Positions 1-64,000 of a stretch of DNA of 64,000 bases are shown here, piece by piece. How positions within the stretch are numbered: position 1 is the stretch's first letter; each line of letters starts with the position of its first letter. The notes below the pieces were generated by a model. It was given only the letters and a program-made list of their open reading frames with translations, was not told the origin of the DNA and did no database searches. The stretch lies in contig JAFGGD010000026.1 in NCBI GenBank assembly GCA_016930695.1, positions 114,904 through 178,903 on the forward strand. The letters are read 5' to 3'. The position numbers and the translations under genes are program-made. Source of the stretch: Candidatus Eiseniibacteriota bacterium (GTDB taxonomy: Bacteria > Orphanbacterota > Orphanbacteria > Orphanbacterales > Orphanbacteraceae).

Positions 1-13
1 GGGATCACGAACC

Positions 14-1558
14 ATGAAGTGTGTTCTACGGTTTGTCCGCGTCTTTTTCCCGGCCGGCGTGTTTTGCATCGGAGCCTTGATCGGCTTCGCGAACGCCGGC
101 ACGGATTCAACGCTCGAAGCGCCCGCCTTCCCCGTGGAGCATGGTCCCTGGCCGGTAGGCTACCGGACGGCGCTCACCTACGACGCCGGCCGGAGCTTCG
201 GCGCCCGCGCCGAGGTTGGCGGCGCCGTACATCCGGATCTCCGCTCGCGGCCCGTGCGGATCCATCTGTGGTATCCGGCCGTGGCGGGAACGTCTCCCGC
301 GATGCGATACGGCGATTTCGTCCTGGCCGCCGATCCTCTGGGTGAGCGGTCGCATGCCGAGGATGCGAAGGTTCTCGCCGCGTACAAAGCGCGCATGCTC
401 GAACGCGGAGTGGAGGAAGCGCGCCTCGACGCGCTCCTCGCGGCGCCGACCCGCGCCCGCCGGGACGCGGCGCCCGAACGAGGTCCCTTCCCGCTCATCG
501 TCTACGCCCCCAGCATCAATGCGGATTCCTACGAGAACGCCCTCTTCTTCGAGTATTTGGCCGGTCACGGCTTCGTCGTCGCTTCGTCCGCCTGTATTGG
601 CGCCGAAGAACCGGAAGTGGGGCGCGACCTCCGAGGGGCGCTCGCGCAACTCGGCGATGTGCGGCACGTGCTGCGATCGGTATCCGGGGAGCGATTCGTC
701 GATGCGAATCACGTCGGCCTCATGGGTTTCAGCTGGGGCGGGACCAGCGTGCTGCTCCTGGCCCTCCAGCACGCGGGGATCGACGCCGTCGTCACCCTCG
801 ACGGAGGTTACGCCTTTCCCCGATACCGGAGTATCCCGGAGGCCACGCCGTGGTGGGCGCCGCGCGATCTGCGGGCGGCTTTTCTGCATTTCACGTTGCT
901 CGATGATGATCGCGATCTCTCCTTCGCCGCCCGGAGCCTCTACGCGGATACGTGGGGCCGCCGCGTGCCCGGTTTCCGGCACGCGGACTTCGCGACCGAC
1001 GCGATCCTCAAGCGACGATGGGCGGCCGCGGATTCTCTGGCGGCGGTCTTGATGAAGGAGCACGCGGCGATCCAGCGCTCGGTCCTCGCCTTCTTCGGCG
1101 CCTACCTCGAAAAAGACGGCGCGGCGGCGGATCGGTTGAAAGACGAAGTGCCCCGCGGCGCCGCGACGGGATGGAACGTTCGGCCGGCGCTTCCGGCGCC
1201 GCCGCCGGCCGCGCAGTTCGACGAGATCATCGCGGAGCAAGGTGTGGACGCGGCGGTGGCTCGATTCCATGAGGCGCGCCGTCTCGATCCCGAGGTCGTC
1301 ATCTTCGGGGAGAATCGCCTCCTGCGCTATGCGGTGGAGTGGGGTCCGGAACGCGCCGAGGACATGTGGAAGCTTCTCGTCATCAACAACGAAGCATGGC
1401 CCCATTCGGCGGAGACGCACTACTGGATGGGCCAGGTCGAACTGGTCCGGGGCGACGAAGCCGCGGCGCGCGAGCGCCTCGAGACCGCGCTGCGACTCGA
1501 TCCGGAACACGAGCGGGCGCGGAATCTTCTCGCCCGGATCACCGGCTCCGGAGGTTGA
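14..1558 (+). CDS. Secreted alpha/beta hydrolase (dienelactone-hydrolase / PAF-acetylhydrolase-like) with a C-terminal TPR region
   Basis: N-terminal hydrophobic signal-like segment. GFSWGG nucleophile-elbow motif (GxSxG). C-terminal TPR-like repeats (YWMGQVELVRGDEAAARERLETALRLDPEHERARNLLARI). 514 aa with normal composition. Confidence 0.6.
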   Translation: MKCVLRFVRVFFPAGVFCIGALIGFANAGTDSTLEAPAFPVEHGPWPVGYRTALTYDAGRSFGARAEVGGAVHPDLRSRPVRIHLWYPAVAGTSPAMRYGDFVLAADPLGERSHAEDAKVLAAYKARMLERGVEEARLDALLAAPTRARRDAAPERGPFPLIVYAPSINADSYENALFFEYLAGHGFVVASSACIGAEEPEVGRDLRGALAQLGDVRHVLRSVSGERFVDANHVGLMGFSWGGTSVLLLALQHAGIDAVVTLDGGYAFPRYRSIPEATPWWAPRDLRAAFLHFTLLDDDRDLSFAARSLYADTWGRRVPGFRHADFATDAILKRRWAAADSLAAVLMKEHAAIQRSVLAFFGAYLEKDGAAADRLKDEVPRGAATGWNVRPALPAPPPAAQFDEIIAEQGVDAAVARFHEARRLDPEVVIFGENRLLRYAVEWGPERAEDMWKLLVINNEAWPHSAETHYWMGQVELVRGDEAAARERLETALRLDPEHERARNLLARITGSGG

Positions 1559-1886
1559 CGCGAAGTCGAATGAGGCGGCGGGCGCGATTCTCGTTTCGAA
1601 GCTCGCGGAGCGCTCTCTCCCCGTTTCGAGAGAGAGACGGGGCCTTGTTGCCCGATTCCTCTTCGCCTCGATACCGGCGATCCATTTGACATCAAGATCT
1701 TCTCTGTCTATGATCCAAGCGACTCCCACCGTCGGATTCGGAGAATATTGCGTGCCTGTCCGACCCGTCTTCCCGCGCCGCGGAATACCGACCCATCCAG
1801 TGTTCGACAAGGGATAGCGTCCGCCGGCCGGCGGATCGGCCGCCCACCGCGCGGTGGAGGTCTTCGTCGACGTCGCAAGGGGGTAA

Positions 1887-2219
1887 GTGATGACCGGGCC
1901 TAAGGTAGAGATTTCGAGGGAAGAAGCGGCGGAGATCATCGCGCGGCTGAACCGAAAGCGCCGGATCCAGATCGTCGGTCTCGCCATCGCCGTGCTCGCG
2001 ACCTTTCTGGCGCTTCTGTCGAGAGTCATGCCGATGGCCGTCCCGGGGCTGTCCTTCTCTTTCTGGGGTCCGCTCGCCGCCGTCCTGCTATTGGCGAAGC
2101 TGGTCCTGTTCTTCGCGGCTTGGCGCTGTCCGAAGTGTGGGGCGTCGCTGGGTTCCAGCTATCGCCCACGCTTCTGCCCCGGGTGCGGGATCGCCCTGGT
2201 GGATGCCGGCGATCGGTAA
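1887..2219 (+). CDS. Small membrane protein with C-terminal CxxC...CxxC zinc-ribbon
   Basis: 110-aa ORF with two hydrophobic helices and CPKCG...CPGCG motifs. SD-like aagggggtaag lies upstream of the ATG. No recognised family. Confidence 0.35.
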   Translation: MMTGPKVEISREEAAEIIARLNRKRRIQIVGLAIAVLATFLALLSRVMPMAVPGLSFSFWGPLAAVLLLAKLVLFFAAWRCPKCGASLGSSYRPRFCPGCGIALVDAGDR

Positions 2220-2235
2220 TTCCCGTTACACACCA

Positions 2236-2405
2236 CCGGTACCGCATACCCGACCTCGATTTGCCCGGGTACCGGATACCTCTCAACCAAGCGATGGTGT
2301 GAGGGGGGGGCCGGACATCATGATGTGCCGTTTCCCGGCGAAGAAGGTATCCGGTACCCTCTTGCAAGAGAAAAGGTATCCGGTACCAAGGTTCCATCCG
2401 GTACC
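2236..2405. promoter_or_regulatory. Array of five copies of a 13-bp motif GGTATCCGGTACC (two inverted, three direct) in the 5' region of the gene at 2590
   Basis: Copies read directly in the sequence at 2238-2250 (GGTACCGCATACC), 2268-2280 (GGTACCGGATACC), 2346-2358, 2375-2387 (GGTATCCGGTACC) and 2395-2405 (CATCCGGTACC). The region is non-coding in every frame. Confidence 0.4.
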
Positions 2406-2589
2406 AGGGTTCCCTAGGCGCTCATTGCGCGTTATTGTCCCCCATCTCCCGGCGATTCCCCTGGAACGGCCGCCTTTCCTTCCCTTATGCTTGAACCGGG
2501 TTACGACATCGGGCGAGTTTTACTTCACCGAAGCACATCCGGAAAACAGGGATCTCGCGTAAATGACCCTTTCGACGGAGGACGGGCCG

Positions 2590-3828
2590 ATGCATTTCCA
2601 TCTATTGAGCGATCGGGACATGCGCGCCATCGACGCGCTTATCGACTCCTACGGCGGCGCGGAGGCGATCGGAAAGAAGATCGCCGAAACGCGGCTCTAC
2701 AACACCCGCAAGCGGATCGCCGCCGACAAGGGCTTCGGTGAGATGCTCGAAAAGGCGGAATCCTACGCGAGCGACTTCCCGAAGCTCGAGGACTTCCTGA
2801 AGAAGGAGGGGATCCGGCCGGAGAAACAGGGTGTCTGCACCACCCAGGTCTCCGGCTTCCAGGGGGCTCGGGTCACATTCGATTGCATGCGGCGGATCGC
2901 CGAAAACGGCGACGTCCTCTTCCCGACCGAAATGATCTCCGTCGTCGCTCTTACCGAGCGCTACGTCTACAGCGGCGACCTCCTCGCCACCCTCGCCATG
3001 GCGGAAAACATCCTCGGCGCGAGCAAGTTCTGCTCCACCAACCTGATCGGCATTCCGCTCCCGGAGGAGCGTTTCGCCCGCATCGAGAAGGTGACCGGCG
3101 AGAAGTTTCACCGCCGTGATCTCGGCGGGGGGATGAGCCAGATCATCCTGAAAAACATGGGGACCGCCTTCGGCAACCTGGGCGGCGTGGAGGTGGCGGA
3201 TAACAACCACCTCGTCTATCTCGACGGGATCACTCGGGCCGCCCTCGAAACGGGCGCCGACTTCTTCCTCAACCCGAGTTGGTCCACCATCGTCGCCGCC
3301 TGTTACTACGCGCGCCGGATTCCTGAAATCAGCTTCAAGATCTCCATGCTTCTCTCGACGCAGAACGCGATCCAGTTCCGGATGCTGATGAACATCGTCA
3401 AGTCTTACCTGCGAGACGACGGCACCACGCCGATCTACGAGATCAACATCGGAAACGGGGCGAGCCCCGAGACCTTCATGCAGTGCGCCGATGATCTGAA
3501 AGGGGCGGCCGGGATGCCCAACATTTCCCTGACCGCACACCTGCGCATCAACCCGGACCTGGGCATGGAGAATTTCGACTGGACCGAGAACGCGCACAAG
3601 GTGCTCGACGCCGGTTACGACATGACCATCAAGTACGAGAGCGACGGCGCCTCGCGCCCCTACGACACGATGGCGGCCTACTTTCTCCCCGACGAGGAGC
3701 GGGACGAGAAAGCGGAGCTGATCGGAGACGTGATCTACCACAAATGCGTGCGCTGCGATCTGGACGCGAAGGAGATCCTGCGCCGAGGCCACCCGGTCCG
3801 TTACGCCGATATCAGCGTGCGGTCCTAG
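2590..3828 (+). CDS. Conserved hypothetical protein, probably an enzyme; family not recognised
   Basis: Long ORF with balanced, non-repetitive composition. GGAGGA sits 7 nt upstream of the ATG at 2590, so the ATG at 2563 is less likely. It heads a tightly packed four-gene cluster. Confidence 0.55.
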   Translation: MHFHLLSDRDMRAIDALIDSYGGAEAIGKKIAETRLYNTRKRIAADKGFGEMLEKAESYASDFPKLEDFLKKEGIRPEKQGVCTTQVSGFQGARVTFDCMRRIAENGDVLFPTEMISVVALTERYVYSGDLLATLAMAENILGASKFCSTNLIGIPLPEERFARIEKVTGEKFHRRDLGGGMSQIILKNMGTAFGNLGGVEVADNNHLVYLDGITRAALETGADFFLNPSWSTIVAACYYARRIPEISFKISMLLSTQNAIQFRMLMNIVKSYLRDDGTTPIYEINIGNGASPETFMQCADDLKGAAGMPNISLTAHLRINPDLGMENFDWTENAHKVLDAGYDMTIKYESDGASRPYDTMAAYFLPDEERDEKAELIGDVIYHKCVRCDLDAKEILRRGHPVRYADISVRS

Positions 3829-3837
3829 GAGAGAGCC

Positions 3838-4194
3838 GTGAAAAAGTGGATGCAAGAGTGGGACGGAACCCCCTACCCGGAGATGGTGCGCGGCCTACCG
3901 GAGATCGCCGTCCCCTTCGAAGGCGTGCGGGGCTGGCTCCTGCAGGGATCGAGCAATCAGGTCGTTTTCTTCGACATCGAACCGACCGCCCAGGTCCCCC
4001 CGCACTCCCATTGCGCGCAATGGGGTCTCGTGCTCGAGGGGGAGATGGAACTCGCCATCGGCGGTAAGCCCGGGGTCTATAAGAAAGGCGATTGGTATTT
4101 CATCCCGGCCGGCACGGAGCACGCGGCGTCCTTCCGGACCCGATGCGCCGTCATCGATCTGTTCGAGTCGCCGGACCGGTATCGCGTGAAATAG
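3838..4194 (+). CDS. Cupin-domain protein
   Basis: Cupin-like motifs (PPHSH...G, GDWYFIPAGTEHAA). GTG start preceded by AGGAGAGAG. 10 nt downstream of the previous gene. Confidence 0.6.
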   Translation: MKKWMQEWDGTPYPEMVRGLPEIAVPFEGVRGWLLQGSSNQVVFFDIEPTAQVPPHSHCAQWGLVLEGEMELAIGGKPGVYKKGDWYFIPAGTEHAASFRTRCAVIDLFESPDRYRVK

Positions 4195-4266
4195 GAGCGG
4201 CGCTTCGCCGGGCGGTGCCGACGGTCCGCCCGGAACGAGCGAACGCAAGCGACGAAGGAGGATACG

Positions 4267-5286
4267 ATGCGTCTGCTCTTGATCGGTTTCGGCACGGTCG
4301 GCCGCGGGCTCGCCGAGCTGTTGATCGGAAAGCGGGAGACACTGAAGGAGCGATACGGGATCGAACCCGTGGTGGTCGGGATCTCGGACATGAAGACCGG
4401 GAGCCTCTACGATCCGAAGGGAATCGACCTTGCGGCGGCGGTCCGCGAGGCGGAGGAGAAGGGGAGCCTCGCCGGGTTGCCGGGCGGCTTCGACGGCGAC
4501 GCCCTCACCCTGATCGGCTCGGCCGAAGCGGACTGCGTGGTGGAGATGACCTACACGGACATTAAAACCGGCGAGCCGGCCACGAGCCACGTCCGGGCCG
4601 CGCTCGAGCGCGGGATGCACGTGGTCACCACCAACAAGGGACCGGTGGCCCTGAACCTCCCCGCCCTGAACGCCCTGGCCGCGAAGAAAGGGATCCGTTT
4701 CCTTTACGAGGGAACGGTGATGAGCGGCACGCCGGTCTTGAACCTGATCCGGGAGACGTTGGCCGGCTGCGCGATCACCGAGATCAAGGGGATCCTGAAC
4801 GGGACGACCAACTACATCCTCTCCAAAATGGAAGAGGGAATGGACTATGAAGGCGCGCTGAAAAAGGCGCAGGAGTTGGGCTACGCCGAGGCGGTGCCCG
4901 ACGCGGACGTGCTCGGCTGGGACGCCCTGGGCAAGGTGACGATCCTGGCGAACGCCGTTTTCGACGCGCACAAGAAGCCCGCCGATTTTCCCTGCGAAGG
5001 GATTACCGGGATCAGCGCCGAGAGGGTGGCGGACGCCAAGGCCCGCGGAAAACGCTACAAGCTGATCGGCCGCGTGGCGATCGAGAAGGGGAAAGTGGTC
5101 GGCGGCGTCGGCCCGCAAGAGATCGATCTCTCCCACCCGCTCGCCGGAGTCATGGGCGCCGTCAACGCCCTCACCATCACCACCGACGCCCTCGGCGACG
5201 TGACCATCGTCGGCCCGGGCGCGGGACGGGTCGAGACCGGCTACAGCGCGCTGATCGACATCATCCATGCGGGAGGTGCGCGATGA
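4267..5286 (+). CDS. Homoserine dehydrogenase family protein (short form, no ACT domain)
   Basis: N-terminal Rossmann motif LLIGFGTVGRGLAELL. Central region GTTNYIL...A(Q)ELGYAE(A)VP(D)ADV(L)G(W)DA resembles the conserved homoserine dehydrogenase catalytic region. AAGGAGGA SD. Confidence 0.65.
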   Translation: MRLLLIGFGTVGRGLAELLIGKRETLKERYGIEPVVVGISDMKTGSLYDPKGIDLAAAVREAEEKGSLAGLPGGFDGDALTLIGSAEADCVVEMTYTDIKTGEPATSHVRAALERGMHVVTTNKGPVALNLPALNALAAKKGIRFLYEGTVMSGTPVLNLIRETLAGCAITEIKGILNGTTNYILSKMEEGMDYEGALKKAQELGYAEAVPDADVLGWDALGKVTILANAVFDAHKKPADFPCEGITGISAERVADAKARGKRYKLIGRVAIEKGKVVGGVGPQEIDLSHPLAGVMGAVNALTITTDALGDVTIVGPGAGRVETGYSALIDIIHAGGAR

Positions 5287-6704
5287 AGATGCTTCTCGAA
5301 GGCCGGTGGGTCGATCGGGACGAGAAGATCGAGGTCACCGATCCTTTCGATGAATCGGTGATCGACACCGTGCCCAGCGCGTCCCCGAGTGACGTGGAGA
5401 AGGCGCTCGCCGGCGCGGTGCGCGGTTTCGAGATCACCAAACGGATGAGCGTGTACGACCGGGCGCAGATCCTCTTCCGCGCGGCGAGGATCATCGAGGA
5501 GCGGGTCGAGGAATTCGCGACCGTCATCGCCCGGGAAGGCTCCAAGACGATCCGCGAGGCGCGCAAGGAAGCGGGGCGCTGCGTCAACACGCTCACCTGC
5601 TCCGCCGAGGAGGCGAAGAGGATCCTGGGCGAGACGATCCCCTGGGACTCCTTCCCGGGCGGCGAGAAGAGGCGCGGTTATTACTATCGCTTTCCCATCG
5701 GCGTGGTGCTCGCGATCACCCCATTTAACGATCCGCTCAACCTGGTCGCCCATAAGCTCGGTCCCGCCGTGGCGGCGGGGAACGCGGTGATTCTGAAGCC
5801 CGCGACGGTGACCCCCCTTTCGGCGATCAAGCTGGTGGAGGCGCTCGTCGAGGCGGGATTGCCGCCGGAGGCGATCCAGCTGATCACGGGCGTCGGGTCT
5901 CGAATCGGAGAGCCCCTCGTGCGGGACGACCGGGTGCGGATGGTCAGCTTCACCGGGGGCGTGGAGGCGGGGAAATCGGTCGCCGCCGTCGCGGGGATCA
6001 AGAAGATCGGCATGGAGCTGGGGAGCGATTCGCCGGTGATCGTATGGAAGGACGCCGACCTGGAACCGGCGGTGGAATCCTCCGTCTCCGGCGCCTTCTG
6101 GGCGGCGGGCCAGAACTGCATCGGGGTACAGCGGCTCCTGGTGCACGACGCGATATACGACGAGTTCAAGGAGCGCTTCGTCGCGCTGGCCAAGAAGTAC
6201 GTCATCGGCGACAAGATGAAGGAAGAGACCGACATGGGCCCGATGATCACGCGCCGCGAGGCGGAGCGCGTCGAGGAGTGGGTGCGCGAGGCGGCCGAGG
6301 CGGGCGCCGGGATCCTCTGCGGCGGCGGGCGCGACGGCGCTCTTTTCGAGCCGACGGTGATCGAGGAACCTCCCAAGAACGTGCGCATTCACAAAGACGA
6401 GGTTTTCGGGCCGGCGGTGAATCTCTACCGCGTGAACGATCTGGACAAGGCGATCGCCGAGGCGAACTCCCTGCCGTACGGGCTGCTGGCGGCGATCTTC
6501 ACCCGGGACGTGGAGACCGCCTTCAAGGCGGCTTACGAACTGGACTGCGGCGGCGTGATGATCAATGACTCGACCGACTACCGGCTCGACTCGATGCCCT
6601 TCGGCGGCGTCAAATACTCCGGCTTGGGTCGTGAGGGTCTGAAGTTTTCTCTGCAGGAAATGACCGAGCCGAAGGTGGTCTGCTTCCATCTGCCCGGCAT
6701 CTAA
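5283..6704 (+). CDS. Aldehyde dehydrogenase family protein
   Basis: ALDH hallmarks FTGGVEAGK and ELGSDSPVIV, catalytic Cys context GQNCIGVQRLLVH, and EPTVI. 473 aa. ATGA overlap with the upstream gene. Confidence 0.85.
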   Translation: MKMLLEGRWVDRDEKIEVTDPFDESVIDTVPSASPSDVEKALAGAVRGFEITKRMSVYDRAQILFRAARIIEERVEEFATVIAREGSKTIREARKEAGRCVNTLTCSAEEAKRILGETIPWDSFPGGEKRRGYYYRFPIGVVLAITPFNDPLNLVAHKLGPAVAAGNAVILKPATVTPLSAIKLVEALVEAGLPPEAIQLITGVGSRIGEPLVRDDRVRMVSFTGGVEAGKSVAAVAGIKKIGMELGSDSPVIVWKDADLEPAVESSVSGAFWAAGQNCIGVQRLLVHDAIYDEFKERFVALAKKYVIGDKMKEETDMGPMITRREAERVEEWVREAAEAGAGILCGGGRDGALFEPTVIEEPPKNVRIHKDEVFGPAVNLYRVNDLDKAIAEANSLPYGLLAAIFTRDVETAFKAAYELDCGGVMINDSTDYRLDSMPFGGVKYSGLGREGLKFSLQEMTEPKVVCFHLPGI

Positions 6705-6746
6705 TCGGTTCGGAGACGGGAAGGGTTTCGGAAAGGGCTCCCCGGG

Positions 6747-8659
<1,913 letters not shown>

Positions 8660-8663
<4 letters not shown>

Positions 8664-9115
8664 GCTTCCTCGTTCGATGCGCGCATGGCGTCGATTCCGT
8701 GGGCGGCGAGCAGCGGGGCGATCCGCGCCGCTTCCCGTATCGCGTCGTCGCGGAACGGCACGGGCACGCCGACCACGAGTATCTCGGGCGCCGGGTGGTC
8801 GAGAAGGTAGGGGAGGCAGCGGATCAGGTAGCCGATCCCCGCGGAGTGGCCGAAGGTCTCCGCGCCGGTTCGCGCCGCCTCCGCCCCGGTGGTCACCACC
8901 AGCCCTTCCCCCGGGTCGAATCCGATCGCCGCGTCGACGAATACGACGCGGTCCGCGCCCTCGACCCTCGGGAAGAGGTCCAGACCGGCCAGTCCGCCGT
9001 CCACCGCCTCCACCCCGGCGGGAAGCCCGTTCCGCGCGATGAGGTCGTACACGCGAGGCCCGGCGGAATCTTCCGGATGGTATCGGTTCCCGACGCAGAC
9101 CACTCGGTTCACCAT
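8660..9115 (-). CDS. [NiFe] hydrogenase maturation endopeptidase (HyaD/HybD/HoxW family)
   Basis: 151 aa. Family-typical N-terminus [18 protein letters not shown] and GVPVP motif. Immediately follows the large subunit. Confidence 0.8.
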
Positions 9116-9119
9116 CCCG

Positions 9120-10673
9120 TTAGACCTTTCTCCGCGGGAAGGATCGCCCGCCGCGGAAGGCGTGCACCGAACAGACCTGGCAGGCGTCGAAGGAGCGAAT
9201 CACATGGCCGAGTTCGACCGGGTTCTCCGTGTCCCGCACCGGCGTGCCGACGAGCGCCTCTTCCCAGGGGCCGCGAAGGTCCGCCGAGTCGCGCGGCGAG
9301 CCGTTCCAGGCGGTGGGGGTGATCATCTGGTATCGGGCGATCCGCCCCCTCTCGATGCGCAACCAATGGCCGAGCGCCCCACGGGAAGCCTCGACCGCTC
9401 CCAATCCCTCCCCCTCCTCGGGGTGCGGAGATGCCGTGTAGTAACGCTCTCCCGGATCGATTTCGTCGATCCACCGCCCGACGGCGGGGAGCAGCTCGGC
9501 GGGCCGGGTCATCCGGGCGAGCTGGCGGACGAAGGCGTTCGGGCCGGACGGCCGGAGCAGGTCCCGCACGAGCGGAACGCCGGCGAGAACGGCCTCGGCC
9601 AACGGGCCGGTCTCGGCGGGCCGGTTCCCGTAGCGGGGCGCCTTGACCCAGGAGTACTTCCGCCCCTCCGCGCCCGTTGCGTAAGGTTTCGTCTCGCCCT
9701 CGAACGGGTGTCGCCCCCCCTCGTAGTCTTCGAACCAGGAGTGGGCGACGTGTTCGGAGATGCGGGCTTGGTCGAGCGGCGTCACTTCCGTTCCCGTGGC
9801 GAAGCCGCCCGGGAGGAGGAACGGCACGTTCTCGCGGCGCCCCCGCACCGCGGACCCCTCGGGGATCGGCAGGCCGTCGAAACCGATATAGGCGTCGTGC
9901 CCGCGGCCGATTCGATCGAGCCCGATGTCGCGGGCGAAACGGACGAAGAAACCGACCTCGCCGTCCCGGTGGGCCGGGCTCTCGTCGAGCCAGGCGTCGA
10001 GATCACCGGCGGAACGTACCTCGCGCCAACGATCGATCGAACAGCCGAGGATGCGCTTCTCGTACCAGGCGCGGTAGCGGTCGAGGAGGTAGCGGCACTG
10101 GCAGATGTCGCTCATGTTCGGCAGCGTCGTGATGCCGCCCGGGACCATGTAGGAGGAGTGGGGCCACTGGCCGCCGAGAATCGCCACCACCTCCACCACG
10201 CTCCGCGTCTCCCGGATCGTCTCGATCACCGTTTCTCCGCGGAAGGGAGCGTACCGGCGCGCCGCTTCCTCGTAGAGAGGCCGGTCCCGATAGGCGGGAT
10301 TGACGAAGTCGGCGACGAACATAAGGAAGGCGTGCCGCATGTCGCTCTGCAGGTGTTCCACCGCGAGGGCCGTGTTCCGCACGCGGATCGCGTTGGCGGG
10401 CGGCCGGACGCCCATGATCGCTTCCAGCGCCCTCGCCGCCGCCTGCAGGTGGGCGGTGCCGCAGATGCCGCACACTCGCGGCGTCAGCACCAAGCCGTCC
10501 AGGGCGCCCCGGCCGCGGAGCAGGTTCTCGAAACCGCGGTACATCACACCCGCGCTCCAGGCGTCGACCACCCGGTCGTCCTCCAACTCCACGCGGATCT
10601 CCAGGTCTCCCTCGACCCGGTTCAGAGGGGTGAGGATCGTTTTCGTCTTCGCTTTTGTCTCCGTCGCGGGCAT
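9120..10673 (-). CDS. [NiFe] hydrogenase large subunit with a cleavable C-terminal extension
   Basis: N-terminal RVCGICGTAH (RxCGxCxxxH) and C-terminal DACQVCSVH (DPCxxCxxH), followed by a 13-aa tail. 517 aa. Confidence 0.9.
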   Translation of the reverse strand: MPATETKAKTKTILTPLNRVEGDLEIRVELEDDRVVDAWSAGVMYRGFENLLRGRGALDGLVLTPRVCGICGTAHLQAAARALEAIMGVRPPANAIRVRNTALAVEHLQSDMRHAFLMFVADFVNPAYRDRPLYEEAARRYAPFRGETVIETIRETRSVVEVVAILGGQWPHSSYMVPGGITTLPNMSDICQCRYLLDRYRAWYEKRILGCSIDRWREVRSAGDLDAWLDESPAHRDGEVGFFVRFARDIGLDRIGRGHDAYIGFDGLPIPEGSAVRGRRENVPFLLPGGFATGTEVTPLDQARISEHVAHSWFEDYEGGRHPFEGETKPYATGAEGRKYSWVKAPRYGNRPAETGPLAEAVLAGVPLVRDLLRPSGPNAFVRQLARMTRPAELLPAVGRWIDEIDPGERYYTASPHPEEGEGLGAVEASRGALGHWLRIERGRIARYQMITPTAWNGSPRDSADLRGPWEEALVGTPVRDTENPVELGHVIRSFDACQVCSVHAFRGGRSFPRRKV

Positions 10674-10679
10674 GATCCT

Positions 10680-11618
10680 TTATACCTCGTTTTCCCGGCC
10701 CAGGAGCCGCTCCGGCGCGGCCGCCGCCGCCATTCCCTTGTAAGCCATGTAGTGGGCTCGGTCGACGCCCTCGGGCAGCTCGATCGGCAGGTTTTCGATG
10801 TTCGGCGTCTCGAAGAAGGGCGTGGCCTGCGGAAATCCCGGCTTGGTGCAACCGAAGCAGGGAACGCCGGCGCGGGTCTTGGAGCTGCGGCGATTCCAGA
10901 GCAGTTTGTTGCATGGCCCGTGGGCGAGCGGCCCGTGGCATCCCATGTGGAAGAAGAGGCAGCCCCTTTCGCCGAACTCCTTCTCCTCCACGCGGTACTC
11001 GTGATACTCGTTTCGCGTGCAGCCCTGGTGGACCAGCATGCCGTACCACTCCGTAGGGGTGCCGAGGCGGTCCAGGTGCAAGGGGACACCGCCCACCAGC
11101 GCCGTGAGGGTCCCGACCACCACGGACGGATGGCATGGACAGCCGGGGAGGTTGATCACCGGCATGCCGCTCCCGGAGGTCCAGGAGTCGCCCAGGAATC
11201 CCCCCTTTTGATCGCGGGTGAACTGAACGCCGCAAGCCTCCACCTCGCAGCTCGCCGGAATGCCGCCGAAGCTGGCGCACGTCCCGACGGCGATCACGTG
11301 TTCCGCCCGCGCGGCGAGCGCGGCGAGAAGGTCCTTCTTCGGGCGGCCGCTATGGGTGGCGTACATCCCCGTACCGGTGGGTCCGCGGATGACCGAGCCC
11401 TCCACGCATAGAATATGAAGGGGAAGGTCCCCCGCCGTGATCGCGCCGACCGTTCTCTCACGCTCCTTCGCATCGCACGCCGTCATGGAAGGGTGCCAGA
11501 GAACGCGCAGATCCAGTTTGTCCAATACCTGAACAAATCCCGGGGAATCGGCGCAAAGAAGGGACATGGTGTCGCCGCCGCAGGCGCCGCACTGCAACCA
11601 GAAAAGATTCAAGGACAT
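10680..11618 (-). CDS. [NiFe] hydrogenase small subunit, no Tat signal peptide (cytoplasmic, group-2-like)
   Basis: Begins directly MSLNLFWLQCGACGGD, the proximal-cluster motif. GTCASFGG and PGCPCHP present. Medial and distal cluster ligands HMGCHGP...C...CFGC present. No RRxFLK leader and no C-terminal TM anchor. Confidence 0.9.
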   Translation of the reverse strand: MSLNLFWLQCGACGGDTMSLLCADSPGFVQVLDKLDLRVLWHPSMTACDAKERERTVGAITAGDLPLHILCVEGSVIRGPTGTGMYATHSGRPKKDLLAALAARAEHVIAVGTCASFGGIPASCEVEACGVQFTRDQKGGFLGDSWTSGSGMPVINLPGCPCHPSVVVGTLTALVGGVPLHLDRLGTPTEWYGMLVHQGCTRNEYHEYRVEEKEFGERGCLFFHMGCHGPLAHGPCNKLLWNRRSSKTRAGVPCFGCTKPGFPQATPFFETPNIENLPIELPEGVDRAHYMAYKGMAAAAAPERLLGRENEV

Positions 11619-11629
11619 GACCGCCCCCC

Positions 11630-12910
11630 TCAGTCTCCTTTATTCATGGCCGGCAAGACCCCGCCGATCAATTCGGCGACCCTCTCCGGCGCTTTGTACT
11701 TGGCCGGCCGGTCGAGTTCGTCGAGCAATCCGTTCACTTCCGCCTTGAGCTGCACCATCCGCGTTTCCCGCTCCACCGTCTGACCCACGAGAATCTCCAG
11801 GCGGTGCTTCGCCTCGGAAATCTCCTTCATGTGCCGCTTCAGTTCTTCCTCGCTACTCTTCCTCTCCGTGATGTCCACGAAGGTCTCCAGGAGGAGCTCC
11901 TCATCGTCGAGCAGAAGCGGAAGAACGGACTTGAGAACCGGAATGGAACCTCCCGACGCGTCCAGCACGACCCCCTCGCGGTTGTGGATCGATTCCTCTC
12001 CACGCAGGACGGGGCACTCCTTCATCGGACTGGAACAAAAGGTGTCCCGGCAGCTTCGGCCGATCAGTTCCCCCTCGGTCCTCTCCAGGAGGGCCAGGGC
12101 GGCTTCGTTGACGCTGCGGATAGTCCCTCGCCGGTCCACGAGGACGACCGCGAACGGGAGCCCCTCCAAGGTGGCCCGCATCGTCTCGAGGGTCCGGCGC
12201 ACCGATTTCTCCGCCTCCCGGCGGCGCGTTTCCGTGGCGATGGCGTTGCGGATCACCGTGAGCAGGAGGATCACGACCACGCCGAGGATGGCCAGGAGCA
12301 CCCAGGCGAGCCGACGGGTCATCGCCGTGATTTCCCGCCGTTCGTCCTCGACGTAAAGACCGGTGCCGACGATCCATCCCCAGGCTTCGCAACCCTTCAC
12401 GTAGGATATTTTCGGCGCCACTCGGTCGGGATCGTCCTTCCACTGCCACATGTAATCGACGAAACCCTCTCCCCGTTCGCGCACGATGCGGACCATTTCG
12501 ACGACGAGGAGTTTTCCGTTCGGGTCGGCGTAATCACTCATGTCAGTCCCGTCCATGTCGGTGCGGTAGGGATGCATGAGCATGGTGGGATGCATGTCGT
12601 TGATCCAGAAATAGTCCTTCTTCTCCGGGCCGTAGCGGAGATGCCGGACATGATCCATCGCCGCTTTCTGCGCCGCTTCCCGCGTCAGCGTCCCTTCCTG
12701 TTCCAGGCGGACGTAGTAGTCGATCACGCTCCAGGCGATCGCGGTCTGTTCGCGCACCATCTCCATTTTCTTCGATCGGAGGCTTTCCTCGAACTGCGGC
12801 AGGATGAAGAGGAAGGCCGCGACCGTGAAGAGCGCGAGCGAGGCGAATACCGGCAGGAAGATACGGAGATGCAGGCCGTTCCAGATGGATGTCCGGTCGT
12901 CGTCCGGCAT
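11630..12910 (-). CDS. Membrane sensor protein: TM, Cache-like periplasmic domain, TM, PAS, coiled coil; no output domain
   Basis: Start chosen at MPDDD (GGAGAG SD). The upstream portion of the ORF is Gly/Arg-rich junk. Cache-like motif YFWINDMHPTMLMHP. Two hydrophobic segments. PAS-like region LEGLPFAVVLVDRRGTIRSVNEAALALL. C-terminal coiled coil. No kinase or GGDEF domain. Confidence 0.7.
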   Translation of the reverse strand: MPDDDRTSIWNGLHLRIFLPVFASLALFTVAAFLFILPQFEESLRSKKMEMVREQTAIAWSVIDYYVRLEQEGTLTREAAQKAAMDHVRHLRYGPEKKDYFWINDMHPTMLMHPYRTDMDGTDMSDYADPNGKLLVVEMVRIVRERGEGFVDYMWQWKDDPDRVAPKISYVKGCEAWGWIVGTGLYVEDERREITAMTRRLAWVLLAILGVVVILLLTVIRNAIATETRRREAEKSVRRTLETMRATLEGLPFAVVLVDRRGTIRSVNEAALALLERTEGELIGRSCRDTFCSSPMKECPVLRGEESIHNREGVVLDASGGSIPVLKSVLPLLLDDEELLLETFVDITERKSSEEELKRHMKEISEAKHRLEILVGQTVERETRMVQLKAEVNGLLDELDRPAKYKAPERVAELIGGVLPAMNKGD

Positions 12911-13355
12911 GTAATCTCTCCCGGTCCCCGGCGGTCCCGTGGCTTCTTGTAGATCGTATGGGAGGGCGATGGCCCCGAAGGCCATTCCCCGCGAGAACGT
13001 ACCCGTCCCTTCCCGGGTCCTTGTCCCGCTCGGGCTTGTGGCGGAGCGGGGCGCAAGGACCGTCCTCGAACGAGTTATCGGCATTCCCGAGAATTTCTTG
13101 CCCGTCGGGAAACGATCTGTCTTTCCCGGGGAAACCGGGGAGCGGAGCGGCGGGGGCGGGGGAGTGGGGCGAAAAATCCGCGCGGTTCCGTGCCGTTCGT
13201 CTCGAATCGGCCGGAAAGAGCGAGAAAGAGGAAAATCTTCCCTCCGCGTGGCCGGAGGGGCGGCGTTTCGGGAGGCGTGGACCCTTCATAAGAGAAGTCT
13301 TTGTGCCGAAAAATGATATAGAGACGATTTTCGGTTCCAGCAAGGGAGGGACGGA

Positions 13356-14846
13356 ATGTTCGCTACGGGAACATCGCGATACGGCGGCATCGCCGGTCGG
13401 GTGCTCCGCGAGACGATGACGCCGGGTACTTTTGTGACCGGCCTCGCGGTGGCGTTGCCGATCGGCCTGCTCGCCATTGTATCCGAACGGGCCGGGTCGA
13501 AGGTGTCGCCGGCCGCTCTGGTGCAGGTGGCCGCCACGCTCGCCCTGGCGCGGATCGCGTTGAACGGATACGCGGGGCAGTGGCGCGGCACGGTCTTCTC
13601 GAAAACCGGCGGCTCCGATTTCGACGTACTGACGGTCGCCATCCGCTTCGTTCTTCTCAGTTCCTGTTGGTTGATCCCCCTCTATCTGCTCGGCTTCCGT
13701 CCCGGAAACACGATGGAGTCGGCCGGAATGATGATGATGGGGATGGGGGGTGGAGAAAAAGCCTTGCTGGGCGCCCTCTACGTCATGCTCGTCGCCCTTT
13801 CGCCCCCCGTGTTTTTGATCGCGTCGGTGGGCGCTTCGAACATCGTCGATCTTTTCAGCGCCGAATACTGGCGAAACACATTCGGCGGCCGGGTGGGCGA
13901 CATATTCCTGGTTTACGCCCTCTACCTCGGCGGGCTGACGATGGCGGTCGTCCTCTCCCTGCCTCTGTTGGTTCTTGTCGGCGCGCGCAGCGGTCAGGGC
14001 GGCATTCTCGTCGGAGGCGCCGTGGGTGTCTATCTTCTCGGCTTCGCCGTGACTCTTCTCGGGAGGTTGTGCGGATTCTTCGCCGCCTCGGGTGGTCCCG
14101 GCGAGGAGGAGACGGCGGATCTCGACCCTTCACCGATTCTGGACGTGATGGCGAAGGCGGACCGTCCCGCCCAGGCGAAGGGGGGACGGACGCCGGTTCA
14201 CCGGGCCGTCACCCGAAGCGCCGAGCGGGATTCGCGCAGACTGCGCGCCTCCATGCCCGCCGTTGTCGCCCCGAACGGCCGCCCCGTCGTCACCGATGCG
14301 GTGGGCAGGGTGAGTAAAGCGGAGGCGCGTTTCGCCGACGACCCGGACGGCGCCATCGAGGAACTGCGCCGGCTGGACGCGGAATACGAACCGAATCCGC
14401 TCGTTCTTTGCGGTCTCTGCCGGTTCCTGATCGGCGCGGGACGCGAGGATGAGGCGGTGCGTCTCGCCGACCGGGCGATCCCCTGGAGTCTGGCGCGGGG
14501 GAGCCATAGACCGGCCGCCGAAGCGTACCGCGAATTCGGGGAGCGGGCGGGGCGATTGCAGCTGAACGATGATGATCTGCTGCGGATCGGGAACACCCTC
14601 CGGACCATGCTCGATCTGGAAACCGCCGGCCGCGCCTACCGCGCGATTCTGGACCGGCGCCCCTCCGACGCGGGTGCGGTGAAGGGGATGCTCCAAACCG
14701 CCGAGGCGTACGTCCACGGCAAGGGATCGCCCCAGGACGCGATCCGCGTCTACGATTATCTGCTCGAGCGCTGCCCCGATTCCCCTCTCGCCGACTTCAT
14801 GCATGCGGGGAAGGAGGAGGCGGAACTCCGCATCGCCCGGAGGTGA
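13356..14846 (+). CDS. Polytopic membrane protein with C-terminal TPR-like domain
   Basis: Six or more hydrophobic helices in the first 250 aa. C-terminal helical repeats. AAGGGAGGG SD. No family recognised. Confidence 0.5.
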   Translation: MFATGTSRYGGIAGRVLRETMTPGTFVTGLAVALPIGLLAIVSERAGSKVSPAALVQVAATLALARIALNGYAGQWRGTVFSKTGGSDFDVLTVAIRFVLLSSCWLIPLYLLGFRPGNTMESAGMMMMGMGGGEKALLGALYVMLVALSPPVFLIASVGASNIVDLFSAEYWRNTFGGRVGDIFLVYALYLGGLTMAVVLSLPLLVLVGARSGQGGILVGGAVGVYLLGFAVTLLGRLCGFFAASGGPGEEETADLDPSPILDVMAKADRPAQAKGGRTPVHRAVTRSAERDSRRLRASMPAVVAPNGRPVVTDAVGRVSKAEARFADDPDGAIEELRRLDAEYEPNPLVLCGLCRFLIGAGREDEAVRLADRAIPWSLARGSHRPAAEAYREFGERAGRLQLNDDDLLRIGNTLRTMLDLETAGRAYRAILDRRPSDAGAVKGMLQTAEAYVHGKGSPQDAIRVYDYLLERCPDSPLADFMHAGKEEAELRIARR

Positions 14847-14953
14847 CGCCCGCGCCGCGGAACCGATCAAGCGAAAAAGCCGCCCGCCGGGGCGGCATTT
14901 TTTGCGCGTCCCCCGGCGCCCGTTCGAATCGAAAACGCCCGCCTTTCTCGGCG

Positions 14954-17206
14954 CTATCGGTTCTCCAGCCGGCGCAGCGCCCGGATCGACGATGAAAAGG
15001 TGGGATCGATGCGGAGCGCCTCGCGGTACTCGTCGATCGCCTCTTCGCGCCGCCCCGTTTCGACGAGCGCCTCACCCAGGCTGTCGTGCGTGTTCGCCAC
15101 GTCCGGGTACAATTCCGCGTTCAGCCGGAAGAGTGCGAGCGCCGCGTCCAACCTCTCCTGCATCAGGCGGTAGCCCGCCGCGTTCAACAGGTCGGGCCCG
15201 AAATCGTAGTAGTCCGGCCATCGCCGCCGCAGCTCCCGGTAGAGGGCGATCGCCGCGCCTCCCCCTTCGCGGCTCCCCCTGTCGACGAGGGCGGAGCGGA
15301 TGTCCGGCGTCTCGACGGCGCGCGCCGAGTCGAGAACGGAAGCGTCCACCCAGAAGACGTCTCCCTGCCCGTTGCGCGGTTCGGCGGCGCGGGCGATCAG
15401 ATCCGCGAAGGAGAGCGGTTCGCGGGAATGGTCCGGCCGGTCGTCGCCGGCGTGGTTGTAGAAGAGGTAGCGCCCGCAGGGGGAGAGGAAGGGCATCCGC
15501 GTCTGTCCGCCGCCGTTGATGCGGTGGCCGAGCCGGCGCGCCGGCTCCCAACCGCCGAGTGCGTCGCGGAAGCTTACGAAGAGACCGTCCCCTTCCGGCC
15601 GGCCGAAGGAGCTGAGGATGATGTATCGTTCTTCCGGATCGATGAAATGCCATGCGTCGAAATAGGGCGAATTCACGGCCGGCCCGAGATCGCGCGGCTC
15701 CGACCAACCGCCGTCGGGGAGCGGTTCGGCGACGAAGATGTCCAGGTTCCGCGGTCCCCCTCCGTCTCGCGCCGCCACGGCGAAATAGGCGTTTCCGTTT
15801 TCGGCGAAGACGGGCATGAGGGCGCCGGTCCGGGTAAGCGCCGTGTCGAGAACCGGCTCTCCCCAGTCGTCGCCGCTCCGGTCCACGTACCAGCAGCGCC
15901 ACGAGTCGTGGGGCGCCGCCGCGCCCGGGTCTGGACGGCGGGAGCTGAACCGGAGCCGGCTCCCCCCGCGCGTGAAACAGGGGTTGTCGTCCCTGTGGCG
16001 GCCCGAGAAGGGGGCGACCTCCGGACCGGTCCATCGTCCGTTTGCTCTTCGCATGTGAAGGAGCGTGTGCTCCACGGCGCCGGCCGCGGTCCAGAACACC
16101 TCGTTCCCGTCTGGGGAGAAGACGGCGGCGCTGTGTTCGTGGAGCCCGGTGGAGATGGTCCCACGGCCGAAGAGACGCGGCTCCGGGCCGGGCGGTTCCT
16201 CGCCGAGATAGTCCCCGTCGAGGATCATTGTCGACCCCGGCCGGGCGGGATCGAGAACGGCGGCGCTCATCCGGTAGATGTCGTTTCCCATGTTTTGGGG
16301 CGCCTTCATCCTGTCCCGGATGGAGGCGATGTTCCGCGGCGGTCCGTCGGGATCGAATTCCTGGAACCGCCTGCCGGTGAAAAAGATCCATTCGCCATCC
16401 GGAGAGAAGGTGGGGAAAAGATCGTTACCGTCGGCGGCGTACAGCTCCTGTAGGGGACGCGGATCGGTCCACGGTCCGCCGTTTTCGCGGAAGGAGACGA
16501 AGCCGCCGCTCCGCCGGGGGCCGCCGAAGACGGTGAAGAGGAGCGTATTCCCGTCGGGCGAGATCGACGGCCGCGTCTCCTCTGCCTCGCTGTTCACCGC
16601 CGCGCCGAGGGAAACCGGCTCCCCCCAACCGGTGCCGTGGCGCGGAAGGAGAAAGAGATCACTCCCTCCCTCGCCGTCGGCGGAGGGGATCCAGGCGTAA
16701 CCGTTCCCCTCGGCGTCGAAGGAGTAGGGGATGGCCGGGTCGAAATCGGGAAATCGCTCGGGAGGACCGAAGCCGCCATTCCGCCTCTCCACCACGTAGC
16801 ACCTGTAGTAAGGCAGCGGGTCGTCTTCCCCGCCGTCCGGCCTTCGAGAGCGGAAGAATACGCGCCGACCCCCGGGGGACCAGACCGGCAGTTCGTCCGG
16901 CCAACGGCCGGAGAAGGGAGCCGTCTCGGGACCGATCCATCGTCCTCCTTCACGGTGAATCCGGAGGATGACGTGATGGTCGCCCTCCTCGACGTGCCAG
17001 AGCGCTTCGTTCCCGTCGGGCGAGAAGCGGACGGCGCCCGCCTCGTCGAGGCCCGTGGAAACGAGCCCGGCGGCGAACAGTCCGGGGGAGCGCCCGGGTT
17101 CCCGACGGCCCTCGGGGTAATCGATCTCCCCGGCGCCGGCGGGGTCCGAGGCGGCGAGGACGAAGAGGAGAGAGGCGGCTACGGTAAGGCGCGCTCGATC
17201 GAACAA
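14954..17206 (-). CDS. Secreted TolB-like beta-propeller (PD40 repeat) protein with C-terminal TPR
   Basis: Signal peptide. Repeated PD40 signatures FSPDGNEALW, WSPGGRRVFF, ISPDGNTLLF, FSPDGEWIFF, FSPDGNEVFW. C-terminal TPR (ALFRLNAELYPDVANTHDSLGEA...). TTG start preceded by AGGAGG. Confidence 0.7.
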   Translation of the reverse strand: MFDRARLTVAASLLFVLAASDPAGAGEIDYPEGRREPGRSPGLFAAGLVSTGLDEAGAVRFSPDGNEALWHVEEGDHHVILRIHREGGRWIGPETAPFSGRWPDELPVWSPGGRRVFFRSRRPDGGEDDPLPYYRCYVVERRNGGFGPPERFPDFDPAIPYSFDAEGNGYAWIPSADGEGGSDLFLLPRHGTGWGEPVSLGAAVNSEAEETRPSISPDGNTLLFTVFGGPRRSGGFVSFRENGGPWTDPRPLQELYAADGNDLFPTFSPDGEWIFFTGRRFQEFDPDGPPRNIASIRDRMKAPQNMGNDIYRMSAAVLDPARPGSTMILDGDYLGEEPPGPEPRLFGRGTISTGLHEHSAAVFSPDGNEVFWTAAGAVEHTLLHMRRANGRWTGPEVAPFSGRHRDDNPCFTRGGSRLRFSSRRPDPGAAAPHDSWRCWYVDRSGDDWGEPVLDTALTRTGALMPVFAENGNAYFAVAARDGGGPRNLDIFVAEPLPDGGWSEPRDLGPAVNSPYFDAWHFIDPEERYIILSSFGRPEGDGLFVSFRDALGGWEPARRLGHRINGGGQTRMPFLSPCGRYLFYNHAGDDRPDHSREPLSFADLIARAAEPRNGQGDVFWVDASVLDSARAVETPDIRSALVDRGSREGGGAAIALYRELRRRWPDYYDFGPDLLNAAGYRLMQERLDAALALFRLNAELYPDVANTHDSLGEALVETGRREEAIDEYREALRIDPTFSSSIRALRRLENR

Positions 17207-17381
17207 GGGAACCTCCTGATTTCGATGAAGAAAGGGGAACCGTTACGAGTCGATCCGAATACATGACGCCCCGGCCGGTGCGGACGATCAAGATTTTTCC
17301 GGCGACTCCTTCGGGTCCCCGGCGGGAAACCGCGGCGCCGCGGTTGATTGTAACGATAATTCAAGCAAACAGTTGACCGGC

Positions 17382-17410
17382 TTGCGCCCCGGAAGAACGC
17401 GGGGTACAAT
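17382..17410 (+). promoter_or_regulatory. Candidate sigma-70-type promoter (TTGCGC-N17-TACAAT) for the MFS gene
   Basis: Hexamers read in the sequence with 17-bp spacing, about 85 nt upstream of the start at 17495. Confidence 0.3.
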
Positions 17411-17494
17411 CGGCGGATTGAAGCAACGGGGTGGCCGGACCGAACGGCCGCGCGAGAAAGCCCACTTCCAAAAGAGAAACGAGGGCGTGAGAAC

Positions 17495-18910
17495 ATGAGC
17501 AACAGCGCGGGGAGCGTGTCGGACGGCGGCCTCTGGGGCAACCTCGTCCGATACTTCCGGGATTTCAAGGTCCTTCGTCACACCCGGTCCGAGTACTGGG
17601 GCATCCAGATCATCAATTTTCTCGACAGCACCACCTTCTTTTCCATCCTGACCATCGCCGTCATTCTCCTCTCCGACGATTTCGGGTTCAGTGACGAGAA
17701 GGCGGGGTACGTGGTCACCCTCTACGCGAGCACGACCACCATCTGTCTCTTCTTCTCCGGCATGGTCACCGATTGGCTCGGGATCCGGCGGGCGTTCTAC
17801 ACCGCCATGATCGGCCAGTTCCTTACACGCGGCGCGATCATGGTGCTCGCCCTCTCGCCGATGCTCTTCCCCGAGTACCGGGGCGTCATCGTCACCATCG
17901 CCTTCTTCTTGATGGCCCCCTTCGTGGCGATGATCCAGACCGTCTACCAGGCGGCGAACAAACGGTTCACCACCAAAAAGTCGCGCGGCGCCGGCTTCAA
18001 CCTCTGGTATCTCTTCATGAATATCGGCGCCTTCGCCGCGGGCCTGCTGATCGACTTCATCCGTCTTACCTTGGGGCTGCCGAACGGCCACATCTTCACC
18101 TTCGCCGTGATCGCCCACGTGATCTCCTTCTTCCTGATCATGGGATTCATCCGGCGCGAGGAGCAGATCTACGACGAGGGGGAGGAGCCGACGCCCGAGG
18201 AGGCGGCGAAGCCGAAGGAGCGCAAAACCCCTTGGCAGATCGCCGGCTCGGTGCTGAAAGAGTCGATCTTCTGGCGCTTCCTCGTTCTCATCTCGCTCCT
18301 CATCGGCGTGAGGGCGTGCTTCCTCTATCTGCATCTCCTTTGGCCCAAGTACTGGCTCCGGGTGATCGGCCCGGAGGCGAAGATCGGCGTGCTTCAGGCG
18401 ATCAATCCGTTTCTGGTGATCTTCGGGCTCATTCTGCTCATCCCGATTCTGAATCGGTTCAGCGTGTACAAGATGCTCACCTTCGGCGGCATGATCTCCG
18501 GCCTCTCTCTCTTCGTGTTGGCGGTCCCCTCCTACGGACACATGACCTACGTCTACTCCATCATCGCCCTGGTGGTCCTGACCGTGGGGGAGGTGATCTG
18601 GTCGCCGAGGCTGAACGAGTACACGGCGGCCATCGCGCCGGAGGGGCAGGAGGGGACCTACCTCGGATTGTCCATGGTCCCCTACTTCTTCGCGAAAACG
18701 GTGGTGAGCCTGCTTTCCGGCCACATGCTCACCCGCTGGGTTCCCCTCGACATGGGCGAGCGGCTGCGCGCCGGCACGGTCGCCTTCGTCGACTCGCCGA
18801 GTATGCTCTGGCTGATTCTGGGCGCATTCGCCCTCGGCGGTCCTCTCGTGGCGCTGCTGCTGAAGGACTGGTTCACCAAGGGAGCGCACTGGGAGAAGGC
18901 GCGCCGGTAA
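17495..18910 (+). CDS. MFS transporter
   Basis: Twelve predicted hydrophobic helices. MFS-like loop motif GMVTDWLGIRR after TM2. 471 aa. Confidence 0.8.
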   Translation: MSNSAGSVSDGGLWGNLVRYFRDFKVLRHTRSEYWGIQIINFLDSTTFFSILTIAVILLSDDFGFSDEKAGYVVTLYASTTTICLFFSGMVTDWLGIRRAFYTAMIGQFLTRGAIMVLALSPMLFPEYRGVIVTIAFFLMAPFVAMIQTVYQAANKRFTTKKSRGAGFNLWYLFMNIGAFAAGLLIDFIRLTLGLPNGHIFTFAVIAHVISFFLIMGFIRREEQIYDEGEEPTPEEAAKPKERKTPWQIAGSVLKESIFWRFLVLISLLIGVRACFLYLHLLWPKYWLRVIGPEAKIGVLQAINPFLVIFGLILLIPILNRFSVYKMLTFGGMISGLSLFVLAVPSYGHMTYVYSIIALVVLTVGEVIWSPRLNEYTAAIAPEGQEGTYLGLSMVPYFFAKTVVSLLSGHMLTRWVPLDMGERLRAGTVAFVDSPSMLWLILGAFALGGPLVALLLKDWFTKGAHWEKARR

Positions 18911-18933
18911 GAACGCCCGAGCCGTCCGGCCGA

Positions 18934-19647
18934 TCAACCCGCCGCCGCGACTTCCGCGAAACGGCGGAGGATCGCCGCCGCTTCCGGCGTCTCTCTTACG
19001 CCGGAGATCAGACGGTCCGGGTCGAGCCCCCCGGCGGCGAGTTCTTTGCGATAGGCGTCGACATAATCCGCGGTGATTCCGGCGTCGAATTCGGGGTGGA
19101 ACTGGACTCCCCAAACGCGGCTCCCGGCCCGGAACGCGGCGTGCGGGTCCGCGTCGGCGGAGGCGAGCAGAACCGCTCCGGGGGGAAGACGGAGCACGCG
19201 CTGGGCGTGGCTCGCCTGCGCGGGAAACGAATCGGGGAACCCACGGAAAAGAGGATCCCCCGCCGCTCCGGCGGCCGACCGGAAGGAGACGGTGCCGAAG
19301 TTCCTTCCCGCCGGGTTCGGCCCCACCTCGCCGCCGAGGGCGTAGGCGAGGATCTGATGGCCGAAACAGATCCCGAGAAGGGGCACTTCTTGCCGGACCG
19401 CGCCGGAGAGCCATTGCGCCGCGCGGATCATCCACGCCGTCCCGTCGGTCACGTTCTCCCGAGAACCGGTGACGACCACGCCGGCGTACTCCGCCGGGTC
19501 CGGAAGCGCCTCTCGCCGCCCGTCGGCGACCCGTACCGGAAGCCCTCCGCCCAAGCCCCGTCCGATCCAGTCCTCGAAATCGCCGCGTCTTTCGCGTATG
19601 CCGGGAAGCGCTTCCCCGACCTTCAAGATCAGCACGCCCTTCTTCAC
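18934..19647 (-). CDS. Class I glutamine amidotransferase domain protein
   Basis: GATase1 catalytic-Cys context GICFGHQIL and VQFHPE motif. 237 aa. Confidence 0.8.
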   Translation of the reverse strand: MKKGVLILKVGEALPGIRERRGDFEDWIGRGLGGGLPVRVADGRREALPDPAEYAGVVVTGSRENVTDGTAWMIRAAQWLSGAVRQEVPLLGICFGHQILAYALGGEVGPNPAGRNFGTVSFRSAAGAAGDPLFRGFPDSFPAQASHAQRVLRLPPGAVLLASADADPHAAFRAGSRVWGVQFHPEFDAGITADYVDAYRKELAAGGLDPDRLISGVRETPEAAAILRRFAEVAAAG

Positions 19648-19787
19648 GTTCTCTCCTCCGTTTCCATTCTAAAGGATCCCCGGCGCCCGCGCACGGGAAG
19701 GCGGTGGGGGAGATGAGACTTGAGATTGAGATCCTAAGAATGTAGACTGGGAACGCGTCTTTCCCCGGACGATCGCACGGAGGATTC

Positions 19788-22700
19788 ATGTCGCGCCGAA
19801 CCCCGCCCCGCATGCCTGCCGGTTATCGCGTGGAGAGCGTGCTCAAATCGGACGGCGAACGGGTGGTGGCGATCGCCCATCCCGCGGACGGCGGCGACAG
19901 GGTCGTATTGAAGGTGGTCGGCCCGCGCGCGGAGGAGATGGCCCGGGTCCGTTTCCATGACGTGATCCGCCTGCAGGGAGACCTCGTTCATCCCGGCATC
20001 TGCCCGATCATCAATGTCGGACGCACGCCCGACGGCGGCGTCTTCGCCGTCTATCCTTACGTGAAAACCGTCGATCCGGCGGCGTGGACGGCGGTGGATC
20101 GGAAGACCCGTTTTCCTCTCGTCGTGCGCGCCCTCTCGGAGCCGGTCGCCTTTCTCCACGAACACGGCCACGTTCACGGCGACCTCAAACCGTCGAACAT
20201 CCTGTTCCGGGCGGAGGAGGGGGAGATTCGCGATCTTCTTCTTACCGATTTTCTCCCTCCCCTCTTTTTTCGCGGGGACCGGCTCGGGACGATCGCCGGA
20301 ACATTGGGATACCTCGCCCCCGAGGCGATCCGCGGAAACGAACCGGATCACCGTTCCGATCTCTACTCGCTCGGCGCGACCCTCCACGAGATCCTCACCG
20401 GAAGCCCTCTCTTCACCGGTTCGGCGGAGGAGGTGGCTTGGGGGCATCTGTCGGCTCGGCCGCGGGTCGGCGCGCCGCGGGAGTGGAACCTTCCCGCTCG
20501 ATGGAACGAAGCATTGGAGCGTTTGCTCGCGAAGAGCCCCGCGGACCGGCCTCAGACGGCGCGGGATTTCCTGGCCGACTTCTTCGATGAAAAGCCCGGA
20601 AGCGGGCGCGTCACCGTGGTCGCCCGTCCCCCCCTGGTCGGCCGGGACTCCCTGCTCGAGGAGATGCGCGATTGGTCGAGCCTGGACGACCGCCCCTGTC
20701 TCGCCCTCCGGGGGGAGAAGGGGTGGGGGAAGACCCGCCTTCTCCGCGAATTCTCCCTTCAGCTCCGTTTGGACGGCGAGAAAGTCGCCTTCCTCTCCGT
20801 CCCGGAGGCGGTGTGCGACCGGCCTTACGAGGGGGCTCGCCTCCTCCTCGCGGCGATCTCCGCCGATCCCCTGCGGTGGGATCTGGGGCGCATCGCGTCG
20901 TCGCCGAGGCGCTCGGGGACGGCCGGGTCGAGCGGCGAACTCTCCCTCTTCCGCGCGATCTACCGGATCTGGGAAGAGAGGATCGCCGGTTTCGCGGATC
21001 GGGGAGGAAAGCCGATTCTCGTGATCGTCGACAACCTGGATCATTTCGACGACTCCTCTCTCCGTTTCTTCCGTTTCCTCCTTGATCGTGACGGTCCGCC
21101 GCCGGTCCGTTTTCTCGCCTCGATCGGATCGGTCGAATCCCCTCAGCTCTCCTCCCTTCTCGACCGTTTCGAGGAGCGAGGATTGCTCCGGACCTTAATG
21201 CTCGAGGTGCTCAGTGATTCCGACGTGGAAGAGTGGATTCGAGGCGTCCTCGGAAACGGAAAGGTCGACCCCGGGTTGACGCGGGAGGCGGTTCGTCGTT
21301 CCGGCGGCGTGCCGGCGCGGCTGGAGGGGCTGGCCAGGCGGTGGATCGCGCGCGGGCGCGTGCGGCGGAAGTACGGATCCTTCACGCTGTCCGAGACTCC
21401 GGCGCCGGGTGACGACGCGGGCGCCGGGGAGGAGAGCGCCGTCGGGCTCGATCCCGCCGGGCTTCCCCCGCGGGCGGCGCTGCTGGCCGCCGCCGTCGCC
21501 CTCTCGCCCATCGCGGGCGACGCGCCTTTCTATAGGAGGCTTCTCGGCGTTCCCGAGGAGGACTGGCCGGTGCTGGTGAACGCCCTGGTCGGGCGCGGGT
21601 GGATCCGGATCGATCCCGATCCCGCCGGCGATCGCTACTCCTTGAAAGACGAGGCGTTCCGCCCGGCGTTGGCCGGGATGATTTCGGCCGACACGCGGAC
21701 GAAGCTGCATCGCGCCGCGGCGCGGCTCCGCGCGGAGGAGGAGAAGAGGGGGGTGGAGGGAGCCTCGCTGATCGTCGCGCACCACCTGGCGGGCGCCGGA
21801 TCGTTCGCGGCGGCGAGACGGAAGCTCATGAAGGCGGCGGAGGGGATGGAACGTCTCTTTCTCTTCCGGGACGCGGCGCGGCTTTACCGGCGCGCCTCCG
21901 CCGTCGATCCCGGGAGCATCGCTCCCGGCGAGAGGGCGAAACTCCTTCTCCGGCTCGCCGAAACGCGGTTCCGGGCCGGCGAGACGCGGGGCGCCCGGGC
22001 GGCGGCGCGGCTTCTCCTCGCGTGGGGCCGCGACCGTGGGATCGATCGGTCCACGATTATCCGGGCCGGGCTTCTGGACGCCTGGATCTTCTGCAATCAA
22101 GGGAATCCCGGGCGCGCGGAGAAGAAACTCCGGGCCCTTCTGAGTCCCCCGGAGGGACTGTCACCGCGGGACCGGGCGGCGATCCTTCGCGATCTGGGGT
22201 GGGCGCTGCTCGACCAGAACCGGAAGGAGGAAGCCGGCCGGGCGCTCCGATCGGGGCTGGAGGCGCTCAAGGGAACGCGCGAGAGGGTGCTGAAAGGTCA
22301 AATCTTCAACCGTCTCGGAGCGATCGCCTATAACGGCCACGACTGGGCGCGCGCCATCACGTTTTACCGGCGGGCGGTCCGCGTCTTAGAGGGAACCGCG
22401 CCCGGCGAGGCGGTCCCCCCCTTGTCCAATCTGGCGCTCATTTATTATTGGACGGGGCGGCTTCGCGATGCGCGGGAGTCGATGGAGCGGACCCTCCGGA
22501 TCGCCCGGGAGACGGGAAACCTGATCGAGGAGGCGCGCATCTCGGAGGATCTGGCCCGCGTGTTCGCGCGTCTGGGCCGTTGGGAGGAAGCAGGTCGTCT
22601 TTTTCACGAAGCGTTCGTCACCTTCCGGGAGTACGGCGAGAGCGCTCACGAGGCGACCACGCTCCTCAGCATGGGGCACGCGGCCCGGGAGAGGGGAAGG

Positions 22701-24971
22701 CTCGTCGAGGCGCTCCGCCTCTCCGAGGACGGTCTCCGGATCGGTCGCCGGATCGTCAAGCCGATGCGGCTCGTCGACGGATTGAATCTGCTCGCGCTCT
22801 GTCACATCGCCCGGGAAGAACCGGATCGCGCGGAGGCGGTCCTCGCGGAGATCGAATCGCTCGCGCCGGGGGGATTGGGGGGGCGTCAGCTCGCCCTGAA
22901 CACGCGAACCCGGGGGAGGCTCGCCCGCCTGAGGGGAAGTTACGATGAGGCGGAAGTGCTTTTCGAGGAAGCGCTCCGCCTTTTCAAGTCGCAGAAGGCG
23001 AAACTCAACCTCGTTGAAACGCTTCTGATGATCGCGGCGTGCCGTCTGGATCGGGGAACGGGCCGCTCGCCTCTGGAGTCGCTCCGCTACGCCGAGCGCG
23101 CAATGAAACGGGAGGAGTATCCCCTGTTCGCCGTCCGGCTCCGTTTGTTGAAGGGGCGTTACGAGGAGAGCAGGGGACGGATCGCCGAGGCGGAAGCGCT
23201 CTACCGAGGGGTCGTGCGCGACGCCCGGCGGTTGGATCTCCGGATCGATCTGGCCGAGTCACTCGCACGACTGGGCGCCGTTTTCGCCGCGCAGGGGGCG
23301 AAGCGGCGGGCGAAGCGTCGTCTCGAGGAGGCGAAATCCCTTTACGACCGGATCCGTTTCGTCACTCCTCCTCCATTCCTCTCCCGTCTGCTGGCGAGCC
23401 TTCCCGGCCGGGAGGAAGCGCTCGGCGAAAGTTTTCAGACGATCTGCCGCATCTCGGAGGTGATCAATTCCCGGCGCGACGAGGAGCAGGTCCTCGCTTA
23501 TGTGTTGGATCAGGCGGTGGATTACCTTGGGGCGGAGAGGGGGCTGATTCTGCTGCGCGAGCCGGACGGTCGTCTCTTGCCGCGCAAGGCGCGTTCCCTG
23601 GAAGGAGAGAACCTGGCGGACGTGAGCCGATTCAGTCGCACCGTCTTCGGCATGGCGGAGCGATCCGAGGAGCCCTTCGTCACGGACAACGCCCTTCGAG
23701 ACGAGCGGTTCAGCGGCGCGGAGAGCGTGGCCTCCTTCAGCATTCTCTCCGTGATTTGCGCGCCCATCCGCTCCCGCGACCGGTTGATCGGAGCGATCTA
23801 CCTCGATCATCGCGAAACGGAGGGCGTCTTCTCGCCGCGCGACGTGAGGATCCTCGAAGCTCTCTCCCATCTCACCGGCATCGCGTTCGAGAACGCCCGC
23901 TACCGGCGCCTGTTGGAGAGCGAAAACGAGATGCTGCGCGAGGAGATCGACAGGCGGGAGCACGTCCACGACATCGTCACCGAGAGCCCGGTCATGAAAG
24001 GGATCCTCGACCGGCTTCGCCGGGCGGCGCGGGGGCGCATGCCGATTCTTCTCCTCGGGGAGACGGGCGTGGGGAAGAGCCTGATTGCCGGTTTCATCCA
24101 CGAAGAGAGCGACCGCCGGGACAAAGCCTTCCGCTCCCTCAACACGACGGCGATCCCGGAGACGCTCTTCGAGTCGGAGGTCTTCGGTAGCGAGCGGGGC
24201 GCCTTCTCCGGCGCGGATCAGCGCCGGATCGGGGCGTTCGAGCGGGCCGACGGGGGAACCCTCTTCCTGGACGAGATCGGCGGCATGAAAGTGGAGACCC
24301 AAAAGAAACTGCTTCGAGCCCTTCAAGACGGCACCTTCGAGAGACTGGGAGGAAGCGAAACGCTCCGGTCGGACGTCCGCCTCATCTCCGCCACCAACCA
24401 GGACCTCCAGTCGCTCATCGCCCGCGGCCTCTTTCGCAGCGATCTTCTTTACCGGATCAACGCGGAAACGGTGACGATTCCCCCTCTCCGGGAACGGCGG
24501 GAGGACATCATCCCCCTCGCGCGCGCTTTCCTGAAGAAGCACGCCCGGGAGAACCGCCGCCCGGTCCGCTCTATCTCCGACGAGGTCCTTTCCCTGTTTC
24601 TGTTCCACCATTGGCCGGGGAACGTGCGGGAGCTGGACTCCGCCATCGTGCGCGCCGTCTCCCTGTGCGACGGGGAACGGATCGAGGTGCGGGATCTGCC
24701 GGAGCACTTGAGCGCTCTCTTCCCGTCGATGGGGGCGGGTGGCTCGAGATCGAAGAAGCCGGAAGCCGATCTCGGGGCGGAGATGCGGGACATCGAGCGC
24801 GGCCGGGTTCTCGACGCGCTCCGCGGGAGCGATTGGAACAACACGGCCGCGGCGAAAAAGCTGGGCGTCCACGAATCCACGGTTCGGAAAAAGAGGAAGC
24901 AATACGGCCTCGATCGTTTCCGGCCGAAATCGTCTCCGCCGGACGACCCGTACGATCATACGAATCACTGA
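19788..24971 (+). CDS. Giant regulator: Ser/Thr protein kinase, STAND/AAA ATPase, TPR array, GAF, sigma-54 interaction AAA+ domain, Fis-type HTH
   Basis: Kinase motifs HGDLKPSNILF, DFL (DFG variant), GTLGYLAPE. Walker A GEKGWGKT. Long TPR-like helical region. GAF domain. Sigma-54 activator Walker A GETGVGKS, GAFSGA (GAFTGA variant), GGTLFLDEIG and R-finger region. C-terminal HTH AAKKLGVHESTVRKK. Confidence 0.85.
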   Translation: MSRRTPPRMPAGYRVESVLKSDGERVVAIAHPADGGDRVVLKVVGPRAEEMARVRFHDVIRLQGDLVHPGICPIINVGRTPDGGVFAVYPYVKTVDPAAWTAVDRKTRFPLVVRALSEPVAFLHEHGHVHGDLKPSNILFRAEEGEIRDLLLTDFLPPLFFRGDRLGTIAGTLGYLAPEAIRGNEPDHRSDLYSLGATLHEILTGSPLFTGSAEEVAWGHLSARPRVGAPREWNLPARWNEALERLLAKSPADRPQTARDFLADFFDEKPGSGRVTVVARPPLVGRDSLLEEMRDWSSLDDRPCLALRGEKGWGKTRLLREFSLQLRLDGEKVAFLSVPEAVCDRPYEGARLLLAAISADPLRWDLGRIASSPRRSGTAGSSGELSLFRAIYRIWEERIAGFADRGGKPILVIVDNLDHFDDSSLRFFRFLLDRDGPPPVRFLASIGSVESPQLSSLLDRFEERGLLRTLMLEVLSDSDVEEWIRGVLGNGKVDPGLTREAVRRSGGVPARLEGLARRWIARGRVRRKYGSFTLSETPAPGDDAGAGEESAVGLDPAGLPPRAALLAAAVALSPIAGDAPFYRRLLGVPEEDWPVLVNALVGRGWIRIDPDPAGDRYSLKDEAFRPALAGMISADTRTKLHRAAARLRAEEEKRGVEGASLIVAHHLAGAGSFAAARRKLMKAAEGMERLFLFRDAARLYRRASAVDPGSIAPGERAKLLLRLAETRFRAGETRGARAAARLLLAWGRDRGIDRSTIIRAGLLDAWIFCNQGNPGRAEKKLRALLSPPEGLSPRDRAAILRDLGWALLDQNRKEEAGRALRSGLEALKGTRERVLKGQIFNRLGAIAYNGHDWARAITFYRRAVRVLEGTAPGEAVPPLSNLALIYYWTGRLRDARESMERTLRIARETGNLIEEARISEDLARVFARLGRWEEAGRLFHEAFVTFREYGESAHEATTLLSMGHAARERGRLVEALRLSEDGLRIGRRIVKPMRLVDGLNLLALCHIAREEPDRAEAVLAEIESLAPGGLGGRQLALNTRTRGRLARLRGSYDEAEVLFEEALRLFKSQKAKLNLVETLLMIAACRLDRGTGRSPLESLRYAERAMKREEYPLFAVRLRLLKGRYEESRGRIAEAEALYRGVVRDARRLDLRIDLAESLARLGAVFAAQGAKRRAKRRLEEAKSLYDRIRFVTPPPFLSRLLASLPGREEALGESFQTICRISEVINSRRDEEQVLAYVLDQAVDYLGAERGLILLREPDGRLLPRKARSLEGENLADVSRFSRTVFGMAERSEEPFVTDNALRDERFSGAESVASFSILSVICAPIRSRDRLIGAIYLDHRETEGVFSPRDVRILEALSHLTGIAFENARYRRLLESENEMLREEIDRREHVHDIVTESPVMKGILDRLRRAARGRMPILLLGETGVGKSLIAGFIHEESDRRDKAFRSLNTTAIPETLFESEVFGSERGAFSGADQRRIGAFERADGGTLFLDEIGGMKVETQKKLLRALQDGTFERLGGSETLRSDVRLISATNQDLQSLIARGLFRSDLLYRINAETVTIPPLRERREDIIPLARAFLKKHARENRRPVRSISDEVLSLFLFHHWPGNVRELDSAIVRAVSLCDGERIEVRDLPEHLSALFPSMGAGGSRSKKPEADLGAEMRDIERGRVLDALRGSDWNNTAAAKKLGVHESTVRKKRKQYGLDRFRPKSSPPDDPYDHTNH

Positions 24972-25086
24972 CAGATTGACCATCCGCCCGCCACGCTCCC
25001 CGCGATCGTACTTACACTCTGATTCCTATGGAGATAGGGTCGCGGATCGGCCCGCGATGCCCCGATAAATTCGTACGCCCGTACGC

Positions 25087-25129
25087 CCGATTCCCCGGCG
25101 CCCGAATCGCACCCCCCGCTTTTTTTTAT
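25087..25129 (+). terminator. Possible terminator: short hairpin followed by a T8 run
   Basis: CGATTC...GAATCG stem, then CACCCCCCGC and TTTTTTTT. The T8 run is striking in a genome at about 70% GC. Geometry is not canonical. Confidence 0.25.
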
Positions 25130-25253
25130 TCCTCGTGAAGACAAGAGGTTGCTCGGTCATCGCGACGCCCGCGCCGCACGATCCTTGCCATGACGTTCCT
25201 TCGTGCTCGTCGTGTCTGTGAAGAACCGCGGACAAAACAGGAGGTTGTCGATC

Positions 25254-25472
25254 ATGAAGAGCCGCGCCCGATTTTCCGCAACGACGATGTTGATCGCGCT
25301 TTTCGCCTTTCTCTTCCTCTTTCTTCCGCAGATCCGTTTGGAGACGCCAGGGCAAGTTGGGGGGGGGCCTGCTATCGGGGTGATTCACGCCTATGCCGAC
25401 TCGGCGGACACCCTGCATAGCCCTCCCAACCCCTGGCCGCTTCCGGACGATCCGGACGATCCGCACCCCTAA
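25254..25472 (+). CDS. Small secreted or membrane-anchored protein (72 aa)
   Basis: AGGAGG SD before the ATG. Signal-like hydrophobic segment MLIALFAFLFLFLP. Pro/Asp-rich tail. Confidence 0.3.
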   Translation: MKSRARFSATTMLIALFAFLFLFLPQIRLETPGQVGGGPAIGVIHAYADSADTLHSPPNPWPLPDDPDDPHP

Positions 25473-25486
25473 GCAAGGAGAAGGAC

Positions 25487-26068
25487 ATGCCGTCGAAGAC
25501 GACAAGGTGCTTTGCAACCGGTAGGTGGTCTTGGGGGGGGAGCGGACACGTCCGCTCCTTACCCCTCGGAGGATTCAGGGACGATGCACTCGAAGCGTCG
25601 GTCCGGAACCTCCGTCGCTCCCTCGATTGCCGCGCGAACGTACTCATCACCGGAGACGTGGCGGCGGCGCGCGGTTTTTTCCGCGCCCGGCTCTCCTCGT
25701 CGCTTCGGGAAATCGGATGGCGGGATCTCAACAGAGAAGGACCGGCCATTCTCTTCTCTTCCCGCGCGGATCCGGAAGAGACGGTCTTCTTGGACAGGAT
25801 CGAGCGCCTCGACAGCTGGGTGCGCGCGGCACTTCTGGATCTGCTCGAAGCGGAGAACCACGGCGGGCAAGGGGTCGTTCCCCGGCTGATCAGCGGATGC
25901 TATCGGGAATCCGTTCGATCGCTCGGGGAGGCGTGTTTAGAGCGCGCCCTCTTCTATCGGTTGGGGGCGATCACCGTCCACGTTCCTTTCCGAAAGAGAG
26001 AGATTCTGCGGCGGTTTTTCGAAGACGAGGACCGAGCACTCGTCGCGCCGGGCGCGATTCGCGGTTGA
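25487..26068 (+). CDS. Degenerate sigma-54-activator-like AAA+ domain protein; Walker A and GAFTGA lost
   Basis: Aligns by eye to NtrC-type central domains (NVLITGDVAAARGF vs SVLITGESGTGKE; ALFYRLGAITVHVPFRKRE vs DLYYRLNVIxIxLPPLRER), but the P-loop lysine and sigma-54 contact loop are absent. AAGGAGAAGG SD. Confidence 0.5.
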   Translation: MPSKTTRCFATGRWSWGGSGHVRSLPLGGFRDDALEASVRNLRRSLDCRANVLITGDVAAARGFFRARLSSSLREIGWRDLNREGPAILFSSRADPEETVFLDRIERLDSWVRAALLDLLEAENHGGQGVVPRLISGCYRESVRSLGEACLERALFYRLGAITVHVPFRKREILRRFFEDEDRALVAPGAIRG

Positions 26069-26262
26069 CGCCTGAAAATCGGGGGCGGGAGAGCGAGGGC
26101 GCGGACCCGGCGGTGCGACACGCCTGCGTAGCGCCCCGCGCCCGCCCCCTCCGGGGGGGAAGGGCGACGGGGCGGACGAAACCATACGGACACCGAGGGA
26201 GCGGGAATGGGGGACGCGGGGGACACCGGAGCGCCACGGCGCTCCTAAAGGAGAACGGACCG

Positions 26263-27267
26263 GTGGGACCTGACGCGAACCTTTCGAGGAGCGAGAGCGG
26301 AGCCCGGCTCGAGGAGAAGCGGGGGCGCGACACGGAGAGGGACGAGAGGCCGCCCACGGGAGAGGCCGAGCGGCTGCGAAACGAGCTGGAGGAAACCCGG
26401 CGGACCGAGCGGAGGCTGCGGCGGCACAATCACGCATGGAGGCTTCTTTACAGAAAAAAGAAGGAAGACCTTCTCCTCGTCCGCGCGAGGCTGGAAGAGC
26501 TTCGCCGGCTGAGGAACGACTTTCTCACCTCCGTCTCCCACGAGCTTCGAACGCCGCTCACGTCGATCCTCTCCTCATCGGAGTATCTCCTTAACGGAGA
26601 CGAGCCGCCGCCGAAGAGCCGGCATTGCCTGGAAATGATCCGAACGGAAGGGGAGCGGCTGAACCGGATTATCGACGAGATTTTCGAGATCACCCGGCTG
26701 GGGGGCGAAGACTTGGAGTGGCGGGACGAGACGATCGACATGGGCCGGTTCGTTCGCGGGATCGTGGAGAAGGATCTGGACAAGGAGGGGGGGGACGGGG
26801 CGGCCCTTCGGGTGGAGATCGAGTCGAACGTGCCCCGGGCGCGCGCAGACGCCAAGCGATTGGAGGCCGTGCTCCGGTATCTGCTCACGAGGGTCCGGCG
26901 CGTCTTTTCGGGAGGCGGAGAGGTGAGGATCGTCGTGGGGCGCATGCTGTGGGAGCGCGGCGGAGAGTCGCGTCCGTGGGTCCGGGTGGTGATCGGGAAT
27001 GAAGGGTGGGGCGCTTCGGCGGAAGGGGAATACCGGCCGGACGTCGTGTCCATGGAGGAGAGGGGGGAGGAGGGATGGGGGCTCTCCGTCTGTCGTGACG
27101 TGATCACCCACTACGGCGGCGACCTCTGGTTCGAGAAGGCGGAGGGGAGCGCCGGGCGCGTCGTCTTCACCCTGCCCGCGGTGGGGGAGCCGCTGCCGAA
27201 CCGCGACCGGGCGGAAAGGGACCGGAGCTCCGGCGCCGTGGAAGGGGCCGTGCGCCCCCGCCGTTAA
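26263..27267 (+). CDS. Soluble histidine kinase (coiled-coil, HisKA, HATPase)
   Basis: GTG start after AAAGGAGA. H-box SHELRTPLTSI. HATPase G-box region GWGLSVCRDVITHYGGDLW. The upstream part of the long ORF in this frame is Arg-rich junk overlapping the previous gene. Confidence 0.75.
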   Translation: MGPDANLSRSESGARLEEKRGRDTERDERPPTGEAERLRNELEETRRTERRLRRHNHAWRLLYRKKKEDLLLVRARLEELRRLRNDFLTSVSHELRTPLTSILSSSEYLLNGDEPPPKSRHCLEMIRTEGERLNRIIDEIFEITRLGGEDLEWRDETIDMGRFVRGIVEKDLDKEGGDGAALRVEIESNVPRARADAKRLEAVLRYLLTRVRRVFSGGGEVRIVVGRMLWERGGESRPWVRVVIGNEGWGASAEGEYRPDVVSMEERGEEGWGLSVCRDVITHYGGDLWFEKAEGSAGRVVFTLPAVGEPLPNRDRAERDRSSGAVEGAVRPRR

Positions 27268-28844
27268 GAGGCGCCGCGGGCGGTTTTACCGAATCCCTCC
27301 GCGCCGCCTCCGGCCTCCCACGGGCGGTTCTCCCTCTCCTCGATTCGGTAGACCCGGGCGATCCGGTTCGGATTCCGCCGCGGATTCATTCGGTGAATGA
27401 TTCGATCCGCCAGGCTCGGCGTGACCTTTTTCTCCAGCGCCAGCCGCTTTCCGAAGGCGCGACCGAAACGCTCCACCCGCTCGTCGATTCGATCCCCGCC
27501 GTGGAAGACGATGTAATTGGGGAAGGGGAAACGGTCCCGGTTCGCGTCGATCTCCTCCCGGAGCTTCTCCTCGCTTTTTCCGACCGGATAGTTGTATAGC
27601 GGGTGGCGAAAGTCGTCGAGATAGAAGCGCGCCGCGAGCGGCGGCGCGTCCCGATCGGACTCCCAAATCAGGCCGGCCAGGTCCCCTTTTCTCGCGATCG
27701 TCACCATCGGCTCCACGGCGCTCTTCTTGGAGAAAGTGAAGGTGAGCGTCAGGAGAAGGGCCAGGTTGAGCGTCCAAAACCACGCGGTGAGGCTTGTGCG
27801 GAGCGGGTGGAGCCGCCCGCGAAGGCCGAACCGCTCTTCGATGGCGTCCCAACCGGCGGCGCCGAGCAGGAGGAGGAAGGGGAGCGCCGGGAGGATGAAG
27901 CGCTCCTGCTTGCTCGGGAATAAGGAGTGGAAGAAAAGGAAGAGGAAGACCGGCCAGAAGAGGAGCGAAGAACGCCGCCACATCCGGAGAAAACCGGCGA
28001 CGAGGAGCGCGCTCACCGGCGGAATCAGCGCGGCGAGCACGAGGAGGATGTACCGGTACCAGGGACCGACGATGTAGTCGTGCCGGTGCGCGAGGTTGTA
28101 CGCGATGTACATGTGAAGCGAAGCGAAGGGGTATCCCCAGGCGATGTGATCGATCAGACCGGTCGTGATTCCGACCGCGCCGATCGCGCCGGCGGCGTAG
28201 CCGAGAAAGAGGCGCCCCTCGCGGCGCAGAGCGAGAACGAGCCCCACCGGCCCGGCGATGAGCGCCGTCTGATAACGGATCGTGAAGGCGAGGCCGAACC
28301 ACAGGCCCGCCGCGATTCCGTTTCGCAGGGGGCGCTCTTCCCGGCCGGTGAGTAGGCGGTCGAATCCGACGAGGAGCGCCGGAACGCACGCGAATTCGAT
28401 CAGGTTGCGCACGGACATGAAGGGCATCAGCCAGAAGAGAGCGAGGAGGATTCCGGCGCGGCGGGCGACGGCGGGCCCGGCGATCCGTAACGCGATCCTA
28501 TATCCATAAAGCATAGCGAGCATGGACCAGGCGGCGTGCAGCAGCCGGACCACCAACATCTTCGCTTGGGGATCGTCGATCCGGGCCGCCTCGAGGCCGC
28601 GAAAGAGAAGATAGTGAAGGCCCGGATAGACGAGGTTGCGATTCATCGGTTCGCCCAGATCGAACCAGTTTCCGCCGGGCGTGCGGTCCACCCAACGCTG
28701 GGCGATCTCGATCACCTGGAAATGGTCGTCCGACATGGCGTAGCCGGCGGAGAAAATCGCCGCCGCGAGCCGGAAGAGGGCGGCGGCGGCGAGGATCACG
28801 AGGAGCGGTCTTTTGTTCCAGAGCGCGCGCAATCGTTTCATCAT
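27264..28844 (-). CDS. GT-C superfamily membrane glycosyltransferase (ArnT/PMT/Alg9-like)
   Basis: 526-aa polytopic protein. N-terminal acidic loop motif after TM1 (MSDDHFQVIEIAQRW) typical of GT-C enzymes. About 11 helices. Confidence 0.55.
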   Translation of the reverse strand: MMKRLRALWNKRPLLVILAAAALFRLAAAIFSAGYAMSDDHFQVIEIAQRWVDRTPGGNWFDLGEPMNRNLVYPGLHYLLFRGLEAARIDDPQAKMLVVRLLHAAWSMLAMLYGYRIALRIAGPAVARRAGILLALFWLMPFMSVRNLIEFACVPALLVGFDRLLTGREERPLRNGIAAGLWFGLAFTIRYQTALIAGPVGLVLALRREGRLFLGYAAGAIGAVGITTGLIDHIAWGYPFASLHMYIAYNLAHRHDYIVGPWYRYILLVLAALIPPVSALLVAGFLRMWRRSSLLFWPVFLFLFFHSLFPSKQERFILPALPFLLLLGAAGWDAIEERFGLRGRLHPLRTSLTAWFWTLNLALLLTLTFTFSKKSAVEPMVTIARKGDLAGLIWESDRDAPPLAARFYLDDFRHPLYNYPVGKSEEKLREEIDANRDRFPFPNYIVFHGGDRIDERVERFGRAFGKRLALEKKVTPSLADRIIHRMNPRRNPNRIARVYRIEERENRPWEAGGGAEGFGKTARGAS

Positions 28845-28963
28845 CGGACGATCCTATCGCAGAGGAGCGCGCCCCTCAAGCGGGGAGGGTGGGGAGAGAA
28901 AGAAAGCGCCCCGGAGGCGGGTTCCCCCCGGGGCGCGTCGTTCGCGCGGATCGCGGGCGCCGA

Positions 28964-31000
28964 TCAACCGCCGCGGATGAGTGCGATCAGGATCGGCAGA
29001 AGGATCAGGAAGATCCCCATCAGGCTCTCGCCGGCGATCACCCCCGAGGCGACCGGGAAGGTGTAGAGCGCGTCCCGCTTCGGCCATTTTTTCTTCACGA
29101 TGTAAGCGACCACGCCGCCGAGGAACATCGAGAACCCGTAGTAAAAATGGAAGGTGAAGGCGAGGCCGAGCCCCATCGGCGAGGGGATCCACATATGGTG
29201 TTTCGAGGGGACGAGCCGGGTGAGCACCACGAGCAGGATCCCGAGGAGGCCGCCGATGACGAGCGCCGCCTGGGCGGTCGGGTGGAGCGCCCCGAGTCCC
29301 TGGGAGAGAAGGCGCGCCACCGAGGACCAGACCATGGCGGCCGGCGCGGGCCACTGGTCCGTGCCGAGAGCGGAGGCCTGCGGCACGAGCAGGTAGAACA
29401 CGGGGACCGTTACCGCCGTGCCGATGAAGATCCCGGCGAACTGCGCGAGGAACTGTTTCCTCGGGTTGGCGCCGAGCACGTAGCCGCTCTTCAGGTCGAT
29501 CAGCAGGTCCGAGGCGCTGTCCGCCACGCCGGCGGTGATGCAGGCCGCCATCAGGTTGATGTTCATCGTCTGCTGCGGCGCGTTGATGCGGAGCGATTTG
29601 GGGGTGATGGCGCCGTACATCAGCTGCGTCACTTTCCCCATGGCGCCCACGGGAGTCGTGTCCGTCTCGCCGGCGACCCGGCAGGCGACGAGGGCGAGGA
29701 AGAAGGAGAGAACGATCGCCAGGATCCCCATCCAGACCGGCATGCCGAAAACGAGGTAGGCGACGATGACGACGCCGATCCCGCCGACGAGCCCTCCGCC
29801 GGCGAACCAGGAGGAGGGAACCTCGATCTTCTCCATCGCCTCCTCTTCCTCGGTGAGCGCTTTGCGGCTCGACCGGGGCTTGAAGATGGCGGTGATGCCG
29901 CTGAGGGCGCGGCCGACGGCGCGCCACTGGAAGGCGAAGGCCAGAAGCCCGCTGGTCACCATGCAGGAAGCGCCCCCCCAGAGGGACCAGGAGACCATGG
30001 TGCGATAGTTCAGCGCCTCGATGACCCCCAGGTTGTGCATCCAGGGAACGAGAACGGCCCAGCAGAGAACGGAGCCGATCATGACGCTCGTCGCCACGCG
30101 GATTCCCATCAGTGCGCCGCCCGCCACCAGCAGGAGGCTTCCCTCCATGCCGACGGTGTACTGGAAGGCGCGCTCGCCGAAGATCGGGTAGGCGTAGCGG
30201 ATCAGAACGAACTCCCGGGTCATCACGCCGATCTCCCGGAACATCTCGAAGCCCTCGCGGAGGAAGGCGACCGTCGCGCCGATCCCGCCGGCGATGAAAA
30301 GGGAGCGCGCGCTCTTTTCCCCCTCCTCGGCGCTCGTCACCGTCCCCTCCACGTCCGCGAGTTCCTCGAGCGCCGCTTCTTCCGCCGATTTCTTGGGGGC
30401 CCCCTCCTTTTCGGCGGGGGTCTCCTCCGCGGACTCCAACAGGGGACCCTCCAGCGCCGGCTTGTGGTCGATGTCGCTGTGGAGGCTGCGAAGGGTCATG
30501 GCGGCCGCGATCCCCGAGGGGAAGCGGAGGCGCTCGACGTTGATCATCTGCCGCTTCATCGGGATGGCGAGGGTGACGCCGAGCACGGCGAGGAAGAAGA
30601 TCCACGCCGTCAACCAGCCGTAGGGAATGTGCTCCCCCGTCACCAGAAGGTAGGCGGCGATCGCCGAGACGAGCGTGCCGCCGGTGGAGTAACCCGCCGA
30701 CGACGCGGTGGACTGCATGGCGTTGTTCTCGAGCACCGACATGTCCGATTTCACGATCCCCAGCTTGCGGAAGGTCTTCCAGATCGCGAAGCTGAGCACG
30801 CAGGCGGTGATCGCCACGCCGAATCCCCAACCGGTTTTCAGGCCGATGTACAGGTTGGTGAGGGAGAGGACGGCGCCGAGGCAACCGCCCATAATGACCG
30901 CCCGCCATGTGAGCTGGGGCATGTCGCCCCGGTAGTGATCACGGAACCACTGTCGTTCCAGCTCCTCCGGCGACGGTCGATGTGTCTGGGATGAGGCCAT
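28964..31000 (-). CDS. OPT family oligopeptide transporter
   Basis: About 678-aa polytopic protein. N-terminal cytoplasmic segment then the OPT-like pattern LTWRAVIMGGCLGAVLSLTNLYIGLKTGWGFG. Start chosen at MASSQ with AAAGGA SD. Confidence 0.8.
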   Translation of the reverse strand: MASSQTHRPSPEELERQWFRDHYRGDMPQLTWRAVIMGGCLGAVLSLTNLYIGLKTGWGFGVAITACVLSFAIWKTFRKLGIVKSDMSVLENNAMQSTASSAGYSTGGTLVSAIAAYLLVTGEHIPYGWLTAWIFFLAVLGVTLAIPMKRQMINVERLRFPSGIAAAMTLRSLHSDIDHKPALEGPLLESAEETPAEKEGAPKKSAEEAALEELADVEGTVTSAEEGEKSARSLFIAGGIGATVAFLREGFEMFREIGVMTREFVLIRYAYPIFGERAFQYTVGMEGSLLLVAGGALMGIRVATSVMIGSVLCWAVLVPWMHNLGVIEALNYRTMVSWSLWGGASCMVTSGLLAFAFQWRAVGRALSGITAIFKPRSSRKALTEEEEAMEKIEVPSSWFAGGGLVGGIGVVIVAYLVFGMPVWMGILAIVLSFFLALVACRVAGETDTTPVGAMGKVTQLMYGAITPKSLRINAPQQTMNINLMAACITAGVADSASDLLIDLKSGYVLGANPRKQFLAQFAGIFIGTAVTVPVFYLLVPQASALGTDQWPAPAAMVWSSVARLLSQGLGALHPTAQAALVIGGLLGILLVVLTRLVPSKHHMWIPSPMGLGLAFTFHFYYGFSMFLGGVVAYIVKKKWPKRDALYTFPVASGVIAGESLMGIFLILLPILIALIRGG

Positions 31001-31183
31001 GACCGGTTCCTTTCTCGGGTGCGTGTGTACGGGTGCGCGAGACACGAGCATAACGCGGCGCTCCGCCGGTGGCAATCACCGGGACCGCCGCCGATTCCGG
31101 TTGGACCGTCCGCCCGGAAAGGGGAAAATAGGCCTGTGGATCGATCGGGCCGATCCCGGCCCGAGCCCGGAGAGGAGGGACTC

Positions 31184-32227
31184 ATGAACGGCGCTCCCCG
31201 CAGCAGGGGAATCGGTTGGTTTTCGCGGAGCCGGTGGCGCGCGGCGCTCGCGGCGGCGCTTCTGATCGTCCTCGCCGGCGTGGTCTGGTTCGGCGCGCGT
31301 TCCGGCCGGAACGGACTCCCCCGCACGCTTACCCTCTACTGTTTTAGCGGCATGCAGGACGTGATGGAGGAAGGGGTCCTTCCCGCGTTCCGCGCGTTCT
31401 GGCTGGAGAGAACCGGAGAACGTGTGGAGTTCATCACCACCTTCGCCGGTTCGGGAACGATCTCGGACAGGATCGTGGAGCGTTTTCCCGCCGAGGTGGC
31501 GATCCTCTCCTCCGAGATGGACGCGTTCCGCCTGGCGGAAAGGGGTGTGGTCGCCGGGCCGACCTGGCGCCGGCAGCCCCGGGGAGGCGTGCTCGGCCGC
31601 TCGCCGATGGTGATTCTGGTGCGCCCCGGCAACCCGTCGGGTATCGCCGGATTCGCGGATCTCGCCCGTCCGGGGCTCGCCCTCGTGCAGCCCGATCCGC
31701 TCACCTCCGGCGCCGGGGAGTGGGGGCTCCTCTCCGTTTGGACGGCCGCGAATGGGGCTGGGGAGGAGGCGGTCGACCTCTTTCGCGGCGTCCGAAGGAA
31801 CACCGCCGCCGTCGCCCCGAGCGCGCGCGAGGCGCGGGCGATCTTTCTACGCGGCGAGGGGGACGCGCTGATCACCTATGAATCCGAGGCGATCGCCCTC
31901 TCGAACCGCCTCGGTTCGGACGCGGTGGTCCGCCCCGTCCCGACCGTCGTCGCCGAGGCGGTGGTGATCGCCATCGACAAGAACGTCGCCGCTCCGCAGC
32001 GCTCGCTAGTGGATGGCTTTCTCGGTTTCCTGTGGGGCGAAGAGGCGCAGTCGATCCTGGCCGCCGGGGGCTTCCGCGCCGCGGACGACGCCGTGAACGC
32101 CCGGTTCCCCGCCCTTCCTCCCGTCGAGGGCGCGGTCACGCTGGCCGATCTGGGAGGGGCGGCGACCGTGAGAGAAAGGATCCTGGGAGAGGCTTGGGAG
32201 AGGAGCGCTTCGCCGGGGGGCCGTTGA
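31184..32227 (+). CDS. Sulfate/thiosulfate-type periplasmic substrate-binding protein (orphan; no cognate permease or ATPase nearby)
   Basis: Start at MNGAP after GGAGAGGAGGGA. Membrane-anchor-like N-terminus. Resembles the Sbp/CysP fold pattern (TFAGSGTISDRI, VRPGNPSGIAGFADLARPGLALVQPDPLTSGAGEW). Confidence 0.6.
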   Translation: MNGAPRSRGIGWFSRSRWRAALAAALLIVLAGVVWFGARSGRNGLPRTLTLYCFSGMQDVMEEGVLPAFRAFWLERTGERVEFITTFAGSGTISDRIVERFPAEVAILSSEMDAFRLAERGVVAGPTWRRQPRGGVLGRSPMVILVRPGNPSGIAGFADLARPGLALVQPDPLTSGAGEWGLLSVWTAANGAGEEAVDLFRGVRRNTAAVAPSAREARAIFLRGEGDALITYESEAIALSNRLGSDAVVRPVPTVVAEAVVIAIDKNVAAPQRSLVDGFLGFLWGEEAQSILAAGGFRAADDAVNARFPALPPVEGAVTLADLGGAATVRERILGEAWERSASPGGR

Positions 32228-32327
32228 TCGGGGCGCCGGAGGGCGCGCGCTCACAAAAAGAAAGGGAGCCCCGATCGAGGGCCCCCTTTTCCATTCCGTC
32301 GAATCGCTCGAGCGCCGGCGGTTTCCT

Positions 32328-32988
32328 CTATTCGTCGGCCTTCTTGCGGGCCGTCTCTTTCAGTTTCTCGTTCGCCATGATCGCCACCTCGACGCGGCGG
32401 TTCTGCTGTTTCCCTTCGGACGTCTCGTTGGAGGCGACCGGTTGGGTCTCGCCGTAACCGATGGTGGTCATCCGGGCGCTCTTCACGCCGTTCTGCAGAA
32501 GGTACGCCTTGACCGAATTGGCGCGCCTCTCGGACAGGGTCTGGTTGTGCTCCTCCGAGCCGTCCGAATCGGTGTGCCCCTCGATCAGGATGTCGGTGTC
32601 CGGGTACTTGGCGAGAATGGCGCCCAGGCTGGTGATGTTTTCTTGGGCCACCGGACGCAGGTCCGATTTGTTCACGTCAAAAAGGATGCCCGAATCGAAG
32701 GTGATTTTGATCCCCTCGCCGACGCGTTCGACCCGAGCGCCTTCGAGGTCCCGCTCCATCTCCTCCGCCTGGTCGTCCATGTAATCGCCGATGAAGGCGC
32801 CCGCGGCGCCGCCGACCGCCGCGCCGATGATCGCGCCCGCGGCGGTGTTCCCGGTCCGGTGGCCGATCGCGGTGCCGAGCAGCCCGCCGGTGGTCCCGCC
32901 GATGATCGCCCCCTTCTGAGTCTGCGTGCACGCCACGGCCAGCAGAAGCGCCCCGACCAGTCCGAAGACAAAGATCCGCTTGCTCATA
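32328..32988 (-). CDS. OmpA-family (Pal-like) lipoprotein with glycine-zipper region
   Basis: Signal peptide with a Cys near its end (LAVAC). Gly-zipper GAIIGAAVGGAAGAFIG. OmpA C-terminal domain (ITFDSGILFDVNKSDL...GHTDSDGSEEHNQTLSERRA). Confidence 0.8.
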
Positions 32989-33250
32989 TCCGCTCCCTCC
33001 CGCTGAGTGTTCGTGGATTGAAGATAATGCGGTTTTCTACGCATGGGAAGGGAATTCGGGGGGAACGTTTTCGGGTTTTTTTCGGAGGGGAGATTCCCCT
33101 CCGGTACCGGATTCTCTTTTCGCGAACGAAGTGGGTGAATAGGTGTTCGGCACCGACAAGTGGATACGTAATGACGCCTCCCGCATATGGTATCCCTGTT
33201 TTCCGGTGCAGACTCGCCATTTCTTGCGCAGGGAGACGGCAGAGCCTAAA

Positions 33251-34762
33251 ATGAACGGGAAGAGAGCGGATCGACCCGACAAAGAAGGGGCCGGCTTGGA
33301 GAATTCTCCTTCCATCGTATGGTTCCGGAGGGATCTGCGGGTTCGCGACAACCGGGCGCTCGCAGCCGCCGCGGCGCGGGGCGGTACGGTCCTGCCCGTC
33401 TTCATCTGGGCGCCCGAGGAAGAGGGGAAGTGGGCGCCGGGCGAGGCCTCCCGCTGGTGGCTCCACCACTCCCTCGAATCGCTCGGCCGCTCCCTCCGTT
33501 CCCTCGGCGCGCCCCTCGTCCTCCGGCGCGGTCCTTCCCGCGAGGCGCTCCTCGATCTCGCCGGCGAAACCGGCGCCGGCGCGGTCTATTGGAACCGTCT
33601 CTACGATCCGGGGCCGGCGAAGCGCGACCGGAGCATCGCCCGCTCTCTCACCGCCGCGGGGATCCTTGCCGAGGGCTTTCCCGGCGCGCTCCTCTTCGAG
33701 CCGGAGGATGTTCGATCCGGCTCGGGCGGGCCCTACCGGGTCTTCACCCCATTCTGGAACCGCCTTCTCTCCCTGCCGGAGCGCGGCGCCGGTCCGGATG
33801 CTCCGAATCGCATGATCGCTTCCGAGAAAAAACCACGCTCTCTTCCTCTTGCGGACCTCGGCCTCCTCCCGCGCGTCGATTGGGCGGCGGGGCTCCGGGA
33901 AGCGTGGACGCCGGGAGAAGAGGGCGCCGTCGCCCGGCTCGATCGTTTTCTCCGCGAAGGGATCGGCGGCTACGACGCCGAGAGGAACCGCCCCGACCGG
34001 GAGGGAACCTCACGGCTCTCGCCGCACCTCTGTTGGGGAGAGATCGCGCCGTCGCGGGCGTGGAGCGAAGCGCGCCGCCGGGCGTCGCGCCTCCGGAGCG
34101 AGAAGACGCGCGCCTCCGCCCTCGCCTGGCTCCGCCAGCTCGCATGGCGCGAGTTCGCCGCCCACCTGCTCCACCACTATCCGAGCACGGTCGAGCACCC
34201 CCTCCGGGAGGAGTTCCGGCGATTCCCATGGCGGCGGAGCCGGAAGGACCTCGAAGCGTGGCGGGAAGGAAGGACCGGATACCCGATCGTCGACGCCGGA
34301 ATGCGCCAACTGCGGGCGACCGGATGGATGCACAACCGTGTCCGCATGATCGCGGGCAGTTTTCTTGTAAAGGATCTGCGTCTCCACTGGCTCGAGGGGG
34401 CGCGCTGGTTCTGGGATACGTTGGTCGACGCGGATCTGGCGAACAACACGCTCGGCTGGCAGTGGGTCGCCGGTTGCGGGGCGGACGCGGCCCCGTATTT
34501 CCGTGTTTTTAACCCGGTCGCCCAGGGGGAGCGGTACGATCCCGAAGGGGCGTACGTGAAACGCCATGTCCCGGAGCTGGCCGGACTTCCCGCGAAGTCG
34601 ATCCACCGCGCCGGCGAAGCGCCCGCGGAAGCGCCGGCCGCGACCGGCCTCCAAGCGGGTCGCGATTATCCGCCGCCGATGGTCGACCATGCCCGCGCCC
34701 GCGAGGAAGCGCTTCTCGCCCTCGCCGCGATGAAGGGCGTGAAGAAGCGGAACCGGCGATGA
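33251..34762 (+). CDS. phr: Deoxyribodipyrimidine photolyase / cryptochrome family
   Basis: N-terminal IVWFRRDLRVRDNRAL. C-terminal FAD-binding signatures TGYPIVDAGMRQL, WMHNRVRM, GWQWVAGCGADAAPYFRVFNP. Start uncertain between 33143 and 33251. Confidence 0.85.
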   Translation: MNGKRADRPDKEGAGLENSPSIVWFRRDLRVRDNRALAAAAARGGTVLPVFIWAPEEEGKWAPGEASRWWLHHSLESLGRSLRSLGAPLVLRRGPSREALLDLAGETGAGAVYWNRLYDPGPAKRDRSIARSLTAAGILAEGFPGALLFEPEDVRSGSGGPYRVFTPFWNRLLSLPERGAGPDAPNRMIASEKKPRSLPLADLGLLPRVDWAAGLREAWTPGEEGAVARLDRFLREGIGGYDAERNRPDREGTSRLSPHLCWGEIAPSRAWSEARRRASRLRSEKTRASALAWLRQLAWREFAAHLLHHYPSTVEHPLREEFRRFPWRRSRKDLEAWREGRTGYPIVDAGMRQLRATGWMHNRVRMIAGSFLVKDLRLHWLEGARWFWDTLVDADLANNTLGWQWVAGCGADAAPYFRVFNPVAQGERYDPEGAYVKRHVPELAGLPAKSIHRAGEAPAEAPAATGLQAGRDYPPPMVDHARAREEALLALAAMKGVKKRNRR

Positions 34763-34850
34763 GGGACGGGGCGCGCTTGATTTATCCGCGCGTATTCGAT
34801 TATCGGGAGAAGATGCTCCGCGAGATCATCCGGGGCGAGGGGAGGAGGGA

Positions 34851-35813
34851 TTGGTGAACGATCATCGCAAAAAGATCCCCATCGGGGTGAGTCGCTGCCT
34901 TCTCGGCGATCCGGTCCGTTTCGACGGCGGCCACAAGAGGAGCCGTTTCCTCACCGACGTGCTCGCCGAGTGGTTCCGTTTCGTGCCGGTCTGCCCGGAG
35001 GTGGAGATCGGCCTCGGCGTCCCGCGCGAATCGATCCGCCTGGTCCGGAGCGACTCGGGCCCCCGTCTCGTGGGGAGCCGGACCGGAAAAGACCGTACCG
35101 AAAAAATGAACCGTTTCACGGAAGAGAGGGCGGAGGGGCTCGCGCCGCTCCGGCTCCGCGGTTTCGTGCTGAAGAGCACCTCCCCCACCTGCGGATTCGA
35201 GCGGGTGCGTATTTACGATACGAACGGCGTGCCGACCAAGGACGCCCGCGGTTTTTGGGGCGGGCGGCTCATGGACCGCTTCCCCCTGCTGCCGATCGAG
35301 GATGAGGGGCGCCTCAACGACCCGCGAATCCGGGAGAACTTCATCGTCCGTCTTTTCACATACGACCGATGGCTCCGGCTCCGGGAAGGGACGGTCCGGC
35401 CGCGGGATCTGGTGGACTTTCACACCGCCCACAAGATGCTCGTTCTCGCCCACAGCCCGAAGGCGATGACCGAGATGGGGCGTCTCACCGCCCGGGCGGG
35501 CGCGGACCCGATGGAGGATCTGCTGGACCGATACGAGGCGGAGATGATGACCGGGCTGCGGAAGATCGCATCGCCGGGGAAACACGTGAACGTGCTCGAG
35601 CACTTCGCCGGTTTCCTCAAGAAGGGGCTCGACCGGGAATCGAAAGCCGAACTGCACGACCTGATCGGCGAGTACGGGCGGGGATGGGTCCCCCTGATCA
35701 CGCCTCTCTCGCTCCTCCGGCACCACCTGAGGCGGCTCGGCCACGAGTGGGTGGAGGCGCAGGTCTATCTGCGGCCCTACCCGCGGGAGCTGGCGCTCCG
35801 GAGCACGATCTGA
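34851..35813 (+). CDS. ybgA: YbgA-like protein (DUF523 + DUF1722)
   Basis: The N-terminal half (GVSRCLLGDPVRFDGGHK...) and C-terminal helical half match the YbgA architecture. Adjacent to the photolyase gene, as in E. coli ybgA-phr. Confidence 0.65.
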   Translation: MVNDHRKKIPIGVSRCLLGDPVRFDGGHKRSRFLTDVLAEWFRFVPVCPEVEIGLGVPRESIRLVRSDSGPRLVGSRTGKDRTEKMNRFTEERAEGLAPLRLRGFVLKSTSPTCGFERVRIYDTNGVPTKDARGFWGGRLMDRFPLLPIEDEGRLNDPRIRENFIVRLFTYDRWLRLREGTVRPRDLVDFHTAHKMLVLAHSPKAMTEMGRLTARAGADPMEDLLDRYEAEMMTGLRKIASPGKHVNVLEHFAGFLKKGLDRESKAELHDLIGEYGRGWVPLITPLSLLRHHLRRLGHEWVEAQVYLRPYPRELALRSTI

Positions 35814-35905
35814 CCGCGCCCGCCGTTCGCCCCTAAAGAGAATCCCCGGAGGCGCCGCCCCCGGGGATTCCTCTTTTTCGCCGTCGCCCAAGCGGGCGGG
35901 CCGGC

Positions 35906-37090
35906 CTAGAAGCCGGTGACCATGCCGATCACCCCCCGGTCCGTCTCCCGCTCCAGGTCCCGGGTGTACTCCGCGAGGAAGCGCAGATTGCGCGCAAAGA
36001 GATAGGTGACGCCCGCCGTGGCGGTCTCGTAATCGTAATCGTCCAGATCCGAATCGATCCGGTTGTAGAGCCCGGTGAAGAAGAAACGGGAGCGGTCCTC
36101 TTGGGGCGAGACGACCACCTCCACCACGATTCCCTCGGTCTCCACGTCTTCCGGGGAATCGATGAAAGTGGGATTGGTGTCTTTCCGGAGGAGGTACTGG
36201 ACGGTCGCTCCCACCGGCCCGTATCCCCCGTTCGCGTCCGGGCCCCAATAGGTGATCTCGTTCTCCTCGCCGCCCACGGTCCGTTCCTTGCCGTAGTAAA
36301 TAAAGCCGCCCACGGAGGCGTACTCGCCGATCCCCTGGGCGAGACGGAAGCCGTAGTTCTTGAATTTGTCGTTGTCGAACTTCAGGTTCTCGTCCGCCTC
36401 CGGCTTGCCGTTACCGTTCACCACCATGCCGACCAGGTCGGTGCCGGTCCGCTCGATGCCGTAGAGAAGCATCACCCCCCGGTCGTAGGCGAGATTGTTC
36501 ATCGAGTCGCCGATCCGGGTCTTGTAGATCTGGTAATCTTCGAAGGTGAGCCGCAGCTCGCGCTTCATCAGAGGATCCGAGGTCTGGAACTGGCCGACCA
36601 GCACGTCGAGGGGGACGCCGAAGACGTCGTTGAAGTGGACGTAGGCGTCCTCGATGCCCGCCACCTCCCCCCGCTCGGACATGTAGAAGTAGAAGTAGTA
36701 TCCGATGTTCCGGTAGAGCGCCCCGCCGGACATCAGCTTGATTCCCCAGGGGGACTGCAGGTCGTACTCCACGTCGCCATCTTCTAACGCGTCCTCGTAC
36801 ACGCCGTAGGCGTCGAAGCGGATCGCGACGGGGAAGTCTTTGTTCAGCCAGAGAAGGTCGTCGCCCGCGGTGATATAGTCGCGCTCCTTCTCCTCCTCGG
36901 GGATCATGAATCCGTTGCCGGCGAATTCGTCGCCGTACGGCTTCAGCTTGGGGAAGGGAACGTGGCAGGTGGAGCAGGAGAGCTTGTGCCGCCGCGCGAA
37001 CGCGGGGATCGCGCCTGCTTCTTCGGGGAGGACGGCGGCGAGAACCGTCGCCGCCAGTGCCGCGCACCACACAATCTTCGATCGATTCAT
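35906..37090 (-). CDS. Putative Cyc2-like fused monoheme cytochrome c / outer-membrane beta-barrel
   Basis: Start at MNRSK. Signal peptide. A single CxxCH (CSTCH) about 20 aa after the cleavage site. The remaining roughly 350 aa are rich in alternating aromatic/Gly/Asp residues typical of a beta-barrel and end in ...MVTGF. Lies 50 bp downstream of a multiheme cytochrome gene. Confidence 0.5.
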   Translation of the reverse strand: MNRSKIVWCAALAATVLAAVLPEEAGAIPAFARRHKLSCSTCHVPFPKLKPYGDEFAGNGFMIPEEEKERDYITAGDDLLWLNKDFPVAIRFDAYGVYEDALEDGDVEYDLQSPWGIKLMSGGALYRNIGYYFYFYMSERGEVAGIEDAYVHFNDVFGVPLDVLVGQFQTSDPLMKRELRLTFEDYQIYKTRIGDSMNNLAYDRGVMLLYGIERTGTDLVGMVVNGNGKPEADENLKFDNDKFKNYGFRLAQGIGEYASVGGFIYYGKERTVGGEENEITYWGPDANGGYGPVGATVQYLLRKDTNPTFIDSPEDVETEGIVVEVVVSPQEDRSRFFFTGLYNRIDSDLDDYDYETATAGVTYLFARNLRFLAEYTRDLERETDRGVIGMVTGF

Positions 37091-37142
37091 TCTTTCCGTA
37101 CCTCCCTCTCCGCGCCGCGCGCGCCTCACCGCGCCGCGCGGT

Positions 37143-38489
37143 TCAGTCGTACACTTCGATCCACGTCTCGGCGTGATTGATCGGAACGACCGCGCTCTCG
37201 TCGGCCGGAACATTCAACAGGTCCGCCACCGGCTTCACCAGTTTTTGAAAGTTCAACTCCGCGTGGAATGTCACCCGGCCGGGGGAGAGGTCCTCGGGAA
37301 TTTCCCAGGTGAAGGTCTCGATCTTGGTTTCCCGCGGGCCGATCCGGTAGTCGACGCCGAAGCTCTTCGTGTTCCACTGCATGATGGTCATCCGGCCTTG
37401 GGGATCGAAGTAGGGCATCCGGAAGATCCGGTCGCCGAACGGAACGCCGTCGCGCTGCACGCCGGGGAAGTCCGGATCGTCCAGCGGAACAGCCATGTCC
37501 TGATAGGCGAGCACGTCGGCGGCGATCGTGTACTCCTCTCCGCTGAAACCTTTCGGATCCACGGGAAGGTGCCACGTCCGTCCTTCCTCGTCTTCGGCGG
37601 TCACGTGGAGCCATACGATGCGGTCCTCCACCGAGCCGGTCGGGATCTTGTGGCCCGCCTTCCCGTTGAAGAGCTGCACCTTCACGACAGCGATCCCGTC
37701 GTAGGGGACCTCGCGTTCTTCGGGGTGCATCCGGAGTTCCACGGCGCCGGCCACCTTTCCGGGGTCGTGAGCGCCGTGGAAGAGGTGTTGCGCCACCGAG
37801 TCCGCCTCGACCATGGAGGCGCTCTTCCCCCAGGCGCGCGGCTCGTGACAGCGCTGGCAGGGAACCCCGTCGGCGCCGTAAGGACCGGCGGCCCACTCGA
37901 TCTGGGTCGCCTTCACCCACGCGCCGTAGGGGCTCATCTCGTTGTGACAGGTCCCGCAGAACTCCGCCTGCCGGAGGAAGGGGTTGTACTCCGTGTCGTG
38001 ATGGGGGGAGACGCGCCCCGGTTTGGGGCCGTACTTGGTGCGCCCCGGCGTCGAAATCCAATTGAAGTTAAAAGGGGTGTCGCCGGCGTAGCCGCTCACC
38101 GTGTGGCAGACGTCGCAGCTCACCGATTCGTTGGCGCGGCTGTTCTTCTCCGGGCGCGGCGGAGGGGTGTCCCCCGCCAGATAGGCGATCGGCGTGTGAC
38201 AGCCGTTGCACCCCGGTTCCGCCTTCGCCGCGATCGGGTCCCTCTTGGCGTGCTCCACCGCCAGGCCGAAATACTCGATCTCGTCCCAGTGATGGGTGAA
38301 TGCCTGGGCCATCATCGACTGCTCCCACTGCCGGAAGAGATCGGTGTGACAGCTGCGGCAAGCGGCCGGCTTCTCGTAATCGTCGTAACTCTTGGTGTTG
38401 TAGGCTTCTTCGCCGGAAGGACCGCCCCCCGCAGCGAAGGCGACGTGGGCGGCGAGGAGAAGAACCGGGAGGAGGGTGAAACGTTTCAT
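37143..38489 (-). CDS. Secreted pentaheme c-type cytochrome
   Basis: Start at MKRF (AAGGAGG SD). Signal peptide. Five CxxCH motifs (CRSCH, CNGCH, CDVCH, CGTCH, CQRCH). Confidence 0.8.
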   Translation of the reverse strand: MKRFTLLPVLLLAAHVAFAAGGGPSGEEAYNTKSYDDYEKPAACRSCHTDLFRQWEQSMMAQAFTHHWDEIEYFGLAVEHAKRDPIAAKAEPGCNGCHTPIAYLAGDTPPPRPEKNSRANESVSCDVCHTVSGYAGDTPFNFNWISTPGRTKYGPKPGRVSPHHDTEYNPFLRQAEFCGTCHNEMSPYGAWVKATQIEWAAGPYGADGVPCQRCHEPRAWGKSASMVEADSVAQHLFHGAHDPGKVAGAVELRMHPEEREVPYDGIAVVKVQLFNGKAGHKIPTGSVEDRIVWLHVTAEDEEGRTWHLPVDPKGFSGEEYTIAADVLAYQDMAVPLDDPDFPGVQRDGVPFGDRIFRMPYFDPQGRMTIMQWNTKSFGVDYRIGPRETKIETFTWEIPEDLSPGRVTFHAELNFQKLVKPVADLLNVPADESAVVPINHAETWIEVYD

Positions 38490-38661
38490 CCGGACCTCCT
38501 TTTCGTAGGCCCGGTTCCCGGGATTCAGGGCGCCGGGCGGAAAACCCCTGGGGGACGGCACCATAAGAACAAAAACCGACCCCGGAATCCAGCATTTTTA
38601 CACGATTTGCCTGTTTGTCCTCCGCCGCGCGCGCCGGGTCGCGGGGGATGCGTTTCCGGGG

Positions 38662-38690
38662 TTGACAGGAAGACGAAATGGACATATGTT
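38662..38690 (+). promoter_or_regulatory. Candidate sigma-70 promoter TTGACA-N17-TATGTT for the DUF134 / NifX-like / MinD-like operon
   Basis: Consensus -35 at 38662-38667 and -10 at 38685-38690 with a 17-bp spacer, immediately upstream of the start at 38709. Sits in a divergent intergenic region. Confidence 0.4.
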
Positions 38691-38708
38691 CAATACGAGG
38701 TGACCGGA

Positions 38709-39185
38709 ATGCCACGACCGATGCGAAGAAAAATCATCTCTCACGGAATCGACCGGCGCGCTTTCAAGCCGGTCGGCGTTCCCCGCACCGGGCTCGAAAC
38801 CGTCTACCTCACCCTCGACGGGCTGGAGGCGATCCGCCTGGCCGACGGCGAGGGTCTTTACCAAGAAGCCGCGGCGGAGAGAATGGACGTTTCGCGCACC
38901 ACATTTTCGCGGATTCTCGCGGCCGCGCGGCGCGCCGTGGCGGAAGCGCTTCTTGAAGGAAAAGCCCTCGAGATACGCGGCGGAGTCGTGGACCGCTCCC
39001 CCGCGGGACCCCATCCATGCCCGGTGCATGGAGGGGTGAGACGGACGGGGCGGGGTTGCCGTTGCGGTCCCAGAGACGGACACGGGCGGGGCATGAGGGC
39101 GGACGGAGAAAGCGAGCAATCTATGGACGAGAAACATCCCGGCGGGGACGACAAAGCCCGGCCGGACGAGGAGGAAAGTCGATGA
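38709..39185 (+). CDS. DUF134 (UPF0251) putative DNA-binding protein
   Basis: Family-typical N-terminus MPRPMRRKI and FKPVGVP, with a sigma-70-region-4-like HTH. The upstream part of the long ORF in this frame is junk. Stop overlaps the next start (ATGA). Confidence 0.6.
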   Translation: MPRPMRRKIISHGIDRRAFKPVGVPRTGLETVYLTLDGLEAIRLADGEGLYQEAAAERMDVSRTTFSRILAAARRAVAEALLEGKALEIRGGVVDRSPAGPHPCPVHGGVRRTGRGCRCGPRDGHGRGMRADGESEQSMDEKHPGGDDKARPDEEESR

Positions 39186-39766
39186 AAATCGCAATCACGG
39201 CGATGGGCGACGGATTGGACGCCGAGGTCAGCCCCGTTTTCGGGCGGGCCCCCTATTTTCTTTATGTGGACGTCGAAAGCGGCGAGGTGGAGGCATTGGT
39301 GAATCCTTCGGTGGACGCGCCGGGAGGGGCCGGAATCCGTTCCGCCCAGATCGTCGCGGACTCGGGGGTGGGCGCGGTCGTGACCGGACGACTCGGCCCG
39401 AACGCCTCACGTGTTCTTCAGGAGACCGGGTTGGACCTTTTCCGCGCGCGTGCCGGCACGGTCCGGGAGAATCTGGACGCTTTCCGCGGCGGGACGCTCG
39501 AACGTCTCGATGACGTGGGGGAGGCGGGGTTCGGGGGGAAACCGGGCGCGATGGGCGGCGGTCGTGGCGGCGGCATGGGCGGCGGCGGCGGGAGCGGAAT
39601 GGGGAGTGGTCGTGGTGGCGGCATGGGTGGTGGCGGTGGCATGGGCGGTGGTCGAGGCGGTGGTGGCGGTATGGGGGGCGGCCGTGGCGGCGGCGGCGGT
39701 CGTGGCGGCGGCGGTGGTGGTGGCGGCGGTGGTGGCCGTGGTGGTGGTGGCGGCGGCGGGCGCTGA
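39182..39766 (+). CDS. NifX/NifB-like dinitrogenase FeMo-cofactor-domain protein with an approximately 80-aa Gly/Arg/Met-rich low-complexity tail
   Basis: The first roughly 110 aa (MKIAITAMGDGLDAEVSPVFGRAPYFLYVDVESGEV...) match the NifX/NafY fold family. The tail consists of GGRGGGMGGGG repeats. Confidence 0.7.
   Translation: MKIAITAMGDGLDAEVSPVFGRAPYFLYVDVESGEVEALVNPSVDAPGGAGIRSAQIVADSGVGAVVTGRLGPNASRVLQETGLDLFRARAGTVRENLDAFRGGTLERLDDVGEAGFGGKPGAMGGGRGGGMGGGGGSGMGSGRGGGMGGGGGMGGGRGGGGGMGGGRGGGGGRGGGGGGGGGGGRGGGGGGGR
39535..39763 (+). repeat. Imperfect GGC/GGT tandem-repeat tract encoding (G3-5 R/M)n
   Basis: Read directly: repeated ggcggtggtcgtggcggcggcatgggcggc units over about 230 bp. 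Confidence 0.7.
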
Positions 39767-39783
39767 TTCATCGGAGGGACTGT

Positions 39784-40653
39784 GTGATGATCCTTGCCGT
39801 GGCAAGTGGAAAAGGGGGAACCGGGAAAACGACCGTCGCGATCGGTTTGGCGCGGGCCGCGGCGGCGGAGGGCCGCACCGTGCTTTTCCTGGACTGCGAT
39901 GTGGAGGCGCCGAACGCGGCGCTCTTCCTCCATCCGGAGTGGGAGGAGGAAAGGCGGGTCGGCGTCCTCCTGCCCGAGGTGGACCCGGAGAAGTGCACGG
40001 GCTGCGGGCGCTGCGCCGAGGTGTGCGCCTATTCCGCCCTCGCCGTGGTGAACGGGAAGGTGCTCCTTTTCGACGATCTCTGCCACGGCTGCGGGAGCTG
40101 CATGCGGCAGTGTCCCGAGAAGGCGATCACCGAACGGCTCCATACAACCGGAAGCCTCCATGCGGGCCGGGCCGGCGCGATTCTCTTCGCCCGGGGCGTG
40201 CTCGACGTGGGGCGAGCCATGGCGCCGCCCGTGATCCGCGAACTGAAACGATGGAAGCTCGGGGGCGCGGGCGGGCCGGGACGCCTGGCGGTGCTCGACG
40301 CGCCTCCGGGCGCGTCCTGTCCGGTGGTGGAAACTCTCCGGGGCGCCGACCGCGTTCTTCTCGTCACCGAACCGACCCCCTTCGGCCTGCACGACCTGGA
40401 GCAGGCGATCGGCCTCGCCCGGGACGCCCTCGGGCTCCCCGTCGATGTCGTTCTGAACCGCGCCGACGAGGGAGATGACGCCGTGGAGCGTTTTTGCGAG
40501 AAAGAGGGGATCCCCGTGGTGCTCCGCATACCCTTCGACAGGAAGATCGCCGAGGCGTATTCGGAAGGAATCGCGCCGGACCACGCGGTGCCGGAGGTCG
40601 GGCGCGCCTTTCGGGATCTCCTGCTCGTGCTCGCCGGGAGGGAGGGAGGATGA
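39784..40653 (+). CDS. MinD/ParA-superfamily P-loop ATPase with inserted 2x[4Fe-4S] ferredoxin domain (CooC-like)
   Basis: Deviant Walker A GKGGTGKTT. Two Fe-S cysteine clusters, CTGCGRCAEVC and CHGCGSCMRQCP. Confidence 0.8.
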   Translation: MMILAVASGKGGTGKTTVAIGLARAAAAEGRTVLFLDCDVEAPNAALFLHPEWEEERRVGVLLPEVDPEKCTGCGRCAEVCAYSALAVVNGKVLLFDDLCHGCGSCMRQCPEKAITERLHTTGSLHAGRAGAILFARGVLDVGRAMAPPVIRELKRWKLGGAGGPGRLAVLDAPPGASCPVVETLRGADRVLLVTEPTPFGLHDLEQAIGLARDALGLPVDVVLNRADEGDDAVERFCEKEGIPVVLRIPFDRKIAEAYSEGIAPDHAVPEVGRAFRDLLLVLAGREGG

Positions 40654-41561
40654 TGAAGCAACTGGTCGTGCTGAGCGGCAAGGGGGGCACGGGGAAGACA
40701 TCGGTCGCCGCCGCGCTCGCGGTGCTCGCCTCGCGTGAGAGGAAGATCGTCCTCGCCGACGCGGACGTGGACGCCGCCAATCTCGCCATCCTTCTCGACC
40801 CGATCGAGGAGGAGCGTGTCGACTTCGTTTCGCCCGAAACCGCGGCGATCGATCCGGAGCGGTGCGTCGCCTGCGGCCTCTGCGCCGAGGCGTGCCGCTT
40901 CGACGCGATCCCGGTCGAGGATTCCGTCTACCGGGTCGATCCACTCGGATGCGAGGGGTGCCGCGCCTGCCTCTGGGTCTGTCCCGAGGACGCGATCCGC
41001 ATGGAGCGCGAACCGGCCGGCTTTCGACTCCGTTCGCGCACCCCCTACGGCCTTCTTCACCACGCCCACCTCTTTCCCGGCGCGGAGAATTCGGGAAAAC
41101 TGGTGAGCGAGGTGCGGCGCGAGGCGCGGCGGAGCGCCTTGGACGGAGGCGCGGACTTCATTCTGATCGACGGGCCGCCCGGCATCGGCTGTCCGGTGAT
41201 CGCGGCGAGCACCGGCGTCGATCTCGCTCTTCTCGTCGCCGAGCCGACCGTCTCGGCGATCCACGACCTGGCGCGCGTGCGCGGCGCCGCGGAACACTTC
41301 GATGTTCCCTGCGCGATCGTCGTCAACAAGTGGGATCTGAATCCGGGGAAGACCGCCGAGATCGAGCGCTTCGCCGCGCGCGACGGCTTGGAGATCTGGG
41401 GAAGGATTCCCTACGACCGGGAGGTGCCGCGCACGCTCGTGATGCGCCGTCCGATCACCGAGTGTCCCGCCGAGGGTGTGCGGAAGGCGATCGCGGAAAT
41501 CTGGGAAGCGGCGCGCCGCGCCATGGATGACGCCGGCGATCCCTTTCCGACGCGCGGCTAA
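40650..41561 (+). CDS. Second MinD/ParA-superfamily ATPase with inserted 4Fe-4S ferredoxin domain
   Basis: GKGGTGKTS. CVACGLCAEAC and CEGCRACLWVCP. ATGA overlap with the upstream paralogue. Confidence 0.8.
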   Translation: MMKQLVVLSGKGGTGKTSVAAALAVLASRERKIVLADADVDAANLAILLDPIEEERVDFVSPETAAIDPERCVACGLCAEACRFDAIPVEDSVYRVDPLGCEGCRACLWVCPEDAIRMEREPAGFRLRSRTPYGLLHHAHLFPGAENSGKLVSEVRREARRSALDGGADFILIDGPPGIGCPVIAASTGVDLALLVAEPTVSAIHDLARVRGAAEHFDVPCAIVVNKWDLNPGKTAEIERFAARDGLEIWGRIPYDREVPRTLVMRRPITECPAEGVRKAIAEIWEAARRAMDDAGDPFPTRG

Positions 41562-41641
41562 GCGTACCGGCCGTTCTTCGGCGCGGCGGGCGCTCGGTGG
41601 GCGGGAAAGCAGTCGCCCCAATTCGGACGGAACGGAATTTT

Positions 41642-42055
41642 CTAGAGGCCGAGCACGCGGGCCGCGGTTTCATACTCCTCCGGCCGCACGTGGAGGATAT
41701 AGCCGAAACGCCCCGCGCCGTCCCCCACGGCGTAAGAGGAGTAAACGTTCACGCCGCCGTCGCACAGCTTGCGATGGAGTTCGCCGAGCGCTCCCATCTC
41801 GTCCTTTCCCTGGACAATGAAAGCGTTTTGCGGGCCCGTCAACACCAGGTCCACCGACCCGGCCGCCCGTGTGAGTGCTTGGGGATCCTCGGGGAAGAGA
41901 ACGAGCTGCGTGCTGTCCGCGCCGAAGGGAATGGCGTGGAAGGCGCACAAATTGACCCCCTTCTCCTTGAGGCGGCAGAGAAGGTGGCACGCGCCGCACG
42001 GTTTGTCTTTGACTGTCGTATAGAAATACGCGACCCGACGAATGATCATGTCCAT
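41642..42055 (-). CDS. Hypothetical protein, tandem ACT-like fold
   Basis: 137-aa ORF with two similar halves resembling ACT regulatory domains. No strong motif. Confidence 0.4.
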   Translation of the reverse strand: MDMIIRRVAYFYTTVKDKPCGACHLLCRLKEKGVNLCAFHAIPFGADSTQLVLFPEDPQALTRAAGSVDLVLTGPQNAFIVQGKDEMGALGELHRKLCDGGVNVYSSYAVGDGAGRFGYILHVRPEEYETAARVLGL

Positions 42056-42167
42056 GTCGGTCCTCCCGCCGGGCCGGACGTCCTCCCGGCGATATAGGGC
42101 GCGGGGAGGCCGTGGAAGCCGGGCTTAGCTCCTCTAATCTTATGTCGGGGGGCGCGTCGCGTCCAAG

Positions 42168-42581
42168 TCATTCCGAAGAGCGGCGGGCGGCCGTCAGCAC
42201 GAAAACCGCCCGCGCGGCCGCCCTCTCTTCACCGTCCTGTACGAGGATGGCGCTGGTGCGCATCAGCCGCCGTTTCCGTTCTTCCACACGGGCGGTGACG
42301 GTCAGCGCTCTCTCGGTGCTCACCGGCTTTTTGAAGGAAACGTGGATCTCGGCGGTGGCGGCCCCCTCGGCGAGGCTGCCGGTTGCGTAAGCCATCGCTT
42401 CGTCGAGCAACGTGGAGATGACGCCGCCGTGCAATACGCCGCTCCAGCCCTGGTATTCCCGTTTCGGCGTCCAGGTGAAAACGGCGCTCCCCTCTTCATC
42501 CGTCCGCACGTTCAGATGCAGCCCGATCGGATTGCGGGATCCGCAAGCAAAGCAGTAATCGTTGTCGGTGAATCGGTTCAT
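42168..42581 (-). CDS. PaaI-family hotdog-fold thioesterase
   Basis: The C-terminal 137 aa of a long ORF. Start at MNRF. Motif region HGGVISTLLDEAM typical of PaaI/4HBT thioesterases. The upstream part of the ORF is junk. Confidence 0.7.
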   Translation of the reverse strand: MNRFTDNDYCFACGSRNPIGLHLNVRTDEEGSAVFTWTPKREYQGWSGVLHGGVISTLLDEAMAYATGSLAEGAATAEIHVSFKKPVSTERALTVTARVEERKRRLMRTSAILVQDGEERAAARAVFVLTAARRSSE

Positions 42582-42794
42582 GGTCTCTCCTCTCGGGCGA
42601 ATTCTCTCCCAGTATAGAGCGGACCATGCGCGTGTTCGTAGGATATTTGGGAAGACGACAACTTTTCGCGAAGCGAAAAAGCATCGGGTGCCGAGGCCGG
42701 TTTCCGCGCCCCTACGTTGCCGGGATCGCTCCCGTGTGACACAATGAAAGAAGCGGTGGGCGCCGCCGGCGTCTTCCGCGCGCGTGGGGAGGCG

Positions 42795-44045
42795 ATGATC
42801 GAAGCAAAGGGCACGGTATTGAACCGGCGGGAGTTCCTCCGTCTCGCCGGAATCGGGGGTGCGTGCGCCGCCGCGTCGAGTCCATTCCTGTCCGGGCGGC
42901 TCGGGCGCTTGTTGACGGGCGCGGGCGTCGCGGAGGCGGCGGGCGCGAGCCCTCTGGCGCGCAACGCTCCGGAGGCGCGCTACTACGTCTCCACCCTCGC
43001 TCCGGCGGGGGTCTGCGCTTCCTGTCACGGCGACGCCTCGGACCTCGATGTCTCCTACCGGCACACCTCCCGCGCGGTGAAGTGCTTCCTCTGCGCGAAC
43101 GAGTGCGACATCCCGGACGGCGCGCGCGGGCTTTGCCGTGCACGTGAGAACGTGGGCGGCGTCCTCAAGACCCTCGTCTACGGCCGCCCCGCGGCGATCC
43201 ACGTCGACCCGATCGAGAAAAAACCCTTCTATCATTTCCTCCCCGGCACGACCGCCTTTTCCATAGGCACCGCCGGATGTCCTCTCCGCTGCGAGTTTTG
43301 CCAGAACTGGGAGCTTTCCTCCGCCGCTCCCGAGGAGATCGAAGGGGAGGAGGTGACCCCCGGCGCGATCGTTCGCGCCGCCCTCCGGCGGGGAGCGCCC
43401 ACCATCGCCTTCACCTACAACGAGCCGACGGTTTTTTTCGAATACCTCGCCGACATTTCCCGGGAGGGACGGAAAGAGGGGCTCCGGCACGTGCTGGTCA
43501 GCTCCGGTTACATGAACCCGGAGCCGCTCGAGGAGATGTGCGGTTTCTTGGACGCGATCAAGATCGACCTCAAAGGTTACGACGAGGAGTTTTACAGGAA
43601 GGTCTGCGGCGGCGAGCTGGGGCCGGTGCTCCGGTCGATCCGGGGGGCGGCGCGCCGCGGTGTCCATCTGGAGATCGTCAATTTGGTGGTTCCCACGCTG
43701 AACGATTCGCCGGAGCGCCTGCGCGAACTCTGCCGCTGGGTCGCCGGAGAGACGGGGCCGGACACGCCGGTCCACTTCACCCGCTTTCATCCGGATTATC
43801 GAATGCTGAATCTTCCGCCGACGCCCGTCTCCACGCTGGAGCGCGCCTGGGAGATCGCGCGCGAAGAGGGCCTTCGCTATCCCTACGTGGGGAACGTGCC
43901 GGACCACCCCGGAAACAACACCTACTGCCCCTCCTGCGGCGGGAAGGCGATCGAGAGGATCGGCTTCCACACCATCGGGGTCCGCGTGGACGAGGAGGGA
44001 AGGTGCGCCGCTTGCGGCGCGCCGATCGCCGGAGTATGGAAATGA
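42795..44045 (+). CDS. AmmeMemoRadiSam-system radical SAM enzyme with N-terminal twin-arginine-like extension
   Basis: Family N-terminal motif CFLCANECDIPDGARGLCRAREN. Radical SAM CPLRCEFC (CxxxCxxC). An approximately 65-aa N-terminal extension carries NRREFLRLAG and CASCH. Followed by Memo and AMMECR1 domains. Confidence 0.75.
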   Translation: MIEAKGTVLNRREFLRLAGIGGACAAASSPFLSGRLGRLLTGAGVAEAAGASPLARNAPEARYYVSTLAPAGVCASCHGDASDLDVSYRHTSRAVKCFLCANECDIPDGARGLCRARENVGGVLKTLVYGRPAAIHVDPIEKKPFYHFLPGTTAFSIGTAGCPLRCEFCQNWELSSAAPEEIEGEEVTPGAIVRAALRRGAPTIAFTYNEPTVFFEYLADISREGRKEGLRHVLVSSGYMNPEPLEEMCGFLDAIKIDLKGYDEEFYRKVCGGELGPVLRSIRGAARRGVHLEIVNLVVPTLNDSPERLRELCRWVAGETGPDTPVHFTRFHPDYRMLNLPPTPVSTLERAWEIAREEGLRYPYVGNVPDHPGNNTYCPSCGGKAIERIGFHTIGVRVDEEGRCAACGAPIAGVWK

Positions 44046-45628
44046 AGAGAATTCGAAGAGCGGCCGAACGCCGCGCCGCGCGTCTCCTCGTCCCGGCGAT
44101 CGCCTGCGCGCTCCTCCTCCCCGGAACGGCGGGCTGCGCGGGCGACGCCGGAAACGAGGGACCGGGCGTGCGGGAACCGGCGGTGGCGGGAAGCTTCTAT
44201 CCCGAAGATCCGGATCGGCTGAGACTCGCCGTGCGCGCCTTCCTGAATGAGGCGCCGGTGAAGGAGAAGGGGACGGCGCTCGCGATCCTGGCGCCGCACG
44301 CCGGGTACATCTACTCCGGGCAGATCGCCGCGGACGCCTGGCGGCAGGCGGCGGAACTCCCCATCGAGACGGTGGTGATCCTCGGCACCAACCACACCAC
44401 CGCCCCTTTTCGGGGCGCGTCGGTTTGGGGGAGCGGCGCCTACGGGACGCCGCTCGGCGACGCGCCGGTGGACGCGGAGTTCGCGGCGCGGCTCCGCGAG
44501 GAAGACGACCGTTTCGTCTTCCGCGCCGATACGCACCGGAAGGAACATTCCGTGGAGGTGCAGGTTCCCTTCGCCCAGATCCTTTTTCCCGAGGCGCGCA
44601 TCGTGCCGATGGTGATCGGCGATAAGGACGCGGAGATGTGCCGCGCCCTCGGCCGCGCGATCGGCCGGATCGCCTCGCCCGGCCGCACGCTGATCGTGGC
44701 GAGCACCGACCTTTCGCACTATCCCGCCTACGACGACGCGGTCCGGTCGGACCATGCCGTGCTCCGCGCCGTCGCTTCCCTCGATCCTTCGGAGGTGAAG
44801 CGAACGATCGCCCGCGAGATGGACCGGGGCGCGGCGGATCTCTCCACCTGCGCCTGCGGCGAGGGACCGATCCTCGTCGCGATGCATGCCGCCCTCGAGA
44901 TGGGCGCCGATCACGCCACGGTGGTGAGCTACGCCAACTCGGGGATGGCCGCCATCGGAAACCCCGACCGGGTAGTCGGTTACGGAGCGGTCGCCTTCTC
45001 CTCCGGAGGCGGAGGGACGGACCTTGCGGCGCTCGAATCGCCGGCTCCGGCGCGCGAGGTCGATGGGCCGCTCACCGGGGAACAGCGCGCCTGGTTGATC
45101 GACCTGGCTCGGCGGAGCGTGGAGCAATACATGCTCACCGGCACGGCGCCCCTCGCCCGTCCCGACGATCCGGCGCTTCTGGCGCGGCGCGGCGCCTTCG
45201 TCACGCTGAAGAAGCGCGGCGAGCTGCGCGGCTGCATCGGCCACATGAAGGAGGATCTCCCCCTCGCCCGAACCGTGGGGGCGATGGCCCTGCAGGCCGC
45301 CTTCAACGATCGTCGCTTCCAGCCCGTTCAATGGGAGGAGTGGCGCGACATCACCGTAGAGATCTCGGTGCTCACCCCGTTTCGCGAGATCGACGGGCCG
45401 GAGAAGATCGTGATCGGGCGCGACGGCGTGCTCCTGAAAAAGGACGGGCGCTCCGCGGTCTACCTCCCCCAGGTCGCCCCCGAACAGGGTTGGGATCGGG
45501 AGGAGACGCTCGATCATCTCTGCGCCAAGGCGGGCCTCCCCGGCGGTTGCTGGAAGAGGGGCGCCGCGCTCTACACCTTCCAGGCGGAGGTGTTCGCCGA
45601 GGAGGGGGACGCGGAGGCTTCGCGCTGA
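44036..45628 (+). CDS. Fused Memo-like (AmmeMemoRadiSam protein B) + AMMECR1 (protein A) protein with signal/lipobox-like N-terminus
   Basis: Memo motifs AGSFYPEDPDRL, ILAPHAGYIYSG, LGTNHT. C-terminal AMMECR1 motif GAFVTLKKRGELRGCIGHM. N-terminus MEMKRIRR...LLLPGTAGCAG. Start overlaps the radical SAM stop. Confidence 0.75.
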   Translation: MEMKRIRRAAERRAARLLVPAIACALLLPGTAGCAGDAGNEGPGVREPAVAGSFYPEDPDRLRLAVRAFLNEAPVKEKGTALAILAPHAGYIYSGQIAADAWRQAAELPIETVVILGTNHTTAPFRGASVWGSGAYGTPLGDAPVDAEFAARLREEDDRFVFRADTHRKEHSVEVQVPFAQILFPEARIVPMVIGDKDAEMCRALGRAIGRIASPGRTLIVASTDLSHYPAYDDAVRSDHAVLRAVASLDPSEVKRTIAREMDRGAADLSTCACGEGPILVAMHAALEMGADHATVVSYANSGMAAIGNPDRVVGYGAVAFSSGGGGTDLAALESPAPAREVDGPLTGEQRAWLIDLARRSVEQYMLTGTAPLARPDDPALLARRGAFVTLKKRGELRGCIGHMKEDLPLARTVGAMALQAAFNDRRFQPVQWEEWRDITVEISVLTPFREIDGPEKIVIGRDGVLLKKDGRSAVYLPQVAPEQGWDREETLDHLCAKAGLPGGCWKRGAALYTFQAEVFAEEGDAEASR

Positions 45629-45659
45629 CGGAGACCCCGCGCCCGGAACCGGAAAACCC

Positions 45660-47774
45660 ATGATCCCTCTCCTTCTGACGATCGGTTTTCTCTCCCTCTT
45701 CGGGCAGGTGATCCTGCTCCGGGAAGCGGCGGACGCCTTCTACGGGAGCGAGCTGATCCTCCTTCTCACGATCGCTTTTTGGATGGTGTGGACCGGCGCG
45801 GGCGCGCTTCTCGCGCGCGGTCGCGGCGCCGCGCCCGGCGCGCGGGCGATTCCCGCCGCCCTCGCCGGTCTCGGCGTCGCCTTTCCCGCGTCGGTGCTCT
45901 TTCTTCGCTCGGTCCGCATTCTCTTCCACGGCGTGCCCGGCGCATTTCTCCCCTTCGAGCGCCAGGTCGCCGCGGCCGCGCTCGCATCGGCCCCTGTGGG
46001 GCTACTCCTCGGCGCGCTCTTCGTCCTCGCCGCGCGCCGCCGATCCCGCTCCGGCCGCTTCGCATCCGCCTACGGGATCGAGTCGATCGGCGCGGCGCTC
46101 GGCGGGCTCGCGTCCGTCTTCCTCTTCGCCGGCAGCGCGCCCCCCTTCTCCGCGTCCCTCCTCGCCGGAGCGATCGCCTGGATCGCGGGGGCGGCGCTCG
46201 CCCGCCGGCCCGCGGCGCGCCTCCTTTTCGGCGCCGGTGCGGCGCTTTCGATCGGCTTGGTGTTCTTCGCCGCGGCGTCGTTGGAGAGGGCGACCCTCGC
46301 CTGGCACGCGCCCGGCCTCGTGGAGAGCCGGGACACCCCCTACGGGCGGATCACGCTGACCGAGCGGGGAGGGCAGGCAGTCCTCTTCCGGAACGGCGCG
46401 ATCGTGTTTGAAACACAAAGCACGGACGCGGAGGAGGCGGTTCACCCGGCGCTTTTACAGCGGGAGAGTCCGCGCCGCGTGCTGGTGATCGGCGGCGGCC
46501 CGGCGGGGATGGTCCGCGAGATTCTGCGATACCGCCCCGAGCGCGTGGATGACGTGGAGATCGACGGAGCGGCGATCGACATGATCCGCGGCCGGCTTCC
46601 GGAGACGGAGGGGCGCGCCCTGGACGACCCGGCGGTGAGGTTGATCGCCGGGGATGGGCGCCGTTTTCTGCGCGAGGCCGAAGAGACGTATGACGCGATC
46701 CTGGTCGACATGGGGGAGCCGAACTCCGGCGCGGCGAACCGCTTCTACACGGCCGAGTTTTTCCGTCTCTGCCGGGAGAGGCTTTCCCCGGACGGCGTGC
46801 TCGCCTTCGCCGTTACCGGCGCGGAGCAGTACTGGACGGCGTCGATGGCGCGGCGGAACGGCTCGATCCTGCACGCCCTGAAAGAGGTGTTCGGCGACGT
46901 GGTGGTCCTCCCCGGCGGGCGCAACCTTTTCCTCGCGTCGGAGGAGAGTCTCACCCGCGACCCGGAACCCCTGGTCCGCCGCTTTCAGGAACGCGGAATC
47001 GAGACGAGGCTCCTTTCGGCGCCGCACATTCGTTATCTCTACACGAACGATCGTTTCGATGAGACGGAGAGGAGACTCCGGGAAGCGGACGTTCCGGCCA
47101 ACACCGACCGGCGACCGGTCTGCTATCCCTTCACACTTCTCGCATGGCTCGCCCGCTTCCATCGGCCCCTCGCCGATTTCCGCTTCACCCTCGGCAGGCA
47201 AGTGTGGGCGGTTCCGGCGGTGGCGGCGCTTCTCTTCACGGCGCTTCGCCTGCGTCGCCGGCGGCGGGCGGGACGGCTTTTCCTGGCGGCGTTCGCGGGA
47301 GCATCCGGCGCGGCGCTCGAGTTCGCCCTCCTCCTCCGTTTTCAGACCGCCGCCGGAGCGCTTTACCGGGACGTGGGTGCGCTTCTCGCCGCGTTCATGG
47401 TCGGTCTGGCGGCGAGCCCGCTCGTCGGCCGGCGCGCGGCGCGATCGACGCGCGGGGGGACGGCGCTCGTCGCCGCCTACGCGCTCTTCGCCGGTGCGAC
47501 GGCGCTCTTCCTGCGCGGCGGCTCGGCGGGATATCTCCCGGCGGCCGTTTTCCTGCTCTCCCTCGCCGGGCTCGGCACCGGTTCCGTATACTGCTGGGCC
47601 GCCGAGCGGGATCGGGACGCGGGCGCGTCCCTCTACGGCGCCGACTTGATCGGCGGGAGCGCCGGCGCCGTCGCGGCGACCCTTCTGCTTCTTCCCTTCC
47701 TCGGTCTCGACGCCGCCGCGCTCTGGATCGGGCTTCTCCTCTTCGCCGCGCTCCCCGCGGCCGGCGGGGATTGA
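45660..47774 (+). CDS. Polytopic membrane protein with embedded spermidine-synthase-like (aminopropyltransferase / class I methyltransferase fold) domain
   Basis: N-terminal and C-terminal TM bundles. Central soluble domain with RVLVIGGGPAGMVREIL, DDVEID, ILVDMGEPNSGAANRFYTAEFF. Confidence 0.7.
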   Translation: MIPLLLTIGFLSLFGQVILLREAADAFYGSELILLLTIAFWMVWTGAGALLARGRGAAPGARAIPAALAGLGVAFPASVLFLRSVRILFHGVPGAFLPFERQVAAAALASAPVGLLLGALFVLAARRRSRSGRFASAYGIESIGAALGGLASVFLFAGSAPPFSASLLAGAIAWIAGAALARRPAARLLFGAGAALSIGLVFFAAASLERATLAWHAPGLVESRDTPYGRITLTERGGQAVLFRNGAIVFETQSTDAEEAVHPALLQRESPRRVLVIGGGPAGMVREILRYRPERVDDVEIDGAAIDMIRGRLPETEGRALDDPAVRLIAGDGRRFLREAEETYDAILVDMGEPNSGAANRFYTAEFFRLCRERLSPDGVLAFAVTGAEQYWTASMARRNGSILHALKEVFGDVVVLPGGRNLFLASEESLTRDPEPLVRRFQERGIETRLLSAPHIRYLYTNDRFDETERRLREADVPANTDRRPVCYPFTLLAWLARFHRPLADFRFTLGRQVWAVPAVAALLFTALRLRRRRRAGRLFLAAFAGASGAALEFALLLRFQTAAGALYRDVGALLAAFMVGLAASPLVGRRAARSTRGGTALVAAYALFAGATALFLRGGSAGYLPAAVFLLSLAGLGTGSVYCWAAERDRDAGASLYGADLIGGSAGAVAATLLLLPFLGLDAAALWIGLLLFAALPAAGGD

Positions 47775-48141
47775 CCCGCGCGCTTGCGCACCGGACGCGG
47801 AAGGGATAGGGTTGCGCTGCGTTCCCCCCGTCACGGCCGGACCCGTTTCGCCCGTTACGCACCGGTGAAAAGGGGGCATCCATGGGAGAAGAGAGAACCC
47901 GACGGCGGCATGGAGCCCGCGCGACTCGCGCGTCCGGTACGACGAGTTCAACCCGGACAGCAAAACGCCGGGCGATACGGAGAAGACGGTCACGGCGGGT
48001 CTCGACTTTCTTCCCGCCGGCCACCGTTTCAAGATGATGCTCGAATACGCGAACCACCACCGCCTGGACGCCGGTGACGACCGGAGCCGGGACGAAGACG
48101 AGGTCCGTTTTCTGGTCCAGATCGAGGTGGAATAGGGAGGT

Positions 48142-50217
48142 TTGGGCATGAAAGAGTATCGACGAATCACGCGCGCGGCCGCGTTCATCGCGGCGTTCGC
48201 CGCGCTCGTTCTGTTCGCCGGTTGCGGGACCGACGACGAGGAACTGCTCCCCCGCGACTCCGAAGCGCCACTCTTCATCAACGAGATCCTCGCGGACAAC
48301 GGCGCCGTCGCCGTCGATCCCGACTTCGGCGAGCACTCCGACTGGATCGAGCTGTACAACGCCGGCGCCGCGGCGCTCGACCTGGAGGGTTTCTCCCTCA
48401 CCGACGATCCGTCGAGCGTTTCGCCCTGGACATTTCCGGAAGGATCGACGATCCCCGCCGGCGGTTTCCTACTCGTCTGGGCGGACGACCGGGACACCAC
48501 CGCCGCCGCCCATCACACCGACTTCAAGCTGAGCGCCTCCGGCGAGTCGGTCGTTCTCCGCGACGCGGACGGTCTCACCGCGGACCGGCTCGATTTCGGC
48601 GAGCAGGAGGAAGACATCTCCTGGGGGCGGGTCGCCGACGGCGGCGCGGACTGGGCCGCCTTCGCTTCTCCCACGCCGGGTGTGTCCAACACCGGTTCGG
48701 GGAACGCCGCTCCGGTGATCGTATCGGTCCGGCTCGACCCGTCCACGCCCGGCCCGAACGACACGGTGCGCGTCGTCGCCGTGGTGACCGACGACGATTC
48801 CGCCGCCGTGACGCTCGTCTGGTCCCCCGGCGGCGGAATGATGGAAGCCGCCATGGAGGCTGAGGCGCCGGACACATTCGCCGCGTCGATCCCCCCCTTC
48901 CCCGAGGGATCCACCATCACCTATTGGGTGTCCGCCGAGGACACCGCCGGCGTGGAGGTCCGTTCTCCCGCCAACGCCCCCTCCGAGTCCTACGCCTACA
49001 CGGTCGGGAGCGCCTTCCCCCTCGTTTTCATCAACGAGTTCCTGGCGAGCAACAGCGTCACCGGCGCCGACCCCGACTCCAACGAATACGGCGACTGGAT
49101 CGAGTTGTATAACGGCGGCGCGACCGACGTGGACCTCGCCGGGTGGTTCCTCTCCGACAACCCGAGCGAGCCGCTCCGCTGGACCTTCCCGGAGGGCTCG
49201 ATCGTCGAAGCGGGCGGCTTCTTCCTTCTCTGGGCGGACGGGTACGACTTCGTCGGCCTCGCGGTCCACGCCGATTTCAAGCTCAGTAAGGACGGCGACG
49301 AGGTGATCCTCCTCAGCGACCGGTCCGGGGCGCGGATCGATTCGACGGCGATTGAGCCGCAGACCGTCGATGTGTCGACGGGGCGCGTCACGGACGGCGG
49401 CGCCGCGTGGACCACCTTCACCCTCCCCACGCCGGACGCATCGAACTCCGGCGTCGGCGGGAACACGCCCCCCGCGTTCCTCTCCGCCTCCCTCGCCCCC
49501 GACCCGCCCGCCGCCGGCGAAGCCCCGACGGTGACGGCGGTGATCGTCGACTCCGACGGCGTGGACACCGCCACGGTGCGAGTCGACGTCGGAGCGGGGT
49601 GGACCGAGATTCCCCTGGTACGCGCCGCCGGCGACACCTTCACCGCCGCGCTTCCGGCACGAACGGGAGGGACGCCCGTCGCCTGGTATCTCTACGCCGC
49701 CGACCCGCTCGGCGCCGCTTCCTACGATCCACCCGCCGGGCCGCTCGCCCCGCGCCTGTACACCGTCCCCGGCTCGGCGCCTTCGGTCCTGATCAACGAG
49801 TTCCTCGCCGGGAACGAGACGGGCGCCGCCGATCCGGACTCGGGCGAGACCGGGGACTGGATCGAGCTGTACAACGCGGAAAATTCACCCATCGACCTTT
49901 CCGGCTGGACCATCACGGATGACCCGGAAGCGGAGCCGGCGGAGCGATGGACCTTTCCGCCGGGCGCCTCCATCGCCGCCAAGGACCGGCTCCTTCTCTG
50001 GGCGGACGGCGAGGATTTCGCCGGGATCGCGCTCCACGCCGATTTCAAGCTGAACCGCGGCGGCGAGTCGATCCTCCTCTTCGACGACGCGGGGGACCGC
50101 GCCGACGGAATCACCTTCGGTCCGCAGACGTTGGACGTCTCCTACGGGAGAACGCCCGACGGCGGTTCCGCCTGGACCTTCTTCGCGACCCCCACGCCGG
50201 GCGCGGCCAACCCCTGA
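48142..50217 (+). CDS. Lipoprotein with three lamin-tail-domain (LTD) repeats separated by Ig-like segments
   Basis: Signal peptide with lipobox LFAGCG. Three repeats of LFINEILADN...DWIELYN...GW.L.D...W.FP; HTDFKLS also recurs. Confidence 0.7.
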   Translation: MGMKEYRRITRAAAFIAAFAALVLFAGCGTDDEELLPRDSEAPLFINEILADNGAVAVDPDFGEHSDWIELYNAGAAALDLEGFSLTDDPSSVSPWTFPEGSTIPAGGFLLVWADDRDTTAAAHHTDFKLSASGESVVLRDADGLTADRLDFGEQEEDISWGRVADGGADWAAFASPTPGVSNTGSGNAAPVIVSVRLDPSTPGPNDTVRVVAVVTDDDSAAVTLVWSPGGGMMEAAMEAEAPDTFAASIPPFPEGSTITYWVSAEDTAGVEVRSPANAPSESYAYTVGSAFPLVFINEFLASNSVTGADPDSNEYGDWIELYNGGATDVDLAGWFLSDNPSEPLRWTFPEGSIVEAGGFFLLWADGYDFVGLAVHADFKLSKDGDEVILLSDRSGARIDSTAIEPQTVDVSTGRVTDGGAAWTTFTLPTPDASNSGVGGNTPPAFLSASLAPDPPAAGEAPTVTAVIVDSDGVDTATVRVDVGAGWTEIPLVRAAGDTFTAALPARTGGTPVAWYLYAADPLGAASYDPPAGPLAPRLYTVPGSAPSVLINEFLAGNETGAADPDSGETGDWIELYNAENSPIDLSGWTITDDPEAEPAERWTFPPGASIAAKDRLLLWADGEDFAGIALHADFKLNRGGESILLFDDAGDRADGITFGPQTLDVSYGRTPDGGSAWTFFATPTPGAANP

Positions 50218-50241
50218 GAGGGGCGGCGGGCGGAGGGAACG

Positions 50242-51150
50242 ATGGGGCGGATCGCGGCGATCGACCTGGGCACCAACTCGATGAAGCTTCTCGTCGCCGA
50301 CGCCGGCGACGGGGAGATCGAGACGGTGATCGATCGTTTCCGCGTCACCCGGCTCGGCGAGGGGATGGGGGAGCGCCCCCTTCTCCGTGACGGCGCGGTG
50401 GAGAGGAATCTGGAATCTCTCCGCCTCTTCGCCGACGAGGCGAGGGAGGCGGGGGCGCGGCGGATCGTCGCCGCCGGCACCGAGGCGCTCCGCGCCGCCC
50501 GGAACGCCCCGGACTTTTTGGCGCGCGCCGAGCGGGAGTGCGGCGTCGCCGTGGAGATCCTCACCGGAGAGGAGGAGGCTCGCCTCTCCTGGATCGCCGC
50601 ACTCTCCGCCTTCGATCCCATCGAGGGCCCGGTCCTTCTCTTCGATACGGGAGGGGGGAGCACCGAGTTCGTTTTCGGCCGAGGGGGCGCGATCGCGTCG
50701 CGCGCGAGCCTCCCCCTCGGATCGCGCGTTCTCGCCGAAGCGTTTCTCCGGTCGGATCCACCCGGGCCGGAGGAACGGACACGGCTGGACCACCGTCTCG
50801 CCTTCGCCCTCGATGAGCTGGAGGGAGAGGCGGCTCGGGTGATCGGCGTGGGCGGCACCGTCACCACACTCGCCGCCGTCTTCCTCGGCGTGGAGCCGTA
50901 CGACCCGGCCCGCGTCGGCGGCGCGTCGCTCCCCCTCGCCGAGGTGGAGCGCCAGATCACCCTCTACGCTTCCCTCCCCGGCGAGCGGCGGCGGGAGATC
51001 CCCGGTCTCCATCCGGACCGCGCGGATGTGATCCTCGCGGGCGCCGCGCTCGTCCGGGCCGTGCTCCGCCGCTTCGGCGCTCCCTCTCTTCTCGTCAGCG
51101 ATCGGGGCCTCCGCCACGGCCTTCTGATCGACCGTTTCCTCCGCGATTGA
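50242..51150 (+). CDS. Ppx/GppA phosphatase family protein (N-terminal actin-like ATPase domain only)
   Basis: AAIDLGTNSMKLLVAD and ASKKH-fold motifs. 302 aa. Confidence 0.8.
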   Translation: MGRIAAIDLGTNSMKLLVADAGDGEIETVIDRFRVTRLGEGMGERPLLRDGAVERNLESLRLFADEAREAGARRIVAAGTEALRAARNAPDFLARAERECGVAVEILTGEEEARLSWIAALSAFDPIEGPVLLFDTGGGSTEFVFGRGGAIASRASLPLGSRVLAEAFLRSDPPGPEERTRLDHRLAFALDELEGEAARVIGVGGTVTTLAAVFLGVEPYDPARVGGASLPLAEVERQITLYASLPGERRREIPGLHPDRADVILAGAALVRAVLRRFGAPSLLVSDRGLRHGLLIDRFLRD

Positions 51151-51275
51151 GAGGCGACACGGGCCGCGCGCGGGAGGCGATTTCGCGGGCCGGGCTTGCG
51201 CCATCGCTCTTTTGGGAGGAAAGTAAGGGGAGAGCACCCACCGGCTCGGGACGATCGGAATCACGGAAAAGGAAA

Positions 51276-53378
51276 ATGCGCTCTTTCTCGAGCTTCGCCG
51301 TCCGTTTCCGGGACACGACCACGCGTTTTCGTCTCGGCGCGGCGCTTGCGGCCGCGGCTCTCCTCGCGCTCTTTGCCGCCGGCGCGGGCGCACAGATCGT
51401 CCTCAACGAGATCATGTACAACACGCCCGACTCGCCCGACGTGGAGTGGGTGGAACTGGTGAACGTCTCCGCCGCCGCCGTCGATCTCGATGGCTGGTAC
51501 CTTCTCGACGAAGACGACGGCCACGTTCCCTGCGCGCTCGCCGGCGTTCTCGATCCGGGGGCTTTTCTGGTCGTCGCCGGCGACGACACCCTCTTCGCCG
51601 CCGCCTACCCGGACGTGGAGAACGTGAACCCGAACGTCTTCGGCATGGGACCGGACGGATGGAACCTGGGGAACGGCGGCGACGCGATCCGTCTCTACGA
51701 CGACGACGACGAACTCGCCGACCGCGTGGACTTCGACGACGCCTCCCCCTGGCCGACCGCGCCGGACGGCGACGGTCCCTCGCTGGAGCTGCTGAACCCC
51801 GCCCTCGACAACGCCTCCGCCGTGAGCTGGGCGGCGAGCATCGCCGCCGGCGGGAGCCCGGGAGCGCCGAACACGGTTTACGTGAACGACCAACCGCCGG
51901 CGGTGGGCGCCCTCTCCCGCGACATCCTTCTCCCCGGACCCGCCGACACGGTGACGGTGACCGCCCGCGCTTTCGATGACGACTCCCTCGCGGCCGTGCT
52001 TCTTTACATGGACGACGGGAGCGGCTTCACGCCGGCGCCGATGGCCGACGACGGCCTGCACGGCGACGGCGCCCCGGGCGATTCCCTCTTCGGCGTCCGT
52101 CTCGCCCCGCGTCCCTTCGGCGCGTTGGTCCGCTACTATGTCCTCGCCGAGGACGGCATCAGCCAAACCGCGACCGATCCACCGGACGCCCCGGCCGCCT
52201 ACCATGCCTACACCGTGGGATACGAGCCTCCCATGCTCACGATTTCCGAGGCGCTCGCCGTGAACGATTCCGGCGCCGCCGACGAGATGGGCGAGCGCGA
52301 GGACTGGATCGAGATCCGCAACGGCGGACCGTCGCCGGCCGCGCTCGGCGGAATGTTCCTCACGGACGACTTCGACTCGCCGATGAAATGGGCGCTCCCG
52401 GACACGACGATCCCGGCGGGCGACCATCTGCTCGTCTGGGCCGACGGAGAGCCGGAAGAGGGGCCTCTTCACGCGGACTTCAAGCTCTCCGCCGGCGGTG
52501 AGGAGGTGGGGCTTTTCGAGACGACCGATCACGGGAACGGGCGAATCCACGGATTCACCTTCGGCCCGCAGAGCGCGGATATCTCCTTCGGTTATCTGCC
52601 GGGGGACAACGCGCCCGAGTACCTCGATCCTCCCACGCCGGGCGCGTCCAACGCATCCTCGTCCCCCTACGGCGAAGTCTGCGTCAACGAACTCTTCGCC
52701 GCCTCCACCGCGTCGGGCGGCGAGGACTGGTTGGAGTTGTGGAACCGCGGAGGCGCCGCGGTCGGTCTGGGCGGTTGGTTCCTCTCCGACGATACGAACG
52801 AGCCGGAACGATACCGCATCGCCGACGGGACCTCACTCCCCGCGGGCGCTTTTCTCGTTTTCACCGAAAGCGAACTCGGCTTCGCCTTTTCCGCATCCGG
52901 CGACGAGGCGGTCCTTCTCACGGCGCCGGACGGCGCGACCGGGGTGGACTACTACGACTACGGCCCGCAGATCGCCGGCGCGTCGGTGGGACGCTGGCCC
53001 GATGGAACCGGTTTCTGGAGCGTGATGGAATCCCCCACGCCGGGCGCGCCCAACGGAGACCCGGTCGGGGTGGACGAATCGGCGGCGGCGGCTCCCCCCG
53101 CGGCGGCGCGGATCGCCGCCAACCGGCCGAATCCCTTCAACCCGACGACGACCATCCTCTTCGAGACCTTGAAAAGAGGACGCGCGCGGATCCGCGTCTA
53201 CGACCTCGGCGGGCGGCGTGTCCGCTCTCTCGTGGACGCCTCTCTCGAACCCGGATCGCACGAGGCGCGGTGGGACGGCCGAAACGACGCGGGGCGGCCG
53301 GTGGCCGGCGGATTCTACTTCGCCCGCCTCGAGACGGAAGGTTCCTCGTGCGCGGTGAAGATGCTTCTTCTCCGATGA
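51276..53378 (+). CDS. Secreted protein with three LTD repeats and a C-terminal FlgD-Ig / T9SS-type sorting domain
   Basis: Start at MRSF. Signal peptide. IVLNEIMYNTP...EWVELVN...GWYLLDED repeats. C-terminal approximately 80 aa (RPNPFNPTTTILFE...VYDLGGRRVRSL...GFYFARLE) match the C-terminal sorting/FlgD-Ig-like domain pattern. Confidence 0.7.
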   Translation: MRSFSSFAVRFRDTTTRFRLGAALAAAALLALFAAGAGAQIVLNEIMYNTPDSPDVEWVELVNVSAAAVDLDGWYLLDEDDGHVPCALAGVLDPGAFLVVAGDDTLFAAAYPDVENVNPNVFGMGPDGWNLGNGGDAIRLYDDDDELADRVDFDDASPWPTAPDGDGPSLELLNPALDNASAVSWAASIAAGGSPGAPNTVYVNDQPPAVGALSRDILLPGPADTVTVTARAFDDDSLAAVLLYMDDGSGFTPAPMADDGLHGDGAPGDSLFGVRLAPRPFGALVRYYVLAEDGISQTATDPPDAPAAYHAYTVGYEPPMLTISEALAVNDSGAADEMGEREDWIEIRNGGPSPAALGGMFLTDDFDSPMKWALPDTTIPAGDHLLVWADGEPEEGPLHADFKLSAGGEEVGLFETTDHGNGRIHGFTFGPQSADISFGYLPGDNAPEYLDPPTPGASNASSSPYGEVCVNELFAASTASGGEDWLELWNRGGAAVGLGGWFLSDDTNEPERYRIADGTSLPAGAFLVFTESELGFAFSASGDEAVLLTAPDGATGVDYYDYGPQIAGASVGRWPDGTGFWSVMESPTPGAPNGDPVGVDESAAAAPPAAARIAANRPNPFNPTTTILFETLKRGRARIRVYDLGGRRVRSLVDASLEPGSHEARWDGRNDAGRPVAGGFYFARLETEGSSCAVKMLLLR

Positions 53379-53550
53379 GCGGCGCGGGAGGGCGCGCGCG
53401 CTGGTGTTCCCCGATCCCGGCGGCGGTCCGCGCGCGATCCGCGTTGACAACCACCCTCTCCATCCTTTAAGAAGCGGCTGGGCCGGCGCGCTCCCCGTCA
53501 CGAGCGCCCGCGGCGCCGCGGTCCGTCCCGGAAGCGTGAGGAGGAAGAAC

Positions 53551-54198
53551 ATGTCCGTACTTTTTCGCAAGGCGCGCGAGCTGGAGGCGGAGATCGACCG
53601 CTATCTCGACGCGGTCCTTCGGGGCGCCGGTGTGTTCCGCGAGGGGATTCGCCTCTACGTGGACGGGCGGATCGAGGAGTTCGAGGAACTCCGGGAGAAG
53701 CTGGACCGGTTCGAGAGCGAAGCCGACGGGCTCCGCCGGAGCATCGAGGACCAGTTGTACAAGAGGCTGTTGATCCCGGAGCACCGGGGGGACGTGCTCG
53801 GCCTGCTCGAGAGCAGCGACCGCGTGCTGAATCAACTCGCCGAGACGATGGCCGGCCTCGCCGTGGAGCGCCCCGAGATCCCCGCCGCGGTGCGGGATCT
53901 CTTCGTGGATCTCGGCGTTTCCGCCGTCGGCGCCGTCGAGTCGATGGCGCTTGCGATTCGCGGCTACCTGAAGGATCCGGGGGCGATGCGAGGCGCCGTC
54001 TGCGACGTATCGGTTCGCGAGAAGGAGACGGACCGGACCGGCGAACGGATTCGACGCTCTCTCTTCGCCGACACCGGGCTCGACCTCTGCCGCAAGCTGC
54101 ACGCCCGCGCCTTCGTGCATCACGTGGAGCGGATCGCCGACGCGGCGGAGGACGTCTGCGACCGGCTCGCCGTGGCCGCCATCAAGCGGGACGTTTGA
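53551..54198 (+). CDS. DUF47 / PhoU-like protein associated with PiT transporters
   Basis: 216-aa helical protein. GAGGAGGAAG SD. Immediately precedes the PiT gene with an overlapping stop and start. Confidence 0.7.
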   Translation: MSVLFRKARELEAEIDRYLDAVLRGAGVFREGIRLYVDGRIEEFEELREKLDRFESEADGLRRSIEDQLYKRLLIPEHRGDVLGLLESSDRVLNQLAETMAGLAVERPEIPAAVRDLFVDLGVSAVGAVESMALAIRGYLKDPGAMRGAVCDVSVREKETDRTGERIRRSLFADTGLDLCRKLHARAFVHHVERIADAAEDVCDRLAVAAIKRDV

Positions 54199-55223
54199 TG
54201 TCCGTTCCGACGATCGTTCTCTTTCTACTCAGCGGCCTCTTTCTCGGCTGGAGCCTCGGCGCCAACGACGCCGCGAACGTGTTCGGCACCGCCGTCGGGA
54301 GCCGGATGATCGGCTTTCGGACGGCGGCGGCGGTGACGGCGGCGTTCGTGATGCTGGGCGCGGTGCTGGAGGGGGACGGCGCGACCCGTACGCTGGAGAG
54401 CCTCGGCGCCGTGCGGTCCCTCTCCGGTTCCTTCGTGGTCGCCCTCGCGGCGGCGGTGACGGTGACGCTGATGACCCGCGCGGGCCTCCCCGTCTCGACC
54501 TCCCAGGCGATCGTCGGCGGCATCCTCGGCTGGAACCTTTACCACGGCTCGCCGATCGACGAAGACGCGCTCCTCCGCATCGTCACCGGATGGGCGGCCG
54601 GCCCGATTCTGGCGGGGCTTCTCGCCGCCGGTCTCTTCCTCGCGGTGCGCGCCTGGGCGCGGCGATCGAGAATCCACATCCTGGAATGGGACGCCGCCAC
54701 GCGGATCGCCCTCCTGGTGGTGGGCGCTTTCGGAGCGTACAGTTTAGGAGCAAATAACATCGCGAACGTCGTCGGCGTCTTCGTCCCCGTCTCTCCCTTT
54801 CACGATTTTCAAATCGGCCCCCTCGCCGTCGACGCCGCCCGCCCCCTTTTTCTGGTCGGCGCGGCCGCGATCGGCGTGGGCATCTTCACCGACTCGCGCC
54901 GGGTGATGCGCACGGTCGGCCACGATCTTTTCCGGCTCACGCCGATCGCCGCGCTGGTGGCGGTCGCCGCCGAATCGGTGGTGCTCTACCTCTTCGCGTC
55001 CGGGGCGCTCCGGGCCCGGCTCATCGGGGCGGGTCTCCCCGCCTTCCCGCTGGTTCCGATCTCCAGCTCGCAGGTGGTGATCGGCGCCGTGCTCGGAATC
55101 GGCCTCGCCAAGGGGAGGAGGGGGGTGCGGTTCGGGCTGCTGGGGAAGATCGCCGCGGGGTGGGCGGTGACGCCGCTTTTGGCCGCCCTTCTCTGCTTCG
55201 CGGCGCTCGCGGCGCTTCGCTGA
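54195..55223 (+). CDS. pit: Inorganic phosphate transporter, PiT (PHO4) family
   Basis: GANDAANVFGTAVGS near the N-terminus and a repeat of the motif in the C-terminal half (GANNIANVVGVF). 342 aa. Confidence 0.85.
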   Translation: MMSVPTIVLFLLSGLFLGWSLGANDAANVFGTAVGSRMIGFRTAAAVTAAFVMLGAVLEGDGATRTLESLGAVRSLSGSFVVALAAAVTVTLMTRAGLPVSTSQAIVGGILGWNLYHGSPIDEDALLRIVTGWAAGPILAGLLAAGLFLAVRAWARRSRIHILEWDAATRIALLVVGAFGAYSLGANNIANVVGVFVPVSPFHDFQIGPLAVDAARPLFLVGAAAIGVGIFTDSRRVMRTVGHDLFRLTPIAALVAVAAESVVLYLFASGALRARLIGAGLPAFPLVPISSSQVVIGAVLGIGLAKGRRGVRFGLLGKIAAGWAVTPLLAALLCFAALAALR

Positions 55224-55245
55224 GGGGCGCGCGGCTCCGCCCCTT

Positions 55246-58224
55246 TTACTCCGGATCGGGCATGAACTCCTCGACCAGCGCGTCGAGGCGGACGGCGACC
55301 CGCTCCTGATGGCGGTGGAAGTCGTCGACCAGCTTTTGCCGGGCCGTCACTCCCTTCGAATCGCGATAGCCGAGGATCCGGGCGGGAAGATCGAACTGCA
55401 TCGGATCGAGGCGGTTCATGGGGGCGATCGTGAGGCGGTAGACGTCCCGGAGGCGGTTCAGGAAATTGTAGGATTCTTTGAGTTCCAAAAATTCCTGGTG
55501 TCGCGAGGCGTTGTGCTCCGCCAGCACGTCCCAGAAGCGGCCGCCCAGCGGCTCGGGGATTTCGAAGATCACCTTCCAGAGGAGCATCCCCACTTCCAGA
55601 TCCCGGAGACCGCCGCGACCTTCCTTGATGTTGAAGCTGAGATAATCCCCTTTCCCCTTGACGTAGAGATGGCGGGAGTAGATTTCGCGGATCACCATCC
55701 GGGTGTAGGTGTCCTTTTGCGAATGGATGCAGCCGTGGATGATCCGGTCCTGGAATTCCTTTTCCAGGCGGCCGCTCCCCACGATGAGCCGCGCGCCGAC
55801 GAGCTGGGACATCTCCACGTAGAGGTCCTCGTCGGGCGCTTCCCGGAGGAACTCCTCGAGCTGGGAGAAGCGGCAGACGTAGCCGCCGAACCGGTCGGCG
55901 AAGCGGTGCTGAGGCATGATCCCCCGGCGGCTGATCTCGCGGTTGAGGCGGGTCAGGATCTGGTTCGAGTAGTGGTAGATCTCGGCGTCGTCGGAGTTCA
56001 GCAGCACGACGAGATCGTAGTCGTCCTGATGCGCGCGCTCCCGGCCGTGGCCGCCGGCGACGAAGAGGGCGAGGAGGTCGTGGGTGAGGATGCGGGTCCC
56101 CAGCCGCGCGTCCACCTCGGCCTTGCAGACGTCGAAGAGAAGCTGCAGCCAGTGATCGGCGAATTCGGTGAACTCCCGGTCGAGCTGTTCCAGCGGACGC
56201 CCCTGCAGCGTGGCGAGACCGATCCGCAGGTACTGCACGTCGTAATAGGCGCCCAGCTCCTCCTTCTGTTTCTCCGGTGAGTCGAGTCGCATCAGGTCCG
56301 CCAAAATCCCCTGGGTGATCCGCTTCAGTTTTTCCGGCTCGCCGAAATAGAGGAGGTACTCGGGATTTTGCTCGCCGACGCGGGTGATGGCGCGCTTGAA
56401 GAAGCGGCTGGAGTTCAGGAGGATTTCGCAGAAACGAAGCAGGCGGGCCTGCCAAGCCTTCACCTCCGAGTCCCACACGTCGCCGGAAACCTTTTCATGA
56501 AAGACGCGCTGCGATTCTTCGTCCACGAGCGACAGGTAGCCGTGGACCAACTCCGGGAAGTGAATGAACACGGTGGAGAAACGGCGGATCTCGTCCGGCG
56601 TCCCCTGGATCGAATCGAGAAAAGCGCGGTTCAGCCGGTCGAAAATTTCCTGCCCCTCGTGCCGGCTTCCCGGGCCGCCGAGGATCGACAGGAGGCGGAG
56701 AAGCGTGTAGAAGGTTTCGTGGCCCCAGTAGGCGTAGTAGTTGACGATCTGCTGTCGCCGCATCTCGTCGAGGAGGTAGAGATCGCGGATGAACGCCTTG
56801 AGAAGCCCCGTCTCTTCGTCTTCGAGCGCCTCCAAGAGGTCGTCCCAGTATTTGATCCCGTGGAAGTAGCGGACCCGTTTCAGGAAATCCACCGCCAGGT
56901 TCGGCCGATCGGGAGAGTCCACGGGCTCGTCCGCCGAACGAACCCACTCGGCGAAGACGGTGATCTTTTTGATGTGTTCCCGGATCTCCGGCACCAGCGC
57001 ACGGATCCGTTTGCGGCCGTTGGCGACGTGCTCGCCGTAGTGGACCAGCAGCTGCTGCCAGGCGGGGATCACGCCGGCGTCCTCGTAGCCCATGGCGTGG
57101 GCCACCTTCTGCAGGCACTCCTGCTCGTTCGGATCGGCGAGATCGATCTCCTCTTCCTGGGCGGAGAACTGTTGGTAGAGATGCCGGAAGGTCTCGACGA
57201 ACACGTAGTTTCTCTCGAGCGCCTGCACCGGACCGCCGCGCCCCTTGAGGATCTTCTCCATCGCCTGCAGCACGCTCCAGGTGTCGGAGTCCTTGATGCG
57301 ATGCATGGTCCGGAAACTGAAGAGGGTGCCGCTCATCAGCCGGAGGAGGTCTTCCTTCGGGTTGATGTGCTGCGGGGCGTGGGGCCAGAGAAGGAGCGAT
57401 TCGATCTCGCCGAGAAGCCCGCGCACGTAGCCCTCGTGTTCGCGGATCACCTTGCGTTTGCGGTAGTAGTAGCGGTTGTGCACTTCGCGCTTGAAGCGAT
57501 TGAGGAGCGCCTCGCTTCCCACCAGCCGCTCGGCGGAGAGGATCTCGGTGACGCTGACGAAGTCGAGGATCCTCTTGTCCAGGCGCTTTCGGTACTCGTC
57601 GATGGAGACGATGTATCCCTCGCCGCCGACGTGCTCGGAGAGGTAGAAGTCGGGCACGCTCGCCCAGCGCATCATTTCCCGAGCCATCTTCGCGATCGCC
57701 TTGTTCAGATTGACCCGGGATGCGGAGCCGTCGTCGATGATCCCCAGGTCCACGTCGTCCTGGTGGAAGCGCGTCCCCACGGTGCAGACCACGTACTCCG
57801 GGCAGGGCGTGTCGGCGAGGAAGATGCCGAGGAGGCGATTCATGTAGGCGCGGATCAGGGTGTTGAAATCGTCCCGGGCGCGATGAAGGAAGTCGCGGTA
57901 GGCGATGATCCGGTCCTCGGTGGCGGCGGCGGTGCGGCTCAGATGGTCCACCGACCGGATGTTCATGAGAAGGTACTGGATGGCGTAGTAGCAGCCGAGG
58001 TGGCTCAGCTTCTCCGGATCGTTCAGGCTGGCCTGAAGGACCGTGTCCATCTCGGATTCCACGTCGGCGGCGGGACTCCGGAGATGGACGCGGTCGAAGG
58101 TGCCCGATTCTTCGAGACGGTCGATCAGGCTGCGGCCGTGCCTCTCCACGGCGTGGATGTACTTCCGCCGGTGGTTGCCCAGCTCCTGGGCGCGTTCCTC
58201 CATCCGGTGGAAATAACGCAGCAT
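55246..58224 (-). CDS. glnE: Probable bifunctional glutamine synthetase adenylyltransferase/adenylyl-removing enzyme (GlnE-like; two nucleotidyltransferase domains)
   Basis: 992 aa. Two polymerase-beta-type NT motifs about 540 aa apart (G..FHQDDVDLGII and GGHGRERAHQDDYDLVVLL) with helical linker domains. GlnD is less likely because no HD or ACT domain is seen. Confidence 0.55.
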   Translation of the reverse strand: MLRYFHRMEERAQELGNHRRKYIHAVERHGRSLIDRLEESGTFDRVHLRSPAADVESEMDTVLQASLNDPEKLSHLGCYYAIQYLLMNIRSVDHLSRTAAATEDRIIAYRDFLHRARDDFNTLIRAYMNRLLGIFLADTPCPEYVVCTVGTRFHQDDVDLGIIDDGSASRVNLNKAIAKMAREMMRWASVPDFYLSEHVGGEGYIVSIDEYRKRLDKRILDFVSVTEILSAERLVGSEALLNRFKREVHNRYYYRKRKVIREHEGYVRGLLGEIESLLLWPHAPQHINPKEDLLRLMSGTLFSFRTMHRIKDSDTWSVLQAMEKILKGRGGPVQALERNYVFVETFRHLYQQFSAQEEEIDLADPNEQECLQKVAHAMGYEDAGVIPAWQQLLVHYGEHVANGRKRIRALVPEIREHIKKITVFAEWVRSADEPVDSPDRPNLAVDFLKRVRYFHGIKYWDDLLEALEDEETGLLKAFIRDLYLLDEMRRQQIVNYYAYWGHETFYTLLRLLSILGGPGSRHEGQEIFDRLNRAFLDSIQGTPDEIRRFSTVFIHFPELVHGYLSLVDEESQRVFHEKVSGDVWDSEVKAWQARLLRFCEILLNSSRFFKRAITRVGEQNPEYLLYFGEPEKLKRITQGILADLMRLDSPEKQKEELGAYYDVQYLRIGLATLQGRPLEQLDREFTEFADHWLQLLFDVCKAEVDARLGTRILTHDLLALFVAGGHGRERAHQDDYDLVVLLNSDDAEIYHYSNQILTRLNREISRRGIMPQHRFADRFGGYVCRFSQLEEFLREAPDEDLYVEMSQLVGARLIVGSGRLEKEFQDRIIHGCIHSQKDTYTRMVIREIYSRHLYVKGKGDYLSFNIKEGRGGLRDLEVGMLLWKVIFEIPEPLGGRFWDVLAEHNASRHQEFLELKESYNFLNRLRDVYRLTIAPMNRLDPMQFDLPARILGYRDSKGVTARQKLVDDFHRHQERVAVRLDALVEEFMPDPE

Positions 58225-58261
58225 GTTCGGCGTCCGGGGTTCGGTCGGCGGGCCGGCCGGC

Positions 58262-58828
58262 TCAGGCGGATTCGGGCGACCCTTTGTCCAGCTCCTCCGC
58301 CATGGAGAGGCCGAGATCGAAAGCCTTGATGTTGATCTCCTCGGTCCCCTTCGGCACCCGGGTGAGGATCGCCTCGCGCACCGATTCCGCCGAGACCACC
58401 CGGGCGAAGCGGGTGATGATGCCGAGGGCGACGATGTTCCCCACGATCTCCCGGTTCAGTTTCTCCCGGGCGGCGCGGATCACCGGCGCGCGGAGCGCCC
58501 GGAAGGAGCCCTCGGGAACGCGCCGCACGGCGTCCTCGTCGACGAGAAGGAGGCCGTCCGGCTTCAGATCGCCGATGTAGCGGTCGCACGCTTCCTGCGT
58601 GAGGGCGAGAAGAAGATCGAGTTCGACCGCCTTCGGGAAGTCGATGTCCTCGTCGGAGAGGATCACTTCGGAACGGCTCGCACCGCCCCGCGCCTCCGGG
58701 CCGTAGGACTGGCTCTGGGTGGCGTTGATCCCTTCGTAGATGGCGGCCGCTTCCGCGAAGATCTTCCCGGCGAGAACCAGTCCCTGGCCGCCCTCGCCGC
58801 TCAAACGCATTTCATAGCGGAAGCTCAT
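58262..58828 (-). CDS. 2-oxoacid:ferredoxin oxidoreductase gamma subunit
   Basis: The C-terminal 188 aa of the ORF; start MSFRYEM. Gamma-subunit pattern LSGEGGQGLVLAGKI...YGPEARGG. ATGA overlap with the beta subunit. Confidence 0.8.
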   Translation of the reverse strand: MSFRYEMRLSGEGGQGLVLAGKIFAEAAAIYEGINATQSQSYGPEARGGASRSEVILSDEDIDFPKAVELDLLLALTQEACDRYIGDLKPDGLLLVDEDAVRRVPEGSFRALRAPVIRAAREKLNREIVGNIVALGIITRFARVVSAESVREAILTRVPKGTEEINIKAFDLGLSMAEELDKGSPESA

Positions 58829-59709
58829 AGCTCCTCTCCTTCCGCGCGGGCGGCCCGGGCGGAGATCGTCTCCCGCTCGGGAAGGACCGGTTCTCCGCGC
58901 TCGGCCCGGGACCGCTCGATCAGCCGGTCGTAAAGCTCGCAGTATTCCGGCTTCTCCACATCCGCGAGAACGCCGGTGATCAGTTTGCCTTTTAACTCTT
59001 CTTCGGTCATCGTCTCGGCCTTTTTCCGGCCGACCACGCTTTCTTTGATCCAGGCCAGGTTGTCGAGAGGTTTCCCCATCTTGTTGTGCCGGCCGAAGGA
59101 GGTGGGGCATGGGGTGAACGCCTCGATGAGGGAGAAACCCTTCTTGAGGATTCCCTGCTCGATGTAGCGGCTCATCTGCACGGGGTTGGTGACCGTGCCC
59201 CGGGCCACGAAGGAGGCGCCGGCGGCGATGGCGAGTTTGGAGATGTCGAAGGAGCCTTCGGGGTTGCCGAACTTGGCGGTGGTGGCCCGCATGCCGTGGG
59301 GGGTGGTGGGCGAGCACTGGCCGCCGGTCATGCCGTAGATCCAGTTGTTGTAGAGCACCACCGTGATGTCGATGTTGCGGCGGGCGGCGTGGATGAAGTG
59401 GTTGCCGCCGATGGCGGTGGCGTCGCCGTCGCCGGTCACCACGACGACCGTCAGCTCCGGGTTCGCCAGCTTGATGCCGGTGGCGAAGGCGAGGGCGCGG
59501 CCGTGCGTGGTGTGCAGCGTGTTGAAGTCCACGTAGCCCGTGGCGCGGCTCGAACATCCGATCCCGGAGACCATGGTGACCTTGTTCTGGTCCAGGCCGA
59601 TCCGGTCGACGGCGCCGAGCATCGCCTTCAGGATGATCCCGTTGCCGCAGCCGGGGCACCAGATCAGCGGCATCTTGTCTTTTCGGAGGTATTTCGTGAG
59701 ATCCATCAT
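58825..59709 (-). CDS. 2-oxoacid:ferredoxin oxidoreductase beta subunit (TPP-binding)
   Basis: WCPGCGNG, GIGCSS, and the TPP motif GDGDATAIGGNH...NN.IYGMTGGQ. Start MMDLTKY. Confidence 0.9.
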   Translation of the reverse strand: MMDLTKYLRKDKMPLIWCPGCGNGIILKAMLGAVDRIGLDQNKVTMVSGIGCSSRATGYVDFNTLHTTHGRALAFATGIKLANPELTVVVVTGDGDATAIGGNHFIHAARRNIDITVVLYNNWIYGMTGGQCSPTTPHGMRATTAKFGNPEGSFDISKLAIAAGASFVARGTVTNPVQMSRYIEQGILKKGFSLIEAFTPCPTSFGRHNKMGKPLDNLAWIKESVVGRKKAETMTEEELKGKLITGVLADVEKPEYCELYDRLIERSRAERGEPVLPERETISARAARAEGEEL

Positions 59710-60872
59710 GATTGATTCGCCTCTTCGATCGCGTCCAGGATCTGCCGGGGACGAATCGGTTCGCCGTCCACGCGGTTCACGCGGTGGACCTTCGCGTCGC
59801 ATCCGAGCGCCCACTCGATCTCGTGGGCGTACTGCCCTGCGTTCATCTCCGCCACGATGACGTGATCCACCAGGCGGCCCAGCTCGCGCATCGCCTTTTC
59901 CGGGAAGGGCCACAGCGTGAGCGGCGATAGGAAGGAGACGGCCGTTCCGTTCTCGCGGGCCATCCGAACCGCGCGAGCGGCGGAGCGCGCGGTGGAGCCG
60001 TAGGAGACGACCGCCGTCTTGGCCCCTTCCTGGAAGTCCCGATCGACCCGCACGATCCGGTCCGTGTAGCGATCGATCTTGCGGCCGAAGCGCTCCATGA
60101 AGCGGTTGATGTTCTCCGCCTTGTTGGTCGGGAAGCCGGTCTCGTCGTGAACGAGGCCGGATACGTGGTAGCGATAGCCGGTGCCGAAGCTCGCCATGGG
60201 GGGGATGTCCGAGTCGGTGAAGGCGTAGGGGAGGTACTCCTCGGGGGGGACTTCCGGTTTCACCCGGTCCACGACGCGGACCTTCGTCGGCAGCTCCACC
60301 TTCTCGTTCACGTGAGCGATGATCTCGTCCAGCAGAAGGATCACCGGCGTCCGGTAGATCTCGGCGAGGTTGAAGGCGCGGATGGTGAGGTCGTAGGTTT
60401 CGCGCACGCCGCGGGGACAGAGGACGATGATCGAGTGATCGCCGTGCGTGCCCCATCGCGTCTGCATCACGTCCCCCTGGGCGGGCAGCGTGGGGAGCCC
60501 GGTGCTCGGGCCGCCGCGCATCACGTTCACCACCACGCAGGGGACCTCGGCCATGCAGGCGTAGCCGAGGTTCTCCTGTTTCAAGGAAAAGCCGGGGCCG
60601 CTCGTGGCGGTCATCGACTTCGCCCCGGCGAGCGAGGCGCCGATGATCGCGCCCATGGCGCAGATCTCGTCCTCGGTCTGTATGAACTTCCTGCCCAACC
60701 GCGGAAGGTCGGTGGAGAGGATCTCCGCGATCTCCGAGGAGGGCGTGATGGGATATCCCGCGTAAAAGCGGAGACCCGCGGCGAGCGCGGCTTCGGCGCA
60801 CGCCTCGTTTCCCGTCATGACGCGGACGCCGCCGTGGGGAGATGCGGCTTTCGCCTTCGATTCTTCGGGCAT
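59706..60872 (-). CDS. 2-oxoacid:ferredoxin oxidoreductase alpha subunit
   Basis: Alpha-subunit pattern GNEACAEAALAAG..FYAGYPITPSSEI and MRGGPSTGLPT. 388 aa. Confidence 0.9.
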   Translation of the reverse strand: MPEESKAKAASPHGGVRVMTGNEACAEAALAAGLRFYAGYPITPSSEIAEILSTDLPRLGRKFIQTEDEICAMGAIIGASLAGAKSMTATSGPGFSLKQENLGYACMAEVPCVVVNVMRGGPSTGLPTLPAQGDVMQTRWGTHGDHSIIVLCPRGVRETYDLTIRAFNLAEIYRTPVILLLDEIIAHVNEKVELPTKVRVVDRVKPEVPPEEYLPYAFTDSDIPPMASFGTGYRYHVSGLVHDETGFPTNKAENINRFMERFGRKIDRYTDRIVRVDRDFQEGAKTAVVSYGSTARSAARAVRMARENGTAVSFLSPLTLWPFPEKAMRELGRLVDHVIVAEMNAGQYAHEIEWALGCDAKVHRVNRVDGEPIRPRQILDAIEEANQS

Positions 60873-60879
60873 GACCTCT

Positions 60880-61116
60880 CTACTCCTGGTCTTTACTGAC
60901 TTGAATGGCGAAATCGGGGCAGATCCAGACGCACTGCTCGCAGGCGGTGCACCGCTCCGGATGGACGACGACGGCTTTCTTGTCCTTGGACATTTCCAGC
61001 ACGTCGCGCGGACAGTAGGTCACGCAGAAGCCGCACCCCTTGCACCAATCGAGACGGATCTCGATCTTGGGGATCGGCTTCCCCGTTTTCCGGGGGCTCG
61101 TCTCTTCCTTCTCCAC
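60880..61116 (-). CDS. 2-oxoacid:ferredoxin oxidoreductase delta subunit (2x[4Fe-4S] ferredoxin)
   Basis: 78 aa. CKGCGFCVTYCP and CTACEQCVWICP. Confidence 0.85.
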   Translation of the reverse strand: MEKEETSPRKTGKPIPKIEIRLDWCKGCGFCVTYCPRDVLEMSKDKKAVVVHPERCTACEQCVWICPDFAIQVSKDQE

Positions 61117-61648
61117 TTATTACCTCCTCAGGCCCGCCTCGCCGTCCGGAGTAGAGGGCCGGCCGGGGGGTTCCGGCCGCCGATCGATAGCAAAGAAAGA
61201 AGGATACAACGCATTGGAGTCAAAGACCACCCCCGATCGAGGGGGGGCGCGAAAGAGGATTTCGTGTTTGGTTTTGTCTATCTCTATTAATTACATATGA
61301 TTGCGCCGTTCCGTCCCCGACGGCTTCCCCACGGCGACATACGGGGAATCTTTGAGACCGGCCCGGCTTTCGCCGAGAAAACCCCTATCGGGAAGCCGCC
61401 GTCGTTGCCGCGATAGGCGACTGTCCCCATTTACGCGGCGCGCATTCTTCCTGAGAATAATCGTGACGATCGGTATTGTCGCTGCCCCCTTTCTCGTTTC
61501 ACGTCTCACGATTCGATTCGGAACCCCACCGCCGGTCTTCCTTGCCCGGCGCTTGGCCGTTCCCGTACAATCCGGGGGAACGAGAGGCGCGGGAACGGTG
61601 GTCCGGCCGGAGTCGGGCGGGATGTTTCCCTTTCCCAAGGGGGGAGAG

Positions 61649-63292
61649 ATGGATTGCAAGGGTATGGTGGTCGAGGTGCTCAAGAAGCACCGTAACGTGT
61701 TGGAGAACCTGGAACGAAAAGAGATGATCCGCCACTCCTTGGAGAACAAGGAGGCCTTCGCTTCGGCGAACGGGGCGCTCGCCACCTGGACGCCGGTGGA
61801 GTCGACCGGCCGCTCCCCCAAGGACACGCTGATCGTGAAACGCCCGGAGAGCGCGGGGAACATCGACTGGGATTCCCCCAATAACCTCCCCGTCGATCCG
61901 GAGACCTTCGAGATGCTCTGGAAGGACGCGGTGGAGGTCCTCTCCAAGAAAGACAGGATCTACATCACGGACCGCACCGTGGGCGCCGACTCCTCCTACG
62001 CCCTGCCGATCCGCACCATCGCCGATCAGGCGTTGACGGTCCTCTTCACGGACAACATGTTCCGCGCCGTCCCGGAGGACATCGGCAAGAGCTGCTTCGC
62101 AGGGAAGGGGTTCACCCTCCTGGTCATTCCCTACGACAAGGTGAAGGCGGAGAAGTACGAGGGGCGGCTCCGCAAAACGGCGAGCGGCGCGACCTCCGAC
62201 ATGGCGATCGTCATGGACATGGACAACCATGTCGGGCTCGTCTACGGCAGCGCCTACGGCGGCAGCGTGAAGAAGCTGATGTTCACGGTGATGAATTACC
62301 TGCTCCCGCTGAACGGCGTTCTCCCGCTCCACTGCAGCGCCAACGAGGGTGCCCGCGGGGACTGCGCGCTCCTGCTCGGCCTTTCCGGCACGGGGAAGAC
62401 GAGTCTCTCCGCCGATCCGACCCGCGCGCTTCTCGGCGACGACGAGCACGGCTGGAACGACACGGGGATCGCCAACTTCGAGAACGGCTGCTACGCCAAG
62501 CTGATCAATCTCCGCGAGGCGAAGGAGACGGAGATCTGGAACGCCGTCTTCCACGAGGCGGATCCGCTCGAGCACGGGGCGATCATCGAGAACTGCATGA
62601 TGTACCCGGACGGGCGTTTCGACGTGGATGACGAGCGGCTGACGCCGAACTCCCGCGGTTCCTACCCGCTCCGCTTCCTCAGCAACATCCAGACGCCGCC
62701 CGTGAGCGGCCACCCCAAGACGATTCTCTTCCTCACGGCCGACGCGAACGCGGTGCTCCCGCCGGTGGCGCGCCTCAACCAGGAGCAGGCGATGCTCTGG
62801 TTCCTGATGGGGTACACGAGCAAGCTGGCCGGAACCGAGCGGGGCGTGGTCGATCCGGTCTCCACCTTCTCCCGCTTCTTCGGGTCTCCCTTCATGCCGC
62901 TCAATCCGGACATCTACGCGCGGATGCTCGGCGAGAGGATGGCGAAGCACGGGAGCAGCGTCTATCTGGTGAACACCGGCTGGAGCGGCGGCCCGTACGG
63001 CGTCGGAAAACGGATGGACATCGGCCTCACGCGGGCGATCGTCGCCGCCGCGCTCGAAGGGCACCTGGAGAACGTCGCCTACGAAACGGATCCGCTCTTC
63101 CATATCGACGTGCCGAAGGAGTGCCCCGGCGTGCCGGCTGAAGTGCTTCAGCCCCGAAATACCTGGACGGACAAGAAAGCCTACGACGACCGCGCGAAAA
63201 AGCTGGCGGCCGACTTCGTGAAGGCGTACGATAAGGCGTACGGCAACAAAAACATCGACCCCAAGGTGGCGGGCCAGTGTCCGGGTAAATAA
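61649..63292 (+). CDS. pckA: Phosphoenolpyruvate carboxykinase (ATP)
   Basis: PckA signatures: kinase-1a LLGLSGTGKTSLSADP; LLGDDEHGW; ENGCYAK; C-terminal GW.GGPYG. Start at the ATG after AAGGGGGGAGAG. The upstream part of the long ORF is junk. Confidence 0.9.
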   Translation: MDCKGMVVEVLKKHRNVLENLERKEMIRHSLENKEAFASANGALATWTPVESTGRSPKDTLIVKRPESAGNIDWDSPNNLPVDPETFEMLWKDAVEVLSKKDRIYITDRTVGADSSYALPIRTIADQALTVLFTDNMFRAVPEDIGKSCFAGKGFTLLVIPYDKVKAEKYEGRLRKTASGATSDMAIVMDMDNHVGLVYGSAYGGSVKKLMFTVMNYLLPLNGVLPLHCSANEGARGDCALLLGLSGTGKTSLSADPTRALLGDDEHGWNDTGIANFENGCYAKLINLREAKETEIWNAVFHEADPLEHGAIIENCMMYPDGRFDVDDERLTPNSRGSYPLRFLSNIQTPPVSGHPKTILFLTADANAVLPPVARLNQEQAMLWFLMGYTSKLAGTERGVVDPVSTFSRFFGSPFMPLNPDIYARMLGERMAKHGSSVYLVNTGWSGGPYGVGKRMDIGLTRAIVAAALEGHLENVAYETDPLFHIDVPKECPGVPAEVLQPRNTWTDKKAYDDRAKKLAADFVKAYDKAYGNKNIDPKVAGQCPGK

Positions 63293-63330
63293 TCCCGGCC
63301 CCGGCGGTTGCCGCCGTTCCTTCCGCGTCC

Positions 63331-63356
63331 GGCCCCGGGCTTCACGGCCCGGGGCC
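63331..63356 (+). terminator. GC-rich hairpin (GGCCCCGGG-N8-CCCGGGGCC) followed by ATTTCT, downstream of pckA
   Basis: Perfect 9-bp inverted repeat read directly 40 bp after the pckA stop. The T-tract is weak. Confidence 0.4.
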
Positions 63357-63364
63357 ATTTCTAT

Positions 63365-63430
63365 CGGGTAACCAGATACCCTGTTTGCAACAAGTTGTCC
63401 GGTGCCGCGCAAGTACCGGGTACCCGGTAT
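63365..63430. promoter_or_regulatory. Two GGTACC-containing palindromes (GGGTAACCAGATACCC and GTACCGGGTACCCGGTAT) related to the motif array at 2236-2405
   Basis: Read directly in the intergenic region between pckA and the aminopeptidase gene. Confidence 0.3.
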
Positions 63431-63580
63431 CGCGAAACGCCCGGTCGCGATATAATCGAATGGTTCGGGCCGGCCTCCGGATCCGACCGGCTACGGGCCC
63501 AAAGCGGGGTCGGCCCCGAACACTTTTCCGTCGTGTGGGTTTTAAGCGGCTTGCGCGAAACGAGCCGGAGGAGGGGATCG

Positions 63581-64000
63581 ATGAAGGACGTGCGCGTGGA
63601 GCGCCTGGCCGAGCTGATCTGCCGGTATTCGATCGGCGTCAAGAAGGGGGACGCCATCGTCGTCAACTATGAACCGGTTTCGGAGCCACTCGCCCGGGAG
63701 CTGTATCGGGAGATCCTCCTGATGGGGGGGCACCCGATTCTCGACATCAATCCGGGTTGGCGGGAGGAGATCTACTACCGCGAGGCGCAGCCGCATCAGC
63801 TCGATTACACCAGCCCCTTCCTCCTTCACGAGGCGGAGAACACGCGCGCGCGGATCGTGATCCACGGGTCGACCAACACCCGGCGGAACAGCTCCGTCGA
63901 TCCCAAGCGGATCTCGCGCGCCCAGCAGGCGCGCCGGCCGATCCTGGAGACCTTCTTTGGCCGGATGGATAAAAAGGAATGGAGCTTCGTCATCGCCCCC
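63581..64000 (+). CDS. M29-family aminopeptidase (AmpS/PepS-like), 5' portion; runs off the window end
   Basis: Frame open from the ATG after GGAGGAGGGGA to the window end. N-terminus MKDVRVERLAELICRYSIGVKKGD resembles aminopeptidase T/PepS. Not in the ORF track because no stop falls inside the window. Confidence 0.55.
   Translation, partial: MKDVRVERLAELICRYSIGVKKGDAIVVNYEPVSEPLARELYREILLMGGHPILDINPGWREEIYYREAQPHQLDYTSPFLLHEAENTRARIVIHGSTNTRRNSSVDPKRISRAQQARRPILETFFGRMDKKEWSFVIAP

Follow-up and report, generated by a model that had tools for sequence, protein, structure and literature searches.

A mirror-image array of a 13-nt motif upstream of a four-gene operon in a strain group of Candidatus Eisenbacteria, a possible cluster of protein-binding sites

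The DNA analysed here, called the window throughout, is a stretch of 64 kb from a MAG of Candidatus Eisenbacteria with a G+C content of 66.6%; proteins encoded in it are 100% identical to the NCBI entries JW958_04620 and JW958_04625. Near its left end a non-coding gap of 370 bp (2220–2589) separates an ORF for a small membrane zinc-ribbon protein (1887–2219), whose GC3 of 0.80 is of the coding type, from a gene with an ATG at 2590 that is preceded by GGAGGA and conserved as the start in relatives. The gap thus has the extent given for it in the first-pass annotation, and an alternative start at ATG 2563 was discarded as it is not conserved in relatives. The gap is followed by four genes:

2590–3828, plus strand, gene for an undescribed protein of 412 aa, predicted to be a TIM barrel
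3838–4194, plus strand, cupin gene, the second gene of the cluster 2590–6704
4267–5286, plus strand, homoserine dehydrogenase gene (NF004912, 410 bits)
5283–6704, plus strand, aldehyde dehydrogenase gene, the last of the cluster

The cluster had been called uncharacterised, which is true of its first gene but not of the other three, whose products could be named. The 412-aa protein gave no sequence match in Pfam, NCBIfam or the PDB. Its AF2 model (pLDDT 83.5, pTM 0.86) has eight alternating strand-helix units and an N-terminal helical domain, and the modelled fold reads as a (beta/alpha)8 barrel; a Foldseek search of the PDB reached only E = 2e-3 at best, with the barrels of MTHFR, pyruvate kinase and aldolase. 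The protein is 75–82% identical across Zixibacteria, Aminicenantes, MAGs labelled Ignavibacteria, and Deferrimicrobium, and its gene is always followed by those for the cupin, the homoserine dehydrogenase and the aldehyde dehydrogenase, an arrangement that is conserved in Zixibacteria, Aminicenantes and other phyla. The four genes appear to constitute an undescribed metabolic operon, possibly spread by horizontal transfer.

Two features in the right part of the gap lie close to the operon:

2435–2440, plus strand, -10-like hexamer TATTGT, putative
2453–2589, plus strand, leader of 137 nt with a sharp upstream boundary at 2453

The hexamer is found about 20 nt past the last heptad-like unit of the array described below and reads TATCGT in the other strain; no consensus σ70 promoter was detected. 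The leader, which does not include the array, is 97–99% identical across lineages whose coding sequence has diverged by 13% (26% at third codon positions). It has no match in Rfam, its predicted fold is no better than that of shuffled sequence (z = +0.9), and it is taken as the conserved regulatory or 5'UTR part of the gap, perhaps a promoter/operator or else a leader of an undescribed kind.

The array itself consists of four full copies and one partial copy of the 13-mer GGTATCCGGTACC, arranged as mirror images in this single gap, with two palindromes between them:

2238–2250, minus strand, copy 1, on the plus strand GGTACCGCATACC, the motif's reverse complement but for 1 mismatch; minus-strand reading GGTATGCGGTACC
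2268–2280, minus strand, copy 2, GGTACCGGATACC, the exact reverse complement of the motif
2315–2326, no strand, perfect 12-bp palindrome ACATCATGATGT in the 65-bp segment between the arms, 7 bp off the symmetry centre
2346–2358, plus strand, copy 3, exact GGTATCCGGTACC
2359–2370, no strand, perfect palindrome CTCTTGCAAGAG between copies 3 and 4, centred on TTGCAA
2375–2387, plus strand, copy 4, exact GGTATCCGGTACC, forming with copy 3 a 15-nt direct repeat AAGGTATCCGGTACC
2393–2405, plus strand, partial copy 5, TCCATCCGGTACC, with 3 mismatches and an exact 10-nt core ATCCGGTACC at 2396–2405

Five copies had been annotated, and those at 2238, 2268, 2346 and 2375 are indeed full, while the fifth, placed at about 2395, is the partial one. 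Copies 1 and 2 read GGTACCG(C/G)ATACC. Copy 5 derives from an 18-bp tandem duplication (ATCCGGTACCARGGTTCC, 2378–2413) that is still perfect in the strain represented by assemblies L118 and L275. The array begins 19 nt past the stop codon of the upstream gene and its mirror symmetry is centred at about 2313; the inner pair of copies makes a perfect 15-nt inverted repeat (2267–2281 with 2345–2359) with 63 nt between the arms, and the arms of the outer pair, which agree at 12 of 13 positions, are 124 nt apart. Counted from start to start, the copies are spaced by 30 and 29 bp, in agreement with the first-pass annotation, with a further 18–21 bp to the partial copy. Measured from centre to centre the distances are 30, 78, 29 and 18 bp, corresponding to 2.86, 7.4, 2.76 and 1.7 turns, and since these are not multiples of the helical repeat the sites do not share one face of the helix; the phased binding first proposed on the ground of the 29–30 bp spacing, which is a non-integral 2.8 turns, is not supported. 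Likeness among the copies is limited to 13–15-mers, and the spacers of 17, 65, 16 and 8 nt are unrelated to each other, so that simple tandem duplication cannot account for the copies, the 18-bp duplication behind copy 5 excepted, and selection on a short word recognised by a protein fits better than plain duplication.

The five array copies were aligned with six weaker ones (at most 3 mismatches, near the other loci described below). Conservation is highest at the centre, TCCGG, with CCGGT as an invariant core, and in these 11 strong and weak copies T5 and G9 keep their asymmetry, a result that is biased because the weak copies were picked by their similarity to the 13-mer. The conserved centre and the kept asymmetry favour reading the word as a direct pair of heptads, GGTATCC-GGTACCN, over a symmetric palindrome of the form GGTA-N5-TACC, which weakens the earlier idea of a symmetric site for a dimer.

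Related sites occur at two other places in the window, here called locus 3 and locus 2, the array being locus 1:

33101–33115, minus strand, locus 3 site, exact 10-nt core GGTACCGGAT inside the palindrome TCCGGTACCGGA
33142–33154, weaker copy at locus 3, GGTGTTCGGCACC
63365–63380, minus strand, variant palindrome at locus 2, GGGTAACCAGATACCC, with one extra central base, followed by TGTTTGCAACA
63394–63406, plus strand, weak copy at locus 2, GTTGTCCGGTGCC, 3 mismatches
63412–63432, plus strand, tandem heptads at locus 2, AGTACCG GGTACCC GGTATCG, ending 18 nt before the TATAAT at 63451–63456

Locus 3 occupies a 98-bp gap between divergent genes for an OmpA-like (OmpA-family) protein and a photolyase, purely a promoter position. 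Locus 2, whose palindromes at 63365–63431 are present as first annotated between pckA and the M29 aminopeptidase gene, lies past the terminator hairpin of pckA and ahead of the aminopeptidase start (ATG 63581), and its TATAAT is not accompanied by a -35 hexamer. At loci 1 and 2 the heptads end 18–20 nt ahead of the -10-like hexamer, and a palindrome centred on TTGCAA is found 3–4 nt past a motif copy at each; TTGCAA occurs only 4 times in the window, two of them being these. By local alignment the three loci have at most about 19 nt in common, which fits a regulon and not a family of mobile elements. The inverted geometry of the array is absent at loci 2 and 3, and the target genes of the three loci have no obvious common functional theme, which counts against a regulon.

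Within the 64 kb the motif is clearly over-represented and restricted to non-coding, promoter-proximal DNA. At up to 2 mismatches the 13-mer has 8 matches against 1.32 expected, a number reached in 0 of 100 shuffles, and GGTA-N5-TACC has 4 against 0.02 expected by chance. Seven of the 8 matches fall in three non-coding gaps that together make up 756 bp, or 1.2% of the window. A similar density in coding sequence had been named as the finding that would speak against a regulatory element; the single coding match among the 8 favours the regulatory reading on the scale of the window. The hexamer GGTACC is found 10 times, 5 of them within the 170-bp array. Avoidance of GGTACC, as in restriction-modification, was considered and dropped, as the 5 copies outside the array compare with 5.6–7.3 expected from Markov models of order 1, 3 and 4 (order 2 gave 18).

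Four assemblies, each from a different sample, have the array, and neither its orientation nor its copy number varies among them. The assemblies represent two haplotypes, the window being identical to L274 and L118 identical to L275. Between the haplotypes the 370-nt gap has six differences, and the motif copies contain none of them; five of the six are in the 233-nt array part, and sparing of the copies to this extent is weak evidence, with p of about 0.2 by chance. Over the zinc-ribbon gene, the array and the leader the haplotypes are about 99% identical, and from 2604 onward they have diverged by 13% (26% at third codon positions). In its TIM-barrel allele L118 agrees at 98.8% identity with a further assembly, L262, which has the B-type operon allele and has kept the 137-nt leader with 97% identity; the sequence above 2453 is unrelated in L262, and no motif is found in the 103 nt available there, which cover the positions of copies 3–5 only. 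Compared in this way, the array goes with the upstream block and not with one operon allele. The region 1841–3246 of the window is thus a recombination mosaic relative to L118/L275 and L262, with breakpoints at 2453 and at about 2590–2604, flanking the leader, and the occurrence of the allele switch in two independent assemblies excludes a chimera of the assembly. Elsewhere the motif is missing: the syntenic relatives L266 and L267 (pckA 77% identical) do not have it in the spacer between pckA and the M29 gene, no cluster of it occurs in about 64 kb of more distant Eisenbacteria-like relatives (L266–L273), and 80 orthologous loci in other phyla, one of them with an upstream gap of only 38 bp, have neither the motif nor an analogous upstream array. 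Among the assemblies and relatives compared, the array is confined by sequence to one strain group. Turnover of the sites is possible since the relatives are distant (77–87%). The small regulon suggested by the first-pass annotation is thus in line with the weaker clusters in two promoter-type gaps, to which the third site at 33101–33115 has been added, but not with conservation, as the sites are not kept in relatives.

We tentatively read the array as protein-binding sites that form a lineage-specific cluster upstream of the operon promoter and leader, with a probability of roughly 45%. A short word amid diverged spacers, its non-coding position, its recurrence at two promoter-type gaps and its proximity to -10-like hexamers favour this. 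The missing adjacent regulator, the lack of conservation of the array, the non-helical spacing and the lack of a consensus σ70 promoter count against it. In the mechanism that we propose, one sequence-specific DNA-binding protein, encoded elsewhere in the genome, would recognise the array, each site being a 13-bp directional word of two adjacent heptads, GGTATCC-GGTACCN. The two sites on the left and the two and a half on the right would face each other across the 65-bp segment, and several heptad-reading or dimeric protein units might bind the mirrored pairs co-operatively, 29–30 bp apart, possibly with the centre looped out. Such a complex would sit directly upstream of the likely promoter (TATTGT, 2435) and the 137-nt leader and could either activate or repress the operon, and the weaker words ahead of the M29 aminopeptidase gene, where they abut the -35 position of the TATAAT promoter, and in the gap shared by the OmpA-like and photolyase genes might belong to the same small regulon. 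An array of cis-elements is a familiar kind of structure, and as such the finding is modest and of an ordinary type. We know of no cultured member of Candidatus Eisenbacteria and of no regulator-site pair in this phylum, and if the sites are real operators they would be a first handle on its gene regulation and a pointer to the control of a very conserved, undescribed operon. The leader and the adjoining TIM-barrel gene are probably more valuable leads than the array.

A transcription factor co-occurring with the motif had been expected, and none was found in the window. Pfam scans of the called ORFs of at least 60 aa show no DNA-binding domain next to the array, and the sole DNA-binding protein that they show in the 64 kb is a σ54 activator of 1727 aa, encoded at 19788–24971, 17 kb from the array. 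This protein combines a Ser/Thr kinase, a STAND AAA_16 ATPase with TPR repeats, a GAF domain, a σ54 activator domain and a Fis-type HTH, by its sequence an unusual architecture that would join signalling to enhancer binding in one polypeptide. The upstream activating sequences (UAS) of σ54 enhancer-binding proteins, such as the NtrC sites about 32 bp apart at glnAp2, resemble the array in having several sites about 30 bp apart at 100–300 bp upstream of a gene, and the window does encode an activator with a Fis-type HTH, but its gene is distant and no acceptable -24/-12 promoter (GG-N10-GC), as would be expected 80–200 bp downstream of such sites, follows any of the three loci. A σ54 promoter with UAS was accordingly rejected, the best scores after the array being 5–7 of 12, under the window-wide background maximum of 9.

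Two other classes of operator come to mind. Ribbon-helix-helix (RHH) proteins read heptads, as omega of pSM19035 does, and the 13-bp element of CopG and the metboxes of MetJ are further examples. As in operators of the omega type the unit here is 7 bp, with two or more contiguous, direct or inverted (GGTATCC-GGTACCN, and the three heptads starting at 63412); as in RHH arrays the units overlap the -35 region or directly precede it, and one word is reused at several promoters. In contrast to RHH arrays, which are long uninterrupted runs, the heptads are paired with spacers of 16–17 bp, neither an RHH gene (among ORFs of at least 60 aa) nor a partition ATPase gene adjoins them, and the RHH heptad WATCACW is unrelated in sequence to GGTAYCN. 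Arrays for Lrp/AsnC (feast/famine) proteins have sites of 13–15 bp placed about 30 bp from centre to centre, and the 13-bp sites, the spacing of about 30 bp and the multiplicity of sites, which suggests a wrapped or oligomeric complex, are similar, but the best-conserved centre is G+C-rich, the site lacks symmetry, 78 bp separate the pairs and no AsnC-family gene is present in the window. More generally, the Pfam scans of called ORFs of at least 60 aa found no integrase, invertase, transposase, RAYT, RHH or AsnC gene in the window. A literature search with the word gave cloning primers only. A scan of viral sequences with a 14-mer gave single chance matches only, and the many viral matches that share an 18-mer probably go back to one conserved phage sequence.

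Several rival explanations are kept alive by the distribution at strain level, by the missing factor and by the small part of the genome covered. The main one is that the array belongs to a strain-specific dispersed intergenic repeat of the REP/BIME or MITE kind, whose short palindromic units would have spread into non-coding gaps and would act, if at all, through RNA hairpins or as sites for a housekeeping protein and not as gene-specific operators, which we regard as unlikely. REP sequences are imperfect palindromes of 20–40 nt that form a stable stem-loop, with tens to hundreds of copies genome-wide and a RAYT gene, and MITEs have terminal inverted repeats, a target-site duplication and whole-length copies elsewhere. 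Like these, the array is strain-specific and intergenic, its copies are clustered in both orientations, and it starts just past a stop codon, 19 nt away; three loci per 64 kb would be expected if such a family had a few hundred copies, the orthologous gaps of relatives do not contain the array, the 18-bp tandem duplication shows that it is evolving by slippage, and the RNA of the whole region folds well (-81.7 kcal/mol, z = -3.1 against shuffled sequence), as any inverted repeat must. On the other hand the unit is too short for a stable hairpin, single motif units with their flanks forming weak ones of -2 to -9 kcal/mol only. Despite the inverted arms no whole element can be recognised in the at most about 19 nt that the loci share, the 170-bp unit is not flanked by a target-site duplication, one locus lies between divergent genes, the window has no RAYT or transposase gene, and nothing similar is found among 72,556 plasmid records. 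A neutral origin, in which local and inverted duplication left a young minisatellite-like patch without function, appears still less likely. In its favour are the exact identity of three copies, the recent 18-bp tandem duplication behind the fifth, the limitation of the array to one strain group and the recurrence of the same pair of 11-mers in numerous unrelated tandem repeats and heptad microsatellites of metagenomes. Such a patch does not account for the unrelated spacers, for copies that are inverted as well as direct, for degenerate related copies clustered at two distant non-coding loci, or for the identity of the array in two strains whose flanks differ by 1%.

The inverted copies could also pair in a read-through transcript or a small RNA, giving a hairpin for processing, stabilisation or termination. 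The nested inverted repeats of 15 and 13 nt and the z-score of the fold point in this direction, and so do the lack of an intrinsic terminator on the plus strand between the upstream gene and the array and the presence on the minus strand of a terminator-like hairpin with a T-run (2407–2370). This explanation is nevertheless quite improbable, for the helices would enclose unrelated internal loops of 16–17 nt and a loop of 63 nt, the inverted geometry is missing from loci 2 and 3, the arms are identical between strains and hence cannot show covariation, and Rfam has no credible match: the whole window gave 0 at gathering thresholds, and permissive scans (E up to 5) of 2200–2620 and 63250–64000 gave only a spurious miRNA match at E = 0.15. 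A sponge RNA with GGA hairpins of the CsrA type was dropped because GGA loops are missing at loci 2 and 3. Very improbable, finally, is a substrate for site-specific recombination, either an invertible promoter between the 15-bp inverted repeats or an attP-like site with 2 + 3 arm-type sites. The mirror-image layout resembles the arm sites of lambda attP, the perfect 15-bp inverted repeat surrounds 63 bp, and breakpoints do occur nearby, but these flank the leader at 2453 and about 2590–2604 and are not within the array, the orientation is the same in four independent assemblies, contrary to what an inverton would show, and no integrase or invertase gene is present in the window.

A scan of metagenomes gave 60 loci with two exact 11-mers 5–35 nt apart. 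One of them, L118, is the same locus as the array, and the others, as the null predicts for any 11-mer, are heptad microsatellites or tandem repeats unrelated to the array. Ten of the loci (eight independent) contain uninterrupted (GGTACCN/GATACCN/GGCACCN)n runs of 4–14 heptads in non-coding DNA, mostly on high-GC contigs, among them runs of 6–14 units at the following positions:

L128, 455–500, heptad run
L140, 2357–2402, heptad run
L103, 1552–1615, heptad run
L141, 388–486, heptad run
L133, 230–279 and 1394–1464, heptad runs
L086, 50–99 and 430–472, heptad runs

Two of these loci are placed 50–190 bp upstream of tRNA operon promoters. The L128/L140 runs are found 66–110 bp upstream of a tRNA-Arg/tRNA-Lys operon with the promoter TTGACG-17-TAGGAT, and the L103 run about 140–205 bp upstream of tRNA-Gly/tRNA-Cys. 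The runs in L086, probably an actinobacterium, and in L133 flank a short segment or gene. No heptad run was found in 2.1 Mb of control loci. Tandem repeats of heptanucleotides are known, for example the cyanobacterial STRR, and the runs in L086, L103, L128/L140, L133 and L141 have the same heptad word as the array and are likewise non-coding, but they are uninterrupted, whereas neither the array nor the rest of the window has a run of three or more strict heptads. Since a search for exact pairs must recover tandem repeats and the window has no strict run, we take the heptad runs as a curiosity and not as relatives of the array. A wider reading, in which GGTATCC-GGTACCN would be the word of an undescribed heptad-reading protein that forms a mirror-symmetric complex and controls a small regulon including a horizontally exchanged operon, and in which the (GGTACCN)n runs upstream of tRNA promoters in other high-GC bacteria would be the same kind of element, is improbable.

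Some other features of the window were recorded. Downstream of the TATAAT at locus 2 a long G+C-rich hairpin, GGTTCGGGCCGG...GGCCCCGAAC, followed by ACTTTTCC, is found at 63463–63535; it has no Rfam match, and its sequence would be compatible with a small RNA or with a leader of the attenuator type for the M29 aminopeptidase gene. A tRNA-Ser(gct) of 97 nt called by ARAGORN on the minus strand (63867–63963) lies inside the aminopeptidase ORF, has no counterpart among Rfam tRNAs at E up to 5, and is a probable false positive. Downstream of locus 3, at 33143–35813, the photolyase gene is followed by a DUF523/DUF1722 gene (YbgA-like, '2-thiouracil desulfurase'), a pairing which we take to be the same as that of ybgA-phr in E. 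coli. The ORF 39017–39766 carries, after a Nitro_FeMo-Co (NifX/NifB-like) domain, a long GGC-rich coding repeat (39551–39759) that specifies a Gly-rich stretch.

Follow-up and report, generated by a model that had tools for sequence, protein, structure and literature searches.

The 64,000-nucleotide stretch analysed here (the window) encodes, at positions 19788..24971 of the forward strand, a 1727-aa protein that we read, with a probability of roughly 0.6, as a cytoplasmic single-polypeptide sigma-54 activator in which a NifA-type output stands under a PknK/MalT-type input and acts on the adjoining operon. The kinase-STAND-TPR-GAF-EBP gene starts with ATG and has no internal stops, and NCBI labels its product 'sigma 54-interacting transcriptional regulator' from a Candidatus Eisenbacteria MAG. 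In summary terms the giant protein is a bacterial enhancer-binding protein (EBP) with PknK/MalT-type input, whose entire mechanism we infer. By sequence comparison it belongs to a widespread uncharacterised family with fixed domain order, and downstream of its gene lies a regulatory unit, common to five orthologous loci, that is a new observation from sequence alignment.

Control of enhancer-binding proteins acts at ring assembly, and STAND proteins work as assembly switches that a ligand triggers. A natural, widespread STAND-EBP fusion topped by a kinase would reveal a new gating of sigma-54 transcription and would place three nucleotide-dependent checkpoints in one polypeptide. The neighbouring unit offers a concrete target, with its palindromes, GG-less candidate promoter, non-canonical L1 loop, secreted-type peptide and predicted-dead AAA+ paralogue, and the system could help to explain how sigma-54 handles variants of the -24 element and how AAA+ activators are tuned by decoys.

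Domain architecture and the kinase domain

All Pfam domains of the 1727-aa protein score above gathering cut-offs. From the N-terminus they are Pkinase (aa 33-256, E 8e-21), AAA_16 (aa 282-441, E 2e-16), TPR_MalT (aa 845-1026, E 2e-16) with five TPR_12 stretches, GAF (aa 1230-1368, E 1e-18), Sigma54_activat (PF00158; aa 1396-1561, E 1e-59), AAA_lid_14 (aa 1568-1643) and HTH_8 (aa 1666-1706, E 3.5e-8); Pfam returned no FHA domain. Both content and order bear out the preliminary description, which had claimed a kinase, a STAND-like ATPase, TPRs, a GAF domain and a sigma-54 module fused in one ORF, and the motifs that it quoted lie at residues 130 (HGDLKPSNILF), 171 (GTLGYLAPE) and 1471 (GAFSGA).

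The C-terminal part had been called a complete EBP, and indeed its GAF-AAA+-HTH portion aligns with the NifA structure 9qq6_C (E 4e-77), nearly throughout the last 517 aa. Pfam and this alignment place the GAF domain at 23475..23891 (+; aa 1230-1368) and, together with motifs, the sigma-54 AAA+ domain and lid at 23973..24716 (+; aa 1396-1643); Pfam places the Fis-type HTH_8 DNA-binding domain at 24783..24905 (+; aa 1666-1706). Like NifA-type EBPs, the protein has Walker A (GETGVGKS at 1424) and Walker B (LFLDEIG at 1492) motifs, an L1 loop, a lid and a Fis-type HTH. Unlike them, it adds 1200 N-terminal residues (kinase-STAND-TPR), carries a GAFSGA L1 loop, faces a GG-less candidate promoter and has no nif context. 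The L1 loop is non-canonical: GAFSGA at 1471 is a conservative variant, the orthologues have GAFTDA or GAYTDA with one degenerate, and the majority of the family has GAFTGA. Six-frame translations of the 64 kb window and of related loci totalling 226 kb gave no RpoN box, so that sigma-54 is only assumed to be encoded in the host genome. Assignment as a NifA equivalog was rejected, at 336 bits against a TIGR01817 cut-off of 528.85 and with nif genes absent from the window.

The N-terminal part had been likened to PknK and MalT, and its best Foldseek match, the STAND-TPR protein 6mfv, agrees with this: an AlphaFold2 model with a STAND-arm-TPR fold (pLDDT 85.9) matches 6mfv at E 5e-13 over 759 aligned columns. 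The STAND nucleotide-binding domain (NOD; AAA_16, aa 282-445, 20631..21122, +), identified by Pfam, motifs, AlphaFold2 and Foldseek, has Walker A GEKGWGKT at 309 and Walker B VIVDN at 412. In three orthologues arginine replaces the Walker A lysine, which may leave the switch with weak ATP turnover. In place of the 'about 800 aa of TPR' first described, the AlphaFold2 model has a helical/winged-helix arm of ~190 aa (aa ~446-633; 21123..21686, +), defined by secondary structure and aligned with 6mfv, and an alpha-solenoid of ~570 aa and ~27 helices (aa ~634-1204; 21687..23399, +), a TPR-like sensor according to both Pfam and AlphaFold2. As modelled, the P-loop NOD, arm and repeat sensor make up the layout of a MalT-clade STAND NTPase. 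The TPR region also matches, in sequence, the peptide-binding TPRs of LGN/Pins and kinesin light chain.

The Hanks-type kinase domain (aa 1-265; 19788..20582, +), which aligns with PknB 3f61 at E 9e-25 and with the family, is non-RD (HGD). Aligned to PknB, it keeps K42 (beta3), D132 (catalytic), K134, N137, D154 (DF-Asp) and APE177-179. The preliminary description had named missing catalytic residues as grounds for doubting the kinase; since Lys42, Asp132 and Asp154 are all present in the PknB and family alignments, those grounds fall away. Phosphotransfer is nevertheless not assured, because the four closest orthologues have lost both the Gly-rich loop and the glycine of DFG. GxGxxG is absent from the window kinase, which reads L19-KSDGER-V26, and the position holds KSDGER, KSSDHG, GSRDHG and AEGDHR in P0001-P0004, respectively. 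The DFG motif reads DFL in the window kinase, and its glycine is replaced throughout P0001-P0004 (DFL or DLA, then Pro).

These losses argue for the idea that the N-terminal domain is a nucleotide-binding or dimerisation scaffold for STAND/EBP assembly, with no phosphotransfer or phospho-Ser/Thr signalling, which we regard as a real possibility, though short of even odds. It gains from the alignment of Val59 at the alphaC Glu position of the window kinase, and from the wider family (n=118), where these features are mostly canonical (Gly-loop glycines 78/84/62, DFG-Gly 103, alphaC Glu 98). However, the residues that define pseudokinases, Lys42, Asp132, Asn137 and Asp154, are invariant across four orthologues, as are APE and the two activation-loop threonines (GTIxGT). 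The kinase domain is also more conserved than the NOD, with mean pairwise identities among the four orthologues of 0.51 (kinase), 0.40 (NOD), 0.45 (TPR), 0.58 (GAF) and 0.59 (AAA+). The direct link of phospho-Ser/Thr signalling to sigma-54 activation that had been suggested is not established by these predictions.

Palindromes and a -24/-12-type element downstream of the gene

The predicted HTH_8 output (1666-1706) is accompanied in five loci (the window, L001, L002, L003 and L075) by conserved palindromes at fixed distance. The proximal enhancer-like palindrome of the window, TCGTACGCCCGTACGC at 25071..25086, is conserved in all five and is the sole CGTAC-N4-GTACG in the 64 kb (0.03 expected); across the five loci, a TTCGTAC-N4-GTACGAA palindrome stands 101-105 bp 5' of a -24 element. 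A distal enhancer-like site, CCGTACGATCATACGA at 24948..24963, has two mismatches to TCGTACGATCGTACGA and lies inside the 3' end of the giant ORF, where it encodes PYDHT. It is 226 bp 5' of the -24 element (227 bp in L002 and L075), and L001 and L003 carry perfect palindrome copies at the equivalent position. Counted from the -24/-12-type element, the palindromes of the five loci sit near -103 and between about -167 and -227. An isolated, weak half-site, TCGTAC at 25006..25011, lies between the full sites of the window at ~61 bp and 65 bp from them and could be a chance occurrence.

The promoter candidate itself, CCGCACGATCCTTGCC at 25174..25189 (+), emerged only through cross-locus comparison. 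It is the only such element in the window (0.09 expected), and its consensus is TGGCACG-N4-TTGCW. Where the consensus has the first G of GG, the window element has C, and in the corresponding Y[CT]GCACG-N4-[TA]TGC elements of the five loci this base is always C or T. Four of the five match the consensus at 10 or 11 of 12 specified positions and the window element at 9 of 12; the -24/-12 spacing is exact and the start codon follows at 43-65 nt. Across the five loci the palindrome and the element stand at a fixed distance from each other, with activators that share only 37-45% identity. Five loci are the whole comparative set for these cis elements. The GG is near-invariant in sigma-54 promoters, and the validated deviant ones that PMC12316311 lists still retain TGG. 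In five more distant loci (L004, L006, L007, L073 and L074), the adjacent small signal-peptide ORF is preceded by a canonical GG-N10-GC element that has a palindrome of its own.

It might be argued that GCACG-N4-TTGC is the site of another protein or the promoter of another sigma factor, and that the giant EBP has its targets elsewhere. None of the five loci has the canonical GG, rpoN was found in neither the window nor the 226 kb of related loci, and the non-canonical L1 loops cast doubt on a standard sigma-54 contact. We nonetheless consider this unlikely. The agreement with consensus (10 or 11 of 12 positions in four loci, 9 in the window) comes with exact -24/-12 spacing, the distances to start codon and palindrome are those of classical enhancer geometry, and paralogous and distant loci place canonical GG elements at the same relative position. 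Nor was an alternative found in the form of a sigma-70-like site, which a consensus scan did not detect on the + strand before the small peptide gene.

Other searches around these elements were negative. The canonical TGGCAC-N5-TTGCW with at most two mismatches occurs five times in the window against 10.5 expected, and none of the matches is near the giant gene. A metagenome scan for a palindrome followed by N80-100 and GCACG-N4-TTGC gave 61 matches; because none is preceded by an EBP or followed by a PHP-tailed ORF, we take them as chance rather than as further members of a regulon. Rfam had no match in the entire window, and the intergenic conservation therefore has no explanation in a known RNA element.

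The downstream operon and a proposed mechanism

The likely target of the giant activator is the next-door operon, which would supply an exported peptide, a decoy and a histidine kinase. The first gene (JW958_04695, an NCBI hypothetical protein; 25254..25472, +; RBS AGGAGG) encodes a 72-aa exported-type peptide with a basic N-terminus, a hydrophobic stretch, an AYA-D motif and an acidic Pro-rich tail ending in PDDPDDPHP. Acidic peptides of this type, 71-79 aa long with a PHP end, occupy the same position in the window, L001, L002, L003 and L075, and their best-conserved part is the C-terminal end, P-[DE]-[DE]-P-x-x-PHP. Small signal-peptide ORFs of similar kind adjoin the giant gene in six more distant loci. 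The window peptide had no Pfam or PADLOC match, and a sequence search with it returned only itself and one 85% relative.

The second gene (25487..26068, +) encodes a 193-aa degenerate EBP-like AAA+ protein, recognised by Pfam Sigma54_activat at E 0.004 and by BLASTP against its own EBP at E 2e-4. It has lost the Walker A Lys (GDVAAARG) and the Walker B Glu (FLDR), ~21 residues including GAFSGA are deleted, and lid and HTH are absent; this decoy is, from its predicted motifs, catalytically dead. It is present in four of the five orthologous loci, followed by two-component genes, and has counterparts in L001, L002, L003, L004, L006 and L074. A histidine kinase (HisKA + HATPase_c by Pfam; 26065..27267, +, start provisional) follows, and the orthologous loci have response regulators or kinases at its position.

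We propose that HTH_8 dimers would bind the TTCGTAC-N4-GTACGAA palindromes, and that a ligand bound by TPR and arm would open the STAND NOD, leading to MalT-like multimerisation. By analogy we infer this multimerisation to be inducer- and ATP-dependent. It would gather the AAA+ modules into an active ring that remodels sigma-54 holoenzyme at the adjacent promoter, with the GAF domain as a second, NifA-like gate. The kinase appears to be under selection and would probably autophosphorylate or phosphorylate a partner upon oligomerisation; alternatively, it may be mainly a scaffold in this orthologue group. The decoy would probably join or cap the ring, acting as feedback.

Several features count against this best explanation: the missing GG in five loci, the failure to find rpoN, the non-canonical L1, the kinase loop and DFG losses, and the change of NOD Lys to Arg.

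RRNPP systems of Firmicutes (PlcR/PapR, NprR, Rap/Phr) combine a cytoplasmic TPR regulator with a neighbouring gene for a small exported pro-peptide that is conserved in its C-terminal part. An RRNPP-like course of events can be imagined here, in which the exported pro-peptide is processed and its C-terminal part is re-imported, bound by the TPR and switches the activator on. A TPR regulator beside an exported-type peptide gene under its presumed control in all five orthologues would suit such peptide autoinduction, as would the small signal-peptide ORFs of the six more distant loci, the conservation of the peptide's C-terminal end and the resemblance of the TPR region to peptide-binding TPRs. 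A gene for an OPT oligopeptide transporter lies 3.5 kb away in the window; however, conservation of this gene does not extend to the orthologous loci. Peptide processing and uptake are wholly conjectural, five sequences are too few for peptide-TPR covariation, and the AxA motif falls ~20 residues past the hydrophobic stretch, so that signal-peptidase cleavage there would be atypical. The likeness to RRNPP is one of gene layout only: the regulator has no homology to RRNPP proteins, its output is a sigma-54 EBP rather than an HTH or phosphatase, and the phylum is another. We judge peptide autoinduction to be quite unlikely. Membership of RRNPP itself was ruled out by homology, the Pfam and PDB matches being STAND/EBP.

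A further reading, improbable in our view, is a self-contained cell-cell circuit of activator, PHP-tailed peptide and decoy, in which re-imported peptide would trigger the ring at a non-GG promoter matched by the GAFSGA/GAFTDA L1 loops, yielding more peptide as positive feedback and decoy as negative feedback. If true, such a circuit would bring RRNPP-like quorum-sensing logic to sigma-54, outside Firmicutes and in an uncultured phylum.

Returning to the sigma-54 activator, the rest of its neighbourhood consists of housekeeping and transport genes. STAND NTPases and Ser/Thr kinases do occur in defence systems, and PADLOC kinase models (PD-T4-6, E 7e-35) and RtcR-type AAA+ models match the giant protein, but an anti-phage STAND (Avs-like) or kinase-based role in place of transcription regulation is very improbable: these matches are generic and domain-level, PADLOC found no defence system and no match for the neighbouring genes, and the protein has a complete NifA-like output, a conserved HTH and cognate palindromes in housekeeping and transport surroundings.

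Family, known systems and integrity of the reading frame

The kinase-STAND-EBP architecture is common in metagenomes and already annotated generically. The fusion had been described as very unusual, a claim of rarity that fails: among the 120 best database clusters, which come from six or more phyla, at least 111 share this order of kinase and EBP (local phmmer on the 90%-identity clusters places the kinase N-terminal to the EBP in 111 of the 120), and precomputed Pfam lists give both for all except three of the 120. The median length of these 120 is 1688 aa, and sources that are named include Eisenbacteria, Acidobacteria, Planctomycetota, Gemmatimonadales, WOR-3, Vicinamibacterales and Sandaracinaceae. 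When only the N-terminal 1200 aa served as query, 25 clusters among the top 150 at 50% identity likewise ended in an EBP. A GTDB genome scan with the giant protein returned three partial relatives only. We found no description of a Pkinase-STAND-TPR-GAF-EBP fusion by full-text literature search; myxobacterial kinome work may have listed kinase/sigma-54 fusions.

In MalT the C-terminus is a LuxR-type DNA-binding domain, and promoter activation proceeds without an enhancer-binding AAA+ module; PknK is not known to have a DNA-binding output. The giant protein shares with MalT and PknK the NOD, arm and TPR-like sensor (AAA_16, TPR_MalT; 6mfv fold), and with M. tuberculosis PknK the N-terminal position of the kinase. 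Unlike either, it has as output a second ATPase, of the AAA+ type and specialised for sigma-54, giving three nucleotide-binding modules in one polypeptide, and its kinase is non-RD with a degenerate Gly-rich loop. In the STAND scheme of MalT and PknK, effector domains stand at either end and multimerisation is inducer-dependent (PMC4381067); response regulators are among the transcription regulators that PknK phosphorylates (PMC9045387).

The kinase-NOD-TPR input is a modular cassette, since the same module occurs with cyclase or histidine kinase outputs. TIGR03903, the TOMM system kinase/cyclase fusion, resembles the giant protein in its N-terminal kinase-(NOD)-TPR (match at residues 36-261 and more, E 2e-25) but has a cyclase output, and the giant protein scores 89 against a cut-off of 706 bits. 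In P0119, likewise, Pkinase, AAA_16, TPR and GAF precede a HisKA-HATPase in place of the EBP.

In Myxococcus systems, the kinase signals in trans to the EBP, a separate protein that recognises phosphothreonine through an FHA domain. Jelsbak and colleagues reportedly tied Ser/Thr phosphorylation to sigma-54 activators there in 2005 (FHA-domain EBPs). The giant protein shares this link conceptually, but its kinase is fused in cis, it lacks an FHA domain, and no PP2C or FHA genes were found in the window.

The source contig belongs to a MAG, but a misassembly or frameshift joining a separate kinase-STAND gene to an NtrC-like gene has negligible probability: P0002, P0003 and P0004 (1714-1730 aa, 41-45% identity) span 99-100% of the query, P0123 (1708 aa, 37% identity) aligns to residues 8-1198 with the N-terminal 1200 aa as query, more than 100 further clusters share order and length, and codon-position GC is uniform. 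These orthologues come from independent assemblies (NCBI MAGs, Logan, ENA). GC3 of the giant ORF is 0.81, on par with neighbouring genes. There is no sign of autoregulation via the TCGTAC palindrome, which was not found upstream of the giant ORF near 19720..19748. At that position, 40 bp 5' of the ORF, a consensus scan identified a sigma-70-like promoter candidate, TTGAGA-17-TAGACT (19720..19748, +; 9/12 matches).

Architecture and family of the giant activator

The giant activator (P0001) is encoded at 19788-24971 (+) by one ORF with an ATG start, 1727 codons and zero internal stops, and its GC3 of 0.81 equals that of the neighbouring genes. The NCBI entry for the identical protein, from a 179,821-bp contig, reads 'MAG: sigma 54-interacting transcriptional regulator [Candidatus Eisenbacteria bacterium]'. 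Pfam assigned seven domain types, each exceeding its curated cut-off: Pkinase (aa 33-256), AAA_16 (aa 282-441), TPR_MalT (aa 845-1026, plus several TPR_12 stretches), GAF (aa 1230-1368), Sigma54_activat (aa 1396-1561), AAA_lid_14 (aa 1568-1643) and HTH_8 (aa 1666-1706). Within these lie the kinase motifs HGDLKPSNILF (from residue 130) and GTLGYLAPE (from residue 171), the Walker A motif of the STAND nucleotide-binding domain (NOD; GEKGWGKT, residue 309), and, in the sigma-54 enhancer-binding protein (EBP) module, Walker A (GETGVGKS, residue 1424), the GAFTGA-type L1 loop (GAFSGA, residue 1471) and Walker B (LFLDEIG, residue 1492). The domain composition and order claimed in the preliminary description are thus borne out, as are the motifs it quoted.

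Solved structures support these assignments: NifA (9qq6_C) aligns nearly end to end with the C-terminal 517 residues (E 4e-77), and Mycobacterium tuberculosis PknB (3f61) aligns with the kinase (E 9e-25). Structure prediction for residues 270-1210, using a 26-sequence family alignment as input, returned a confident model (pLDDT 85.9, pTM 0.76) in which a P-loop alpha/beta domain is followed by a helical and winged-helix arm and then by a predicted solenoid of ~27 helices (residues ~634-1204). Among PDB structures, Foldseek matched it best to the STAND-TPR protein 6mfv (E 5e-13 over 759 aligned columns). The region originally described as about 800 aa of TPR does hold repeats, but the model divides it into an arm of ~190 aa and a TPR-like solenoid of ~570 aa.

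Because full-length relatives stem from independent assemblies, the chimerism or frameshift raised earlier as something to check is very unlikely: the orthologues P0002-P0004 are 1714-1730 aa long and share 41-45% identity over 99-100% of the giant activator. Nor is the fusion very unusual, as had been supposed. Among the 120 best 90%-identity clusters (median length 1688 aa), the kinase lies N-terminal to the EBP AAA+ in 111 by local phmmer, and a reading of their precomputed Pfam lists gives this arrangement in all but three. Source names in the family include Eisenbacteria, Acidobacteria, Planctomycetota, Gemmatimonadales, Vicinamibacterales, WOR-3 and Sandaracinaceae.

An exhaustive representative search with the N-terminal 1200 residues as query recovered 405 50%-identity clusters at E <= 1e-30, including a further orthologue, P0123 (1708 aa, 37% identity, matching residues 8-1198), and a more distant relative, P0126 (1696 aa, 31% identity). 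Of the top 150 of these clusters, 25 carry an EBP end, others having a different output or none; two resemble histidine kinases, and the relative P0119 has the order kinase-NOD-TPR-GAF-HisKA-HATPase. Since the same N-terminal part precedes an EBP, a histidine kinase or no output, comparison of these sequences indicates that the kinase-STAND-TPR(-GAF) cassette serves as an input module joined to various outputs. Its EBP version is a sizeable family with generic annotation only. A literature search found no description of this architecture, the target operon, the PHP-tailed peptide or the decoy described below, although an earlier bioinformatic mention is possible.

Kinase and ATPase modules

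Alignment of 118 family members to PknB reveals a canonical Gly-rich loop and APE motif across the family, together with the beta3 Lys (99/118), alphaC Glu (98/118), catalytic Asp (111/118), Asn (96/118), and the Asp (108/118) and Gly (103/118) of DFG. HGD replaces HRD as the family hallmark (Gly in 78 of 118, Arg in only 12), which makes these kinases non-RD. The window protein and P0002-P0004 keep Lys42, Asp132, Lys134, Asn137, Asp154 and APE but no longer have the Gly-rich loop (KSDGER, KSSDHG, GSRDHG, AEGDHR) or the DFG glycine (DFLPP or DLAPA). Val59, which Asp58 adjoins, stands where the window protein would have the alphaC Glu. The catalytic residues in question for the proposed kinase (Lys42, Asp132 and Asp154) are therefore all there, and since these three positions (Lys, catalytic Asp, DFG Asp) form the usual criterion, the window kinase would not be classed as a pseudokinase. 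Mean pairwise identity among the four orthologues is higher for the kinase (0.51) than for the NOD (0.40) or TPR (0.45), and two activation-loop threonines (GTIxGT) are invariant in all four, which argues that the kinase domain is not decaying. Its ATP-binding site is atypical, however, and may or may not support catalysis.

The EBP AAA+ retains intact Walker A and Walker B motifs. Its L1 loop is GAFSGA in the window protein, GAFTDA in P0002-P0004, GAYTDA in P0123 and degenerate in P0126; the family-majority form is GAFTGA (66 counted), with GSFTGA in 14. In the NOD of the window protein, Walker A is accompanied by a Walker B of VIVDN (VDN instead of VDD). The Walker A Lys of the window protein is Arg in P0002-P0004 (GSSGSGRT, GPPGSGRT, GERGSGRS), and this substitution in three orthologues suggests that the NOD acts as a nucleotide-binding switch with little turnover.

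The activator locus and its putative target operon

Upstream of the giant activator lie genes for an MFS transporter (17495-18910, +) and a class-I glutamine amidotransferase (18934-19647, -), and a sigma-70-like promoter candidate (19720-19748). Downstream are a 72-aa ORF encoding an exported-type peptide (25254-25472, +; AGGAGG ribosome-binding site), a 193-aa ORF with a weak Sigma54_activat match (25487-26068, +), a HisKA-HATPase_c histidine kinase gene ending at 27267 (+) and, beyond it, genes for a Glyco_transf_22/PMT_2 membrane protein (-) and an OPT oligopeptide transporter (28964-31075, -). The last lies 3.5 kb from the peptide gene, which is suggestive of peptide re-uptake, but it is not conserved in the four orthologous loci. 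The window contains no further EBP, no other Hanks kinase, no PP2C and no FHA protein, and rpoN was not found in the window or in 226 kb of related loci.

We compared the window with the contigs encoding P0002 (L001), P0004 (L002), P0003 (L003) and P0123 (L075). All five loci carry a small ORF of 71-79 aa directly 3' of the activator gene. Each peptide has 2-4 basic residues at its N-terminus, a hydrophobic stretch 15 residues long (Kyte-Doolittle 2.25-2.89), the motif A-x-A-[DE] at positions 46-49 and an acidic tail of 22-29 residues (5-6 Asp/Glu, 0-1 Lys/Arg, 4-8 Pro) that invariably ends in PHP (PDDPDDPHP, PDDPTQPHP, PDDPTRPHP, PEDPGFPHP, QEPDVPHP). The window peptide, NCBI hypothetical protein JW958_04695, has one other close relative in the protein collection and no Pfam or PADLOC match. 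Four of the five loci then carry, as the next gene, one for a 193-244-aa protein colinear with the EBP AAA+ core (BLASTP E 2e-4 against its own EBP). This decoy lacks the Walker A lysine (GDVAAARG and similar) and the Walker B glutamate (FLDR, FLSH, FLSR), has a deletion of ~21 residues that takes out exactly the GAFTGA loop, and ends ahead of the lid and HTH. Two-component genes follow it: the window has a histidine kinase here, whereas L001 and L003 have response regulators. L075 has a hybrid kinase and a response regulator directly after the peptide gene. Large Spermine_synth-domain proteins (704-841 aa) are encoded downstream, a few genes past the cassette in L001 (18262-20787) and L003 (11042-13543), and ~20 kb from it in the window (45660-47774).

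Aligning the intergenic regions of the orthologous loci identified a palindrome, TTCGTAC-N4-GTACGAA. L075 has a perfect copy of it (AATTCGTACGATCGTACGAATT), and so do L001 and L003 (TCGTACGATCGTACGA). The proximal copy in the window is TCGTACGCCCGTACGC (25071-25086), the single occurrence of CGTAC-N4-GTACG in 64 kb (chance expectation 0.03). The last codons of the activator gene contain a distal copy, CCGTACGATCATACGA (24948-24963), which has two mismatches; its perfect counterparts (L001 15167-15182; L003 9189-9204) encode the C-terminal residues SYDRT, so that the conserved activator C-termini (SYDRT in orthologues, PYDHT in the window) are simply the palindrome translated. Downstream of the proximal palindrome, all five loci have a -24/-12-type element: CCGCACGATCCTTGCC in the window (25174-25189), TCGCACGGTTCTTGCT in L001 (from 15334), TCGCACGGTCATTGCA in L002 (from 15444), CCGCACGTTCCTTGCT in L003 (from 9356) and TTGCACGGAATATGCA in L075 (from 10379). 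YCGCACG-N4-TTGC matches once in the window (0.09 expected). Measured between the first bases of the proximal 16-bp site (TCGTAC...) and of the -24 element, the spacing is 103 bp in the window, 105 in L001, 102 in L002, 105 in L003 and 103 in L075; distal sites lie at -226/-227 (window, L002, L075) or -167 (L001, L003), and the element ends 43-65 nt ahead of the peptide start codon. At this element in the window there is no sigma-70-like promoter on the + strand, and Rfam has no match in the window.

That this geometry is kept beside five activators of only 37-45% identity is strong evidence for a functional enhancer-promoter unit downstream of the activator, and the adjacent giant activator is the obvious candidate to bind the palindromes. 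None of the five loci has the first G of the -24 GG; four have C in its place and one has T. Compiled and even deviant validated sigma-54 promoters retain TGG (PMC12316311). Paralogues carry GG promoters, and the group without GG is the one with unusual L1 loops (GAFSGA, GAFTDA, GAYTDA); the two features may reflect co-variation.

More distant loci share this layout. L004 (27% identity) combines the palindrome TTCGCCAAAACAGGCGAA and a canonical TGGCATTCTGGTTGCA with a small signal-peptide ORF, and also carries a truncated EBP-like gene. The Eisenbacteria paralogue L006 shares the TTCGCC-N6-GGCGAA palindrome of L004; besides two GG-N10-GC elements it has a signal-peptide ORF of 119 aa, a decoy of 172 aa and a PAS kinase. 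In L073, TGGAACTGTTATTGCA lies 33 nt ahead of a 75-aa signal-peptide ORF built of GIPQPPKPVPP repeats, and L074 carries an uncalled signal-peptide ORF and a 156-aa decoy, with TGGCACGGCCCCTGCT preceding a divergent secreted protein. In a different subfamily (L005 and L072), three TGCGGCAAATTGCCGCA palindromes (in L005 at 5460-5520 and 5960-5980) flank divergent 71-74-aa exported peptides that are Asp/Pro-rich (DNEDPG...DPG.H.LP.W). In L007, from Acidobacteria, a C39-peptidase ABC exporter pair (999-5866) lies immediately upstream of the giant activator and a canonical TGGTACCGCGCTTGCT precedes a second, plain EBP downstream (11397-12725). Giant activators thus usually appear to adjoin a sigma-54-type promoter driving a small exported protein, whose gene is often accompanied by a degenerate AAA+ paralogue. 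A metagenome scan for further pairs of palindrome and -24 element gave chance matches only, and no wider regulon was definable. YCGCAC-N5-TTGC matches the window at one other place, CCGCACTCCCATTGC (4000-4014, +), inside a cupin ORF (3838-4194) and ~250 nt ahead of a homoserine dehydrogenase gene; with no palindrome nearby, it is probably a chance match.

Proposed mechanism and other features of the window

By membership tests the giant activator belongs to the bEBP family, although its L1 loop is the variant GAFSGA and its candidate promoter lacks GG, to the MalT-clade STAND proteins, and to the Hanks kinase fold, though it lacks the Gly-rich loop. Assignment as a NifA equivalog (score 336 bits, cut-off 528.85), a TOMM kinase/cyclase (89 versus 706 bits), an RRNPP regulator (no homology in the membership test) or a defence protein (PADLOC search) was rejected.

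bEBPs are active as rings only, and in NifA-type proteins GAF domains gate the AAA+. In STAND proteins such as MalT/PknK, inducer binding at the sensor and arm flips a closed ADP form to an open ATP form, which multimerises, and effector domains at either end signal (PMC4381067). The giant activator would then work like a bEBP with a STAND input. HTH dimers would occupy the palindromes; a ligand, possibly a peptide since the TPRs resemble those of LGN/kinesin light chain, would open the NOD; and STAND-driven assembly would gather the AAA+ modules into a ring, GAF gate permitting, that remodels sigma-54 holoenzyme at the adjoining promoter. The kinase, drawn close by assembly, may autophosphorylate or phosphorylate a partner, the downstream two-component proteins being candidates because PknK phosphorylates response regulators (PMC9045387). 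Encoded in the same operon, the decoy could provide negative feedback by entering or capping the ring. The sequences establish which modules are present, in what order and how well conserved, along with the conserved unit beside the gene; the missing -24 G, the non-canonical L1, the lack of a visible rpoN and the atypical kinase ATP site fit the model poorly. The giant-activator family is large and uncharacterised, and this locus supplies an unusually well-defined, testable enhancer-promoter-target set with several real oddities.

Elsewhere in the window, ARAGORN called a 97-nt tRNA-Ser(gct) at 63867-63963 (-) within a Peptidase_M29 ORF; Rfam at gathering score has no tRNA in the window, and the call is probably a false positive. 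Gene calls at 36906-39185 are ambiguous, with a 759-aa + strand ORF (C-terminal DUF134/HTH) overlapped by a 473-aa - strand ORF that has multihaem cytochrome c matches. At 6747-13084 (-), genes for NiFe hydrogenase small and large subunits and a HycI-like maturation protease are followed by those for a hybrid HisKA-HATPase_c kinase with two receiver domains and a Cache-PAS protein, a layout that resembles an H2-sensing regulatory hydrogenase unit.

Follow-up and report, generated by a model that had tools for sequence, protein, structure and literature searches.

Two neighbouring genes on the minus strand of a Candidatus Eiseniibacteriota contig encode a secreted pentaheme c-type cytochrome (gene A) and a predicted Cyc2-like protein in which a monoheme cytochrome is fused to a porin (gene B). 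Together they probably form an electron conduit across the outer membrane, for which we infer oxidation of dissolved Fe(II) as the most likely function. That the pair constitutes one module, as an earlier note on this DNA had proposed, is strongly supported by gene order: in every one of the 82 loci with room for it, gene A is the immediate upstream neighbour of gene B and has the same orientation. This obligate adjacency, the spread of the gene family over 212 species-level genomes and the unusual conservation of the pair appear to be new. All coordinates refer to the window, that is, the whole stretch of 64,000 nucleotides that was analysed, and the pair is laid out in it as follows.

37143-38489, minus strand: gene A, secreted pentaheme c-type cytochrome, 448 aa (open reading frame, Pfam multiheme matches)
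37091-37142, minus strand: intergenic spacer of 52 nt with the gene B ribosome-binding site GGAGG (sequence, terminator scan)
35906-37090, minus strand: gene B, Cyc2-like fused monoheme cytochrome-porin, 394 aa (open reading frame, homologues, fold, profile)
35835-35876, minus strand: putative intrinsic terminator hairpin after gene B (folding energy)

The close spacing described earlier was borne out, with the gap measuring 52 nt and not 53 bp; relatives have gaps anywhere between -1 and about 280 nt. No terminator was found between genes A and B, which suggests co-transcription. Directly after the gene B stop there is a strong hairpin followed by UCUCUUU (-48.5 kcal/mol for a 71-nt stretch, z = -4.4), which a consensus terminator scan missed because its U-tract is weak. 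Pairwise identities of the two proteins are correlated (r = 0.72), mean column identity is 73% for gene A and 66% for gene B, and both proteins are ~60-70% identical across phyla.

The features of gene B on which its assignment depends are the following.

37010-37090, minus strand: signal peptide, residues 1-27, predicted cleavage between AGA and IP (inspection)
36986-37012, minus strand: Cyc2-type motif A-I-P-A-F-A-R-R-H, residues 27-35 (three residues upstream of CSTCH)
36962-36976, minus strand: predicted heme-binding motif CSTCH, residues 39-43 (75/75 orthologues)
35909-36829, minus strand: predicted 16-strand beta-barrel porin domain, residues 88-394 (structure prediction)

Gene B starts with MNRSKIV, preceded by GGAGG, and its signal peptide was judged by eye from MNRSK, a hydrophobic core and an n-h-c layout; A27 and P29 are conserved in the homologue alignment. 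The earlier note had read a signal peptide, a single CxxCH near the mature N-terminus and a C-terminal aromatic residue from this gene, and all three hold. The CxxCH at residues 39-43 lies 12 residues into the mature protein, outside the cleaved signal peptide, and exactly one such motif is present in each of 75 orthologues. It is followed by VPF-PKL, placing a PxL at +4 that is likewise kept in 75/75 orthologues, and the C-terminal residue is Phe here and in 69 of the 75. More than 2,900 homologues were found, and the homologues all keep the cysteines. The suggested beta-barrel was recovered as a predicted 16-strand barrel with a long, near-invariant L3-like loop (GQFQTSDPLMKRELRLTFEDY, residues ~166-186). 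Its best fold matches are general 16-strand porins, anion- and phosphate-selective, and include OprP; the N-terminal heme segment was modelled at low confidence. Pfam and NCBIfam assigned no family to gene B at E <= 1, and a PDB sequence search with gene B as query returned no meaningful match.

We compared gene B with the criteria that Keffer et al. 2021 (PMC8406198) set for Cyc2: at the level of sequence and fold a signal peptide, a single CXXCH, the motif AXPXFAR[Q/K][T/Y], a PXL at +4, an OprO/OprP-like 16-strand barrel and a length of at least 365 aa, and beyond these homology to functionally verified Cyc2 (BLAST E < 1e-5 or the FeGenie Cyc2 models) and a covalently bound heme with Fe(II) oxidation. 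OprP is also the template reported for Cyc2. Gene B has the signal peptide, the single CXXCH near the mature N-terminus, the PXL, the predicted barrel and, at 394 aa against a threshold of 365 aa, the length. The AXPXFAR core and its spacing are present too, with R-H in place of the strict [Q/K][T/Y]. Acidithiobacillus ferrooxidans Cyc2, Mariprofundus Cyc2PV-1 and Leptospirillum Cyt572 likewise combine a signal peptide, ~400 aa, a CxxCH near the mature N-terminus with AxPxFAR three residues upstream and PxL at +4, and a predicted 16-strand OprP-like barrel. Where these carry FAR[Q/K][T/Y], gene B has FAR-R-H and its clade mostly FAR-R-Y: the census over 75 clade members gave FARRY in 50, FARKY in 7, FARRH in 6, FARTH in 5 and FARQY in 3, so that canonical FARKY or FARQY occurs in 10/75 members of gene B's own clade. 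The published Cyc2 data set was filtered on the strict motif (PMC8406198), and sequences like gene B would therefore have been excluded from it. An hhalign comparison of gene B with the canonical-FARQY clade gave a probability of 100% (E = 6e-52, 358 columns). Taken at the level of sequence, the motif core, length, predicted fold and profile match to the FARQY clade support placing gene B in the Cyc2 superfamily; the Cyc2-like call made earlier thus stands on AxPxFAR, PxL, the OprP-like fold and FARQY-clade homology, with the strict [Q/K][T/Y] missing.

Surveys of the FeGenie type already call 'Cyc2-like' genes in some MAGs with the gene B family, and one survey lists cyc2-like genes in three MAGs carrying it (PMC9769843; figure list read by machine). 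A homologue search with P0222 recovered a conserved, stand-alone sister clade, and no cultured, named iron oxidiser was among the matches. With a canonical-motif relative as query, tblastn against plasmids matched the N-terminal motif only, in Methylocystis and Caballeronia. The partner gene was absent beside the four relatives checked (Proteobacteria, Nitrospinota, Gemmatimonadota and one other lineage), all of them stand-alone genes, and pairing as a general feature of Cyc2 was therefore rejected. Unlike Cyc2, gene B is always preceded by the pentaheme cytochrome gene and has no rus, cyc1 or cox neighbours. The two also differ in constraint: Cyc2 porin domains are usually poorly conserved (17-50% identity between taxa), whereas in the gene B clade the whole protein is 60-70% identical from one phylum to another. 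Such far higher conservation may indicate a different or more specific job.

The upstream gene, described earlier as a periplasmic cytochrome with five CxxCH sites, does encode these five motifs and has the features below.

38346-38360, minus strand: heme motif 1, CRSCH, residues 44-48 (sequence, invariant in alignment)
38196-38210, minus strand: heme motif 2, CNGCH, residues 94-98 (sequence, invariant in alignment)
38103-38117, minus strand: heme motif 3, CDVCH, residues 125-129 (sequence, invariant in alignment)
37944-37958, minus strand: heme motif 4, CGTCH, residues 178-182 (sequence, invariant in alignment)
37845-37859, minus strand: heme motif 5, CQRCH, residues 211-215 (sequence, invariant in alignment)
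37146-37757, minus strand: C-terminal non-heme beta-sandwich, residues ~245-448 (conservation, predicted strands, 5ze8 alignment)

Gene A starts with MKRFTLL, 6 nt downstream of AGGAGG and at the same position as its homologues. It carries a signal peptide with cleavage between AFA and AG and no lipobox Cys, and the product is probably soluble and periplasmic. All five CxxCH motifs are invariant across 25 aligned homologues and were found in 66/66 orthologues from species-level genomes. Every one of the 10 Cys of gene A lies within a CxxCH motif and the ORF holds no in-frame TGA; some orthologues have extra, non-conserved Cys. Neither CxxCK nor another known catalytic heme motif was found in gene A, and the alignment contains enough invariant His for six-coordination of all five hemes. 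The hemes occupy the N-terminal half, and the C-terminal part is a conserved beta-sandwich whose highly conserved motifs are GHKIPTGSVEDR and QRDGVP.GDRIFRMPYFDPQGRMT.

An alignment profile of gene A matched Thermochromatium tepidum c552 (PDB 5ze8) at E = 1.2e-11 in two stretches, spanning the heme region and the C-terminal region. The AlphaFold2 model of gene A was poor (pLDDT 49; confident strands at residues 250-300 and 388-447) and Foldseek with this model returned generic Ig-like matches only, without recovering 5ze8, so that the link to c552 is one of sequence profiles. The two proteins are of similar size (435 aa for c552, 448 aa for gene A), and in both five CxxCH motifs are followed by a C-terminal beta domain with an H-x-x-P-T-G motif; they differ in that identity is low and no porin association is known for c552. 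With five CxxCH, the C-terminal beta domain and homology to a solved member, gene A is by sequence a member of the pentaheme (PHC) family of T. tepidum c552 and Geobacter ExtKL/MccSep (PMC11976967; bioRxiv 10.1101/2025.11.18.688581). Its match to the ExtKL model NCBIfam NF040886 is partial, at 57.5 bits against a cut-off of 250.

ExtKL (MccSep) resembles gene A in belonging to the pentaheme fold family, in being periplasmic and in having an outer-membrane beta-barrel gene beside it. MccSep is a polysulfide reductase using a Cys-ligated catalytic heme (C239) and a selenocysteine or Cys (U325) (PMC11976967; bioRxiv 10.1101/2025.11.18.688581), whereas in gene A, with every Cys in a CxxCH and no in-frame TGA, both are missing. 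An MccSep-type sulfur reductase was rejected for gene A on this ground, and the absence of the Cys/Sec catalytic site makes it most likely a wire or dock and not an enzyme. In the Geobacter sulfurreducens extHIJKL cluster the barrel ExtI is heme-free and ExtH and ExtJ are added, while the gene B barrel carries a CxxCH. A further likeness, one of concept, is to MtrAB, MtoAB and PioAB, in which a multiheme cytochrome of the periplasm is encoded together with a barrel of the outer membrane and the two move electrons across that membrane. Barrels of the MtrAB type have ~26 strands and sheathe a decaheme protein; that of gene B, with 16 predicted strands, is not such a sheath and would be too narrow for gene A.

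As to the organisms concerned, 80 of the 212 genomes with the family were examined, and all are MAGs of uncultured bacteria that either belong to the FCB group or are unclassified. A single tight clade unites the copies from Eisenbacteria, KSB1, Calditrichota, Krumholzibacteriota and Latescibacterota. Unlike the hosts of Cyc2, these uncultured FCB-group heterotrophs are not known iron oxidisers: they are seemingly organoheterotrophs and sediment dwellers (PMC9769843). Genes for ferritin, superoxide reductase, SOD, peroxiredoxin or flavodiiron proteins occur within 6 kb of the pair in 22/82 loci, a raw count over related, non-independent lineages that carries no background rate. Within the 64-kb window, our own ORF calls and Pfam gave no oxidase, cyc1 or rusticyanin genes, and the window held no cytochrome-maturation genes. 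The group-2 hydrogenase and ferredoxin-dependent oxidoreductase mentioned earlier are indeed present, but at a distance of over 20 kb from the pair and with no link to it.

The explanation we favour, to which we would give an even chance, is a single operon whose two products make up a route for electrons through the outer membrane, with oxidation of dissolved Fe(II) as the preferred chemistry. Here we infer heme attachment, contact between A and B, the direction of flow and the substrate together. The ~60-residue monoheme c-type cytochrome segment of gene B, fused to a 16-strand OprP-like porin, would hold its heme in or at the pore, by analogy with Cyc2, and gene A would link this heme with redox partners in the periplasm or the inner membrane. 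Dissolved Fe(II) would enter the pore and be oxidised at the gene B heme; the pentaheme protein would take up the electrons and hand them on to oxidases or peroxidases. Every member of the Cyc2 family that has been tested biochemically is an Fe(II) oxidase (PMC8406198). With one heme inside a narrow barrel of 16 strands, only soluble species could be reached, and the ferritin and oxygen-defence genes near 22/82 loci also speak for this direction. Points that weigh against the reading are the R-H in place of the strict Cyc2 motif, a conservation far above that of Cyc2 porin domains, gene A relatives that fit the outward direction no less well, hosts among which there is no known iron oxidiser, the lack of oxidase, cyc1, rusticyanin and cytochrome-maturation genes in the window, and the low-confidence models of the gene B heme segment and of gene A. 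In micro-oxic sediment heterotrophs such a path might serve protection from iron and oxygen, or supplementary energy.

The same two proteins could also carry electrons the other way, from metabolism through a low-potential gene A to the pore heme of gene B and out of the cell, with chelated Fe(III), humic quinones, or oxygen and peroxide at the surface as examples of soluble acceptors; we regard this as possible, if somewhat unlikely. Known relatives of gene A either have a low potential (c552) or are reductive (MccSep), which suits electrons leaving the cell no less than electrons entering it. In the Geobacter ExtHIJKL cluster, too, a PHC protein reportedly occurs together with a barrel of the outer membrane, and Jimenez Otero et al. 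are said to have proposed it in 2018 as a reduction conduit. Sediment heterotrophs would gain from an electron sink (PMC9769843), a Krumholzibacteria MAG with 'Cyc2' became enriched in a reactor fed Fe(III) under oxygen limitation (PMC7914226), and the oxygen-defence neighbours would also suit a reduction of oxygen or ROS on the outside of the cell. Against outward flow, reductase activity has been shown for no member of the Cyc2 family (PMC8406198), and insoluble minerals are out of reach of a lone heme buried in a barrel of 16 strands. Nor is an outer-surface multiheme cytochrome consistently encoded near the 82 loci; a gene for a small T9SS-sorted monoheme protein lies near 7/82 only.

A role mainly in defence, and not in energy metabolism, is a more speculative proposal, which we advance tentatively and consider rather unlikely as it stands: a distinct, previously undescribed, clade-specific conduit of a Cyc2-type protein and a c552/ExtK-type pentaheme protein in anaerobic to micro-oxic FCB-group heterotrophs. 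Oxidation of Fe(II), or reduction of oxygen or peroxide, at the outer membrane would then limit Fenton chemistry. This would account for the extreme conservation and for the recurrent superoxide reductase, SOD, peroxiredoxin, flavodiiron and ferritin neighbours.

Quite improbable, in our assessment, is an arrangement in which gene B is mainly a substrate-specific porin for a small anion or for a sulfur or nitrogen species, with its heme serving sensing or gating, and gene A is a periplasmic multiheme enzyme that acts on this substrate. Such a division of labour would suit the anion- and phosphate-selective porins among the best fold matches of gene B, the enzyme-like level of conservation of the whole of gene A, its non-heme domain included, and the fact that MccSep, of the same fold, is a polysulfide-reducing enzyme. 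It sits poorly with a gene A that has neither the Cys-ligated heme and selenocysteine of MccSep nor a CxxCK or other known catalytic motif, and whose invariant His suffice to six-coordinate its five hemes, and with a gene B heme motif that is invariant and of Cyc2 type. Finally, that both the CxxCH of gene B, an otherwise ordinary porin, and its place beside a cytochrome gene are coincidental might be suggested by its ordinary porin fold matches and its lack of a Pfam or NCBIfam family, but is already refuted by the conservation data (CxxCH and flanking motifs invariant in 75/75, adjacency in 82/82, >2,900 homologues) and has a negligible probability.

The two-gene cassette is compact and lends itself to heterologous expression and structural studies. 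In gene A it offers a candidate for the periplasmic partner of a Cyc2-type protein, and such partners are poorly defined outside acidophiles. Homologues of Cyc2 serve as metagenome markers of iron oxidation and are called in many heterotrophic candidate phyla in which oxidation has not been shown; a gene of the clade described here should not by itself be taken to mean 'iron oxidiser'. Its tight phylogenetic grouping, obligate pentaheme partner and unusual constraint mean that it may be a functionally distinct system.

The putative electron conduit consists of two tandem open reading frames, a pentaheme cytochrome gene (gene A) followed by a gene for a Cyc2-like fused monoheme cytochrome-porin (gene B):

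38489 to 37143, minus strand: gene A, open reading frame of 448 aa
37090 to 35906, minus strand: gene B, open reading frame of 394 aa, in tandem after gene A

Recovery of both reading frames and their motifs on the minus strand bears out the coordinates, heme counts and architecture described in the earlier note, while the intergenic gap, given there as 53 nt, is 52 nt. Gene A starts at MKRFTLL, with AGGAGG 6 nt upstream and the same start residue in homologues, and carries a type-I signal peptide (…AHVAFA|AGGG, without a lipobox cysteine) and five CxxCH motifs (residues 44, 94, 125, 178 and 211). Gene B, 52 nt downstream, has its own ribosome-binding motif (GGAGG); its product runs from a signal peptide (MNRSK, hydrophobic core, AGA|IP) through IPAFARRHKLS-CSTCH-VPFPKL into a barrel-like region, which has many alternating aromatic and polar residues and ends in …GMVTGF. 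The two genes show signals of co-transcription: a terminator scan found no terminator between them, and the gene B stop codon is followed by a strong hairpin and a short U-tract (-48.5 kcal/mol, z = -4.4, none of 200 shuffles equally stable).

No Pfam or NCBIfam family matched gene B, whose product has the same sequence as a protein annotated 'hypothetical protein' in a Candidatus Eisenbacteria MAG. Its homologues number more than 2,900, the closest 120 being 60–71% identical and nearly all unnamed. In a 28-sequence alignment (mean column identity 66%), C39, C42 and H43 were invariant, as were the long blocks GYYFYFY.SERGEVAGIEDAY.HF, GQFQTSDPLMKRELRLTFEDY and VNGNG. Gene B is predicted to form a 16-strand barrel of outer-membrane type and carries a Cyc2-type heme motif near its N-terminus, and none of the three observations named beforehand as speaking against a cytochrome-porin (no predicted barrel, a CxxCH within the cleaved signal peptide, or best homologues among non-cytochrome porins lacking the cysteines) was made.

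Keffer et al. 2021 (PMC8406198) characterise Cyc2 by a signal peptide, a single CXXCH and a 16-strand porin modelled on OprO/OprP, together with AXPXFAR[Q/K][T/Y] just upstream of the CXXCH, termed Cyc2-unique, and PXL four residues downstream; their data set was restricted to motif-bearing sequences no shorter than 365 aa. Gene B reads A-I-P-A-F-A-R-R-H, three residues, CSTCH, three residues and PKL, matching all of these features except the last two positions of the motif (R for Q/K, H for T/Y). Each of 75 orthologues drawn from species-level genomes has a single CxxCH and PXL at +4, and the motif is FARRY in 50, FARKY in 7, FARRH in 6, FARTH in 5 and FARQY in 3; the clade therefore lies on both sides of the published Cyc2 boundary, and the filter behind the published tree would exclude the majority of it. 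An exhaustive profile search with the gene B family returned 2,647 clusters at E < 1e-3, with canonical FARKY or FARQY present in the more distant full-length members. Profile–profile comparison with one canonical-motif clade matched over 358 columns (probability 100%, E = 6e-52), so that the homology is full-length and not limited to the heme motif. Three MAGs for which a published survey reports cyc2-like genes, Dive96_bin2.115, bin1.135 and bin3.88 (PMC9769843), are also all among our gene B family loci (L068, L058 and L076); most such sequences fall with the Leptospirillum/Tenderia cluster (PMC9769843), functionally the least certain according to Keffer et al. (PMC8406198). Judged on the published criteria and on its relatives, gene B probably represents a divergent clade of the Cyc2 superfamily: its architecture is Cyc2-like, yet strict Cyc2 membership fails at the motif. 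A sister clade of Cyc2-like proteins, the P0222 family (L084 6001-7290, L085 6001-7275), has the canonical FARQY motif, and its gene stands alone, without a cytochrome partner; sequences with the labels Gallionellaceae, Chromatiales, Burkholderiales, Thiobacillaceae or Nitrospinota are 60–66% identical to the P0222 query.

Gene A encodes a secreted pentaheme cytochrome. Its Pfam matches are to generic multiheme families, and the NCBIfam ExtKL match is partial (57.5 bits, cut-off 250). The family equals that of gene B in size and is more conserved (mean column identity 73%), with the five CxxCH and many other histidines invariant and the non-heme C-terminal half very strongly conserved. The alignment profile matched one solved structure, Thermochromatium tepidum pentaheme cytochrome c552 (5ze8, 435 aa; E = 1.2e-11), both in the heme region and, within the C-terminal domain, around H-x-x-P-T-G. 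This c552, pentaheme cytochromes of cable bacteria and Geobacter ExtKL have been grouped as one pentaheme family (PMC11976967); ExtKL, renamed MccSep, is a reported periplasmic polysulfide reductase whose active site contains a heme ligated by Cys (C239) together with a selenocysteine (U325) (bioRxiv 10.1101/2025.11.18.688581). All cysteines of gene A, ten in number, fall within CxxCH, and it has no in-frame TGA; it therefore lacks the MccSep active site, and extra cysteines of some orthologues are not conserved. The AF2 model is poor (pLDDT 49) apart from a C-terminal beta-sandwich, and Foldseek searches with it gave only generic Ig-like matches.

When one genome per species was scanned, the gene B family appeared in 212 genomes. 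The best 80 of these are all uncultured MAGs. Where a phylum is given, it is KSB1, Calditrichota, Krumholzibacteriota, Latescibacterota, Eisenbacteria, Zhuqueibacterota or, in one case, Gemmatimonadetes; a few MAGs bear the labels Cytophagia or Fibrobacteraceae, and many just 'bacterium'. In 82 of the 82 loci with room upstream, a gene A orthologue (62–76% identical) lies directly upstream of gene B on the same strand, separated by -1 to about 280 nt; one further locus, whose sequence ends 72 bp upstream, was left out. Pairwise identities of the two proteins correlate (r = 0.72), and both are slightly higher within than between phylum labels (0.64 vs 0.59 for gene B, 0.72 vs 0.675 for gene A). 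Strict co-occurrence and correlated divergence mark the pair as a clade-specific unit. Four more distant gene B relatives stand alone, with no cytochrome neighbour: two are from MAGs, one of Pseudomonadota and one of Gemmatimonadales, a third is from a marine metagenome contig and the fourth from another lineage; other copies of the marine-contig protein are labelled Nitrospinota.

The surroundings of the pair in the window, and the hydrogenase genes, are as follows:

One side of the pair: 2-thiouracil desulfurase/DUF1722 gene, photolyase, OmpA-type lipoprotein, OPT transporter
38700-41561, plus strand: other side, divergently transcribed from gene A; DUF134, NifX-like gene, two MinD/Fer4 ATPases
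6747-13084, minus strand: [NiFe] hydrogenase cluster; small subunit (no Tat leader), large subunit, maturation protease

DUF134 is a putative regulator, the NifX-like gene encodes a Nitro_FeMo-Co protein, and the ATPases are of MinD/CbiA type with 4Fe-4S motifs; the pair is also close to such a cluster in five related loci (L003, L013, L015, L045 and L046), four of them with a PadR gene. The NifX-like protein has a low-complexity tail (39500-39766, plus strand) of ~90 residues, nearly all Gly, Arg and Met (GGGRGGGMGGGGG…), opposite which runs a Pro/Thr/Ala-rich ORF. No oxidase, cyc1, rusticyanin or cytochrome-maturation gene occurs anywhere in the 64-kb window. The hydrogenase (at 9–11.6 kb) and the ferredoxin oxidoreductase (59.7–61.1 kb, a 2-oxoacid:ferredoxin oxidoreductase) named in the earlier note do exist, but both are distant from the pair, with nothing connecting them to it. 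The hydrogenase, with a hybrid histidine kinase/response regulator on its flanks as well as a Cache/PAS sensor protein, resembles a module for hydrogen sensing (group 2b-like) rather than an energy-conserving enzyme. Elsewhere on the plus strand lie a 1,727-aa fusion of Ser/Thr kinase, AAA ATPase, TPR repeats, GAF and sigma-54 activator with HTH_8 (19788-24971), and two large lamin-tail-domain proteins with a Ppx/GppA phosphatase gene between them (48142-53378), the second with an end resembling the C-terminal sorting part of T9SS-sorted neighbour proteins.

No third gene is shared by all the related loci. Within 6 kb of the pair, 22 of the 82 loci (including L002, L005, L007, L012, L014, L020, L021, L032, L033 and L050) have one or more genes for desulfoferrodoxin, Fe/Mn-SOD (with a Tat-like leader), BCP/AhpC, ferritin or a flavodiiron-type protein, a recurrence that, as a raw count among related lineages, is suggestive; a nitroreductase is nearby in 10. 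None of these oxygen-defence, iron-storage or nitroreductase genes is present in the window. Seven loci (L017 4369-5163, and L020, L021, L026, L033, L036 and L074) have, close to the pair, a gene for a candidate cell-surface cytochrome, a ~265-aa protein whose single CxxCH is near the N-terminus and whose C-terminal domain is of the type-IX-secretion sorting kind.

By analogy with the proposal for Cyc2, the heme segment of gene B would sit in or under the pore; the pentaheme protein, being too large for a 16-strand lumen, would dock at the periplasmic face and relay electrons. We favour, with moderate confidence, Fe(II) oxidation by the pair, a protective variant included, because the Cyc2-family proteins that have been tested are all Fe(II) oxidases (PMC8406198), a single pore heme can serve soluble species only, and iron-storage and oxygen-defence genes recur nearby. 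Outward electron flow to soluble acceptors, the main rival, is less likely; it is favoured by the relatives of gene A, which are low-potential or reductive, and by the heterotrophy of the hosts. That gene B is a substrate porin and gene A a periplasmic enzyme is improbable, since gene A has no known catalytic heme signature.

Cyc2-like fused cytochrome-porins are already known as a kind of system, and Cyc2-like calls in these phyla have been published (PMC9769843, PMC7914226). In one Krumholzibacteria MAG, FeGenie 'OmcS' and 'Cyc2' genes were reported, both highly abundant (PMC7914226), and this 'OmcS' may be a gene A orthologue. We found no description of a Cyc2-pentaheme operon in the searchable literature. 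What appears to be new is the delineation of a separate clade whose motif deviates from the published Cyc2 one, a conservation of gene B unusual for an outer-membrane protein, and the obligate pairing of this clade with a c552/ExtK-type pentaheme cytochrome.
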